This document shows positions 1 to 64,000 of a DNA stretch of 64,000 bases, piece after piece. Within the stretch, counting starts at the first letter, position 1. Each line of letters begins with the position of its first letter. A program made the translations under genes and the position numbers. The notes beneath the pieces were generated by a model that saw nothing but the letters and a program-made list of their open reading frames with translations, did no database searches and was not told where the DNA came from. The stretch is from Callorhinchus milii (taxonomy: Eukaryota): NCBI RefSeq assembly GCF_018977255.1, contig NW_024704742.1, positions 33,110,001 to 33,174,000 of the forward strand, written 5' to 3'.

Positions 1-165
1 ACCCAGATAAAATTGGCCATTCACATCCTGGCTCTTTGTGGGACATTGCTGTGTGCAAAGTGGCTGTCACATTCATCTAAAAACAGTCATAACCTTCATA
101 GTTAAATCTTGTAAAGCGCTTTGAGACATCTCAATGACATGTAGAGGCATGATCTAATATGCAGC
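1..165 (+). mobile_element. 3' part of an old Deu-type SINE
   Basis: tttgtgggacattgctgtgtgcaaagtggctg followed by the L2-type tail aaagcgctttgagacatc, shared with the SINE copies downstream. Confidence 0.7.
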
Positions 166-328
166 GTAAAATTATAAATAGGTACTGTGATTCTGATTGT
201 TATGCGGATCATCTCAAGGCAGAGGTGGGTGGAAATTGGTTTGGCTGTCAGAAGCTATCCTGTCAACTCCTGTATCCAGCAGCTAATCGTTTTGATATGT
301 GCATCACCGGCAGTCAGTCTATGGTTGA

Positions 329-585
329 GAGAAAAGAGAAAAATTATAACAGAAGATTTTGTGTTTGTTTTGGATTTCAGTTGAAGTAAATATATTTATA
401 AATAAATATATATTTAAAAAAGTGCGCACAACCTAATTGTGTGTTGAAGAAACGTGCCGTAAACAACAGAAAGTTTTTTGTATCAGGAGAAAAGGGAAAA
501 ATTGTATCAGAAGATGTTGTGTTTGTTTTGGATTTCTGTTATACTCAATATTATATTATAAATAAACATATTTTTTTAAAAAAGG
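329..585 (+). repeat. Diverged direct repeat of ~95 nt (329-423 and 487-585)
   Basis: Both copies read gagaaaag(a/g)gaaaaatt..agaagat..gtgtttgttttggatttc..tataaataaa.atat..aaaaaag. Confidence 0.75.
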
Positions 586-839
586 CAGTCTATGTTCGAG
601 AGACAACACAGGTTCTTATCTTTGCTTCAATGAGAAAAGCATTAAAGTGCTGAGACCAGTGGATTCACATTTATTAAAGCTACACACCTTGCGTTAAAGT
701 TTAACCTCTTATAGTTCCAAACATTTTTTTCTCCAAGAGTGGGAAAAGAGTTCTTGCCATAGCTTTAACTTGTATTCAATATCCCTTTTAAGGTTAAGTG
801 TTTAAAAGAGAACAGCTTTGTCTTGCTGTTATTTTTATA

Positions 840-1135
840 AATGGGTTGATAGCAAGGAATTTTGTCTAGGGTATTGAAATAACTATTGGACAACCAATTT
901 GGGAGCAGTGATAAGTGATGAAAATCAATGTGTATAACTTCAGAATGGAAATTGTGGAGAATCTGCGTATGTGGGCAAAAGTTGGTAGATGCAGTTTGTG
1001 AAGATGAGAAATGTGAAGTTGAAGTTTGTTGTAAAAAAAAGGGTGGTGCGCTTGAGGTATCCGGACAGAAGAGAGATCTTGGAGTATTGGTAAATGAAGT
1101 CGATTGTAGTTTTGGTGCTCAGAAATGGAAACACT
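840..1135 (+). mobile_element. Highly degraded CR1 LINE ORF2 fragment (post-RT region)
   Basis: Remnants such as tgggcaaaagttggtagatgcagttt (W..WQMQF-like), aaatgtgaagtt (KCEV) and agagatcttggagtattggta (RDLGVLV). Confidence 0.55.
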
Positions 1136-1219
1136 AAATGTAGCCTAACAAATATCTTCACAGGTTGGGCATTGCCTCTTTGATCTTGCTTTGTATTTCC
1201 ATTCAATGGATAAGGTCTA

Positions 1220-2000
1220 ACATAACATAACACGTAGGAGCAGAAGTAGGCCATTCGACCCTTCGAGGCTGCCCTGCCATTGAATCATGGCTGATCTTCT
1301 AATCTAACTCCAGCTAATAACCTAACCCTGTCTTATCCCCATAGCCCTTAATACCTTTTGCAATAAGAAATCTATTTATCTCAGTCTTGAATATGTTCAA
1401 GGACTGAGCGTCAACAGCCCTTTGGAGTAGCGAGTTCCATACATTCACCACCCTTTGAGTGAAGACGTTCTTCCTCAACTCAGTGCGAAAGGGCTGGCCT
1501 CTGATTTTAAGGTTGTGACCCCTGGTTTTAAATTCTCCAACCAGGGGAAACAATCTCCCACTATCTACTGTATCATACCCTTTGATGATCTTATAGGTTT
1601 CTAATTTCTTATAGGTCACTTTTTAGTGCTAACAGTTTCCCTAGCACCAATTCTCTACTAATGAAAATTTCCCTAAGTTGCTCCCTGTTCTTATCCCCTT
1701 GGAGCATCTCTATTGTTGGCAGACTTGTTGTGTCTTCTAGGGTGAAGACAGATGCAAAGTACCCATTTAGGGACTCTGCCATGTCCTTATCCCCCCATTA
1801 CAGCTTCTCCCATCTCTTGACTGAAGTGGACCTACATTTACCCTCACTAACCTATTCCTCTTAATGTATTTGTAAAAACTTTTACAATCAGACTTAATGT
1901 TCCTAGCTAGCTTACCCTCATACTCCTTTTTCTCGCTCTTAATGAGTTTTTTAGTTTTTTTTTTGCTGGTTTCTAAAACTCTCCCAATCTTCAGATTTGG
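1220..2000 (-). mobile_element. CR1 LINE: 3' end (1220-1620) joined to an internal ORF2 fragment (1620-2000)
   Basis: ORF 1314..1619 (-) contains TRGHNLKIRGQPFRTELRKNVFTQRVVNVWNSL..IFKTEINRFL, the typical CR1 ORF2 C-terminus. The 3' UTR on the minus strand ends gaatggcctacttctgctcct..ttatgttatgtt. Confidence 0.88.
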
Positions 2001-4031
2001 AAGGGAAGTTCAGGAGCTGATTTCGATTGATCGTGAACTGTTGATGTGAAGGATAAGGAGCTGAGGCTCAGAGATTGAGATCTCAAGGGTTGATAAAATA
2101 TTGGCCATTGCTGCTGATTTTAATCAAACCAGCCTAAAGGTAAAACTTGGATAATAGAGGATCAAGGATATTGGAAGGGAGTTAAGTTTTCTTCTGGGAA
2201 TTGTTTCTTTTTCTCCATTAAAGTAGTGCCACTGGTGTATTGAAATTAAGTTTTCATACCAAATATCTGCTTCTGAAGGCAGTTTTAGGAATGTACCACT
2301 TTACATTGGTAATTTAATCCATATAATCCCTTCTAGCACATTCTGAAATGTGCAAAAATGATTGTTAAGGATGTAACCTTTTTGTAATATTTGTTTCAAG
2401 ATTTAATCTTTTCAGTTTTTAATCTTATTCTTTTGATGATTGCTGCTCTCTTCATTACTAGTGGTCGAAGGAGACTAATTTCTTGGAATAACAGAAGCTG
2501 GTATGTTCACCATATGAAATTACTATGAGTGCAGTGCATTTGTACAATATACCTTGGTTTAGAGTAAAAAACTGCTGTGGTTTTTTGCATTTGAGAGTAT
2601 TTTTCTAATGAAAGTAAGTTCATCTCTGTTGCCTCATCTGATAAATTAAAGCTCTTAGTCCCAGAATCACCCTGTGTGATTTCTGAAGCCTCCCCTATGT
2701 TTCAATATCCCTTTGAAGGTTGGGTGTTCAAAACAGCGCTCAAAGTTTGTAATGTTAATTAACCACTAGTGTTAATTACTGCATAGGTACAACTTTATGA
2801 ACGTACGATATTTAACTTGTCAACTGGTCCTGGGATGTGCAGAATGCAGAGCTCGCATCCCAACATCCTTCTCAATGGTGCATCTGAGTACTCCGTGCCT
2901 AGAAATCAGCATGGATGGTAGTGAATATAGTGGCCCACTGGTATGTGTGGCCTACATGCTTGTGTCGCTGAAGTTTTCTCTCTTGCATGCACTAACATAC
3001 TGTTTGGAGTTTACCTAAATGTCAGTCCTGGTGGAGATCTAAGACTGGCTCATATTTCTTCCTTCAGTGACAAGTTAGTAGTAAAATCCTTATGTAACAC
3101 ATCTGCTGTCAATCATGTGGCCCTAGGGAAAATATCAGATATAAAGTTAATTAATAATAATGCCTCGATTTCTCTGATGTATGTTGCTTTTTTACTAACC
3201 AGTTGCAGTTAAGTTAGACAAGCACGTTCCACCAATAAACGTCAATATAACTGTGGAATAGAAAATGAAATGTTACACTTATTGGCGTAATGTTCTCCAT
3301 GGATCTCATTGAACACTAATCTGGTAAAGCTGTTACAACCTCCAGCAAAAAAAAATCTTGATTCTCTGAAGAAATTAAATTCACAACCTGCAGAAAGGAG
3401 AGGAGTAACACTGTTCTATAGATATAACATCTTAGATTGGATGAAAATCAAAATCATATCAGAAGGGAGGGGATTTAGTGAAAAGCTTGAAAGAGCTAAA
3501 GGAGATCTGTTTTGTTCATTGTCTTTTTTTCTCTCATAACAATATGAACTAATTTAATCTAGGAAAGAACACTGAACATTTTAGTCACCAAATACTGTTC
3601 TATACCAGGCTTCGATGCATCCTGCGCTTAAGCAATGCTAAATACGCATCCATTTCTACAAATTTTAGATTGTAGCTGCTTGTGTAGCATTTGTTTACAT
3701 TATTTACATCACACTGATTTCATAAAATTGAATTCTATTTCCCTTAATCATTTTCGAATGAGAATAGATTAATCTATCATTGCCTCTCTTCACAGTTCAA
3801 TGATTTTAAAACCTAGAATATTTCCACTATGGTGCCTAGTTTTGGAATAGGAATCTGGATTTATATCTCCCAATTTCTTCTGCTAAGTGTTGGGGAGAGC
3901 TCTATACTTGCCCAACTAAATGATTAAGACATCCTCCTGAAGCGTAAGACATTATATAACTGTAAATTGTATTGCGAAATTGTACTGTATAAGCAGACTT
4001 CTGTAACTGAATTAATATAGTATTAATTGTA

Positions 4032-4350
4032 GACTCCTGTAGCTTAGTGGCTAGAGCACTTGGCTTCGCAAGCAAGAGGACCTGGGTTTGATTCCTGGGC
4101 AGGGCAAAACGTTGGGCAAATTTCCTTACTCCACACGCCTAATAATAATCCCTCCAAAAACAAAACAATAATAAATTGGTCATTTTCAATCCACGACTAT
4201 CTGCGGGACACTGCTGTGTGCAATTGGCTGCCGCGTTTCGCCCACAAAACGTATAGTCAATTCACTTAACAGTTTATTCTGTGAAGCGCTTTGAGATGCC
4301 TCGAAGACGTGATAGAGTGCTTTTTCAAATGCAAGGATTATTATTATTAT
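4032..4350 (+). mobile_element. Full-length tRNA-derived SINE (short subfamily) with L2-type tail and (TTA)n
   Basis: A-box-like tagcttagtgg, B-box-like gtttgattcc, body collinear with the copies at 40330 and 55163, tail aaatgcaaggattattattattat. Confidence 0.9.
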
Positions 4351-4969
4351 CTCTGGATAAAATTTGTTGCATTCCCCATTTACTGTCTACTTCCTTTTGC
4401 TGAACTGGATTTGAACCCAGCTGGCTAATTATTCGTTATTTCCATGGTTATTGACCTTTTCTAAAAAACACACGTGGGACTTCATCAAATGCGTTCTGAG
4501 CACCTAATTTAAATTGTGCCCGCTGGACAGCCTAGATTGACTCACTTAGATGCTTCTTCAAAGAATTCCAGTAGATTAGTTCAGCATGGCCTGTTGCTTC
4601 TGAAATCATGCTGATTGCACTTCTCGTATGTAAAATAATATGAAGGCTTAGTTTAATAATACCTGAGGAACATATACATTGGTCACTTGTTTCCTTCAAT
4701 CACTAATAATTTCTGTCTGACAAATATAGTTTTTCTCAGCATCTTTATTTCCCTTATTAAATGAACAGAATGCTGGTTAGTCTAAATATTAATTTTGAAG
4801 ATATTTGATGGGGGTATCAATTATCTTAACTGACATGATATCTGGCAATTTATTTCAAATTTTAGCCAACTTGACTTGCTTGTTGCTCTTGATGCCAGTA
4901 CAAAATTAAACATTTCCCAGCAGATTTGATAAGTATGTTTATCAATTATAATTAAAATACCCCTTGCAT

Positions 4970-5135
4970 TTGTTATAGAGCCTTTCATGTTGGGAGAACA
5001 TCTCAAAGCGTTTCACTGTGAAGTGTAGTGCAGTAGCCAGTTTGTGCACAGCAGTGTCCCACAAATGGCCATGAAGTGAATAACCAATTTTATTGAGCTA
5101 TTGCTGGCCAGGACACTGGGGAAACCTCCCTTCAT
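4970..5135 (-). mobile_element. Old Deu-type SINE fragment
   Basis: Reverse complement of the tail and Deu 3' segment: catctcaaagcg..gtgcacagcagtgtcccacaaa..tggccaggacactggggaaacctccc. Confidence 0.65.
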
Positions 5136-6130
5136 AGGGCAAGTAGCCTGTAAAAAAGATGAAACTGCATGAGTATAAAATGCCAGTGACTTATTACAAA
5201 ACTAAAGCTGTGTTATTGTCTATGCATTTGTCTTTGCTTAATTAAAAAAAAATAATAATATTCTGTACAATTTGCCAAGAACACGTCTCAAAGTGTCTCG
5301 CAGGATATACTATAAAATATAGTGACTGTGTGTTTTGTGGGCAAACATGGACATTACCACCAATGTGCATCCTTTATCGGAATCTGAATATCCATTTTGT
5401 GATGAGGGCTCTTTTCAATCCCTTCTTTGAGAATCTTTGTTTTTTATAACAAATAATGTTTGTCATTTAGTTTGCTTTTACCTTCTGATGACAATAAACA
5501 ATAACACTGCCTACTTTGATAGAGAACTCTTCAAAACTGCAATCTTTCCCTCAGGTGGTGATGAATTTTTGATTAAAAAAAAAACTAGGTTTAAAAACGA
5601 CAACTTAGTCTGCGCATGTCTGGTAACTGATCATAAGATTATTGCCTACAGAATGGCTAACAATCATTAGATGACCTCTCTGAAAGCAATTTGCCTTAAT
5701 CTATGCTCTATGCACTTGAAACAACAGTCAGATTTTGCAGATTGTTCTTGAAATATAAGATGTCGACCTATTTCTACCAAAGAACATAAACTACTAAACA
5801 TTATCGTTTGTGCTTCAGACATTCATAAATATGGTAATGGTTTCTAAGTGCTGTGTTGTCCATTTAATGCTGCGTTTACACTGTTGGGAAGGAAATTACT
5901 TATCCTCCAGCAGTTACATTGCATTTTAATCAAAGACAAACGAAAAGTGCAATTTTTGTCATTTGTCCATCTCCTTTGTTATTAAAATGAATTGTTTTCC
6001 CCTTCTTCTGTTTTTATTGGCTTACTCTTGTAAGTAATTAAAAAAGGTGCAATCGTCAGGGGATGTTTGTTGTGTGGGCAGCTGGATTCAGTATCCCTGG
6101 CTCCATGCCATAAGTAAAGCACCAAAGGGT

Positions 6131-6360
6131 TGGGGTCAATTTCTAGGGCACCTGGTCACTGCTGACAACACTTCCTTTATTCTGCTACATGCAAGCAGTG
6201 GGACAGGGGTCACTTCCTTTGCAGAGTGACATCAGCTGTGCTTATTGCACATAATTTCCTGCATATTATGCTCATGTACAAAGCACAGGAAATTATGTTA
6301 GGAGCAACCTGTTGACCCAGAAGTTGGCCTTTCTTTGTTTAGTGCAGAAAAATGGCTCGG
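6131..6360. repeat. Palindromic, MITE-like element with internal hairpin
   Basis: Perfect 13-bp inverted repeat ACATAATTTCCTG (6249-6261) / CAGGAAATTATGT (6286-6298). Imperfect outer arms ggtcaatttct / agaagttggcc. Motifs are shared with 49680-50070. Confidence 0.45.
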
Positions 6361-6622
6361 ACGGAACAGAAGCAAAAGTGAACTACACTTCTGGTCAGAG
6401 TGGGTCTATAGTAGTAGATTATTATTATTATATGGCGGGCCTGGACTAAACAGTATAAGTGAGGCAACACCGCACTAAAGAGCACCAGAATGAGATTCCT
6501 GTGTATGTGCTATGAATAAACCATTTTTCAAAGCAGTCAATGGAGGCAGAGACTGATTTGACACGTGGTTCTTCCCACTCAGCTCACGTTAATCCTGGTT
6601 AAAGGGGAGAGTGGTTCAAACT

Positions 6623-6704
6623 GGTTCTAGATTAGGCTCCAACAGTACCTGAACGCACAATCCGGGGTCCTCAAGCTTTGGTTCTTGCCAACCTGCGCCT
6701 AATA
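6623..6704 (+). repeat. Unclassified ~490-nt repeat family, short internal fragment
   Basis: ctccaacagtacctgaacgcacaatccggggtcctcaagctttggttcttgccaacctgcgcctaata aligns with the middle of the copies at 8424, 14401 and 27495. Confidence 0.7.
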
Positions 6705-6868
6705 TTGTTGAGCATAGTGACTGTGTATTGTAGGTGAACATTGCAGCCAACTAATACACCGTAGTGTCTCTCAAATAGCCATCAGATAAATAACCCGTTT
6801 TATTTGAAGGATTATTAGCCAGAACACTAAGAGAAACTACTTTCTATTTTTGAATAGTGACATGGGTC

Positions 6869-7848
6869 CAACAACAACTTGCATTTATATAGCACCTTTC
6901 ATGTGGGGTAGCATCCTGGAACATCTCCTCTCCAAGCCAGAGGGAGAGGGAGTGGTGAGGTGACTGTAAGCACAGTAAAAAGGAAGGTCTTAAGGCAGGA
7001 TTTGAAAGTAGGGAGGGGGCAAAGCCGATGGATTGAGGGAGAGAATTCCTGAGTTTCGGGGCGCATAGGCTGAAGGTACCGATGGTGGAGTGGAGAGGTC
7101 AAGGGACAAACAGGAGGGCGGAGGCAGCGGGTGGGGGTGTGGGGGTAAGCAGATCAGATAGGTGTGAGGGCATGAAGCAATTTGAAAACGAGTGAGAGGA
7201 TCTTGAAATCGATCCGTTCAGTAATTCGGAGCCAGTGGAGCCTTGCAAGGACTGGTGTGATGGGGGTATGGAGTTTTGTGGGGGTGAGTATCCGGGCAGT
7301 GGAGTTTTGAATTAATTGAATTTTATATATGGTGGAGTTGCGGAGACCAGCGAGGAGGGCATTGGAATTGTCCAGCCAGGAAGTGTCGAAGGCGTGGATG
7401 AGGATTTCAGTTGCATTGGTTGTCAAGTACGGACGGAGGCAGGCAATGTGACAGGGGTGGAAAAAAGCCTGGTCAGGGAACGGATGTGTGGAAGAAAGGA
7501 AAGCTGGGGATCGAACCTGGCGCCTAGGTTGCGCAAGGGTGCAGTGAGTCTGAGGGAGAGCCTGGGGAGGTTGAGGCATTCAGACCCACAGGAGAGAAGA
7601 TGTTGAGGGGAGCCAAAGAGTATGGCTTCCATCTTGCCAACACTCAGCTGCAGGAAATTTGAGCTCATCCAGGCCTTGATGTCTGTCAAACAAGCTGACA
7701 GGACATCAGCAGACTGGGAATTGTAGCTGGAGGGGGAGAAGTAAGATTTGTATGTCATCCACATACATGTGGAAGTTGACCCCATGTCTGTGGATGACAT
7801 CGCCGAGAAGGAGCATGTAGATAAGGAAAAGAAGAGGCCCCAAGGGTC
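6869..7848 (-). mobile_element. 5'-truncated L2-clade LINE (RT C-terminal half to 3' tail), frameshifted
   Basis: Minus-strand peptides LTDIKAWMSSNFLQLSVGKMEAILFG, RNLGARFDPQLSF, LIHAFDTSWLDNSNALLAG and LARLHWLRITERIDFKIL. Tail aaggtgctatataaatgcaagttgttgttg. Confidence 0.92.
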
Positions 7849-8226
7849 AAGCCTCTCCATGGCCTTGCCCCCTCCTATCTTTCTGACCTGCTAACCCCCT
7901 ATCAACCTGTCCCCGCCCTCCGTTCAGCAGGCCTGCTCCATATCTCCCCCCCAATCCACTTACCATTGGCAGCCAGGCTTTCAGCCTCTTTGCCCCCACC
8001 TTTTGGAACTCCATCCCACAATCCCTTCGCCTTGCTCCCTCTCTTGCCTCCTTCAAGGCACGACTCAAGACCAACCTTTTTGACCGTGTCTTCAGCCGCC
8101 CTCTTACCCCGTCTGCCCTCCTTCATCCCAACCCCCCACACTCGGTCCTGATCCCTGATTGTTCAGTGTCTTGGGACGGCCTCCCGACATGAAAGGCACT
8201 TTACAAATGTAATTTTGTTGTAGTTG
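7849..8226 (+). mobile_element. L2 LINE 3' end
   Basis: LHGLAPSYL-like start and a pyrimidine-rich 3' UTR. Tail cttgggacggcctcccgacatgaaaggcactttacaaatgtaattttgttg. Closely similar to 28850-29238. Confidence 0.88.
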
Positions 8227-8378
8227 CATATTAGCCAAACCGTGAGCTCAAAATCTCTGACACGAGACTTGAACCACAATTTTCTGACCCAGAGGCAAGA
8301 GTGCTCCAGACTGAGCCTGGCTGACACCTAATTAAAGCTGATGTAATGTAATTAAAGCCACTTGTAATTGTTTTCATA

Positions 8379-9125
8379 CATGGCACTTAGCATTGTTACA
8401 TTTATACATGGTTTACACATGCCACTTCTGTGGCAGTCTTGGTAGTCCGATTCCTCAGCCAGGCAGGTTTGCAGTACTCCAAGGCACTGCTGATGTTACT
8501 ATAGCCAGGGTGGCTCATCAGCAGGACTTGGAAGGGCAGCCCAGTCATTGGGGGAGAGTGTCATTCCATTTAGCTCCCATCAACTCTGCAACCAAAGCCC
8601 TAACTGGTAGGATAAGCAGTGGAAAAGCTTGCCAGGCAGTGCTATCAATGGCAAGCTACGCAGTTTTAGTTGGTTGGACTCTAGCAGTTACCCCAACACA
8701 CTTTGGAGTCCCCAAGCCTTGGCTCTTGTCAACCTGTGCCTAGTACTTTCTAGAATTAAGTAAGCAGAATGCATCCCTCCAGGGAGAGTGAACATTCCAT
8801 TCAAATATTCATGTGTAGGTGGGATGCATGAAACTCTGTTTGGTTTGGATACTCTTAAGCATGATGATGGGTTTCCGCATGTGTCAGATCCCAAAAAAGC
8901 ACAAGACACTGTTAAATTTATTTACGGTTTGCACATGACACAAAGCATTGTTACATTCGTACATGGTTTATACATAGCACAAAAGCCATTGTTATATTTG
9001 TATATGGTTTACACATGGCACATAGCACTGCTAGATTTATATATGATTTACACATAGCACAAAGATCTGTTACATTGATGCCACATAGCATTCTTACATT
9101 CATATTTGGTTTACATGTGATACAT
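8379..9125 (+). repeat. Degenerate ~39-nt minisatellite interrupted by an inserted element
   Basis: Unit approximately gcacatagcattgttacatttatatatggtttacacatg. One unit lies at ~8379-8423 and about six more at 8899-9125. Confidence 0.75.
8424..8898 (+). mobile_element. Unclassified ~490-nt A-tailed repeat, near-full-length copy
   Basis: Collinear with the copies at 14401, 17968 (-), 27495, 42347 and 43946. Ends gtgtcagatcccaaaaaa. Confidence 0.85.
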
Positions 9126-9252
9126 AATAGGCCGGGCGTTGTACTTCAAAATGGTAGTCTCATGAGGGGTGTAATTGTTCCTTTGCTCAAAAGACTCAAT
9201 AATCCCAATACGTGAAATAGATGATTTAGCAATTGAGAGAGATTAAAACTGA

Positions 9253-9528
<276 letters not shown>

Positions 9529-10634
9529 TAATTAATTACAAGTTGTGTGTCAATAGAACCAATCATGTGAACAATGCGCACACGTGTTTTTTAGCAAATA
9601 ATAATTCCAATTCCAAGATTTGTTCCCACTTTCAGGTTCTACTCCCCTTTACTTAGCACAAACTGGAAGCAGTGCTTGAGATCCAATTCTGGGGCTCTCA
9701 GTGCAGCTTGACTTGTTCGTCTATATTTGAATCTCTTTCCTTTCCCTGCGATGAAGCCCTTTGCTTCTGCCTTGTATTATATTGCGCGATTCTGCTAAAA
9801 GCAAAATCATGATTGGAAATTTGGTATGGAATCACATCCATGAACATGTACATGAGCATTTTCGTGCCTTGGGACATCGCCCTGACATGAAAGGTGCTAT
9901 ATAAACTTAATTGGTTGTTATGTTTGTTAGATGCCAGAAGTTTACTGGTTCCTGTTGAATCTTTACTCCCAGATTAAGTCACTCCTTCAAAAAAGGAAAA
10001 AAGTTAGAACAAAATAGGAGGTGATGATTTGTATGATTATTGTTTAAGTATGAATGTAATGTTCAATTTAAAATATCCAGGTCTCCACTCTTCCGGTGAT
10101 GTAACATCCAAAATATCTTACAATAATACCAATGATCCCAGTAACATCAAATATCATTGAAGGCAATGTTCAAACCTAAACGCATTTTATCTCTATTTCC
10201 TGCCATTTTACCCATATCCATTGCTTCCCTTAACTAGGCCAATAGTTTTGTGTAACATCCTCAGCATGGATGTTTATTCTGCTTTAATCTTCTTCCCACT
10301 GAACATGTCTGAATCTGATGTAGTCATAAGGCTGAGCTAGTCTGTTTAGGTTAGCCTTGTTTCTTCGACTGACCAGTTGAGCTCTTTTTAAAAATGCTAA
10401 TTTTATTCAGAATGATGTTGCGTGTCTCAAGATTCACTGTCTGGAAAGAGGCAGGAACCTAATAATTTATAAGTCCCCAGCACATCCCAGATGGCAGCAC
10501 GGAGGCCATATTTGAACCTTGAGAAGTGCTCGTCTTGACATAATTCACACTTATCACTGTAATTACTGTCATCACAGCAGCAGAGTGTTCTTAAAAAAGA
10601 TTGCAACATCCATTCCAAATTGGGTTAGAGCCTA

Positions 10635-10740
10635 CACTGAAATACAAGCAGGAAATGCTGGAGGTGCACAGCAGGTTGACCGGCATCCAAAACAGAGAGA
10701 CATTTTGGCTCAGAGTCTTCATCCATCATAACTGGAGCAA
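10635..10740 (-). mobile_element. Degraded Penelope-like terminal fragment
   Basis: The reverse complement ccagttatgatggatgaagactctgagcc..gatgccggtcaacctgctgtgcacctccagcatttcctgcttgtatttcag resembles 52785-52900. Confidence 0.5.
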
Positions 10741-10804
10741 TTAGTTTGAAGAGGGTTGAGGAAGGCAAGTGGAGCACAACCAGGCAAACGAGATGTTACA
10801 TCTC

Positions 10805-10902
10805 GTCCACAAAATATACAGTATATGCTGTGAAGCGCTTTGAGACATCTAGAAGGCGTGATAAGGCGCTATATCAAATGCAAGGATTATTATTATTATT
10901 AT
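10805..10902 (+). mobile_element. 5'-truncated tRNA-SINE (3' ~100 nt only)
   Basis: ccacaaaatatacagt..gtgaagcgctttgagacatctagaaggcgtgataaggcgctatatcaaatgcaaggattattattatt. Confidence 0.85.
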
Positions 10903-11169
10903 GAGGAAGACAATATTATGAATTTCAAACCTCCATATCCACATTAAGCAAATGGCTCGCATATTACTAATTCTATTAACATATTGACATTGAGATGCTT
11001 TCATAAGCTAGTGTAAGAAATCTTTTAGTGTTGCATAAACATTCTTAGGTATTTTGAAAATGAGTCGACTCCTCACTGTTTTGAAATCGAACCTCAATTA
11101 TTTTTTCTTGTGAATCTGTGAAACTTAATATTTCTTTGTCTTCTCTCACACATGAAATACAATCGCTGT

Positions 11170-11700
11170 TTGCATCCAGGCTTTACTAAGTCAACTCTCC
11201 GCTCACTGGACTGTCCAACCCTTTCCTACACAACCTGCGGACTATCCAGAACTCTGCAGAAATTGTCATTCCTCGCACTAGCTCTGCATTTTATCACTCC
11301 CATCCTTGCTTGGCTCCATTTACGCCCCCCCCCCCATCCCTCAGTTGATCAGGTTCAAGATCTTTGTCCTCACCTTTAAATCCCTCCACTGTCTCACCCC
11401 ACCCTATATCTGTGACCTTCTCAAATTATACAGACCCAGATGCTCAGCAGGTACCAGCCTGCTTCATGTCCCCCAAGCCCGCGATTGGCTTTCAATCTAT
11501 TTGCCTCCACTTCTTTGGAACTTCATCCTAGAGTTCCACTGACTCACTCTCTCCCTCATCTCTGACCATGCTTTCAGCCATCCTTCCCCTCCCCAACCTA
11601 CTCAGTTTGCACCCCAGCTTGTGTGCCCAGCCAGTACTGTTAAGCACCTGGGATACTCTCCCGATGCAAAATATCAATGTAAATTTATTTATTGCCTTAT
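11170..11700 (+). mobile_element. Degraded L2 3' fragment
   Basis: ITPILAWLH and IRFKIFVLTFKSLHCLTPPYICDLL match the L2 ORF2 C-terminus seen intact at 54035-54685. Confidence 0.75.
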
Positions 11701-14054
11701 TTATCATTTGTAAGAAAACTGGATAGAGAAAGTAAAAGGATATCAAAGTTCTGTGGTTCAATCTTACCCGATTCAAAATAAAATTCTTGTCGATACTTTC
11801 CAGTGACTGACTTGCATTCCATCTGCTTACACTGTATTCTACTCTTCCATGACTTTGCAAAGTACAACAGCTGCTCCAAACGTAGTATAAGGCTCCTTCT
11901 TGTTCCAACTTCAATCTACATTCCTGGTGCTCACTCTGACAAACCAGACCATCTGCAACTTTGGCATTTTGTTTGACTTTCACCTCTACCTCAGGTGCTA
12001 CATCTGGACCATGACTGCAACTGCCACCCTCAGAACATGATTTCTCATCCCAATTCAGCCTAAACCCTTATCATCCTTTTGGTACCTCAGGGATTTCTCC
12101 AATGCTCTCTTCACTGCCCATTTGCTTTCTACTTTTCAAAATTTCTGGCTCCTACAGAATTCTGGAACCTGTATTGTGTTCACCACAGACTTCTCACAAC
12201 CATTTCCTTCTCACACCTACCTCTCCTGTACAGGCTCCTAGTCATGTAGAGGATTGATGTCCTGATCCCCAGTCTTGACTTTAAAATCATTTTATGCCCT
12301 TGTCCCATTTTATCTTTTCAGTTTCCAACAGTCCCATTCTCCTACCAACTTTTTGTTGAAGATATTGTCCGTTTTGCTTGGTTGAGGATTTAAAATGTTC
12401 ACTTCAACAGCAGAAAAAGGCTGGAGGAGTTATCAATTTCAAGGAAGAGGTTATTTGATGACCAAACCACTTGAACTTTAAAAAGCTCAGCTGTGGAAAG
12501 AAATACTCTGGAAGAGTTTGTTTCAACAGCTCAACAGTGTTCAGTGTGTCCTGCTTTAGACTGCACATATTGGCGGATCTACCTTGCTTTGATTGGCACA
12601 TGAATTTGTATATTAGTACAATGGCTCAATACGTTGCAGGCCTTCTTCCCCCTAGGAATAAATGTGACTTTCAGACCAGGCTTAAAGTTAACCTGTTGTA
12701 AATGAAAATAATAGGCAAATCAGTAGGTCAGAATAATTTTCAGTACAACAGATTTTAGATCTAATATCTTATACCCATATTAAAATTCATCTGGTGGTGC
12801 AAAATATGCCAACTGTGCTATTGAATGTTTTAAATTGTGAATTGAATTTTAACCTGGTTACAAAAAGTCTGTATTGTATAAATTCTGAAAATTAGGACCG
12901 CACTCCTGGGCCATTGAAAGAACAATCAATGTTTTAAAACACTGGTGAGCCCGAAACCCCTGCTTTGTTGAAACTCTCATCAGCTCTTAATAACTTCAAA
13001 CGTACATTTGGCTTCATAAGAGCTAGTTTGTTTTTGAATGGTTTAGTGTGCCTGTTGAGTGGATGTAAACACTGTGTACCTGTTTTGAAAGAGTAACAAA
13101 AGCAAGAGAGCTTTTCAAACTGGCAAGCCAGCTTTCAAATTGGTGATGTTGTCATGGCATTGCAACAGCTGGTGTTCAGGAGAAGCTTTTGATCTGTGTC
13201 AAGTGTGCAAAATGTGGAAAATGTACCATATTTAAATTGCATTAATTGTAAACTGAAATCTATCCTCGTGTGAAGGGACTTGCTGACAGCAGATTGTAAC
13301 ATGTCACTATTGGTGTGGGTGGGAAGACAGTTCAGGGGGATTTCCTCATAATCCTCTTAAGAATCTGGACCCACCATACTGTTCAACAGAAAGAAATAGC
13401 AGCAATTCTAGACTCGATTTTCGTAAATGACATTTAAAATGTGATCAGTTTAAAAATAATTCAAAAAGAATGATCTTAATTCACACTAAAATTATTACCT
13501 GTTGTTTTCTTTCCGATGCTGATTAACCTATTGTGAGTTTTTATTATTTTTCTGTTGATTGCAACAGATGGCGTCTTTTTATTATAAATACTGGAAATAT
13601 ATTTTTGTGATGTGCACATTTGTCACTTGGGGGTAACTGGATGAGTAAAACTGTCACTCGGAATCCCACATAATAAAATAACAAAACGTGTCATACATCA
13701 TTAAATGTATTTATAGGCACAAAGGAAAGTGTTCATGCAGTCCCTTGAAATGCACCGGAAATAGTGTTTGAATTACAGGCTTTCAGTAAAACGTTGACCT
13801 TCCCGGTCCCAGTCTGATATAATGAGCCCAGGATCCCTTTATAAGTAATGGATAATAAGGGTTATTGTCACAAAGCTAAAATCTGTTTTGAGTTGGTGGT
13901 GATGTAAATCGGTCATCGGATTTCATATACTGTATTGCGTTTCAGCTTTGCGAGCCACTGCTGACTGTTGATTTGCAGTGCAGTTTCTTCTCCTAATGCC
14001 AGATAGTTGTGCCTTCCAAGATAATATAATGCAATTGTCAGATTGTGCTAGTTT

Positions 14055-14340
14055 ATTTTGTGGCTCAGTTGGTAAAGACACACTACCTAGTATGGAACTG
14101 AGCAATATAGACATGGAAGGTGATGGGTTCAATTTCAGTTTGTGCCGGATAACTGATCTCATTCTGGCCGTCATTAGGAGCACTATAATTGTCCCCCATG
14201 ACCTTGGGTTAAGAAGGAGAAATCAGCCAGGAGTGCTGCCTCTTGTTACTATCACTGACAGATATTCTGTGTGTGTGTGTGTGTGTACACAATAATACAA
14301 TTGCACTCGGCTGTTCTGCCCCCTCTAGCTGCCTAGCCTA
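14055..14340 (+). mobile_element. Old tRNA-derived SINE of a second family (related copies at ~24690-25080 and ~32670-32880)
   Basis: A-box tggctcagttgg and B-box-like gggttcaatttc. The body motifs ctgatctca..ctataatt(g)g.c.c..aaatcagc.agg are shared with 24750-24850. Confidence 0.6.
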
Positions 14341-14400
14341 TAACAAAAATAACTGTTTCCTTTTATATAGCTCCTTTCACATAAAATAACATTTTACATT

Positions 14401-14887
14401 GGTCGGCAGTTCCTCAGCTAGGCTGGTCCACAATATTCCAGGGCATTGCTGTTGACAGCACAGCCAAGCTGGCTCATCTGCAGGACCTGGAAGGGCAGAC
14501 CAGTCACTGGGGGTCGGGAGTCATCCCACTCAGCTTATGTTAACCCTGCAAGTGAAAACCCTATTGGGTAGGGTGGTCCTAACTGGACAAACAGTAGGAA
14601 AGCTTGCCAGGCAAGCTACGTGGTTTTAGCTGGTTAGACTCCAGCCGTACCCCAATGCACACTCTGTTGATCCCCAAGCCCTGGTTCTTGCCAACCTGCG
14701 CTCGCTACTTTCCAGAATTAGGTCAGTAGGATGTGTCCCTGCAGGAGAGAGTGTGCTTCCATTCCAACAATCTGTTTCTGGAATTTCCATGTGTAGGTGG
14801 GATGCAAGGAATTCTCAGTTTGGTCTGGAAACTCTTAAACATGGTGATGGGTTTCTGCATGTGACAGCCACCCGGCTGACCAAAAAA
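14401..14887 (+). mobile_element. Unclassified ~490-nt A-tailed repeat, near-full-length copy
   Basis: Collinear with 8424-8898. Ends ggctgaccaaaaaa. Confidence 0.85.
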
Positions 14888-15824
14888 CCCATCTTGGAAT
14901 GGTTTATAATGGTGGGGCAGACTTTGAGAAGTGGAAGAGGTGAAAGTGAGGAGGCATGGCCAAAGAGATATCTTTTAAAGTTGAACTTGAATGGAGAGGG
15001 GTCATGGGAGGGAGTTCAGGTGATTAAGTAGAATTGGGAACACTTGGTTACTTCTTACCACCCACCCACAACTCCGCTCCCCCCGAAAGGATAGTCAATG
15101 CTTGATCATTGGACCCTTAGTAGGTGGATGGCTGGTACCTGGAACTCCCTGTGAGCTTCCCAATTTGCAGCAGAAGTAAGCATGAAATCTGTGAGAGCAT
15201 TGCCACCATTTTCCTAACCACAATTCAGACACATTCCTACCCATTGAGCAATGGCTCAGTTGCAGATCATGAATAAAAACAGCTGCTTACCAGAATGACT
15301 ATCAAATGTGTGAGGGATGAGGCAGAATAAGTGAATGAGTGCAACAAAAGTGAGAGGGTAAGTGGAGAGAGCGTGTTCTAATTATTGCTAATCTTGGGAC
15401 CCATGGATATAATTTTTTAGTGAACTACAATAGTGAGAACAAACCGAAAAACAGATTGTAAATTGGTTTAATCCAAATGCGTTATAAATATATGTTTTTT
15501 ATTCTCACTCTGCGTTTCTTCACTCATTAAAAAATACTTAAAATATTCGGTTATCACCTGCACAAATATTCTGACAGTCAAAAATATAATCTAGTCATTG
15601 AAAGGCTTTTACTAAAAGAATGAGTATCCCTTCATTACAAATATTTCTATAGCTCTTCATTTTCTATTTTAATTAAGATTTTGAATTCATCTAAAGTCAG
15701 TCTATGCAGTTGAGATAATCACAACTTATTATAGTAAAAAAAGTCAACTTGTTTGGTAAATTGTATCGTCCGTGCAGTGCAATTGTATAACCTACAGTTT
15801 TAGCTAAAGATAAAATGGTTTATT

Positions 15825-15985
15825 CGCTTTGTAGCTGTTTGTGGGATATTGCTCTATTCAAATTGGCTGTCACATTCGTCTACAAAATATACAAGTCACT
15901 ACACTTTACAGTAAGAATCCTGTGATGTGCTTTGAGACGTTTTATGACGTATTAAGGCAGTAAATCAACTGCAAATGTTATTAAT
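15825..15985 (+). mobile_element. Old Deu-type SINE 3' fragment
   Basis: ctgtttgtgggatattgct..aaattggctgtcacattcg..tgctttgagacgttttatgacgt. Confidence 0.65.
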
Positions 15986-17967
15986 ATTAATAAGGTAATG
16001 GATAAATAGAGAGGGCTTACATTTGTATTTCTTGAAATACAGATGATGGTGCCTTTTATTTTATAGTAATGTAACCGTCACAGTGACGTTACAAGTGGCA
16101 GTCACAAATGTATAATTTATGATGGGAAGCTGTTGATCTCAGCGTGAACTCTATCTGATGCAGTGTGAACTGTGTGTATGTGTCTGTGTGTATGTGTGTG
16201 TGTATAATAGCAACATAGTTCTGTGCTGAATTAATATCACTTAATACAGCACCCCAGTTACAATTTAATAAAAACAGTGAGCTCAGTTATTCACTCATTT
16301 ATTGATTAATTCAAGATATTTCCCTATTTCTTTGTTGCACAGTATAACTCAATATTTGTGTAAATAAATGAACAAGTGTACTGTATTTAATATTCTATTT
16401 GCAGTGTACCCCTTATCAGGTACATCAAATGATTGCACACGACCAAAGCCGCTGACGGCATGATCGTTGGGCTCCTTTGATCTGTGGAAGAGTAAGAAAG
16501 GATCCTTCAGTCCGGCCAGGCATTCTGAAATCTCAATGTAATTTTCAGTGCAGCATTGTCGACCCAGCATCTACAGCTGAAAGCTGATACTGTTTTTAAA
16601 CAAATACAATTATTTTAAGGTTTCAAAAGTCAAAGAGTTCAAGTGGCGTCTCAAGGTATTGTTCATACTGCTTGTCTCAATCATTTCAATTTCTAAGGAT
16701 AATTTGTTTTAATCGAATATGCTTTTAAATTTAAAACCTAGAAGGCTAGGTTTAACGACTCCCCCTCACCCTTTGCAGTATCTTTCTGGTCTCCAGTGTA
16801 GAAAGCTTCTGTCGATGTTGAGCTTGGTTCAGTGTCGAGACTACCCCATCTCTGAGTCTGCCTGACTCAGTGCAAGTGACGTGCAGCCAATTTATAAACC
16901 ACCTGTTCCATGTTTCTGTATCTGCTGTTTATTTGGGATGATTTCTCTTTAATCTGGGCCAGATTGGAGTCCCTGGTGGTCGATTTCACCTCAAAGGAAC
17001 CCAGTGATCATGCTGGTTGTGATTTTGTGCCCCACCCCACCATCGTAACAAGCTTCTGCTGCCAATGCCTAAATGTAACTGGCACTGTACTGTGTCCGCC
17101 TACACTGTGAGTTCAAAGTCCTGATATGGAGTTAAATTTACAACTTTTCAACTCTTGTTACTTGTACACCTGCTACCAAGTAACCGTGCTGAATTCAGAT
17201 GCAAATTTAAAGAACTTGAGAATGTGGTGGATTGCTCATCATGGTTGAAAGGAATAGGAGATAAATGAGGTCGAGAAGAAATTAGGTGAAAGCAAGTCTG
17301 GGTTTTAAAAATCTGTAGATTGTAGGCGAAAAGCAAGTAAAAGGCAAGTGGTAAAAGTCAATGATGAGGCTCTGTGTTCTAACCTACCCAGGAGTGTACA
17401 AGGTTTGTTATTTTCCCAGAATATGGGAGCCAAATTAACTTGGCTTCATAGAGTGTGAAAGCTGTTGAAGGGAAAGTAAATTTTTGAAACAAAACAGGAA
17501 TCCAGGATAATTTTCACAGGACACACAATGCTAGATTGTGGGACATCCTCCCGACGTGAAAGGCGCTTTACAAATGTAATTTTGTTGTTGTTGTAGATTA
17601 CTATTTTTCAGTAGCAGAATACCAATTTCCTTAGGCATAAACCACACCATCTTAACATCACTAAACCAGGAAAGCTGAAGTACCTCACATTTCTTATCTC
17701 TTTGACAAGACTTGGAAGCTGCATTCTGATAAGGCCAACTATGCTCCATTGGTTCAGCATGATTCTCTATTGATAACTCATGATCCCGGGCAAAGTGCCT
17801 ATCTGTCACATCTGTCCATAATTAGGTGACTGTCAAGTAATTGAACCCTGAGATAAGCAGATACTCAAGGCAACTGGTGCTGGTTGGTATCTGTTGATGC
17901 CAATTGATAGGAATCCAAAATTACGATGATTCGAACAAACCAGATTTTTGCTACTGATCAAATGGTC

Positions 17968-18460
17968 TTTTGTTTTTGGTCAGCCAGGTATCTGACACAT
18001 GTAAAAACCCATCACCATGCTTAAGAGTATCGAAACCGAGATTTCCATGCATCCCACCTACACATGGAAATCCCAGAGAGATTGTTGGAATGGTATGTGC
18101 ACTCTCTCCCTGGAGGGACGCATCCTGCTACCCAATTCCAGTAAGTATTAGGCACAGGTTGGCAAGAGCCAAGGCTTAGGGATCCCAGAATGTGCGTTGG
18201 GGTACTGCTGGAGTCCAACCAGCTAAAACCGCAAAGCTTGCTATTGATATTGCAAGCTTTCCCACTGCTTGTCCAGCTAGGTCCCCTCTACCCTTTAGGG
18301 CTTTGGCTTGCAGGTTTAACAGGAGCTGGGTGGGATGAATGCCCCCTAGTGACTAGTCCTGCCGCTGAACCAGTCTGACGGTGCTGTCATCAGCTGTGCC
18401 CTGGAATACTGTGGACCCGCCTGGCTCAGAAATTGAACTACGAGACCATCACAGAGGGCT
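17968..18460 (-). mobile_element. Unclassified ~490-nt A-tailed repeat, near-full-length antisense copy
   Basis: Begins tttttggtcagccaggtatctgacac, the reverse complement of the family 3' end, and is collinear to ~18460. Confidence 0.85.
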
Positions 18461-20649
18461 GGCTCGATTCCAATATTCCATCGACACGCATGTCACCTTG
18501 GAGCCAGTTCTGCTCCCCCACCCCCAAGGAGCGTGGTTCTAATCTGTCTAAATCTGGGAAGTGTCAAAATATTTCAGCATTCATGTTCACTGATAGTTAC
18601 AGTATAGAGATTTATAAAGGAAAAGAATGGCTGTCACTTTAGGTAGAGCAAAGGAGTGGCATCGTGAGGGAAACACGAGACTGAGAAGGGCAGCTATGTG
18701 TGTGGTGGAGGAAGATGAGGGCTGGTATTGTGTGGTACTTCAGTGAGAGTGTAATTCCTATTTTGGGTTCATTATTTCAGCTGATGTCCATACTCTCTTC
18801 AAATCCACCTGGTGCTAGTTTATTCAATGCCGATCCCAGACTTTCTATTATGAGGTTACATTAGGGTAGGGGGCTTATATTTTAGATGAGACACTCTTCA
18901 TTCATTTGCCATTTGCAGAAGGTGGATATTATACATGTACATGGAGACTATACTTGAACTCTGAGAATGAAGAAGAGCTTATTTACAATGAGTTTTAACA
19001 TTCATGTTGCTGGGTTTGCATTCGAGTGGGCTATAAAACATAACAATTTATTCCAGGGTGGTTAAGGTTAGATCAAAACCCGCAGCAGTTATTTAAAAAA
19101 AAGTTTCCATGTGCTAGCAGGTTCAAAACGATCTGGTGAAACGAAGTGCTACATATAATTATAGAATTTCTATTGAATTTTGTTTGACCTATTTTTTTAA
19201 AAAAATAATTGGATTCATTTCTGAACAGATTTCCATTAAAAGCATCTTGTCTCCTTTTGAGAGGGAATCAGATAAGTCCTTGGTTAAGCACAGATTTGAA
19301 GGTCATTTAAGGATAAATGTCAGTCTAGATCATTCAGTATTGTGGAACATGATACTTCTAGTCCTGCTGAGATTTTGAGGTATCACCTTAGGAATGCAAC
19401 AGGTGAAGAATGAATCATCTGATTCATTATTCTAGATGAATGTCTAGAGTTTTTAACTAAATAACCTTTTGCAATCGAAGAGGAAGCAATATTTTCCTGA
19501 AAGTTATACTTTGACTTCCCAGATATTAAATAAAATGGGGGAGAGTCTTGAATAAGATGAAGGAGAATATTAGAATTAAATAGACTGGGGGACAGTCTTA
19601 AATAACTTAAAATCAGAATATTACAGTGTCGAGCATGACAATTTGACGAAGTCTGCACTGGTGTTTTTCTTCACAGAAGCCTCCTTAGATAATCCAACAC
19701 TCTGCTTTCTTTATTTACCATTTAATATTCCTCTTTCAGTCTATGATTGAGAATCTATGAAATTCTCTTTTTAAAGCATTCATGGATCATTTGCTGTAAA
19801 ATCAATATGTTGGAAGAAACGAACACATTTTTTTCCTCATTGTCTTCCTTTTAGAAAGCACTCTTGAGATACTATGCAGCATGAAGAGCGCTATATAAAT
19901 TCTATTTGAACACATACACACAACACAGGTGAATGAGTAAAAGGGTGATAAAATCTAAGGTTGATTTTAATTAACAGTTATCGTTGGTAGGGCAGTAATT
20001 ACCATATAGACAGAAATAAGGTCCAACGGGTACTTAAAATATGTACAGCATGAAAAGACTTGTTGAACTGTAATGTCTGGAAAGGTGTTTGTGATTTTAA
20101 TAAGCAAAAGAAGTCTGTGGACCTTTATTGTAAGATTGGATACCTGATAATACCAAACGTATTATCAGGTATCCAATTGTGGTTTTCACTTCAGTTGTCC
20201 TCTGCTGTGCCTTCCCCAAGGTATACGTACTGTAGTACAATATCCAATTGTTCCCAGTACATTCCACATGGGTTTGCACTGATGTTCCTTTCAAGATGAC
20301 AAGTCACTTACTGGGATTTATCCTCTTTTCTGGTAATACATTTGCTACCATCCTCTTGCCCACAGCTCAGACAAACATGCCTACCTATTGACTGATGTTA
20401 GCACCTGGCTGGTGAAAATCAAATCGGTTTTATTTATTACTGCTGATAGTTTCTTCCAGGTTATATATTGCAGTTATTCCCATTGAGCACACCTCTTCCC
20501 CAATCTCCAGGTTGCATTTTGTGATTGTTGTACAGAATCAGCTGCTCTGATTACACCCCCCCACCCACCCCCACCCAGCTTTCTCTAGTAATATTTTTTT
20601 ACAACCCCTCTTCTGTTTCTCCCCCCACACCCCACCCCATAAAATTATA

Positions 20650-20760
20650 CAGGATGACCAAAAAGACTTATTTTTAAGTTACCCTATTATCTAAAAAAAA
20701 CTTATTTTTTTTAAGACATATTAGACATTGTAATGGTATCACAACTTTTTGGTCACCCTG
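20650..20760. mobile_element. 111-bp Tc1/mariner-type MITE
   Basis: TIRs CAGGATGACCAAAAAG / CTTTTTGGTCACCCTG (15 of 16 complementary), with TA on both sides (20648-20649, 20761-20762). Confidence 0.8.
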
Positions 20761-21279
20761 TATAATAACCAGGTATTGTCTTCTCGGCAAATTTACACAG
20801 CTTTGTGTTGTCCCTACTTACAAATGCAGTGTCATGAACTCATTCCATTCATGCAACTCAAATTGGAACTGTCCTTGATAGAGCTCTGATGCTGCTTACG
20901 TTCACTACCGAAGTTTCTACCCTATACGTGGCTTCTGACCTTATGGACTAATCTTCAGGCAGCCGTGTCAATTCTCTTCCCTTCTTGCTGCCACTTATGT
21001 CATTGTAATAGCTCCGGATCTTTTTCTGAACCAGAGTTATAAAGTTTGACTCATCCACATGGCCCGAATTAGTTTTTAAAATGTTTTTCACTGGCTTTTA
21101 ATTTTGGAGATTGTTCTTGGGGGAAAAAAACCCTCAAAAGCCCAGCTGATTATATATCAAATTTCTTCCGTAAGGAATTACAACTTCTCATCAAGTCAAC
21201 CTATAAATTTTGCAAATCCGCCCCAGTCCCAATCCTCCTCAGTATTGATGAAGGGTTTGGAATTGATGACAACAGTTAT

Positions 21280-21560
21280 TCTCGGTGAGTCAGTGGCTAG
21301 AGGACATACATTAATTTAAGATAATTAGCAAACAAACAAATGAGGAGGTTAGGAGAACTTTTTTTCATGCAAGCAGTAGTTAGGATATGGAATGCCCTGC
21401 TGGGTGTGGTCGTTCAGGTAGAATCTATATTGGCTTTCAAAAGAGAGCTAGATAAATACCTAAAACGGAATAATCTACAGGAATATGGGGAAGTGCAGGT
21501 AAACGGGACTGAAAGGAGTGCTATTAAAAGAGCAAGCATAGCCATGATAGGCTGAATGTG
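21280..21560 (+). mobile_element. CR1 LINE 3' end, degraded
   Basis: ARGHTL followed by FFMQAVVRIWNAL..ESILAFKRELDKYLKRNNLQEYG, the CR1 ORF2 C-terminus. Confidence 0.8.
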
Positions 21561-22249
21561 TTGCAAAATTCAGTAGTTCTAAGCTCTATTGGCAATTTAT
21601 GATCTCATCTGAGATGGCCAACTGTTCTGGCATCAACTTTTTCTTAAGAGCTCTTCCTATAATTCCTGACTTGGTGCTGTGAGTGAACAACAGGACCAGA
21701 AACACACATTGTGGTTTTCCGTGGTCCCAAATTTTGAGAAAAAAAATAAACCTACACTATTCTTATCTTGTACCTCTCAATAGCGTTCTTTACCAGATTA
21801 CTATTTAAATCCATCTTAAAGTTTGCTGAATTTTCTGAAACAATCTGCCTCAACCTCTTCCCTGGGCAGTTAGTTTTAAATTTCTGCCACTCACTCTAAA
21901 AAAAATGAAATTGGAACTGTCACTCCTCATTCGTTCATCTCCACTCTTCTGATTTTTCATTAGAGCTAATTCTGCCATAGCACATCCATTGGCCCACCAT
22001 AGAGAGACCAATAATAAGGACATTTTCTTCTCCATTAACATCTGTAAATATCCTCAGATGTTTTTCTCTCATATCCTCTGCTCGTTGCTTGTGCTACATA
22101 TCCTTGACTCCCATCAATGAACACATTTAAATTGAATTTGGGTCAGGAAAATTTCAAAATTATTCAACAAGTTAAATTACATGCAAATGAAGTACCAGAG
22201 TAACAGAATTATCCAATTTCCAAGTTCATAATAATTTGCATTGTTCCAG

Positions 22250-23410
22250 ACCCTGAGTGAGTTTCAATCCGTCTATCTGGTCTGTCACCAAAACTGCATT
22301 CTTCCACTTCTATAATATTGCTCAATTATGCCCTTACATGAACCCCCACCTCACTGAGCCAATCTGGAACCTTGGTGTCTTGTTTGACCCTCAACTGTCC
22401 TTTCTACCCCACATCTGCGCCATGCCCTGCTGTGCCTTCCTCCACCTCCGCAACTTTGCACGGCTCTAACACTGACCCTCTCATCAGGCCACTGAAACCC
22501 TCATCCACACATTTATCTCATTTAGGCTTGACTACGCCAATTCCCTGCTTGTTGGCCTTCCCAACTCTTCTCTCCACAAGCTACAGATCATCAAGACCTC
22601 TTCAGCTCATGTCCTCTGCCGCACCAGGCTCCGTAACCCCATCACCCCCACACTGATGTCCCCCAGAGGATAGAGTTGAAAATCCTCGTCCTCGCCTTCA
22701 AGGTCCTCCTTGGCTTTGCTTCTTCTTACCTCTGTGACTTGCTAACGTCATAGCAACCTGTTTGCTCCCTCCGCTCACAGGCTCCAGCTTGCTCCACATT
22801 CCTTACCCATACCACCCCACCATTGGCGGTGGGGCCTTCAGCGTCTGTTTCCATAGGAACAGGAGGAGGCCATTCAGTCCTTCGAGTCTGTTCCGCCATT
22901 TAATTAGATCATGGCTGATCTGTACCTCAAATAATCCTTTCAATTCCAATTTCCTGCTTTCTCCCCATATCCCTTAATACCCTGACCTACCAAAAATCTA
23001 TCAAACTCACTCTTGAAGGTGTGGATCGATCCAGCATGTGGGTCGAGAATTCTAGATTTCTACCACCTTTCGAGTGAAAAAATGCTTCCTGATTTCACTC
23101 TTAAATGGCCTGGTTCTAATTTTAAGACTATGCCCCTTGCTTTGGATTCCCCTATTAGAGGAAATAGCTTCTCTGTATCAAAGGACCTAGCTTCTCCCCA
23201 CCCTTTGGAACTCTATCCCACAGTCCCTATGCCTTGCTCCCTCCCTGTCTCTTTCAAGGCATGTCTCAAACCCTTATCTTCGAATGGGCCTTCAGACACC
23301 CTCCTACCTTCCCTGCCCTCCATCTCCCCTGATCCTAACCCCCTGCTCGGGTCCCCATGACGTGAAAAGTGCTATACAAATGTAATTTGTTATTGTGTTG
23401 TTGTTGTTGC
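22250..23410 (+). mobile_element. L2 3' fragment interrupted by a CR1 insertion
   Basis: NLGVLFDPQLSFLPHI..LHLRNFARL and HPTIGGGAFS precede the insertion. L2 resumes at ~23190 (ctttggaactctatccc) and ends gacgtgaaaagtgctatacaaatgtaatttgttattgtgttgttg. Confidence 0.85.
22851..23180 (-). mobile_element. CR1 3' end nested inside L2
   Basis: ataggaacaggaggaggccattcagtccttcgag..atcatggctgatc..ccccatatcccttaatacc is homologous to the CR1 end at 1235-1560. Confidence 0.85.
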
Positions 23411-24689
23411 TGCTGTTAATGCTGCTTAAACATGATTTTCTTCACCATGAGGCTAGATTGTGTTTTTGTGTTCTCTTTGTTCTGCAGTAGTGTTCTCTCC
23501 ATCATGCTCCGCTCACCATGACCGCATCCTGCCTAGCTCCATTGGCTCCTAATACCTCAGAAGATTGTTTGAGATGCTTGTTCTAGTCTTGAAGCCTGTC
23601 CATTCCTACCTATGCAATCTTTTCCATCTCATATTCTCTGCTCTTTGGCTTGTTGCTCGCACCACATATCTTTGACTCCATCAATGAACTCTTTCCCTCG
23701 CTCTCTCTCTTCCTGCCTTCAAAATTCTACAAAAAAATCCCTTCAACATGCCTTTGATCAACACCTTGAAATCTCTCTGCTTGATATTAACCTTTGAAAA
23801 GTTTACTTATGTCAAAGGAGTTTATTTAAATACAAGTTGTTGCTGCGTTGACACCTCATTTGACCGTATTAAAATATATACTTTGAAATAATCTTAAATT
23901 TTAGAAGAGTGGAGGTTTCTGGAAACTGTAGTGAGGTTTCATTGGGGTTGAGTCACTAAATAAGTAAAATTCCTTCATGCAGGAGAATCAATTTTCATTT
24001 TGGTCTCGCAAAATCTTCTTGCTTTGCCTGAAGCTGTGTGAAACTCAAGTGATTTGAATCATGAACTGCATTTATTAAAGTAGGACAGTGGCTGTGATAA
24101 CCTTGATTCAAGACCTTGTTTTTGTTGGTACACCTCAGATGTCATTAAATACTGTCACAGATCAATAAAACATGCTGGTTTGATTTTCAGTACTCAACAA
24201 TTGCCTGACAAATTCTCTGCAGGTTTTGAAAATGTATTTAAATACTAGTGGTAAGGTAATATAAACTAGGAAAAGAAAATGTAGAAGAATTCTGCAGCAT
24301 TCCTGTCAATTTTAATTCAATTCACTTACCCATTAGCTGATGAATTATCTGAGGGCAAATTTTGCATTGGGGACTTTGCCCCAATTTAGCCTACATTTAA
24401 ATACACAGTTACTGCACTCTACAATGCAATTACATGTGAAGTTCTAATTCATGTGAAGTTCTAATTCGTAGATGAAATGCAAGGGTTACTATTAACTACT
24501 TTTCACTAAGGCTGCACAAGATTTCTTTTGTGCACAAATGATGGGCTGGCACAGAACACAATTGGGTGGCAAATCATGTTCCCACACAGCGAGTGTTCAT
24601 TACACATACTTTAGGCTGCCTTGTTTCATTTGCATCTGCGTTGTTGATGGTAGCAGCATGGAAGAATTTATCCCATTTTATGTTGTGGT

Positions 24690-25080
24690 TTCCAAATCAG
24701 TACATTACCTGAACCATACGAACCAGAAAGGTTTATTCTTGATCTATGATGTGCCAGCTGATCTCAGCTGGGTAGGCAGTCCAGGTACTATAATTGGCCT
24801 CATTTCTCTGGATTCTGAAAAGGAAAATCAGCAAGGGTTCCTGCTCCTAAATAGTTGTGAAGTCGCTCCTGTTGTAGTTGCACATTTTCAACACCAAGTG
24901 AAGAGTGGATCTGCAACATGTAATTCTGTTGTACTGGGTTGAATACCCTACTGACACTCAGATATCAATTTCCCTTGTTACATCTTGTGCACAAATGGCC
25001 ATTATTCATATGAGGGTTGACTGAACCGCAGAAGGAAAAATAAGTCAAATCCTTTCAGGACACGAGGGGAGAAAAAATTG
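24690..25080 (+). mobile_element. Old SINE, second family (homologous to 14055-14340)
   Basis: gctgatctcagctggg..actataattggcctc..aaaatcagcaagggttcctgctcct, ending ttcaggacacgaggggagaaaaaa. Confidence 0.55.
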
Positions 25081-26159
25081 GTCATAGGAACTGTTTTTCG
25101 TGATCAGAACTCATACCAAGTTTAATTTTATTGCACAAGTAATTTTACTCCTTGCTGTCAAACTGCTCGACTATCCTGCTGACAAACTGCATCATAAATT
25201 CAAGACAGATTGAAATAATGAATAAGAAGTGTAATTCCTGGCAATTCACACCACAGATGTAATGTTTGACGCTGGTGGGCAAAACTGGTTGAGGGCTAAT
25301 GTTCAGAATAAATTTATAAGCTCTTTTAACATTTTTCAAGCCACCAGATGAGCCTTGTGACTTTTTTTAACAAAAAGAAATCAACATATCTTAAATGTCA
25401 TTTCAAATTCGGTTTAATTTATTTTAGATGGAGGGGAAGATGAGAAGATTGTACTTTTTTTAACCACCTCTGGAAAGAAATGAGTAGCAAATCTCCTCTG
25501 TATTAGCTTTGTGAATACATCAATAAACAAACTGAGTGTAGGCGTTCTAGTTTCTAAACAGTGGCAACTACAGGAATTATTCGATTTAGAGAATAAGAAG
25601 ATATTTATCTGGTTTCCAGCTCTGAAAAAAGATAGACATTGGTTTTAGTTCAATTGAATATGGCTTGTGACGGACACATTTCTATCAATGCTGACTGTTT
25701 CTAAACTTCTGAATTGGGCAGAAGAGTTATTTTTAGTGTTGGTAATAAGTCGTCAGCAAACGTCTGTTTCCTTATGGGATTTGGATTTTGCGCTCCACTG
25801 TGCCATTTTCATTTACTCTCTGTTGAATGGCTCTAATGGATTACATTGGCTGCTGGTATCTAGGTTATACATCTGCACTTTCAGATTTTAGTTGTTTTTT
25901 CTGACCTTGAATGTTTTCCTATATATTAACTGCAATAAATTAAATTAAATATTATAAATTATATAAGTGATATTTAGTGGCACTGGTAAATTATATTTAG
26001 TCGTGGTAAACACATAATGTGAGATATTCATTAATGTCTTTTAACCGATAATGAAGTTGAGGTTTGCTTAAAAATGTGTGAAATTTGCAGATAGTCTGCA
26101 AGAGAAATTCTTTTGGTAGCTCTGAACTTTTAATAAAGCCTTCAACTCCCACCTCAAAC

Positions 26160-26316
26160 CTCAATACAATGTGGGACTTTGCTATGCAAAAATTAACTGC
26201 CACATCCAACTACAAATTTCCAGCTACTACATTCTACAATAAATCCTGTGAAGAACTTTGAGACATTTTTGACAATGTGATAAGGTGTTATATGAAACAC
26301 AAGGACTATTATTATT
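26160..26316 (+). mobile_element. Deu-type SINE 3' fragment
   Basis: tgtgggactttgctatgcaaaaattaactgcc..gtgaagaactttgagacatt..aaggactattattatt. Confidence 0.65.
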
Positions 26317-26624
26317 CACATCAATAAAAATAATACTACTTGTCAAAATCTCTCAAAACACTTCATATAATGAATTATTTTGAGCTGTGGTAATGATTCC
26401 GTAGGCAAGCAAGAAGTCTAATTTTTGCCAGCGACATCCCGTAAACATTGAAATAAATAGTCAACTGCTCTGTTTTTCGATGACATTTGCTTAGGCAATC
26501 TCATTTGAAATGCTCCATGTGATCTTTGTCAATCAAAATTGGACCTCAAATTAACTATGGCTCCATTATTGCAGCACTGCGCTATGTGGCAATCCCAGAT
26601 TATGAGTTGGGTGTCAAACAATTT

Positions 26625-27330
26625 ATCACAGAATCACAGAAGCCCTTTGGTCCATTTGATTTCAGCCTTCCAGAATGCCCACACTACTCTTCTCCTATTC
26701 TGGCATCAGGCTCCTTTTTAATTGATTCCAGCCTCTTGGTCCCAGCCATCCTTCCTGGTAAACGGTTTCAATCATTAATTACTCTCTGGGTAAATAAATA
26801 CTTTCTGGTGTCTGTCCTGAAACTGCCTTTTGCAACGCTAAACCTGGGTTCTCTTGTTCTGCTGTATTGGTGCATCTGGAAGTATTGTTCTGAGTTTGCT
26901 CCCTCAATATCACTTGAAATCTTGTATACCTCCAGAGAGTACTCTATGAAAAGGTTTCTTTGAAGAGCCTTAGCTTGTCTAATCATTGTTCAAAGCTCAT
27001 TCCGCTAACATCAAGGATGATCCTTGTTGTTCGAATCTTTGCCATTTCTGAAGCCTTGCCGGCCCCCGTATGTCGTGGCATATGCAGTACTCAAGGTGAA
27101 GCCTGACCAGAGCACTATAATACTATTTCTGGGGATCTAAACTTAACTGATTGGGCAACATAAGCCAGCATCCTGTTTGCCTCACATTGTTTTGACATGG
27201 TGAGCAATGAATCAGCTATTATTCCTAGATCCTTCAGCTTCCTCCTTGACAAGTTCTATCACATCCATGGAGTCCAAGCGTTTCCTCGTTTTACTTCATA
27301 TAAGCATAACCTCACATTAACTGAAACCTA
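26625..27330 (-). mobile_element. CR1 LINE 3' portion, degraded
   Basis: ORF 26768..26986 (-) EVYKI..SRTREPRFSVAKGSFRTDTRKYLFTQRVIN. Upstream, the minus strand has LVRLHLEYCI-like sequence (reverse complement of tatgcagtactcaaggtgaagcctgaccag). Confidence 0.8.
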
Positions 27331-27439
27331 TTTTTCCTCTTCCCTTTGGAATGTAACTAAATATTCACATAGAACAAAGCGCTGCACTGTAGGGCAGGAA
27401 TGGTGGCCATTAATTCATTAGGGAAATTGAAGTTAAATG

Positions 27440-28230
27440 TAGACTCACCTCTGAGTCAGAAGGTTGTGAGCCCCATGTTGAACCTAGCTCTTTGGCAGGA
27501 CTTCAAAGAGAAGACCGTCACTGGGGGCAGGGAGTCATCCCACTCAACTCCTGTTAACCCTGTAAGCCAAAGCTCTAACAGGTAGGGTGGTCTCAGCTGG
27601 ACGTGCAGCAAGAAAGCTTGCCAGACAATACTATCAATGCCAAGCTACAAGGTTTTAACTGGTTAGACTCCAGCAGTACCCCAATACACACTCTGGGATC
27701 CCCAAGCCTTGCTCTTGCCAACCTGTATCTAGTACTTTCCGGAATTAGGTAAGCAGGATGCGTCCCACCAGGTAGAGAGTGCGCATTCCATTCCATCAAT
27801 CTTATCTCTGGAATTTCCATGTGTAGGTGGATTGCATGGAATTCTCAGTTTGGTTTGGATACTCTTAAGCATTGGTGATGGGTTTCTACATTTGTCAGGC
27901 ACCTAGCTGACCACCCCAAAAAAGCTGGACATCTGACTTGATAGACTTGGCTGACCCTCCAGTATGCTAGGAGAGTGTTAATTGATACTGTCCTTTGAGT
28001 GAGATGTTAATTCTGCTTGTTTGGGTGGATTTTAAAGAACCCATAACACTATTTGCAAGGAGAAGGTAGTTTCACCTGGTGTCTTGGCCAACAACCTTCC
28101 AGATCAATTGTCATTCACTTCATATCTGTTTGTTGAATAATGTGTATAAATTGGCTGTTTTGTTTGCTTAAATTAATCACTGGCCTTGACAGTAATTACA
28201 GTGTATGTGAAGTGATTTGAAATGTTGAAT
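27440..28230 (+). mobile_element. Old Deu-domain SINE split by insertion of the unclassified repeat
   Basis: Head gactcacctctgagtcagaaggttgtg at ~27442. The Deu-like body (ggctgac..gtcctttgagtgagatgttaa..ggtggattttaaagaacccataacactattt..ctggtgtcttggccaaca) resumes after 27923. Confidence 0.7.
27495..27923 (+). mobile_element. Unclassified repeat, 5'-truncated copy
   Basis: Starts at gcaggact (an internal position of the 8424 and 14401 copies) and ends gtcaggcacctagctgaccaccccaaaaaa. Confidence 0.85.
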
Positions 28231-28404
28231 GTGGCAGCCGCTGCATATAGCACTTTGTTCAAAAAGGAGTGTTTTGCGATCAAAGGCTAAACTACAGCAG
28301 GAAAATTGCTTTTCTACATTGGTTATTTTGGGTCACAGTTAGGTGAGTGGCTGCCAATTTAATATTCCAATATTCTGAATTCAGAAATGGAATATAGAAC
28401 AGAT

Positions 28405-29238
28405 GTGGTGTCAACTTCCACATGTACCTGGATGACACTCAACTCTATCTCTCTGCTTCCACCTTCGATTCCAGGACTACTGACATCAAGTCCCGGATGA
28501 GAGCCAACTTTCTACAATTGAATGTCAACAAGACTGAGGCCCTCCTGATTTGCTCGCGCAAGCGCCTCTGCACCTCAGGCACTGGCAGCATCAGCACCTC
28601 AGGCACGAGCAGCAACAGCACACTCCACCTCACCAAGCCAGTCAGAAACCCTCAACTTGTTCGACCCTCAACTGCCCTTTCTCCCTCTGACAGCCTCCCC
28701 AACTCTTCCTTCCACAAGCTGCAGATCATCCATAACTCTGCAGCACGTGCCCTCTCCCACATCAGGCTCCATAACTCATCACCCCCACCATCGCCCGGCT
28801 CCACTGGCTCCCCATCCCTTTTGATAGAGTTCAAAATCCTAGTCCTCACTTTCAAGGCCTTCCACGGCCTTGCCCCTTCCTACCGCTGACCTGCTAACCC
28901 CTATCAATCTGTCCGCTCCCTCTGCTCAGCAGGCTCCAGCCTGCTCCAGGTCCCCCACCCAATCCGCCCTACCGTTGGCAGCCAGGCTTTCAGCCTCTCT
29001 GCTCCCACTGTTTGGAACTCCATCCCACAATCCCTTCGCCTTGCTCCCTCTCTTGCCTCCTTCAAGGCACAACTGAAGACCATCCTTTTTGACCGTGTCT
29101 TCAGCCGCCCTCTTACCCCCTCTGCCCTCCCTCATCCCAACTCTGCCCCCACACTCGGGTTCTGATCCCTGACTGTTCAGCGCCTTGGGACGTCCTCCCA
29201 ATGTGAAAGGCGCAATACAAATGTAATTTTGTTGTTGG
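28405..29238 (+). mobile_element. 5'-truncated, internally deleted L2 LINE
   Basis: ORF 28422..28889 contains MYLDDTQLYLS (RT YxDD), ANFLQLNVNKTEALL and IEFKILVLTFKAFHGLAPSY. Tail gcgccttgggacgtcctcccaatgtgaaaggcgcaatacaaatgtaattttgttgttg. Confidence 0.92.
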
Positions 29239-30369
29239 AATTGAATCTAGTGGACCTATGTTTACACTGAACTCATCCACATCACCACATCACAGTTTGG
29301 CAGCTGTGAGTTTTGCAAGTTCCCATGGGGAGAGGGGATAAAAAATAGTTCTGTTGTCTGATTTTGAAAACTGCCTCCATTGCGCTCTGAATACTCTTTG
29401 GTGTGCTGACTCCAGTCACCATTTTTGCCATTAAGATGCAAAATTATATATATTATTCAGCATAAAGCTCTTGAATTTCTAATCTGAATGGTATCAAATA
29501 AAACTTATCAAGTCTTAGCCCAGATTTTTCCAACTATCCCTATCCCCATGAGCAAATGATGTCGATTGCTCCTTATTCATTTTGCTTCAACATCAAATGC
29601 TGAAGCTTCAACCACTATGCTCCTATCCTCTGGAATTCTCTTCCAAAACCACTTTGCTTTTCTACGTCTCTTCTTGCCTTATAAACTTTCATAAAATCTG
29701 TCATTACCTGTGCCTTCAGTCAACATCTTTAAATGTCTTCTTTCCCTGCTTTGTAGCCATTTGTTTTTTGCTTGACCTTCACAACATTGTCTGCCTCTTC
29801 CATTATCTTTCCCCTGGGTTAGTAAGACCCACATCCAGCTTGATTTATTACAGCATCCTGTTTGCCAGACTCCCAGCTCCTCCCTTAACAAACTGCAGCT
29901 GCAAAAGTCTGCTTGTGTCCTCTTCCGCACCAGGCTGTGCAAGCCTATCACCCCCTCCGTCGCTTAGCTCCATGAGTTCCCCAACCCCTGAGGATCGAAT
30001 TCAAAATCTTCATCTTCAAATTCCTCTGTGCCTTTGCTCCACCAAACCTCGGTGACTTCCTGCGATCCTCCATCCCTTGTCTGCTTCATTCCCCCTACCC
30101 CACCATCGATAGCAAGTTTTCAGCCATTCTGTTGCCATTCTCTGGAACTCTATTCCAGTTTGTCCACCTCTGCTCACCTTTTAAGGCTAACTGTAGATAG
30201 CCTTTGGAAGGCTAAGAACTAAATTCTCTTTCATGTCCCAATCTCTTATTATTGATATAGTGTCTTTCATGTTGGGAGGACATTTCAAAGCGCACACAGA
30301 ATTTAGTGTAAGTGTAGTGACCGTGTAGATTGTAAATGAACATGACAGCCCCACATTGGGACTTTGAAC

Positions 30370-30660
30370 TTAATCTTGGCTCACACTCCATTTTAGTGTT
30401 GAGTGGTTCGTATGTTTGAGGTGCCATCCTTCAGATTAGATGTTAAATTGACAGGCCATCTGACTGTTCAAGGGATCCAAAAGATCCCATGAAGCTATTC
30501 AAAAACTGAAGGGAGATTCTCCCAGTGTCCTCGCCAACATTACTATGCCAAAATTGGTTGCAATATTCACCTATTCAACATTCACCAGTCACTACACTTT
30601 ACAGTTAATCCTGTGAAAAGGTTTGAGATATGAAAGGTGCTACATAAAATGCAATGAAAT
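30370..30660 (+). mobile_element. Deu-domain SINE (SacSINE1/AmnSINE1-like central domain)
   Basis: ggtgccatccttcagattagatgttaaa..aaagatcccatgaagctattc..gggagattctcccagtgtcctcgccaaca matches the Deu domain as I recall it. An L2-type tail follows. Confidence 0.7.
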
Positions 30661-30887
30661 GCGTAGAACATAAATTACATAACATAATTCAAGTCACTTC
30701 ACTGTTGGAAGCTATTTGAAAACTGGCATTCAATAACAACTACAACCTGCATTTATATAGTGCCCTTCACAGGAGGTAGCATCTTGGAGTGTTATTCAGC
30801 CATATGCAAATAATTTTTCTCTATCCTAGAATATGGGGAAAAATTAAGATTCGCTTGAAGAATTCAACAAATTTGCACAGTATGTAC

Positions 30888-30992
30888 GAAATATACAGTT
30901 AATTCACTTTACAGTATATTCTGTGAAGCGCTTTGAGACATCTAGCAGACGTGAAAAGCGCTATATCAAATGCAAGGATTATTATTATTATT
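30888..30992 (+). mobile_element. 5'-truncated tRNA-SINE tail
   Basis: aaatatacagttaattcactttacagtatattctgtgaagcgctttgagacatc..gcgctatatcaaatgcaaggattattattatt. Confidence 0.85.
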
Positions 30993-33900
30993 TCCAGTTT
31001 GAGCCAGAATGTCAAGCTTCTGTTGTGATAAACTCAGTGATGAACTGTTGTGTTTTGTTCTTAAAAATCCTCCACATGACCAGTTGACTTCATCTAATGG
31101 CTTCAAGCACTCACATGAATGGGCAGGCAAATGGATGCAAACTCCTGTACTGCTTCCTCTCCTGAAGACTAACCATGATTCTTAAAGGATGAAATTAATC
31201 CACTTTCAGTTTTCAGAGACCTGAAAAGATTCTCCTCAGTGAATTCTCTTGTGTCTCTTGAGTGTATAGTTGAAAGCGATAAACCATAATCACCTGCATG
31301 ACTGAAACCTAAACGTATAGGGAGTTTTTCTATAGCAGAGCAGTTTCAAATAAAGTCAGTTTTGTGTTGCCGAAGGCCACTACTGTTGAGGAATTTATGA
31401 TGATCTTAAGAGGATGATACCACTGTACTAGTGCTAATACAAACAACTGTGCATTTAAAGTCTGACACCGCAAGGTTTGCTCGTTTGACTGCTCCACAGA
31501 TTGATATGCCCCTTACATACAGAGTTGTTAACAAGGAAAGGTGATTGACCCCAGATTGCTGTATTCATTTAAAAGGAAACTGGATGTTAAAATGGGAAGA
31601 TGAGTATTCTGGAAAGATAAGATCAAATGGGCTGATGGGCTTTCTTCATCTGAATCAACCTTGTGATTATTTGCCTGTTTTTCAAATTTGATAAATGTAC
31701 AAGTTGGGGAAAGAAGAAGCAGTTTTCAAACTAGAGCTCAACCTGTGGATGACTTATTATAGGTATGGTCATCTTTTCCTTCAAATACAATCAAAAAGAT
31801 TAACTTATCTTTTTCCACCAAGTGTATGGTCAACATCCTTAATTTTCCCTTCTTTCCTCTGCTTGTAGATCCCCATCATCATTGTGAAGCATCTTGAGAT
31901 TTTCATCCTATGTGATGTATAAGTAGATGCCATATAAATAAGTGTTGTTGTCCACTCTATAGGTTGTCTTGAATAAGCTAGTGCTAACATAAGTATTATT
32001 GCTGATTTCTCCTTGAAGGATCTGACGATGTGGCAAGAATTACAAAATAAGGCACAGATGATTGATCTCATGTCGTCTTTTGAAATTGAAGGCAGGGTGC
32101 CCAGGTTTTCTTCTCTCATTGTGGATGACTGATCCTGTTTGTAGAGATAGGTTGCATTCAAGAGCATGCATATTTGCCATTCCAACATCCAGTCATGTAG
32201 AATACAGTTCAGACAAACTGGAGAGCAATTCATCAACCGCTATGTCATTTAGTATTGAAATGTTAAAGCCTCATTTTTGTTCTTTACCCCCAGATAAGGT
32301 TAAATTAAATCATTGTTGATGAATGGGTTATGCTCCCCTACTCATTATGTGAAAATTATAGTGGCCATTTCCTAGCTGCTCAGTAGAATAGCTTGAAATT
32401 GATTTGTTTTTTATAGTGTTAAATAGGTCATGTTTCACTTGTGGCAGCCTTGGGGCAAGAGAAGTGCTGCTACATGTGCTGTGTATAAACCAATAATTTG
32501 GCTTACAATATATATGCTGTGTCTGAGTCTTCTCTAAAATATAGCTTTCTAAATCTCAGCTGAGTGGGGAAAGAGATTGCTCCATTTCAGCACTATATTT
32601 AAAAAAGCAACTGGGTGTTACAGTGGGAAGATGAGTATTCTGGAAAGATAAGATCAAATGGCCTGATGGGCAGACCAGAAGCTTATAGGTTTGAATCCCA
32701 ATACTGACTTATTAGATCCCAGGTTGGGTAGCATTTTGGAAGACTCAGTTGACCTCAACGCTCCTCAGCTTGGAAGATTATAATTTACCAGAGTTTGCAT
32801 TCTTGATCACTATCCACTGGCTTCTGCTGGAAAGTTTGTGCATGTAGATGTCAGATGAGAACATATTGAACTATTTGCCTAAATTAACCTGGTAACTCTT
32901 CTTCATGTAACCTTGAAAATGGTCTGACCAGAGGCTCTGAAATTATACCATAATAATAATCCTTGCATTTGGTATAGTGTCTTATGTCTTCCGAGACATC
33001 TCAAAGCGGGTCACAGAATATAGTGTAAGAGACTGTAGTCTCTCATGTGCCAATATATATATGTAATTGCAAGCTGTAGCAATGAATGACGTGATTGATA
33101 TCTCTTCAGGTTCTTCTGCTCCAAGAGAAGATGCTTGTGCTTTCACGTACTTGAGGCAGGCAAGGTCGAGAGATGGGACTGAACACAAATTATTATAGAG
33201 TTGATGGGAAGAAACTTTGGATTATCTGTCTGGAGAAGTTTATTTGCACATTCTTAGGGTCATTAGCAAGGTGTAAATGGAGATCAATATACTAATTCTG
33301 CTACTCGTGTGAAGATTTGTTCTCAAGCCTGCTGTGATTCTGCATCAATCACTTCATTAGAAGCTATATTGATGTTGGATCACCATCTAAAGTCTCCACA
33401 TAATTTGCTCTCCAGAGCATCAGCATACCATGCAGGGTTTCCCCCTTTTCAGTCATGTTTATATATATAGCACATTTCATGCCAGGGGGATGTCCCAAGC
33501 ACTATTGCTACTCAGAAAAGCTTCCAATGCCAAGTGAAGGAAACAAATCATTGCATTGGTTTGCAGTGGTTCGGTGTGTGATAACCTCAAACTGCACCGA
33601 GGTTAGATGGGATAGAAAGCGAGATTGAGAAAGTCTGATGTACTGTGGTTGGAAGGGAAGAATACATTTCAGGGTACAGTTTGTGGGGCTACTCCATCAC
33701 AGATCCTCAGATTACGTTTGAAAAGGGAATTAATTTCTCATCTGATTGTTACACTTGTTTTGGAAATATGAAAAAATGTTGCTCCTGTAAGCACCTGATA
33801 TATAAGTGAGTTGTGATGGTCTCTTGTTTGAATTAGAGCACATGTAGCTTGCCTTTCACTGTGGTTGGAAAAATACTGAAAAGGCATTATTCGAAAAATG

Positions 33901-36899
33901 TCTGTAATGTAAATTAGGTTTACTCGCGGGAATTCCCTTTGTTAATCATGCTGACATGCGACACTTTGCATTCAAATATATCTTTGGTCGGACTGGATGT
34001 CTCCTGAGTCAGCTTGACATAAAGCAACTCCCTGAACAAAACTCAGGTTGATATCACAAGAGCCTTTTTGATGGCTATGTTGCTCAACCTCTTTTTCAAC
34101 CCCATTGTCAAGTATTCTCTTTGCTTCTGGCAAGAGTGGGAAGGTCATCTTCAAAGAGTTTAACGTCACAAACCTATTTTTAGTTTCAAAGAGATTAGAA
34201 ACAGACAGGCATAAACCTAGATTTCCATTTGCAGTAGGTTTTCTTTCCCTTTTTGTTGAAACAAAATGTGATTTAAATTAATGCAATTCAGTAGAGATTT
34301 GTAAAAATTGAAAAATCAATGGTATTAAAGTAATGACTGGTGCTTGCCAGAGCTTGGCACGGTTTGGGTATTTAAATGGTCAAAAATAGTCAGTGAAAGA
34401 TATAAATTATTTAGCTGTTTCAACACTTGCCTATTAATCCTTTGAGTCCTAAAGCTGTGATCACGCATCTCTGTGGAGGTGAGTACTGATTTATCAGGTT
34501 GGATTTGAGGCAATGCAAATCACTGTGCCACTGTCCAAAATAGATATGGGAGATGGAAGAAAGAATGAAATTATTTTATACAGAAATTAGAAATAATTAA
34601 ATTAGATCTTTTTTGCTGCATTGAATGATCCAGGACAGTTCAGTGGAAGAAGTATAACTGGCCATAATGTCTCCAGGCTTGCAACAGCAGGGAGGGAGAA
34701 TGTTATTTAGAGGTTGTGCTTTTGATGAAAGTATGCACACAAGGACATAGGTGAGGACACGGTTGGATTCAGCTGCTTTGGAAACTGTAGCTGAATGTGC
34801 ACTGACTCCTTTGGCTCAAACCTAAAAAGAAATTTGAGGGGCACAAATAAGTGTTCCAGTGTCGGTGAACTGAACTTACAAAAATCGCCACCTTCAGTAA
34901 GAAACAAGGGAAGTAGCTTGATGAAAAGACTTCAGAATCCCTTTCCCAAGAACTATATGGTTAAGCCTTTGTATCAATCTGAGCCCTGGGGTCCAAGTCC
35001 CAGCTGTGATTAGATTTTGTATCATTGATCTTGATGGTGATGACTTCAATCAGCTGGTCCACAGTGGGGCACGGCTGACGAAAGCAAAGGATTACACAGT
35101 TAAAAACTAGCACTGTCCATCTTTCTCCACAACAAGCACATCAGCATTGTTGTGGATCACACACTAACAGCAATCATTTCTTTTCAGAAGGTGGAGTAGG
35201 CACATTAGCAACTCAGTGCCTCACCTTTTGGCAGCAATATTTCTGTGTCTCAAAGGAGCCCATTCAGTTTAGCTGAGAGATGGAAAAATGTTTCAGCATT
35301 TGTTTGAGACTGTGCAGAAAGTGCAGGAAAACATATAAAGAACATTGTAGGAAATAAGGTGGCAGAAAACTGAAAGATTGATTTAAGCAATCAAGCTTCA
35401 ATGTCAGTGGGTGTGCTTTCATCATTGCAGCAAAGGAAAGCGGCAGAGAATACGTCAAGCTGATTCTTGAAAAAAAGCAGTGTCTAAAAATTATGCAGAT
35501 TATAAATTGAGATGCTCACTAATAATAACAAATTAACCACCACCTCTATGGAATCTAGGTTTTCCGTATCTGGAATTTTAATGCAGCACCAATTTGCTGC
35601 TTTGAATAAACTTACATTCATCCCTTGAGGAGAGAGAAAAAGCATCAGTATTCTTAGAGCATTGCTGGGTAGTGATATATTCTTCCTACATTGCCAGTTG
35701 TCCAGGTGCTGTCTGACTTGGTGTGGTAATTTTGGATGAATAAATGCTGCAATTCTAATTTATTCGCTAGTGGAGGTAATGGTCAGTCAGGTGTAAAGTT
35801 TTGAGTTGTGCTTGCTGCACTCTATAGTGTTAGTTTCATCTAAGGTCTGCTTCACTGAATACTTTTTATCACCAAATCTGGTAATCATTGGGTGACCTGA
35901 GTTAATTTAATTACTGCAGGACACCCAATCAATTGGCTCTCCAAGTCCTCGGGCAGAACAACATCAATCTAATTTCACCAGCAATGATGTGCAAATAAAT
36001 AGACACTTCAAGGACTCATCGGCTTTGATGGTTGCCAGAACAAGTTGATTCTGTTAGCTGTCGCCAAATTTTTTCATCACCCATCCAGTTATTGGAAAGG
36101 ATTGATGTCTCTTCTTTGCTGAACTTGGTTGGAGTGGTGTGCAGGTTTCCACAGTTCGATCCTTCAGCGTATAATGCCATCATTTCCTTTGGGAGCTCCA
36201 TTATGATGCCGTTTCAGCAAATGTGTTATGGCTAGTAATATGGAACTTACAGCTGCTTCATAGTCCAGTCCTTCCTTGCCATTTTTGTTGCCTTTAGACT
36301 GTCCTGGAGATTGCCTTACATTGTGGAGTCTCTATAAATAACTCTTAATTCTTCCATATGGGCTTTAGTCTGTCTAATGTTGATTATAATGTGGAGTGTT
36401 GAACCTCAAAGTCTGTAAATACCAGATTACTCGGTGACATTCTCGTCTCTAAGTCAAAAGTTGCGTGTTCATAATCTCATAATCTGGCTAACACTGCATT
36501 TGCAATCCTGAGACAGTGCTGCAATGTTAGAGGTGTTATCCTTGCATGAGACATCAAACTAATGGTTTGCTTGCCTATTATGTTGGTTCATGTGGATGTT
36601 AAAGATTTCATGGGACTAAAGCCCATCCAGGTATAGCATAGGTCTCCTTATGGTGCGGTGACATTGTGGATTTGCAGATTACCAGAACTTCAGTTTTTTT
36701 TTACAAAGTGCATCCCATTATAACACAAGATCTGCGTTTACGACCCAAATCGCCGTGTCCGCCTGAATTTTGATTAAAAAGTAGTAATTTCTCCTGGTGT
36801 TCTTCCCTCATCCAAATATACCAAAAAACATGATATAGTCCATTTGTTGCATGTAGTTTATTGCTCTTACAGTGGGGATTGCTTTGTTGCTCTCCTCTG

Positions 36900-37200
36900 G
36901 ACTGCCTTTAGCTTCTGGGCAACCTCCTTATGTTTCATCAACCATAACTGTATACAGTACTGCAGGGACAGCCTGACCAGAGCACTATATGGCATGACTT
37001 CCAGGGACCTGAACTGGTCTGATTTGGCAATAGAGCTCTATATCCTGTTAACCTTGTTTATTGACACCTAACACTTTTTTGACATGGTCAGCGATGAGTC
37101 AACTTACATCCTAGATGTCTGCCAGCTTCCCTCTTGGCAAGTTCTATCCCATCCATGGTTTACATGTGTATCCTATTCTTATTTCCTATATGTACTACCT
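36900..37200 (-). mobile_element. Degraded CR1 fragment
   Basis: Homologous to 27080-27300 (cctgaccagagcactata..ttttgacatggt.agc.atga.tca.ct..caagttctatc.catccatgg). Confidence 0.6.
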
Positions 37201-37339
37201 TGGATTCTTTTATAGTGATTGAAGCGGTCTGAGACGCTGCCCTGCGTGGAGGGTGCTATATAAGTCCAAGTTGCTGTTGTTCTTGTTCTTCAATTGTTTG
37301 TTATTCCTTGTTAATTTTTTTTCATAGTTGCAGGCTTCA

Positions 37340-37571
37340 TAGTTCAACGGCGGATTGCTTTCTGGGGGTAATAATCCCTCCAAAAAACAAAAAATAATTT
37401 GGTCACTCATACCACGACTGTTTGTGGGACACTGCTGCGCGCAATTGGCTGCTGTGTTTCTCCCACAAAGTTTACAGTCAATTCACTTTACAGTATATTC
37501 TGTGAAGCGCTTTGAGAATTTTCGATGATGTGTTAAGGTACTATATCAAATGCAAGGATTATTATTATTAA
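37340..37571 (+). mobile_element. 5'-truncated SINE, long subfamily
   Basis: Same 3' ~200 nt as the tRNA-SINE, but preceded by cggattgctttctgggggtaataat instead of ccacacgcctaataat. Confidence 0.85.
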
Positions 37572-37981
37572 CATCCATTCTATTCAACCCAAAACTTAAG
37601 GGGCTCTTAATTGGGTCAGTTTTATTTGAAATTTGGTGTCATGGAATGAAGGTTCTCTGTTGATATTACTTCTGGTCCAGTACAAATACTAGCCTCGCAT
37701 TTTGCCTTTGTTCCAATACAAATACTTCCTGCATTTACAACCTGTATCAATATTTTCTTCCAAGTATGTCAAAGTGCATTCTACCACTGCAGCTGAAAAT
37801 GTCATGACTAAGCATACATGTTTGTATTGTAATCTTGTAAGAGATATATTAGTTATTAGTAGAATGCATTGTACCTGAGGTTCATACATTTCTTTCACAA
37901 ATACTTGTCTGTGCAATACTTGCAAGAAAAATATTAATACAATATTTTTACATTTACGGCTATGTTCTTTCTCTTTTTCAG

Positions 37982-38036
37982 TCCGGCTCCATGACAGCAT
38001 ATCTGAGGAGGGATGCCATTATCTAGTGTTTGATCT
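37982..38036 (+). CDS. CAMK2: CaMKII coding exon (exon 4 equivalent), (V)RLHDSISEEGCHYLVFD(L)
   Basis: Polypyrimidine tract ttctttctctttttcag| and donor |gtaagt; 55 nt, phase 1-2, in frame with both flanking exons. LVFDL rather than the alpha-type HHYLIFDL argues for beta, gamma or delta. Confidence 0.96.
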
Positions 38037-39574
38037 GTAAGTCTGTTTTTCCAGCTCTCTATTATATCACTGCCTCTTTACAGCTTAATAAAGTCAAACC
38101 ATTTGTACTATAGGATAGAATCAAAGAATAGTGGAGCGCATAAACAAGTCATTTGGCCCATCAGGTCACTGGTTGTTTTTTTTTCTCCATGTGCTTCACC
38201 TAGTCCAGTCATCTAGACCACCCTCACTCTTTAAGACTCTTAGTTTTATGGGCTCTGCTTCAATGGCGGTTTTGTGACAGGGAATTCCTCACTCTAAGCC
38301 CTCTCTGTTGAAAGAAACACGTTTCTACCTCACCATTACTTCCTTTTGGGACTGTCTTGAATTTGAGCCCTCATAAGTTTATCATTGTTTTTGACTTTTT
38401 TTTAAAAAAAGGTTTGATTCAGTTATTTTTAGATGATGTAGGTTTATTAAAGTAAATGCGACCAACATTGATATCAAACGGGTGGTGTTTGGTATTCAAA
38501 TACCCGTCAGTTCTTCCACAGTAACACATATGGTTGCATATAGACAATCCGCCCACACACAGATGTCCATTTTTCTGTGGCTGCACAGAGTATGCAGGAT
38601 TCACCTAACAAGTATGCATTTTTGGCATTCAATTCTGACAGCATCTAATCTCGTGTGAAGTATTCAATAGTATTCTGCTATAAATGCTTCTCAGCAGCTT
38701 GGGTCTGATTTATTATTTTAAGCTTCATTTGTGTGGAAATTGTAAATTGGAAAGTTTCTATTGATTCACAGAGACATCAAGTCAGGCAAAGGTACTTGAG
38801 CATGACTTGAGAACTGTTCCATCAGCGTAGAGTTTGTTGCGGAACAACTTGATATTAATCCTGTTGTATGTAAACTATTTTAACAAAACCAAGTGTGGAA
38901 CAAACAAAGGACCATCTGGCTCTTCAGGCTCTGCCTTCCACATCCTGTTTTGGATGCTTCAATCTTCTTAGGGAAAGTTATGCATAAATGCCTTCTATTT
39001 CCCAAAGAAAATATCCATTCATCCTTCCTCCCATTTGTACCGTGGTGCCCCATTCAGTATTGATCATTTCAGTCTATCCTTATCATTATAGTCACTGAGC
39101 CAGGGACGGATGAAATGTTTATCTGGCAGCTTTTTGAAGGTGTTAATTGGCATAGTGTCAGCTGTTTCTGCTGTGAATTAGTCACACACATCTGTTGGGG
39201 TTTTTTTTGGAGAGGGAGGCAGAAGGAAGGGTCAGAGGGAAGCTTATTCTCATATCTTGTTTCACATAAGACTTTTTCTTTTCAAGTCTGAATCTGTTAG
39301 TTCTTGCTCACAGTTCAAGTCTAATAGTATATTTGGTTCTGCTATAAATGTCTCTCAGCTGTTTGAAAGAGAGCTTTGCTTCAAATTGTCTTTCCTCAAT
39401 TGCAAAAATAAAAACTTGTTGATTTTCTCTCTTAAGTTGCAGATCTAAGTACCCAGAATTATCTTTGTTCTTTATCTGAATTTTCTAACTCACAGCACCT
39501 TTTCAAGGCAGCTAAATGTGACCTCAACTATGGTTGGAATCATCTTTTTAAAAACTCCTTGCACTGGACGAAGC

Positions 39575-40020
39575 ATCTTTCATGTCAGGAGGATGTCTCA
39601 AAGCCCATCAAAGCATTTATTGTAAAGTGTAACGACTGTACTTTGTAGGTGAATATGGGAGCCAATTTGTGCAAAGAAATGTCTTGAAAGCAGTCATGAG
39701 ATTAATGACCAATTTTATTGGGCGGGAGTGAGATGTGGGGTGGTTGGTGCCTTGGACACCAGGAGAAACTCCCTTTCTTCGTCAAACAGTGTCATGAGAT
39801 CCTTAACGTCCACCCGAACAGGTAGACAGGACCATCGGTGCAAGGATTATTATTATTATTATCTCATTGGAAAGATTGTAGCTCCAACAATGCAGTGGTT
39901 CCCCATGCACTGTATTGGAGGGTCAGCCTAGATTTTGAATAAAAAATTCTGATGTAGAGCTTGAACCCACAAACTTCTGACTCAGGGGCCAGAGTGCTGC
40001 TATCTAAGCCAAGCTGACAC
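39575..40020 (-). mobile_element. Near-full-length old Deu-domain SINE, antisense
   Basis: Tail at 39575, then Deu segment ggacaccaggagaaactccc..gtgtcatgagatccttaacgtccacc, then head cttgaacccacaaacttctgactcaggggccagagtgct..agccaagctgac. Confidence 0.75.
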
Positions 40021-40329
40021 CATCTGTTTTGCAATTCAAATGACTTTGAAATATATTGGAGTATTTACATTTTTTTAAATTATGTCTAATGAGATGCTCA
40101 TCTTGTTATTGACTCAAAGCATTTCACAGAGTTGGTTTGGCATGTTGTGACCATCAGTCAAAATTGGCCTATAATCTGTGCGAGAGGCTTGACCAGGAGA
40201 GTATGAGAAACTCACTTCTCTTTAACTTCCATCACACCTGAACAGTAATTTTGTGTTACAGAAAGATGGCATCTTCAATAGGTTCCCCCTAGTATTGCAT
40301 TGATGTGTCAGCCTAAACTATGAGCTCCA

Positions 40330-40632
40330 GAGTCCTGCAGCTCAGTGGTTAAAGCACTCGCTTTGCAAGTGAGAGACCTGAGTTCAATTCCAGGCAGGGC
40401 GAAACCTTGGGCAAGTTTCCTTACTCCACACGCCTAATAATAATCCCTCCAAAAAAACAAAAACAATAATAAATTGGTCATTTTCAATCGGGACACTGCT
40501 GTGCGCAATTGGCTGCCGCGTTCGCCCACAAATATACAGTCAATTCACTTTACAGTCTATTCTGTGAAGCGCTTTGGGACGTCTAGAAGACATGAAAAGC
40601 GCTATATCAAATGCAAGGATTATTATTATTAT
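40330..40632 (+). mobile_element. Full-length tRNA(Ala)-like SINE (short subfamily)
   Basis: gagtcctgcagctcagtggttaaagcactcgctttgcaagtgagagacctgagttcaattcc through tgcaaggattattattatt. Nearly identical to 55163-55487. Confidence 0.92.
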
Positions 40633-42346
40633 AAATATTATCCAACCTGTAAAGTGAGCTAACCTGGCACAAAGTGTTGATTATTCTCCGAGACACTTAA
40701 CCATATAATATGATTATGCTTGGCATTTTATAATTATAATTTGTGGTCAAAACTGAGGAAAGCTTTGCTTTGTGATGAGTTAGCCAGCGCAGATAAGAAT
40801 TTTGCAATTGACTAGCTACTTTGATTCAGGTATCTGGGCATTTGGTGAGCTTGGGACATCTTGCCGACATGAAAGGCGTTCTATGAATATGACTGATGGC
40901 TGAGAAAGGGTTAATGCCATCTCTACATTCTCAGATCTATTCACATGAACTGCTTTACACAATCGAGCTGGCTTGAATTTCACTTCAGTGGAGCTGTTGA
41001 CAATCATGTTGCATGCGCTGTCACACTCAGAATTTGGTGCATTAACGGCAGCTTGTTACCCAGCAAGCAGTGGACAACCTGCTTTGCAGTAGCTCAAGCA
41101 CATGCTGCTTCTTCGGACAGCACTGCTTGATGTGCAGGTCCCCATTCTTTCATAAACTGGGACACTGGCACGGTTGTGTTAGTTAAGGAAGTCTCTCTCT
41201 CCCTCCCCACATTCGAAGCCTGCTTGAACACTTACCTCTTTGTCCATGCTTTGGGTCATCTTTCCCCTCACCCACCTCTTCCAGCTCCTCCCCCACATCT
41301 ATGGTGCCTGACCAGCAGTGAGAAGTAGTTTGAGATATCCTCCTGACATGAAAAACACTATATAAACGTAAATAATATTGCATTAAGTACTGATTGATGG
41401 AACTGTTGATCAAAGTGGGCTCAGACCTTGGTGGCTGAAGACGTTTTGTGAATGACTCACCAGCTTTGGATCACGCTGTTGTATAGATCAGTCTATCGAT
41501 GACCACACACATCCTGAGGTGATGCCCTATTGTTACTATGCTTCTCATTAAGCACTGAAGCTTGAAAATGCAAAAAAAAACAAAGCAGGCATGTTCCCAC
41601 AGGCATTCCACTGCCTATAAACAAGTCTCGGTGTGTGCTTCATTTCTGCCAAGATTTATAAATCGCATCATTCGTCCTTTGCTTTGGCAGCTGAGTCCCT
41701 TTTCACTGGGAATCGAGCTATTTGCAAAACAAAATTAAAAAATGATTACACCCTGAAGGAATTATACCGTTCATTTGAGACTGAAGCTGAATATTCATTC
41801 ATCCTTTGGGGTGTTCCACATATTTATTCTGGATTTTCTAGTTTGTTTTTCAATAAAAAAAATGAAAATGTGGCTCTACGCATGAATATGGATTTGTAAT
41901 TTTGTTATGATTCTGAATCAGACTCCAGATTAACAGTCATAAACAGTCTTGATTTATCATGCTTCATTTGGATTTTGATATTTGGATTACAGAAGTAATG
42001 AAGAAAATTGAAAATTACTTGAAAATTACAGTTTATGATGCTTATTGCTCAAAAATATAGCTGAGATCCAATGTCTTGATGAATTGTGGGTTACACAGAA
42101 CAAAAATGGCCAGAAATGTACATTCATTCCTGAATGTGATTCCTGATCATTCATATCAAATCATTGATGTGAAAGGCGTTATATCAAATGCAAGAATTAT
42201 TATTATTTTATTATTATCAAGTGATATTTGCTCCTGTTGCACGCACAATTATAAATACTTATTTTCAAAAGATATTAATTTTTAAAAATGGTGTGCTATT
42301 TGAAGACTGCTGCACTATGCACATGGCAAATATGTGTTTTTTGCTG

Positions 42347-42580
42347 CTCCAAAGTATGCTGGGGTTCCAAAGCCTTGGCTCTTGCCAACCTGTGCCTAAT
42401 ACCCTCCGGAAATGGTTAAGCAGGATGCGTCCCTCTGGGGAAAGAGTGTGCATTCCATTCCAACAAATATCTCTGGAGCTTCCATATAGAGGTGGGATTC
42501 ATGGAACTCTGTTTGGTTTGAATACTCTTAAGCATGGGGATAGGTTTTCACATGTTAAAAACGTGGCTGACCAAAGAAAA
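42347..42580 (+). mobile_element. Unclassified repeat, 5'-truncated copy
   Basis: aagccttggctcttgccaacctgtgcctaatac through ggctgaccaaagaaaa. Confidence 0.85.
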
Positions 42581-43399
42581 TGCCACCTTTCACGTCAGGA
42601 GGGAATTTAGTGTAAAATCAAATAAAGGCAAACACTGCTGCTGGTTTTACACAGCCGTATTCTATAAACACAGATGAAGTGAATGACCAACTTTATTTGA
42701 GTGATTGTTGGTCAGAACACTATGAAAAATTCCATTCTGCTTTCGAATAGGATCTTTAACATAAACTTGAACAGGCAAAAGTGAACTTGGTTTAACACCT
42801 CATGTAAAGATGGCACCTCCAACAATGTAGTGCTTATCCAGCACTGTAGTCAGGTATCAACCTGGACTATGAAAGTTAAAGTCCTGATGTAGAGCTTGAA
42901 CCTACAACTTTCCAAGGTTGGGTTGGTATGGTGTGCAACTAACTTGTTAGGGTAACTTTTACAAAAACAAAACCATATTGGATCCAAGCCAGAGATTTTA
43001 AGCTTTGTGATAGACAAAATGTGATGCAAGTCAAACACAAAGTTTGGTATGTTTTTAACATGATTTCTTTGCTTTTCATAAGCGTGACTGAGTTCAAATT
43101 TGTGTTGGGTAGAGTTTGAGCTTGATGGACATTGTTGCCATGTCTTCACCACCTTGTCTTATTTTGAACATCTGAAAAGCATGTTGATTTTCTTCTATTG
43201 GGCTCCCTTTGGCAGCAGTTTATTCTGTTAGTTTAATAGGCACAATTTATCTTCAGATTTATTGGTGATTTTGCATGTACAGACATGTCTGCAGTTGTAA
43301 TACTTACTATATGTTCAAATTAAATGCATTTTGTTCTTGCATTCAAGTCAATGATTTTGCTCTGATCTGCTGATGGAGTAAATTCTGATTATCTCTACT

Positions 43400-43650
43400 T
43401 CAGTTTTGGACTTCCTGGGGTCACTGGATATCAAGGGCATGCAGGGACACAGATTTAAAATTGGTTGAAAAGCAGGAAACCGAGGCTAGTTGTTACCAGA
43501 GCTAGGTCAAGTGGGTAGAGTTAATCAGCAGGATGTCACTGGGGACTATACTGGGACTTCTCTTATTCTTTAGAAACAATATTGACCCAAATTTGCAGAC
43601 CCAGTGTAATTAGATTTGCAGATGACACCAAGGTGGGTGAACTGTGCAGT
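43400..43650 (+). mobile_element. Degraded CR1 RT-domain fragment
   Basis: tttgcagatgacaccaag encodes FADDTK. A decayed QG-box equivalent (ggggactatactgggac) lies upstream. Confidence 0.6.
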
Positions 43651-43683
43651 CAGAAATAGGCAGCAAAGGTCATATGCATATGG

Positions 43684-43922
43684 AACCTGGTTGTTAGTTG
43701 ATTTGCGGATTGCTTTTCTGGGGATAATAATTCCTTGAAAAAATAATAATCAATTGGTCACTCAATCCACGACTGTTGTAGGACACAAATGTGCACAATT
43801 GGCTGCCGTGTTTTGCCCACAAAATATACAGTTAATTCACTTTACATTATATTCTGTGAAGCGCTTTGAGACGTCTCGAAGACATGATAAGGCGCTATAT
43901 CAAATGCAAGGATTATGATTAT
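43684..43922 (+). mobile_element. 5'-truncated SINE, long subfamily
   Basis: acctggttgttagttgatttgcggattgcttttctggggataataat followed by the shared SINE 3' half and tail. Confidence 0.85.
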
Positions 43923-43945
43923 GCAGAGAGAGGCAATGGACTAAT

Positions 43946-44221
43946 TGCCAAGTTTTAAGACGGTTAAACTCCAGCCGTACCTCAGCGTTTAATCTGGGAT
44001 CCCCAAAAGCCTTGATCTTGTTAACCTGTGCCTAATACTCCCCTGGATTAGATAAGCAAGATGTGTCCCTCCAGGGAGAGAATACTCATTTCATTCCAGA
44101 ATCAAAAAATTCCCATATGTAAGTGGCATATACAATATGGAACTGTGTGGTTTGGAAGACTCTTAAGCATGTTAATGGGTTTCCACAAGTGTCCATGTCA
44201 GACACTTGACTGACCAAAAAA
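43946..44221 (+). mobile_element. Unclassified repeat, 5'-truncated diverged copy
   Basis: actccagccgtacc..ctgggatccc..acctgtgcctaatac..gtccctccagggagag..ctcttaagcatg..gtcagacacttgactgaccaaaaaa. Confidence 0.8.
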
Positions 44222-45697
44222 TATCCAAACCAATCCTGTCATTTTGTGCTGTGCCAGTGCCCATTTTTAAGATTTCCCATTCATTCTTTTCACTGACCGA
44301 CTTTCACAAAAAAAACATTTGTGCGTGTATTGTTACTACAAACGGTGAATTGCCTACTGTAGGTTTAGAACATCTTGTGAGCCTTTCATTTGCTGGAGGG
44401 AAATGAAAGATGAGAATGCTTCACTCAAATCTCCCACTGATCTCTTTTTCAGCTTTTTTGAGAAAAGTGTTTTAGGTCAGATAGAGAATCTTTTAAATGT
44501 TAAAACCATTTTCCAGACCAACTCCTCCAGTTCAACCCATTATATTTCAGTCACTGAAACATTAGCAAATAATGCAAGTTTTGAATTCAGTATCAGCCAG
44601 TGCCCGATGAGGTCAGCCTTGACGGTTGTACTGGCTGTGCTACTGCATTGATAATCTCACCAAGGTTAGTACACCTTGAATCACTTCAACTTTAGCTCCA
44701 GCCATGCTTGTGCCTGTCAGAGCTACCTGTAATCACTGAGATTGAGAGAACCATTTTACAAACCTCCACCCAAGAAAATACACAGTCACTGCACCCCACT
44801 TTATAGTATATCCTGTGAAGCACTTTGATGTGAAAGGCACTATGCAAAATGTTTGGTTTATTATTATTTCTTATAATAATATTTGCATTTGATGCAGTAC
44901 CTTTTCATATTGAGATGATGTGTCAAACCATTTCACAATATTTACTGTACAACAACAAAATTATATTTGTATAGCACCTTTCACGTCGGGAAGATGTCCC
45001 AAGTGCTGGACAGACAGAGTTACTGTAGAGAGTAATCAAATGACTGTATTATATGGATGAATTTAATTGCTAACTTTTTTTATTTGGGGCTATTGTTGAC
45101 CAGGATATAAAGGCAATGTGAGTTAAACTGAGAAGGTTCAAGGGAGTATTGATTATAATGGCGGGAAATGCGAAAGATTGCAATAGAGGGAGATGATGGA
45201 CACAGATCACAGATCCTGTCTGAGACTACAAAACAATTGCTAGTGGGATCTTGTCAATTTTGTGAGCAGGATTGAACCTGGAATAAATATTCATCATTTT
45301 GTGTTCAGAGAACACTTAATTGGGATTATCTTGGTTTTCAAACATTTAGCTTGCTGCTGCTTGAGGGAAGATGAGCAACAACAAAGATCTATTTTGATCA
45401 CTAAGGTATAGAAAGGAGTATGAGTTTGCTATCAGTAGCGTGGCACACAAAACCTGGTGTTTGTATATATCGATAAGAATGAGAGACTTTGAGACGTAAC
45501 CACGTGTTAAAAGGTTGTTGATCCACTGTACGTTTAAAATGAGAAGTATTGAGGTCCACTTCTAAAGCGCTTGACAGCAAGAACAATGCAGACTTTAAGG
45601 ACAAAATTCTAAACCTAGTAACCAGAAGAGGCCATTCAACTCATCGGCTTGTTCCTCCAGTTTATTAAATTAACAGATCTATTTTGTTCCATCCATA

Positions 45698-45918
45698 ATA
45701 ACAATAATAATAATCGCTGCAATTTATATAGTGCCTTATCTTGTCTTCAAGACGTCGCAAAGCGTTTCGGAGAATATACTCTGAAGTGAATTGACTGTAT
45801 ATTTCTGGGCAAAACACAGCAGCCAATTGCATAAAGCAGTGTCTCACAATTTTTTTTAATTTTGAAAGCATTATTACCCCCGGAAAAGCGATCGCTAATC
45901 GACTAACAACCGGGTACT
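45698..45918 (-). mobile_element. 5'-truncated SINE, long subfamily, antisense, apparently nested in a degraded CR1 3' end (~45615-46210)
   Basis: The reverse complement begins gtacccggttgttagtcgattagcgatcgcttttccgggggtaataat and ends in (TTA)n. The flanks gaagaggccattcaactcatc and attttaaacacctcaatatgatcaccgcttaaccttctc are CR1-like. Confidence 0.8.
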
Positions 45919-48785
45919 AAGTATCTTTATATCCTTATTTCCCAACTTTCTAGCTATCACCCTGTTAAACACTTCAATTAATTCCATCTCCATAGCCTCC
46001 TGGGGCAGTGTAATTTCCATATTTTCATAACCTTCTATGTGACGAGGGGTTATCTAATCTAACTGTCCTCGCTCTTTAAGAGTTCTCCCCTTATTTTGAG
46101 TTGTGCTACCAGAGGGAAGAGGTGTCTGTTATCTAGCTTATCAATTCCCATCATTATTTTAAACACCTCAATATGATCACCGCTTAACCTTCTCATCTCT
46201 AAACCTAGTAGAATGAAGTGATCTCTGAATACAATGTCCAGAACTGATATAGTCTCTAGGATACATAGTTCAACATGTGCACTGGGAATTGTGTTGAACT
46301 GAGTATAATTGTCTAAATTGTAATAGTATTAATAATAATAATCCTTGCATTTGATAAAACCTTTCATGTTGAAAGGACATTTAAAAGCCTCTCATACGAT
46401 TTTACTATAAACTGTACACACATCTGTACACAGCAGTGTCCCACAAACAGCCATGAAGTGAATGAGCAACCTGTGTGAGATGCTTTTCATTCTTAGCTAT
46501 TCAACCTTCTTCCCAGCAAAATAAAAATACTTGCGAAGTGGTTTCTACAGTTTGTTTATGAACTGAAAAGTTGGGACTATGACTTCATAGGGTGATATTG
46601 TCTCATATCCGGCGCTTCTCTGTGGCAGCTGAGTGTCCATAAAGATAACTGAACGCTCAACAGGTATTGTAGCAAATGTTTGTCAGTTCCATTTATCCCC
46701 CTAGGAGAAATTGCTTTGCACATATGGAAGTCAGCATCAACTCCTGACACCTTGGTTTAGATCAGAAATTTCTACTGTGAGAAATTTAATTGATTATTGG
46801 CAAAAGATCCCCCCAGTGATTCTGCACAAAGCGTATGTTGAGGTATGAAGTTTCACTTGAACATATGGTAGCTGGTTGGTGGTAGAGGCTTAGACAGTGA
46901 CCTCCAATGAAAGCGTAGAGTGTGGGAGAGAGAAAACATCAGGTGTAAATCTGCATGAACCTACGCCTTGCTGATGTTCTCAGACACACTAGGGAACACA
47001 ATTGTGTTACTTGGTCCAAGAATAGCAAATTTGATCATTTTTCTGGCATTGATTCAAATGTCAAAGCAGGGTATAAAGTATTGTATGGATTATGATCATC
47101 TTCCCTATCATATGGTAGAATTGGTTTGAGATATTAAAAAATGTGTCCCTTGATCTTAAAGTGATTGGAATATTGTTTTTTGGTTATGCAATTGAAATAT
47201 TTTGGTTTAAAGGTATTGTTGACAAGTTTGCTGTCATGTATCAGTGTGTTCATTGTTTGTCTCACTTTCTGGTTTGGGAACAGGCTTGATTGTGTTCATG
47301 ATGTTTTGTAGACCCTGTAATTTGTTCGATATTCTTGTGCTCAAATTGATACCGTTAGCTAAGGGCATGGGGACTATTCATAATGGGAGGAATTAAAGAC
47401 GTATAAGGCCATGTGCTGCCCCATGGAACTTCTCTCCAAAATAATCTACTTTTATTTTGTAACAGAGTTTATGCAGTTTGACATGAAATATTTTCAGTTA
47501 TTGGAAAGACACATTTCTGACCAAAGGTATTGCTAAATAATCATGAAATGTATCCTTTGATGTTTGACCCCATGGCCTGCATGTGTTGAATGGACAAAAA
47601 TAAAAAATTGCTCTGGGCTTAGCTTTTTTTTTTGAAGGGAGGACATATCCATCTAAAGATGAGCAATCCAAAGCCTGTTTTATGTTCAAATTCTGTTGAA
47701 TGTATGGTTTGGCTCAGAACTCATTCAAATAATTTCTCGCTGGGTTAGGGCATTGCATCATAAAGCTGACCTTAATGCTTCAAATGATCCTTATTGATCA
47801 GCCTCAGGAGAAATTGTGCATGTTTTGGATGGCTTAGTAGCTGAAAGTACTTTGGGTCTCAATAAAAGTAAATAATACTGCAGATTCACAAGGCATGCTT
47901 TGTGTTCATTGCACCAGTACAGGGCAAAGGTGGTCTGAAGGTGAATTCTACATGAATGCAATTTATAAATGTACAAATCCACAAAAGTAATGAATATTCT
48001 TACTTAAAGTAACATTGGAAATATTCTACTCAAGTGCAGCATTGCTGCTACAGCCTACCTGAAGATGAAGGCAATAAGGATTTCACCAGCTTGTGTCTGG
48101 CTGTGTGAATATTGGTTATTTTAGGAATGGTTTAGATAATGATGTAGAATTACAGAAAGTAGATAAATGTAGCACAGAAGGTGTTGTTTTTAAATGAAAA
48201 AAACACTGTCGTTTTAATGCAGTGATTGATGGAGCCTAAGAATAATAATCTTGCATTTGATGTAGCGCTTTATCATGTTGTCGGGAACATCTCAAAGCAC
48301 TTCACGGGATATGGTGTAAAGTTGTTTGATTATGTATTTTGTGGGCAAAATCCCTCTTAACACCAGCTGTCACCCCCTACACAATGGTGCTTTTTTTGTT
48401 CAGGATGATCAGTTGACATCAGTGTCATTTTATTGCATATCTATCTTTCTTGGTTTGAGAGTTATTGCTTTCCCAATCAAAATAGCTGTGAGGTTTTCAA
48501 ATGGATTTATGAGTGTTGCCACTGACCATCTGGAACTCTGCTCCAGGTGCCAACTTCATCGAAGCCGAAACTGGGATCGGTTTTCCAGAGGATTAGTTGT
48601 GACACATCCAAGTTTTCTTCTTTGCCATTTAAAAGGCCAGTTAAATGGCTTGTTCCCAGGAATACCCAAGTTGGATTCTGAATTGCCTGTTGTAGTGTTA
48701 GTGGGAGTTTGCTTTTTGTAATTTTTTTTCAAGGAATGGTTTTCACCTTGATTGTTTCCTTCTGAGAGATTCCTTGTTTCCATTT

Positions 48786-49155
48786 AAGGTCTCTCCACAC
48801 CCTTACCTCACCCTACGCCTGTAATCTCCACACTGATCTGATCGCTCCCTTTGGTCAGTGAACACTAGCCCACTTCATGTCCCCCACATTATTCACTCTA
48901 CCATCAGCAGGCAGTGTTACAGGAATTCTGCCCCCGCACTTTAGAACTCTCTTCCGCAGTTTTTCTGACTCCCTCCCTCCCTTCGTTCAAGGCACACCTC
49001 AAAACGTATCTTTTTGACTATGCTTTCTTTCACCTTTTCCTTCCCCACCCCTATGGCTCCCACCCTCAGCTCAGGTGCCCATTCAGCATTGTCGAGGGCT
49101 TTTGAGACATCCTCCCGATGTGGAAAGTGCTACATAAGTATATATTATGTTGTTT
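48786..49155 (+). mobile_element. Degraded L2 3' end
   Basis: SLPSFKAHLKTYLFDYAF and tail tttgagacatcctcccgatgtggaaagtgcta. Confidence 0.75.
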
Positions 49156-51199
49156 TGTAAACTAAGGAAATCACCATACGAGAAACACTAAAGGAGATCA
49201 GCAATGTTTGATAGGTATTGAGTTAATTTAGAGGTATATTCAATACAATACATATTGAATGTGCTTGGATGGGCATCAAGCTGCGGGGATTGTGTATTGC
49301 AAAACCATGTGGAAGAATCAAAGTAAATAATTTATTTTTCACAAAGCTACTCTTGAACCACTTATCCTATAAGTCGGCTGTTTCTTTGGTAAATCTCTAA
49401 CTGTGGAAGTTATAGCTTTTACTTTTTATCATAGATTTTCAGCTCTCCTACTTTATGAGCTAAGTTTTCACTGTCAGTACTTTTGATGACTTAGGTCAAT
49501 GTCGAAGTAACAGCAGGTAAACTTTAAGGTTGAAATTTTACTTGTGCTTTTTTTCCCCCTTGTGAATTTAATCCTACTTCAGGTGACAAATGCAGGTGTT
49601 TAGAAACAGGCCACTTGTAACAGTGGAGCTTAGTTATGATGTGATTTGGGTCCATAAAATCTTAACTCATGTCTTAGTGAGGCACGATGCCTACTCGATC
49701 TCAGGCAGCGTTCCTGCCGTAAAAAATAGCCAACTTCAGTGGCATCTGGTTTCTCCTGATGTTGCTTCCTGTTTGCTGTGCGCACACAATGCAGGAAGCA
49801 ACATTGGTGTTCCCTGATGTTACTGGAAGTCAACCATATTCTCTTTAACTCAGAAAACTGAAATGGCCGCCTTTTAGGTCATCAGATGGCCACCGTTGTC
49901 GCTTCTTATTCGCATGCGAGGTAGACAGTAATTGATGTCGGGGATAATCTGATAACCAGGAGCTTAGCCATTTTAGTGCAGAAACTGGCCGGGGCGCAGT
50001 GAGCGGTTACTGCGTGCAGGCACTGTGAATGGGATCCACAGTGCAACCAAATTGGGCACCAGAATTGTGTTGTAAAGGGGCATCACTGTATTTAGGATCT
50101 TGAAGGAATTTGACTACAAGTCAAAATAAACTGTTCTAATTTTACCTAATTACTAGTGATGCCACATGGGCAATATTGTGTGCAGGTCTCTGCAGTGCCT
50201 TGTTGGGACATCCTTCTGACGTGAAAGGCGTATACAAATGTAATTTTGTTGTTGTTATTGCTGCAATGTGTATCTTCAAGAAAACATTAAAGAATTGATG
50301 ATGGTACAGAAAAGAACGACAAAGATGATTAATGCAGCTACATTTCTAAATTATGATTAGAGGCTCACAGAGCAAATCTTTGATTTACGAGTAAAAATAT
50401 ACGATGGGTAGGGAAATTGCACATGTTCTTTGCTTTTGAAGGCTTGGATAAGGGAGCTTTTTTGACTTTGATCTGTGAGAAGCTTACCAGATGTGACCTC
50501 TGGTTTGTGATTGCAACAATCCTCTTTCTCTCAGGACGTGTCTCGGATGAAAAAATCCCAAATATTATTGGCCTTTGATTGTGTTTTACTGTGCTTTGTT
50601 ATTCAGTGAATGTGTTGGTGAATTGTGGCTGAACACCCACTGATGTTTAAGTAGGAATGCTAAAATTGCCACAGCCCAGTTTTTCTGCATGATAATAATA
50701 ATCCTTGTTGTTGACATAACGTCTTCGAACATTTCAAAGCGCTTCACAGAATATACTGTAAAGTGAATTGACTGTATATTTTGTGTGCGAAATTCATAAT
50801 TAAGTTCCTATATCTGTGGTAGGTGTGTGCTGATTGACATTGCACTACTGTGAACACAACACTGCTCCAGGCATTTTTGTCTCTCAGGGAGCTGGGATCT
50901 TTTTGGAGCCAGCTGAGTTGATGACCCATTTTGAAGTAAGGAAACTGCTGTTGAATTCCTCATGTTGCTATTCATACAGCATTCATTCAGGATTCCCGCA
51001 GTAGTTGCCAGTGACATTTTTAAAATGGACCATCCGTCACCCCAGCTGCTACCTGAAAGTGAATGTCAGTCTAGTTATCTACAGCAATGGACGATGTGAA
51101 AAATAAAAAAGATACTTTAGCATCACTATGAACAGGAAGGAGTTTTATTCATGATATTCAATTATTTATTCATGATAGGGACACCACATTGGATCCCTC

Positions 51200-51505
51200 A
51201 CCAGAACTACTTTTTACCACTTCCACCACATCACCTGCCTCTGACTACACCTCACATGCAGCTGAAACCCTTATCCAGGCGTTTGTCACCTCCTACCTCG
51301 ATTTTTTTTCCCCGATGCCCCTATTGCTAGTCTTCCAGCTCCAATTGAAATCCAATTAATTCAAAATACCACCAACATTAAACTCCACAACCCCTTCACC
51401 CCAGTGCTTGTCAGGCTCCTAATTGTAGAATGATTTGATTTCAAAATTCTCACACTTGCATACAAATCACTTTGTGCCCAGCACCTCCCTACCTCTCCCA
51501 CCAGT
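51200..51505 (+). mobile_element. Degraded L2 ORF2 fragment
   Basis: catgcagctgaaacccttatccaggcgtttgtcacctcc encodes HAAETLIQAFVTS; gatttcaaaattctc encodes DFKIL. Confidence 0.75.
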
Positions 51506-51510
51506 TTAGA

Positions 51511-51663
51511 CCTTACGGGTATGGTGGTCAAGTAGCTATGAAACTTGACAGGCAATGCCCTCAAGCAATGGTAAGCTGTGCAGCTTTCGCTGATTAAATT
51601 CCAGCACCCTCACGCACACTCTGGGGTTCCCAAACCTCGACTCTTGCCAGCTTGCTTCTAATA
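51511..51663 (+). repeat. Unclassified repeat, internal fragment
   Basis: aatggtaagctgtgcag..ttccagcac..cacactctggggttcccaaacctcgactcttgccagcttgcttctaata aligns with the family core. Confidence 0.7.
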
Positions 51664-51677
51664 TTTGCTTCTAATAC

Positions 51678-52452
51678 TTGCTCCTCAAAAAACCTTCCCT
51701 AAATCCCTCAAACCCTAGCCACTACCGCCCTATTTCAAACCTGCCCTTCCTAGCAAAAGTCCTAGAACGTGTTGTTGCAAATCAACTCCGTGCAACCTCT
51801 CCTCCCACTCGCCCTTCAAACACTCCTCCAGTCCAGTTTCCGCCCTGCCCAGAGTACAGCGCTTGTGAAAGTCTCAAATGACATCCTGTCTATCTGTGAC
51901 CAGGGCTCCCTCTGCCTTCTTGTCCTCCTGGACCTCTCCGCCACGTTTGACATAGTCGATCACGCCATCCTTCTCCATTGCCTTTCCTCCATCATCCACC
52001 TCAGCGGGACAGCACTCGCCTGGTTCGAGTCCTACCTCTCAAACCACCAGCAGTACATTTGTACAAACGGCTTCTCCTCCCGCTCTCACCCGGTTACCGA
52101 CGGAGTACCCCAAGGATCCATCCTTGGCCCCCTCCTCTTTCTGATCTATATGCTCCCTCTTGGGGATGTCATCCGCAGACATGGGGTACACTTCCACGTG
52201 TATGCGGACGATACTCAACTCTATTTTTCACCTCACTTTGCGACCCCCAGTCCTCTGATGTTCTGTCAGCCTGCTTGTCAGACATCAGGAGCTGGATGAG
52301 TGCGAATTTCCTTCAGCTGAATGTTGACAAGCCGGAAGCCATACTCTTTCATCAACGTCTAAAATCCCATGGTTCTCATCTCCTCCACCTACCCAACCTC
52401 ACCCTAAAACTTTCTGAATCCATACGCAACCTAGGCGTCAGGTTCGACCCCC
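51678..52452 (+). mobile_element. L2-clade LINE reverse transcriptase domain fragment (frameshifted)
   Basis: [72 protein letters not shown] and HVYADDTQLY cover the RT motifs including YADD. Confidence 0.95.
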
Positions 52453-52456
52453 ATTT

Positions 52457-52925
52457 AGAAAAAGTGGTAGAGGACAGGGGATGATGGGTTAAAGAGGTGT
52501 AACTTTAACAGCTCACCTTCCCCTCTACTATGACCATTAACACATCATCTTGGTTCCAGACACACCTTTTCTCTCTTCAGTCTGCCTATTTTGTTACAAC
52601 CTTTCACCCTTCTTTATTCTGCATTATTAACACCTCTATTCCCGTTTTGTTGCAATCCCCGCCTTTGTCTTGTACCATTAACACCTCTTTAAACCATCAT
52701 CCCCTGTTCTCTACCCCATTTTCTCCTTTGTCTTCCTTGCTCTGCCTCCCTCCTCTCTTTTAGCCCTTAAAAGCCTCTCCTTCCCCAGTTCTGACGAAGA
52801 GTCATGGACCCGAAAGGTTCTCTAACTTTCCTTTCTCCATAGATGCTTCCTGACCTGTTGAGTGTACCCAGTGACTTCTGTTTTTGTTTCAGATTTCCAG
52901 CATCTGCAGTATTTGGCATTTTATT
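52457..52925 (+). mobile_element. Penelope-like element terminal fragment with inverted 5' segment and hammerhead-ribozyme remnant
   Basis: CTGACGA-stem-GAAA core at 52791-52815, followed by gatgcttcctgacctgttgagt..ttctgtttttgtttcagatttccagcatctgcagtattt. 52457-52502 is an inverted copy of 52678-52724. Confidence 0.7.
52787..52827 (+). ncRNA. Minimal type I hammerhead ribozyme motif, probably decayed
   Basis: agtt-CTGACGA-agagtc-atg-gaccc-GAAA-ggttctct-aact. The CUGANGA and GAAA boxes, stem II (one mismatch) and a 4-bp stem I are present. The stem III/cleavage region is abnormal. Confidence 0.55.
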
Positions 52926-53960
52926 AAAACATTAATTGCTTTGCCACAAATAACTAATGAGGGTAAGACCATAAAAAACATTTAAGTGGGAATTGGATAA
53001 ACATTTGAAGAGAAACGGAGTAAAAGAGTAGGAGAAAGGAGTTGAGAATTGCAATTAAAGTGGTTAGTTTCAGTCGTGGAGCTGGCACCGGTAGAGGCCT
53101 GATCGGACAAATAGCTTCTTTCTCTGCTCTAATATATTTGATTTTCTGTATTGGAGGTGGCTGAAAAACTCCAGCAACAGGTGAGAATTCACCTTATTCT
53201 AGGTCCCATAATTGGACAAGTTTGTCAAATGAAAAAAAATCAGAATGGTGGTAATGCCTCCAAATTCGCCGACAAAGCGCTATTCAATATCATGTGAAGT
53301 GGTTTGAGACGTCCTCTTGGCATTCACTATAACAAATGTAAGGATTATTATTACTATAAATTATTCAAATAGTTTGACCAGAAGATTGATTAGCTACATT
53401 TAATCTGCTTTTACTTTGGCGTTTGGTCAAATGCCTCAGATTCAAATTTCAGAGTGTAAGCTACCACCAGTAAGCACGTACTTTGGCTGGACGAGCTGTC
53501 TGCATGACGTCCTTTGAGGACTTTTAATATAATGCCATAGAGGAAATAACTGAATGCAATTTGGATATGCCAATGCATCAGGACAAGGGGACACAGGTTC
53601 GGGACAATACAAGTGAAGGACAATTTCAGGAAATATGCTTTACATAGCAGGTTGACACCTGGAATTGGTTTTCAGAAATAATAGTAGAATCCAGGACATA
53701 GGACTAATTTAAGAAGCAGCCTGATTTTATAATGAAAGAATGGCAGGGTTTACATTTTGGAAGGATAAGAACAAATGGACCTAAGGGCTTTCTTTCATCT
53801 AAATCTCTATTGTAACATTGTGATTAAAAATCTAAATGTTCACTGTCTTCCCAAACTTGCAATTTCATTTGTGTCGTGTTGATAGGTGTAAAGAGGTGTT
53901 AAATTGTACCAATTTGTTGATATTTTAGGTGACTTGACTCTTTCCTACCAGTTATTTGCA

Positions 53961-54834
53961 CCTCAGGCGCTGACACCATCAGCATCCAAGGCTGCACTCT
54001 CCACCTCTCAAAGCCAGTCAGGAACCTCGGCGTTTTGTTCGACCCTGAGCTGTCCTTTCTCCCTCACATCCGCACCACAACTGGCACCGCCTTCCATCAC
54101 CTCCGGAATATCGCCAGATTACGGCACTACCTCACCCCTCACGCTGCTGAAACCCTGGTTCACGCCTTTGTCACCTCAAGGCTGGACTATGGGAACTCTC
54201 TCCTCGCCGGCCTTCCCGCCACCTCCCTCCACAAGCTGCAGGTCATTCAGAACTCTGCAGCTCGTGTACTGTCCCGCACCAGGCTTCGGGACCACATCAC
54301 TCCCACCCTCGCTCGCCTCCACTGGCTCCCCATCCCCCAGAGGATTGATTTCAAGATCCTCATCCTCACCTACAAGGCCATTCACGGCCTTGCTCCCTCC
54401 TACCTCTCCAACCTACTATCCCCCTACCTACCTGCCCGTACCCTCCGTTCCTCTGGCTCCGGTCTGCTCCACGTCCCCCATCCCAACCGCCCTACCATTG
54501 GTGGTCGGGCCTTCAGCCTCTCAGTTCCCAGGCTCTGGAACTCCATCCCCCAGTGCCTTCGCCTTGCTTCCTCCCTTTCCTCCTTCAAGGCCGGTCTCAA
54601 AACCTTTCTCTTTGACCGAGCCTTCAGCTCCCCTCTCGACTCTCTTCCTCCTCCTCGCTCCATCCCTTCCCTCCCCTCACCCTGACCATTTCCCCCTCCT
54701 CTCTCCCTCCCTTCCCTCCCCTCACCCTGACCATTTCCCCCCTGCTCGGGTCATGACCCAACTGTGCAGCGCCTTGGGACGTCCTCCTGACGTGAAAGGC
54801 GCTCTATAAATGGAATCTTGTTGTTGTTGTTGTT
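53961..54834 (+). mobile_element. Young 5'-truncated L2 LINE with intact ORF2 C-terminus and 10-bp target-site duplication
   Basis: Uninterrupted 216-aa frame 54035..54685 (FDPELSF..HAFVTSRLDYGNSLLAG..LHWLPIPQRIDFKIL..SFKAGLKTFLF). Many CpGs are retained, there is a (TTG)n tail, and GTTATTTGCA occurs at 53951-53960 and 54835-54844. Confidence 0.95.
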
Positions 54835-55162
54835 GTTATTTGCAACCTCTTCACTAGAACTCTTTCTGATCTTTGTCATGCCCTGAGGTTTTGGGCTTCT
54901 TGAACCCTTTCAAAGCTGTTCAGGTTTCCCACAGTGTTTCTATTGAAAACTTGTTTTTAGAAGCCTAGAAGTTCCTGTGTGCTTTGTGCCGAAATTCCTG
55001 CCGTTGACATTTTATTTACGGTTTAAAAAAGTCAAATGTGAAGCACTTCCAACTGACATACAGTATTTAATGTCATTTATTGCTCCCCAATTGGGAGTTG
55101 TTGGAAGAAATAAGCATGTTTGAATGCTGAGCTCTTGTTAAAGCAATAAATGAACACTTTGT

Positions 55163-55487
55163 GGAGTCCTGTAGCTCAGTGGTTAGAGCACTCGCTTTGC
55201 AAGCGAGAGACCTGAGTTCAATTCCAGGCAGGGCGAAACCTTGGGCAAGTTTCCTTACTCCACACGCCTAATAATAATCCCTCCAAAACAAGACAATAAT
55301 AAATTGGTCATTTTCAATCTACGACTGTTTGTGGGACATTGCTGTGCGCAATTGGCTGCCGCGTTCGCCCACAAATATACAGTCAATTCACTTTACAGTG
55401 TGTTCTGTGAAGCGCTTTGGGATGTCCTCCCGACGTGAAAAGCGCTATATCAAATGCAAGGATTATTATTATTATTATTATTATTAT
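55163..55487 (+). mobile_element. Young full-length tRNA(Ala)-derived SINE (short subfamily)
   Basis: D-arm gctc/gagc, anticodon arm ctcgc-tttgcaa-gcgag (TGC), B-box gttcaattcc, body, L2-type stem-loop and a long (TTA)n tail. Confidence 0.93.
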
Positions 55488-56324
55488 AAGTGAAAGAAGC
55501 TGTTGGTACATACATCAAGCTGTTAATTCTGTTGTGCACCATGCAGCATTCTCCACCGCAGCCTTCTAAAACCATGAACTTTTCTGGAAATAGATACAAT
55601 TGTCAGCAAGCAGAACTGTCCAGTTTTGGGAAAACAGATTAAAACCCCAGCTCTCTTTTGAAGTGATGCGTTTGCCAAGCTTCACGACCTGCCACACACT
55701 AAATAAAAATCATACCTTATGCACACAATATCAGAGATCCTTGTTACTCCACAAAGGTGTTCATGTTGTTAACAAAGACCAGGACAAATAAAGCTTTCCA
55801 CTGCTGTTTGCTTTACGTTCTAGCTGGTCAGGTGCTTCAGTGTGTCTTTCCCATGCAGAATGTTGATATGATCTAATAGCCTGCTGTCCACCAGTGCATA
55901 TGAATACGTTAATTTCAGATGCACTTTGGTAGGTGTCATTAGCTGAATCTTTTCATTGATCTTTTGAAAGTCTTTCAATTGCTTCAAAATTCACAGATAA
56001 AATATTTGCCTCCATTGTTGTACACCTGCTCAAAAATGGACAACATTGTTATCCACAGCTTTTATGCAAGTTGTGGCACAGCAATGGGAAAAGGTGAAGT
56101 AGCTTGTACAGGAACAGGAGGAAGATATTCTGCTCATTGAGTCTTCCATCAATTTAGTAACAATAATAATCCTTTGGATCAAGTCGTGTGATATTAAAGC
56201 ACCTCTGCTGCCTTCTGCTCCCATAATTTTAGTATTGGGAAAATTAAAGTCTCACACACACGAAGCTTGAATCAAACGTTTGGCACAATGCACTGTTCGG
56301 AAAACTAGAATCCTGCTGTTCTTG

Positions 56325-56560
56325 AATGTATAGCATCTTTTCATGCTGGGAGGATGTCCCAAAGCAGTTTACAATATACATTGTAAAATGCAGTGACTGT
56401 GCTTTGCAGATGAACATGGCAATACTCCACGAGCAGCCATAAAGTCAATGACCAGTTTTACTTAGGGAATTGATGACCAGGACACTGGGAGAAACTCCCT
56501 TCTCTTTTCGAATAGTGCTGTGGCATCTTTAACTTGAGGTCTTGGTTTAACATCTCAACT
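56325..56560 (-). mobile_element. Old Deu-domain SINE fragment, antisense
   Basis: tatagcatctttcatgctgggaggatgtcccaaagc..ccaggacactgggagaaactccc..cgaatagtgctgtggcatctttaac..ggtttaacatctca. Confidence 0.7.
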
Positions 56561-57235
56561 GAAGTACAAGATCATGGCAGATCTTTTATGGTTAGTTCAA
56601 GACTGTGCTTATCATGTTTAATGAACTGAGAGGCATTAAATGGATGCTGATATTTATGAAAGCAAATTTACTCAACTGGGAATTTTTCAATGGTTAATTC
56701 ATTTTTTTTCATTCTTGAACTGGATGGAGAAAGAGTATAGAGTGATTCCCGGTTTACATTCGAGAACAGTAGGACTCTAGTTTTCCATACCATTCCCATT
56801 GTGCCAAACATATGATCCAAGCTTCATATATATGTGAGATTTTAGGTTTCCCAATACTGAAATTACAGGAGCAGAAGGCAGGAGACGTGCTTTGATATCA
56901 CGCGACTTGATCCTGATGTCTCCGTTTTTTCCATGGTCCCTCTTACCGTTATTAGGCAGCGATGATTGAGAAAACCTCTTTGAAAGGAATCGTGCATGTT
57001 TGAAGTGTGATTCAGCTTCGTGCCACTTGTACATCTGAAAATTATCATTGTATCTTTTCACTCCATTGCCAATCATCTTCTAGCAATTACTTGATGCAGA
57101 GGCTGTCTATATCTGACATCAGTAATGGTCTTTGGGAGTTTGGTGGCTAGAATTTCGGCTGCTTTTCATTAAGTATTACCAACAGAAGCAGGTCTATCTC
57201 TCCAATTAAACCTGTGATGAAAAACTAGTCACATG

Positions 57236-57715
57236 GCTATTTGGCAATTCGATTTGCTAGAAGTAAATCCTTCAGCTTTACATGGCCTACTTTGATACTT
57301 TTACAGAAAGAGACTTAAGTAATGTCTCAGTGCAGTTATATCTGTTAGGTCACATTCCCTGTTGATTTGGAAGACAATGTCAAGATCATCTGAGCCTCAA
57401 TCAATCTTATGCTGTTTAAATTGTACGACTGCCTAACTTACAGGTCTGGAGTCACTTCCCTGTCAATTGACTTCAGATTAGTGAGTAAAGTGGTTAAAAT
57501 GAAATTGATGTCGCCTCTTTTCATGGAGTACTACTCAAATGGGATGTGCATGGATAAGTGCAAGGGCAGAGTTGTGACATCAGTTATTATCTTGATAACC
57601 AGTTGGGTTTGAATTAACAACAACAGCTTGTATTTATAGCGCCCTTCACGCACGGTAGCGTCCTGGAGCGCTTTAGGGTTGGAAATGACTTCTCTACCAG
57701 ATCTGCAAGAGCCTG
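57236..57715 (+). repeat. Copy 1 of a diverged ~410-nt direct repeat (carries an extra ~60-nt antisense L2 tail at ~57615-57675)
   Basis: Collinear with 60809-61220, e.g. taaatccttca.cttt.catggcctactttgatact and atgctgtttaaattg..cctaacttacagg.ctgg.gtcactt.cctgtcaa. Confidence 0.85.
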
Positions 57716-58536
57716 ATACATAGCTGACTAAAAAAAATCTTTTAAAATAATTTTCATTCTATAAATGATATTTATATGTCTCATTGGGCCAGAAAGTCAT
57801 AATGTTACTGTTCAATGTCATTAGCATTACATTTTCACCTGCAATAGTTTCCCATCTACTGGTTAGGTTTGGGAGACTAGGCGACTCCATTGTCCCCTAC
57901 AAACATTTGTTTGCTCCTTAGTTTGGCTTCACAAATAGTTTGTAATGGAAGCGAATAATGAATCTTTATTTTGCTGCAAGTGCATGTATTATCAAGACAC
58001 AGCCATACATTCCATAAAATGCATGTTTGAAGATAAGCCACCTTATTTAATATAATTTTTTTGTGTAAATCATGTTGATTTACAAGTGAATGAAGAATAT
58101 CTATTCCACCATCACAAAACTCAAATCTCCTGTGTTGTTTATAATACAATGGTACACTGCAGCTATTGCATCCATTTATATCCAGAACATGTAGCAGATA
58201 AGGTGGCAATTCACATCTCTTTCTAATTACCTCAGGAACACTAGCACCTTTTGATATGCATCAGTGAAAATATATTTTTGAACTGCTTGCTGTCTGCAAA
58301 ATGTAGCTGCTGTAATTTTACTTTTTTTAAAAAAAAGGTACACTTTCCTAAAGACGTAACATGCTTAGAGCTCCGGACATGTTAGATACTTCACTGGAAC
58401 TTCACTGTGTCGCATCATCAAGAAATCTCATATCAATTTCTTGCATGTGTTGGGAAAGAATCCAGTTGAAACACTTGTGAAATACACAAAATATCTTGTA
58501 TTTCTATGTTCTGTTTTGTTTAAGGAGAGATTTTAA

Positions 58537-58632
<96 letters not shown>

Positions 58633-59289
58633 TAAGCCTCTGATCATGATTTATTTCCGGGTTTTGTGGTGACCACGTCATGCATTTTGTCAATGATTTT
58701 GACTTTTTTTCAGTTGACGTAAACGGTTTGAAGTAGCCTGAGATGAGATTAGACACAGGAGGAGAAGCTGCACTAATGTTTCTGAATCTTCTTTAATGGT
58801 AGCAAAATCTCCTGCTATAGTACAAGACAGTTTTCTCATTCAAAAATTCCCAAGAATTACTGTACGAACTTAATGTGGAAACAGTTAACTTTCATTTCCT
58901 TAAAGAAACCAAAATTGAGGTAATTTTAAACAAAACAATTTGTCCACTTTACACTTAGAAGTTTTTTTAAAAAAGTGCAGAGCAAAGGAAGTGACTTTTA
59001 GAAGCTAATGATTTAATATGCAGTTAATGTTAACATGTATTTAGCCATTTTAACAGAAGACTTTTAATCAATTAAATTTTGCAAATGTCTGTAGAAGTAT
59101 ATAACATATACATAGTAGTGAAATGACTAACAATAAAGTGGACAAATTTACGTTTTCGGGAATTAAATACTAGCAAAAGACAGACTTTTTTTTCCAAAAT
59201 CTTGATCAAAAAAATTCTGATATAAATCTGAAATGTATAATTAGTTTTCAAAACTACCCAAACAAATTTTACAGTTTAATTACATTTAA

Positions 59290-59660
59290 TGAGAGGCTAG
59301 ATAGTGTGTGGTTATATTCCTTAGAGCAAAGAAGGTTGAAGGGTGATTTACTTGAGGTATTTAAAATAATGAAAGGAAGATTCGGGTTAAATAGTGCACG
59401 ACTCTTTACAAGGGGGCATCATCTTAACATAGTATCATAAGTGGTAAGAACTGGGGTCATGAAGCATTTCCTCAGGTTATGAAGATGTGGAATCAATATG
59501 GATGTGTAAAAGAGAAATAAACAGATATAGGTCATAGAGGTATTCAGGAGTATTGCAAAAGGGCAAAAGGGCAAGCCATTCGGATGAAAACAAACTGCCA
59601 AAATCTGATATACTGATAAAACCATCTCATAGACTAAATGTCCTGTTCTTGTTTCCTGTA
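59290..59660 (+). mobile_element. Degraded CR1 3' portion
   Basis: ttagagcaaagaaggttgaagggtgatttacttgaggtatttaaaataatgaaagga encodes LEQRRLKGDLLEVFKIMKG. Confidence 0.75.
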
Positions 59661-60808
59661 GCTTTTGTGGGTAAAATATTTTTGCCTTTCAGTTCAATTA
59701 ATTGGATGGATTAATATCTAATCAAGCTCAGGCTCCGCCATTGTTAACCGCTCTGGAACGCTACCCGGTGTGAACAGCGCTATATCAATGCAAGTTGTTG
59801 TTAATTAGTATCAACAACACTGGCATTTTCAAAGAAATTTAATGCTCAGCATTAAAAAAATGTAAAGTGTTATTGTCAAATTTACTGTTAAACAAATTTA
59901 TTAGCACGTCCGAAATAACTATGATCGAAGAAGACTTTTTGACCCTCAAAGATAATGCAGCAGTTGAACGTGAAACAATATTTTTAGAAAGACAACTTCA
60001 GAAGCAATATTTCAAATTGAATTACATTTGTGTCTTGAAAGGATTTTGATGCTTTATTCCTTATTCACTTGTAAATGTAATTTGAAATGTTGATGAACTA
60101 TAAATATTTTGCAAATTAAAACCACCTAATTAAGGATTGTCTTTTTCAGAACTGAATTTTCATTTTCCACTGCTTGTGATTCTATTTCTAAATATCTAAC
60201 TCTGGGTTTTGATTATCTTGTTTATATCCAGTTACTTACTTCCCTGCAGTTGCTATTTAAAATGAGCTACCGTAAAGCTTCCTCCATGTACAAATAAGGA
60301 AGCTACCTTTCAAATTGGAGCCATTCACTAGAACACTGTCCCTTTAAAAGTGTAGTTTCTGAAGACATCATATTAGTCACATATTAGTTACTTTCTCTCC
60401 CCCATCACTAAGTGAATATATAGACTTAGCTCTGAAAGTACAGCTCCATTCTTGGCATTAGTGATAGCTGTCAATGTGCCATGAAAAGGTTAATACCCCC
60501 ATCAGACCTTTTATGTTGTGGTATTTTGTGTTCTCTTTGTCGTCTTTTTGTTGAATTTCAAATATCTAAAGTGGTTTTAGCACAATTTGCCATATAAGTC
60601 GCAATGGTTTTCAGGCTTTGATCATGTTTTCTTGTTCTAAAGTTACCATTTGAGGCTTGGCTTGCTTTTGGTTGTCTTTGGTCAGTGCCACTATCTGTTT
60701 TCAAGATCTCTACAACATCCATAGATTATTCATCAAGCTCCACAAAATATGTTCATCATCTTCCAACCACAATGTTCATCTTTTGCCACTGGAGCAGTGA
60801 TTATATCG

Positions 60809-61220
60809 CTATTTGACATTTAACTTTCCTGGAAATAAATCCTTCAACTTTGCATGGCCTACTTTGATACTCTTATAGAAAGAAATCTTAAGTTAACAGC
60901 TCAGTCAGTACAACTGTACTGGTCAAGTTGTTCCTCTGACTCAGAAGAAGATGTCAAGATCATCTATAGCTCATGCTGTTTAAATTGCATTACTACCTAA
61001 CTTACAGGCCTGGTGTCACTTACCTGTCAACTCACGTCAGCTCAATCAGTGATGTGGTTAAAGTTGAAATGAATATAATCTCTACTTTCAGAGCACTGCT
61101 CAGGCAAGCCTGGATGAGTGTACAGGCAGAGTTGCAACATAAGTCATTGTATTGGTAACCAGTTTGGTTTGAAACAAGAGTTGGAAATGAATTCTCTATC
61201 GGACATGTAAATCAGCCTAA
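60809..61220 (+). repeat. Copy 2 of the diverged ~410-nt direct repeat
   Basis: See 57236-57715. The track ORFs 57409 (MLFKLYDCLTYRSGVTSLS) and 60973 (MLFKLHYYLTYRPGVTYLS) reflect the same homology. Confidence 0.85.
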
Positions 61221-63567
61221 GCCGCTGATGGTTCCCAGTGATGACACAACTTGTGCAAGTCCAGATGCAAGCCTTCAACTTTGGATTTATAGCTTATACT
61301 TGAAATCTATCTTATCTATGAATAAGTGCTGTAGAATCAAAGGAACATTTAAGTGTAGAGGGACCATTTGTTCCTTATCTGACAAAATATTCTTAAGTGT
61401 AAGACTAGGGTTAAATAAATATTCAGGGTCATACTTCTATATCAAGATCAATCATTCCATTTTAAGGAAGAACATTTTTGAGCTCCAGAGGTCAATCTAC
61501 TTAAAAAGTACCAAAAATTGCTTTAAATATATAAGTTACAGCTTGCATCTGCAGATGAAGATACTATTCTGTGGAATTCAGGTTAGAAGCTTACATTATG
61601 AAGAGCGAGAAGTAAAGATTCTAGCAAGAAAGTCTATTTAATTTGCAAACTCTGTAATACCATTAGATGTTTAATGTTGTGCAGTTCCCAGTCAGCTGTC
61701 CAAACAGTTAAAACCTGTGTTTGTTCGGATTCCCACTTGGTACAAACTGGTGCTATCCAAAAATTAAGCCAAATACACTTCACATTTCATATGTTTCTTC
61801 AAAACACATTGCTTGGTTTGAGTGTAACTATCTGGAGAAGCTAATATAGTGACTTGCATTGCTAATAATGACTGAGTCATATATACCTAATTTGAGTTTG
61901 CCAACTGCTCTTTGGACCAGACTTCTCTTGAGAATGTAGGCACACTATGGAAGCAAAGCTGTGCTTGACTTGCAAGCATTTTTGTACTGTGTAACATTTC
62001 CCATTCATCTCTTTGTGTCATCTGCCATGTGACAAAAGAATCACAATTTCACTGAACGCATCAGGGTGCATTTGTACATCAGGGTTTTAATAACTTACAA
62101 TTGAATAATTGTCCATCAAATAGCCCTGCAGCTAATTACTTTTCCTGAAGTTCTCCATTTGAGAATAGAATAATTAAAACTATGTTTATTGAGGTTGTGT
62201 ATTCGCACAACTTCAAGATCAGAACCGTTTTATGAATGTTTTTCCCCTCAATGGGTAAAGTAAAACATATTAATATATTACTACTATGGTTACAATAAAT
62301 TGATTGCTTAAAATGGACTGGGAAGAGGATACTTACAGAATTAGCGAGAACTAGAAGGAATAGAGTTAAACCAGAAAAGATGAATGAAATGAAAAGATGC
62401 TTCTGAATGGAGGTGGGAATAGATGGTGTCCTTCCACAAGATTATTCACAAATGCCAATTACAGTTTCACTCAGCTCACCATTCCTTTGGTAACATCACA
62501 ACTGAGCATTTTATTTCCTCATTCATTCAACCGCCACATAAAAATTGGACATTGCTGTTTTACATTTAGTAACAGAAGATCATTCAAAGACCATTACTTT
62601 AAAAACTAGGTGTCATTTCTAGAAAATGAAGGGTATGAACTGTACCGAGGAAGTGGATTACACCTAGTTTTTTTGGTTGATATTTGCTCTCAGTTCCACC
62701 ATTTTCAAGGAATGTGTAGGTTCTCAGTTCCATGTATATCTCTATGTCAGATTTCTTCATACAGAGAAACACATTATGTAGTATGATGAAGAAAAAGGCT
62801 ATCTCAAGGTATAGTCATCACAGTAACTCCAACCACAGACAGGGTGGACTTGCATAGCAGCAGGACGTTGATCTTCAACACAGGTGGTGGTGGAGGAAGC
62901 CAGAGGATCATGTTATTGCCTGAATCATTTTCATAGTAGCTATGACCAATTTGCCTGAGGACGTGATGCTTATGCTGCTGTATTTATTAGGAGAAAGATG
63001 AGTATATATTCTTGTGGCTCACAAAGGCACAGGGTACTGAACTTGGGCATTTGTGTTCCGGACATTTTCACAACTGCATAGATATAATGCTCTCATTACT
63101 GCTCTGTCTGAGCATTCAAAAACCGTAGGTGTTTCAGTGCTTTGAAGCGTCAGGGTGACCTCTACATGATCTTATGATCGGCACCCCTAGTTTCTGCAAT
63201 ACATTGATCCTCTCAATGGAAAATTGAACCTATTGAACCTAGAAGGACAAAATGTTAACACGTGGATCTGTCTACATGTTCTCAGAAACTCAATCTACCT
63301 GCATGAAGCTCTTATCCAACCCACCATTTACTTTACTTTGGCTGGTGCATGCTTCCATTGGTTCTTTATCTGATGTGACTTTGTTTCTATTGGAGTTGGG
63401 ATGTGGATGCTGCCTCATCCAGTCGAAATTAAGGGTTCAGTTCACAGCAGGATCTTATGTAAAATTCAGTGGGGCCATGTAATGGAATTCTTAAAGAGAC
63501 AACGTCTTGAGGTGTTTTCTTTTCTTCTGACGCGCACACTCCCTCCTACTCCTCCCCCCCCCCCCCC

Positions 63568-63946
63568 CCCCATCCCATTGCTGATGGCAATTTTGTTTGT
63601 TTGTATTTTGAGATTCTTTAATTACTGGATTAATTGCTCGAACATAATTTTGGGTGTCAATTGCTGTTTTGCTGGCTCAAAGAGTGACAGCTACTAAAAG
63701 CTAAAATTATTGTAAGTCAAGTACATTATAGTATTTTTATGATGGGAGGGACACACACCCCATCCCATTGCTGGTGGCAATTTTGTTTGTTTGTATTTTG
63801 AGATTGAGATTCTTTAATGACTGGATTAATTGCTCAAACATAATTTTGGGTGTCAATTCCTGTTTTGCTGGCTCAAAGAGAGACAGCTACTAAAAGCTAC
63901 AATTATTGTAAAAGTACATTATAGTATTTTTATGATGGGAGGGACA
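63568..63946 (+). repeat. Recent tandem duplication, 2 x ~190 nt, starting at a poly-C run
   Basis: catcccattgctg starts at 63571 and again at 63761. The units differ by a few substitutions and two small indels. Confidence 0.92.
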
Positions 63947-64000
63947 ACATTGTAGCTATTCAACCAAATATATTATATCTTTGTAGTTGATCATTGTTTA

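Follow-up and report, generated by a model that had tools for sequence, protein, structure and literature searches.

The question raised by this locus is what kind of mobile element lies behind a non-coding sequence repeated in the genome of a holocephalan-type fish, and which machinery spread it. The window, i.e. the whole stretch of 64,000 bases analysed here, had been described in a preliminary way as containing eight copies of an unclassified unit, for which two options were offered: the 3' UTR of a LINE or a SINE-like unit. These options were judged to be the right ones, and the element is, with reasonable confidence, best explained as an extinct, high-copy, non-autonomous non-LTR retroposon of the SINE type, about 575 nt in length. 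It displays several general traits of a SINE, being short and non-coding, interspersed at high copy and provided with a fixed 3' end followed by an A-run.

Copies, ends and length of the element

The eight homologous copies (Table 1) are linked both by self-blastn of the window and by an HMM. This HMM was trained on six of the copies, so that those six are recovered by construction; the other two were recovered independently (E 2e-20 and 2e-16), and no ninth copy was found in the 64-kb window, the next HMM match having an E-value of 1.3. The copies are 69-84% identical to each other in pairwise comparison (self-blastn of the window) and 79-91% identical to the majority sequence, the substitutions being mostly transitions. 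Seven of the eight lie on the + strand, and together they account for 2787 of the 64000 window bases.

Table 1. Position of the element copies and of the features recognised within the longest copy.
Feature	Position	Strand	Basis or remark
Longest copy; ~575 nt element counting its internal deletions	17968..18520	-	Contig pile-up, HMM
Copy from element position 66	8424..8898	+	HMM, alignment to majority
Copy starting at element position 88 and reaching the A-run	14401..14887	+	HMM, alignment to majority
Copy from element position about 140-150	27468..27923	+	Nested within a SacSINE1-like Deu-SINE head
5'-truncated copy from element position 353	42350..42580	+	HMM, alignment to majority
5'-truncated copy from element position 313	43950..44221	+	Directly after a tRNA-Ala SINE tail
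Internal fragment with deletions, ending at element position 395	6529..6704	+	HMM, alignment to majority
Internal fragment, most diverged (79%), ending at element position 398	51458..51666	+	HMM, alignment to majority
Short A-rich run of the longest copy	17968..17977	-	Sequence
3' tail with the GTCAG-N8-CTGAC stem-loop (17979-17996) at its end	17979..18012	-	Alignment, folding; weak Bov-B/RTE likeness
Likeness to the conserved domain of RTE 5' UTRs (Ceph 3'-half), first half only	18157..18205	-	By eye; pattern match 18157-18175
Body blocks at 18355-18400 and 18251-18293, presumably LF-SINE-like and in the same order	18251..18400	-	GCTGATG hairpin included
5' head, beginning with a G-run; overlooked in the preliminary description	18420..18520	-	Pile-up, word scan
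A-box-like word, one mismatch	18495-18505	-	Word scan
B-box-like word, one mismatch	18461-18469	-	Word scan

The variable 5' ends that had been reported were found in all eight copies, which begin at eight different element positions. The common 3' end ascribed to six copies holds for the place of the short A-run, shared by these six of the eight, and fails for the terminal hairpin, the 3' arm of which is kept by five only: copy 8424-8898 lacks about 9 nt ahead of the A-run, corresponding to this arm. The two short copies (6529-6704 and 51458-51666) are also truncated on their 3' side, both at element position 395-398 and with unrelated sequence beyond, and are possibly a shorter or older variant having only the middle part in common with the rest. 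The fixed 3' end, the A-run and the variable 5' ends fit the target-primed reverse transcription originally proposed. The hairpin near one end and the fact that no TSD is seen would also suit a solo LTR or an element derived from a DNA transposon (of MITE or Helitron type); such an origin is extremely improbable, being largely refuted by the presence of one fixed end with A-run and polar truncation, and neither terminal inverted repeats, as had been noted before, nor TG..CA LTR ends are found in the sequence.

As regards TSDs, none above chance was detected in five of the six copies examined, all of them old, and the signal of the sixth (8424) is explained by the surrounding 39-bp minisatellite, which occupies 8362-8420 and 8898-9076 and is split by this copy. 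Copy 27468 lies inside the head of a SacSINE1-like element, recognised by eye against published alignment rows, and was thus inserted later than that host copy.

Several further repeats were observed in the window. The host of copy 27468 belongs to a set of SacSINE1-like Deu-SINE fragments, located at 27400-28150 (the one with the element copy inside) and in four more matches elsewhere (6806-6867, 39742-39826, 42658-42750 and 56470-56532). Inverted arms of 44 bp, 91% alike and separated by a pyrimidine-rich spacer (52457-52500 / 52681-52724), lie where a stretch of L2 RT debris ends and are MITE-like, and another pair of 155-bp inverted arms, 82% alike, is found at 56176-56330 / 56755-56913. 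Moreover, there is a 196-bp tandem pair at 63568-63946, as well as direct pairs at 57233-57613 with 60805-61173 (74%) and at 31568-31640 with 32599-32671 (90%).

The length of the unit had been given as ~490 nt, with the minus-strand copy ending at 18460; both values have been revised. Contigs of four public sequencing runs were aligned to 17851-18750 at 80% likeness, and three of the runs, which represent two organisms (two runs being from one organism), yielded 8657, 34719 and 21188 contigs matching the element, with the same majority letters in both organisms; from the fourth run, of a third organism (X21), no contigs were obtained, possibly because of filtering. Contig depth is high from bin 17941-17970 through bin 18511-18540 and at single-copy level (8-22) outside, from 18541 onwards. 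Thus, the minus-strand copy extends ~55 bp further 5' than first stated, its real end lying at about 18515-18525, and the unit with this added 5' part measures at least ~575 nt. The edge of the pile-up marks the stop of one copy (17968-18520) and not necessarily that of the family, and this 5'-most point is reached by one of the eight window copies. Such a length lies inside the range of 75-662 nt given for SINE families in a passage of PMC3531059.

The abundance of the family is apparent from the same contigs. In run X2, depth amounts to 3-4 x 10^5 over the 3' part and declines to 2-3 x 10^4 close to the 5' end, a fall partly confounded by the divergence of the copy used as reference. Run X1 (guessed to be RNA) covers the unique flank as well as copy 17968-18520. 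The depth contrast (up to 4 x 10^5 vs about 10), together with the density in the window, suggests tens of thousands of genomic copies, summed contig depth not being equal to copy number.

Coding capacity, 5' head and RNA folding

In agreement with the earlier statement that no ORF is present, no open frame in the majority sequence exceeds 85 aa, the length of the longest. No Pfam match was obtained for three element-containing frames, and protein searches with two element frames gave no match; a coding origin was rejected on the basis of these short frames and of the missing Pfam and protein matches. The RT ORF that had been suggested as worth seeking upstream of the longest copy was not found, the flank being single-copy, and no RT debris adjoins the 5' end of any window copy. 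Decayed pieces of L2-type ORF2 do occur elsewhere in the window (51766-52500, with an RVT_1 match at 51766, 53933-54840, 22346-22857, 28398-29243 and 6973-7890).

These results bear on the first of the two original options, namely that the copies are 5'-truncated fragments of the 3' UTR, 575 nt or longer, of a poly(A)-ending autonomous LINE (RTEX/L4-like or of another clade). A LINE origin of this kind would account for the eight different starting points, for the (partly confounded) drop of the X2 depth toward the 5' end and for the failure to detect a tRNA head, and it is nevertheless unlikely: contiguous RT debris is absent from the window copies, the longest of which has a single-copy flank, the two frames lack protein matches, promoter-like words lie at the 5' limit, and a tail of Bov-B type would sit within about 40-70 nt of the end of the ORF. 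A 3' UTR of ~40 bp is given for AviRTE in a passage of PMC4844689.

The promoter-like words belong to the 5' head of the SINE-type unit. Two A/B-box-like pairs, with one mismatch each and spacings of 46 and 68, were found in the sole head-bearing copy; the contig-majority letters weaken the downstream B-box candidate, and that at about 18430-18438 was rejected, since the contig majority reads worse there than this copy does. A tRNA head was found neither by Rfam nor by relaxed ARAGORN nor by a tRNA model of our own, derived from two of the window's SINE heads (best E 4.9, with one decayed head copy available). Rfam gave no 5S match either; by eye, a likeness of the head to published 5S alignment rows was seen. 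The description of the family as promoter-less had been based on a unit ~55 bp too short; the added part carries the A- and B-box-like words, and a tRNA model match is absent from it. A TTTT run within the element body would hinder Pol III.

A separate observation on tRNA-like sequences concerns an AT-rich phage-like contig (L014:3735-3862), in which such a sequence is apparently split by about 57 nt and possibly represents an intron-bearing tRNA; an HNH-like ORF is adjacent to it.

Much emphasis had been placed on an unusual structured RNA. The listed stem-loops were indeed recovered in the majority sequence; in TCCCT-cc-AGGGA, a loop of 2 nt is too small to be closed, so that the stem is reduced to 4 bp. 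Copy 8424..8898 carries a 9-bp AGCTTGCCA hairpin at 8626-8657. The element may be called hairpin-dense in that it has more stems than shuffled sequences, although only modestly above chance: 21 stems of at least 5 bp were counted vs 13.4 in 300 shuffles (P 0.02), and for stems of at least 6 or at least 7 bp the P value was 0.08. The MFE z-score of the majority sequence is -3.3, vs -2.8 for the majority of the tRNA-Ala SINE in the same window; the sense strand folds better than the antisense (z -2.9 vs -1.2), and single copies have z-scores of -2.0 to -3.1.

Retrocopies of a cellular structured RNA with functional hairpins could be proposed on account of this folding of the sense strand, which is better than that of shuffles (z -2.9 to -3.3); since the level is the same as that of a plain tRNA SINE, and neither covariation nor a known fold accompanies it, this reading is very improbable. 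The covariation check, suggested at the outset, turned out unfavourable, with an RNAalifold term of +4.66 and two-sided change in 4 of 79 pairs (six of the eight copies), which neither proves nor refutes past function, dead copies not being expected to covary. As to known folds, no Rfam family reached threshold on the element, either in a scan of the whole window at gathering score, which returned three tRNA-like SINE heads, all outside the element, or in five E-value scans of the copies, with chance-level matches only. A hammerhead ribozyme was rejected because the core pairing is absent (descriptor scan, Rfam), and a 5' HDV-like ribozyme because no fully paired descriptor match exists at the 5' end and Rfam gave none; one mid-element HDV-like descriptor match was equalled in 4 of 100 shuffles. 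The internal hairpins would mostly reflect ordinary folding of SINE RNA, and the emphasis on structure is not supported.

The 3' tail and its likeness to RTE elements

The tails of Bov-B and MAR1, as given in a part of the PMC5786205 supplement, resemble the last 35 nt of the element. Eleven ruminant RTE fragments, near-copies of one family, were fetched for comparison by a Bov-B motif scan of bacterial assemblies. With the whole element as query, none of the 11 loci scored above shuffles (P 0.11-0.94), and for nine of them the best alignment lay at the 3' end of the element. The majority tail gave P<0.03 against Bov-B/Bov-A tails in 18 of 20 tests, on the same strand and with the 3' ends in register, and P 0.16 in the remaining two; these tests comprised five of the 11 loci under four scoring schemes, with 4030 background 60-mers and only ruminant Bov-B/Bov-A tails, and the tail query had been picked after the likeness was noticed. 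Three of five single-copy tails never fell below P 0.1. Furthermore, a terminal stem of the GTC..GAC type is folded by both the majority tail and the Bov-B/Bov-A tails.

The bacterial assemblies themselves deserve a remark: ruminant Bov-B/Bov-A DNA was seen on short contigs of 11 of them (L003-L013), where it is most likely contamination.

A second likeness, upstream of the tail, concerns the conserved RTE 5' UTR domain, which occurs in Ceph-SINEs and many RTEs according to passages of Kojima (PMC5786205). A tailored pattern for this domain matched in two of the eight copies, the chance mean being 0.01. The second, better conserved half of the domain is absent from the element, and the Bov-A 5' UTR box is unmatched in it (P 0.39-0.89). 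Searches with the tail motif returned 0 matches and then one chance match in metagenome data, two chance matches in viral contigs and none in plasmids; viral contigs contained neither RTE-domain nor Bov-B motifs. A Vingi tail was also considered and was rejected, the parts of the literature covered giving it no support.

In stringent SINE/LINE pairs, a shared 3' stem-loop is the usual recognition signal of the LINE, as stated in a passage of PMC3747384. Moreover, passages of PMC5786205, PMC7245038 and PMC4844689 indicate that RTE elements often spawn SINEs with pieces of their 5' UTR and 3' end, and that tails are exchanged; SINEs having RTE 5' and 3' pieces together with unknown or GC-rich heads exist as well (parts of PMC5786205 and PMC4844689). 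Judged from the sequence likenesses, the mobilising partner may, with weak to moderate confidence, be an RTE-clade LINE. No partner enzyme had been named in the preliminary description; the weak resemblance of the tail to RTE-clade tails now provides a candidate, the likeness being non-significant over the whole element.

The spread of a SINE-type unit could then be envisaged as follows. A source copy would have been transcribed from its 5' head, by Pol III if this head is a decayed tRNA derivative, and the 3' stem-loop of the transcript would have been bound by an ORF2 protein, encoded by a LINE of the stringent type that most likely belonged to the RTE clade. At a nick in the chromosome, reverse transcription would then be primed from the A-run, and early stops would give rise to the 5'-truncated copies. 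The element is probably a composite, in which a 5' half presumably related to LF-SINE would be followed by a 3' half that contains RTE-like pieces.

Novelty and comparison with known SINE families

The element is not described in the passages on chimaera SINEs that were covered, a scope outside which Repbase, Dfam and the 2007 elephant-shark deposits lie, and no identification of it is contained in the parts considered of PMC5753468, PMC3531059, PMC5381603, PMC13343379, PMC2746220, PMC12952989, PMC9004415, PMC13708176 and PMC3964593. The literature returned by one of the searches for the element makes no mention of LF-SINE; in a passage of PMC5753468, LF-SINE is classed as a tRNA SINE. Ten high-copy consensus repeats were deposited by the 2007 elephant-shark survey, two of them SINE-like and one of unknown identity (part of PMC1845163). 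A family so abundant is likely to be present in a repeat library, and an entry for it may exist already in Repbase or Dfam or among the 2007 elephant-shark repeats.

With three elephant-shark families, CmiSINE (SINE2-1_CM), SacSINE1-CM (SINE2-2_CM) and UCON3_CM, the element shares the kind of host and the abundance. CmiSINE is holocephalan-specific; it begins with a tRNA-Ala head, contains a CORE-like word and ends in an L2 tail, according to passages of PMC5499810. The commonest SINE of the window, a tRNA-Ala/CORE SINE with L2 tail (4027-4350, 40329-40632, 55159-55480 and many 3' fragments), fits this description, and a chimaera-type fish is inferred as the host. Unlike CmiSINE and SacSINE1-CM, the element has no L2 tail, no CORE or Deu domain and no blastn similarity to such families in the window, which bears out the earlier remark on its distinctness from the L2-tailed families. 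With the domain row of UCON3_CM, as given in a part of PMC7245038, it shares only one 8-mer, and the UCON3 domain was not recognised in it by eye. By sequence comparison, then, the element is none of these three families.

Among the SINEs mobilised by RTE and the bipartite RTE derivatives, the relevant cases are Bov-A, MAR1, WALLSI1/1A, RTE-N1/N2_Lch, the hagfish SINE2-1_EBu and the AviRTE SINEs. Like them, the element is non-coding and a few hundred nt long, it has a weakly RTE-like terminal stem-loop and a head of uncertain origin, and upstream of the stem-loop its sequence partly resembles, by eye, the conserved domain of RTE 5' UTRs. In contrast, the element ends in an A-run and theirs in a microsatellite, and it shows no visible 13-19-bp TSD, no Bov-A 5' box and no second half of the RTE domain.

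The remaining comparison is with LF-SINE (LFSINE_Vert) of the coelacanth, reportedly described by Bejerano in 2006. The head (18420-18520) and two body stretches carry short blocks in what we take to be the LF-SINE order, over the first ~285 nt, and this stretch presumably takes in the part behind the PCBP2 exon; an antisense frame of the element reads ASFP, which we take to be read in the LF-SINE-derived PCBP2 exon as well. Rfam and PDB searches of the LF-SINE-like stretch gave no match. The 3' half and tail of LF-SINE presumably differ from those of the element, which would therefore be at most a relative of LF-SINE and not a member. Its last ~50 nt, with the terminal stem-loop before the A-run, are in our assumption closer to AmnSINE2 and MamSINE1 than to the Bov-B/RTE tails; AmnSINE2 and MamSINE1 are shorter than the element and have plain tRNA heads and other bodies.

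As a repeat, the element is ordinary. A possible, rather doubtful reading would make it a new sister lineage of LF-SINE in cartilaginous fish, in which a head and body of LF-SINE type would have exchanged their 3' half for an RTE-type tail as in AmnSINE2 and MamSINE1, with amplification in chimaeras to tens of thousands of copies. If this were true, the LF-SINE module would already have been present in the jawed-vertebrate ancestor, and three ancient SINE families would be linked by one tail and one LINE partner. Likewise, if the link with LF-SINE holds, an abundant relative from cartilaginous fish, decayed by 10-20%, would date the module earlier and show the exchange of tails between LINE partners. 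LF-SINE fragments are classic examples of mobile sequences that became enhancers and exons in vertebrates; for all three families with which the element would then be connected, LF-SINE, AmnSINE2 and MamSINE1, exaptation as human enhancers and exons is known.
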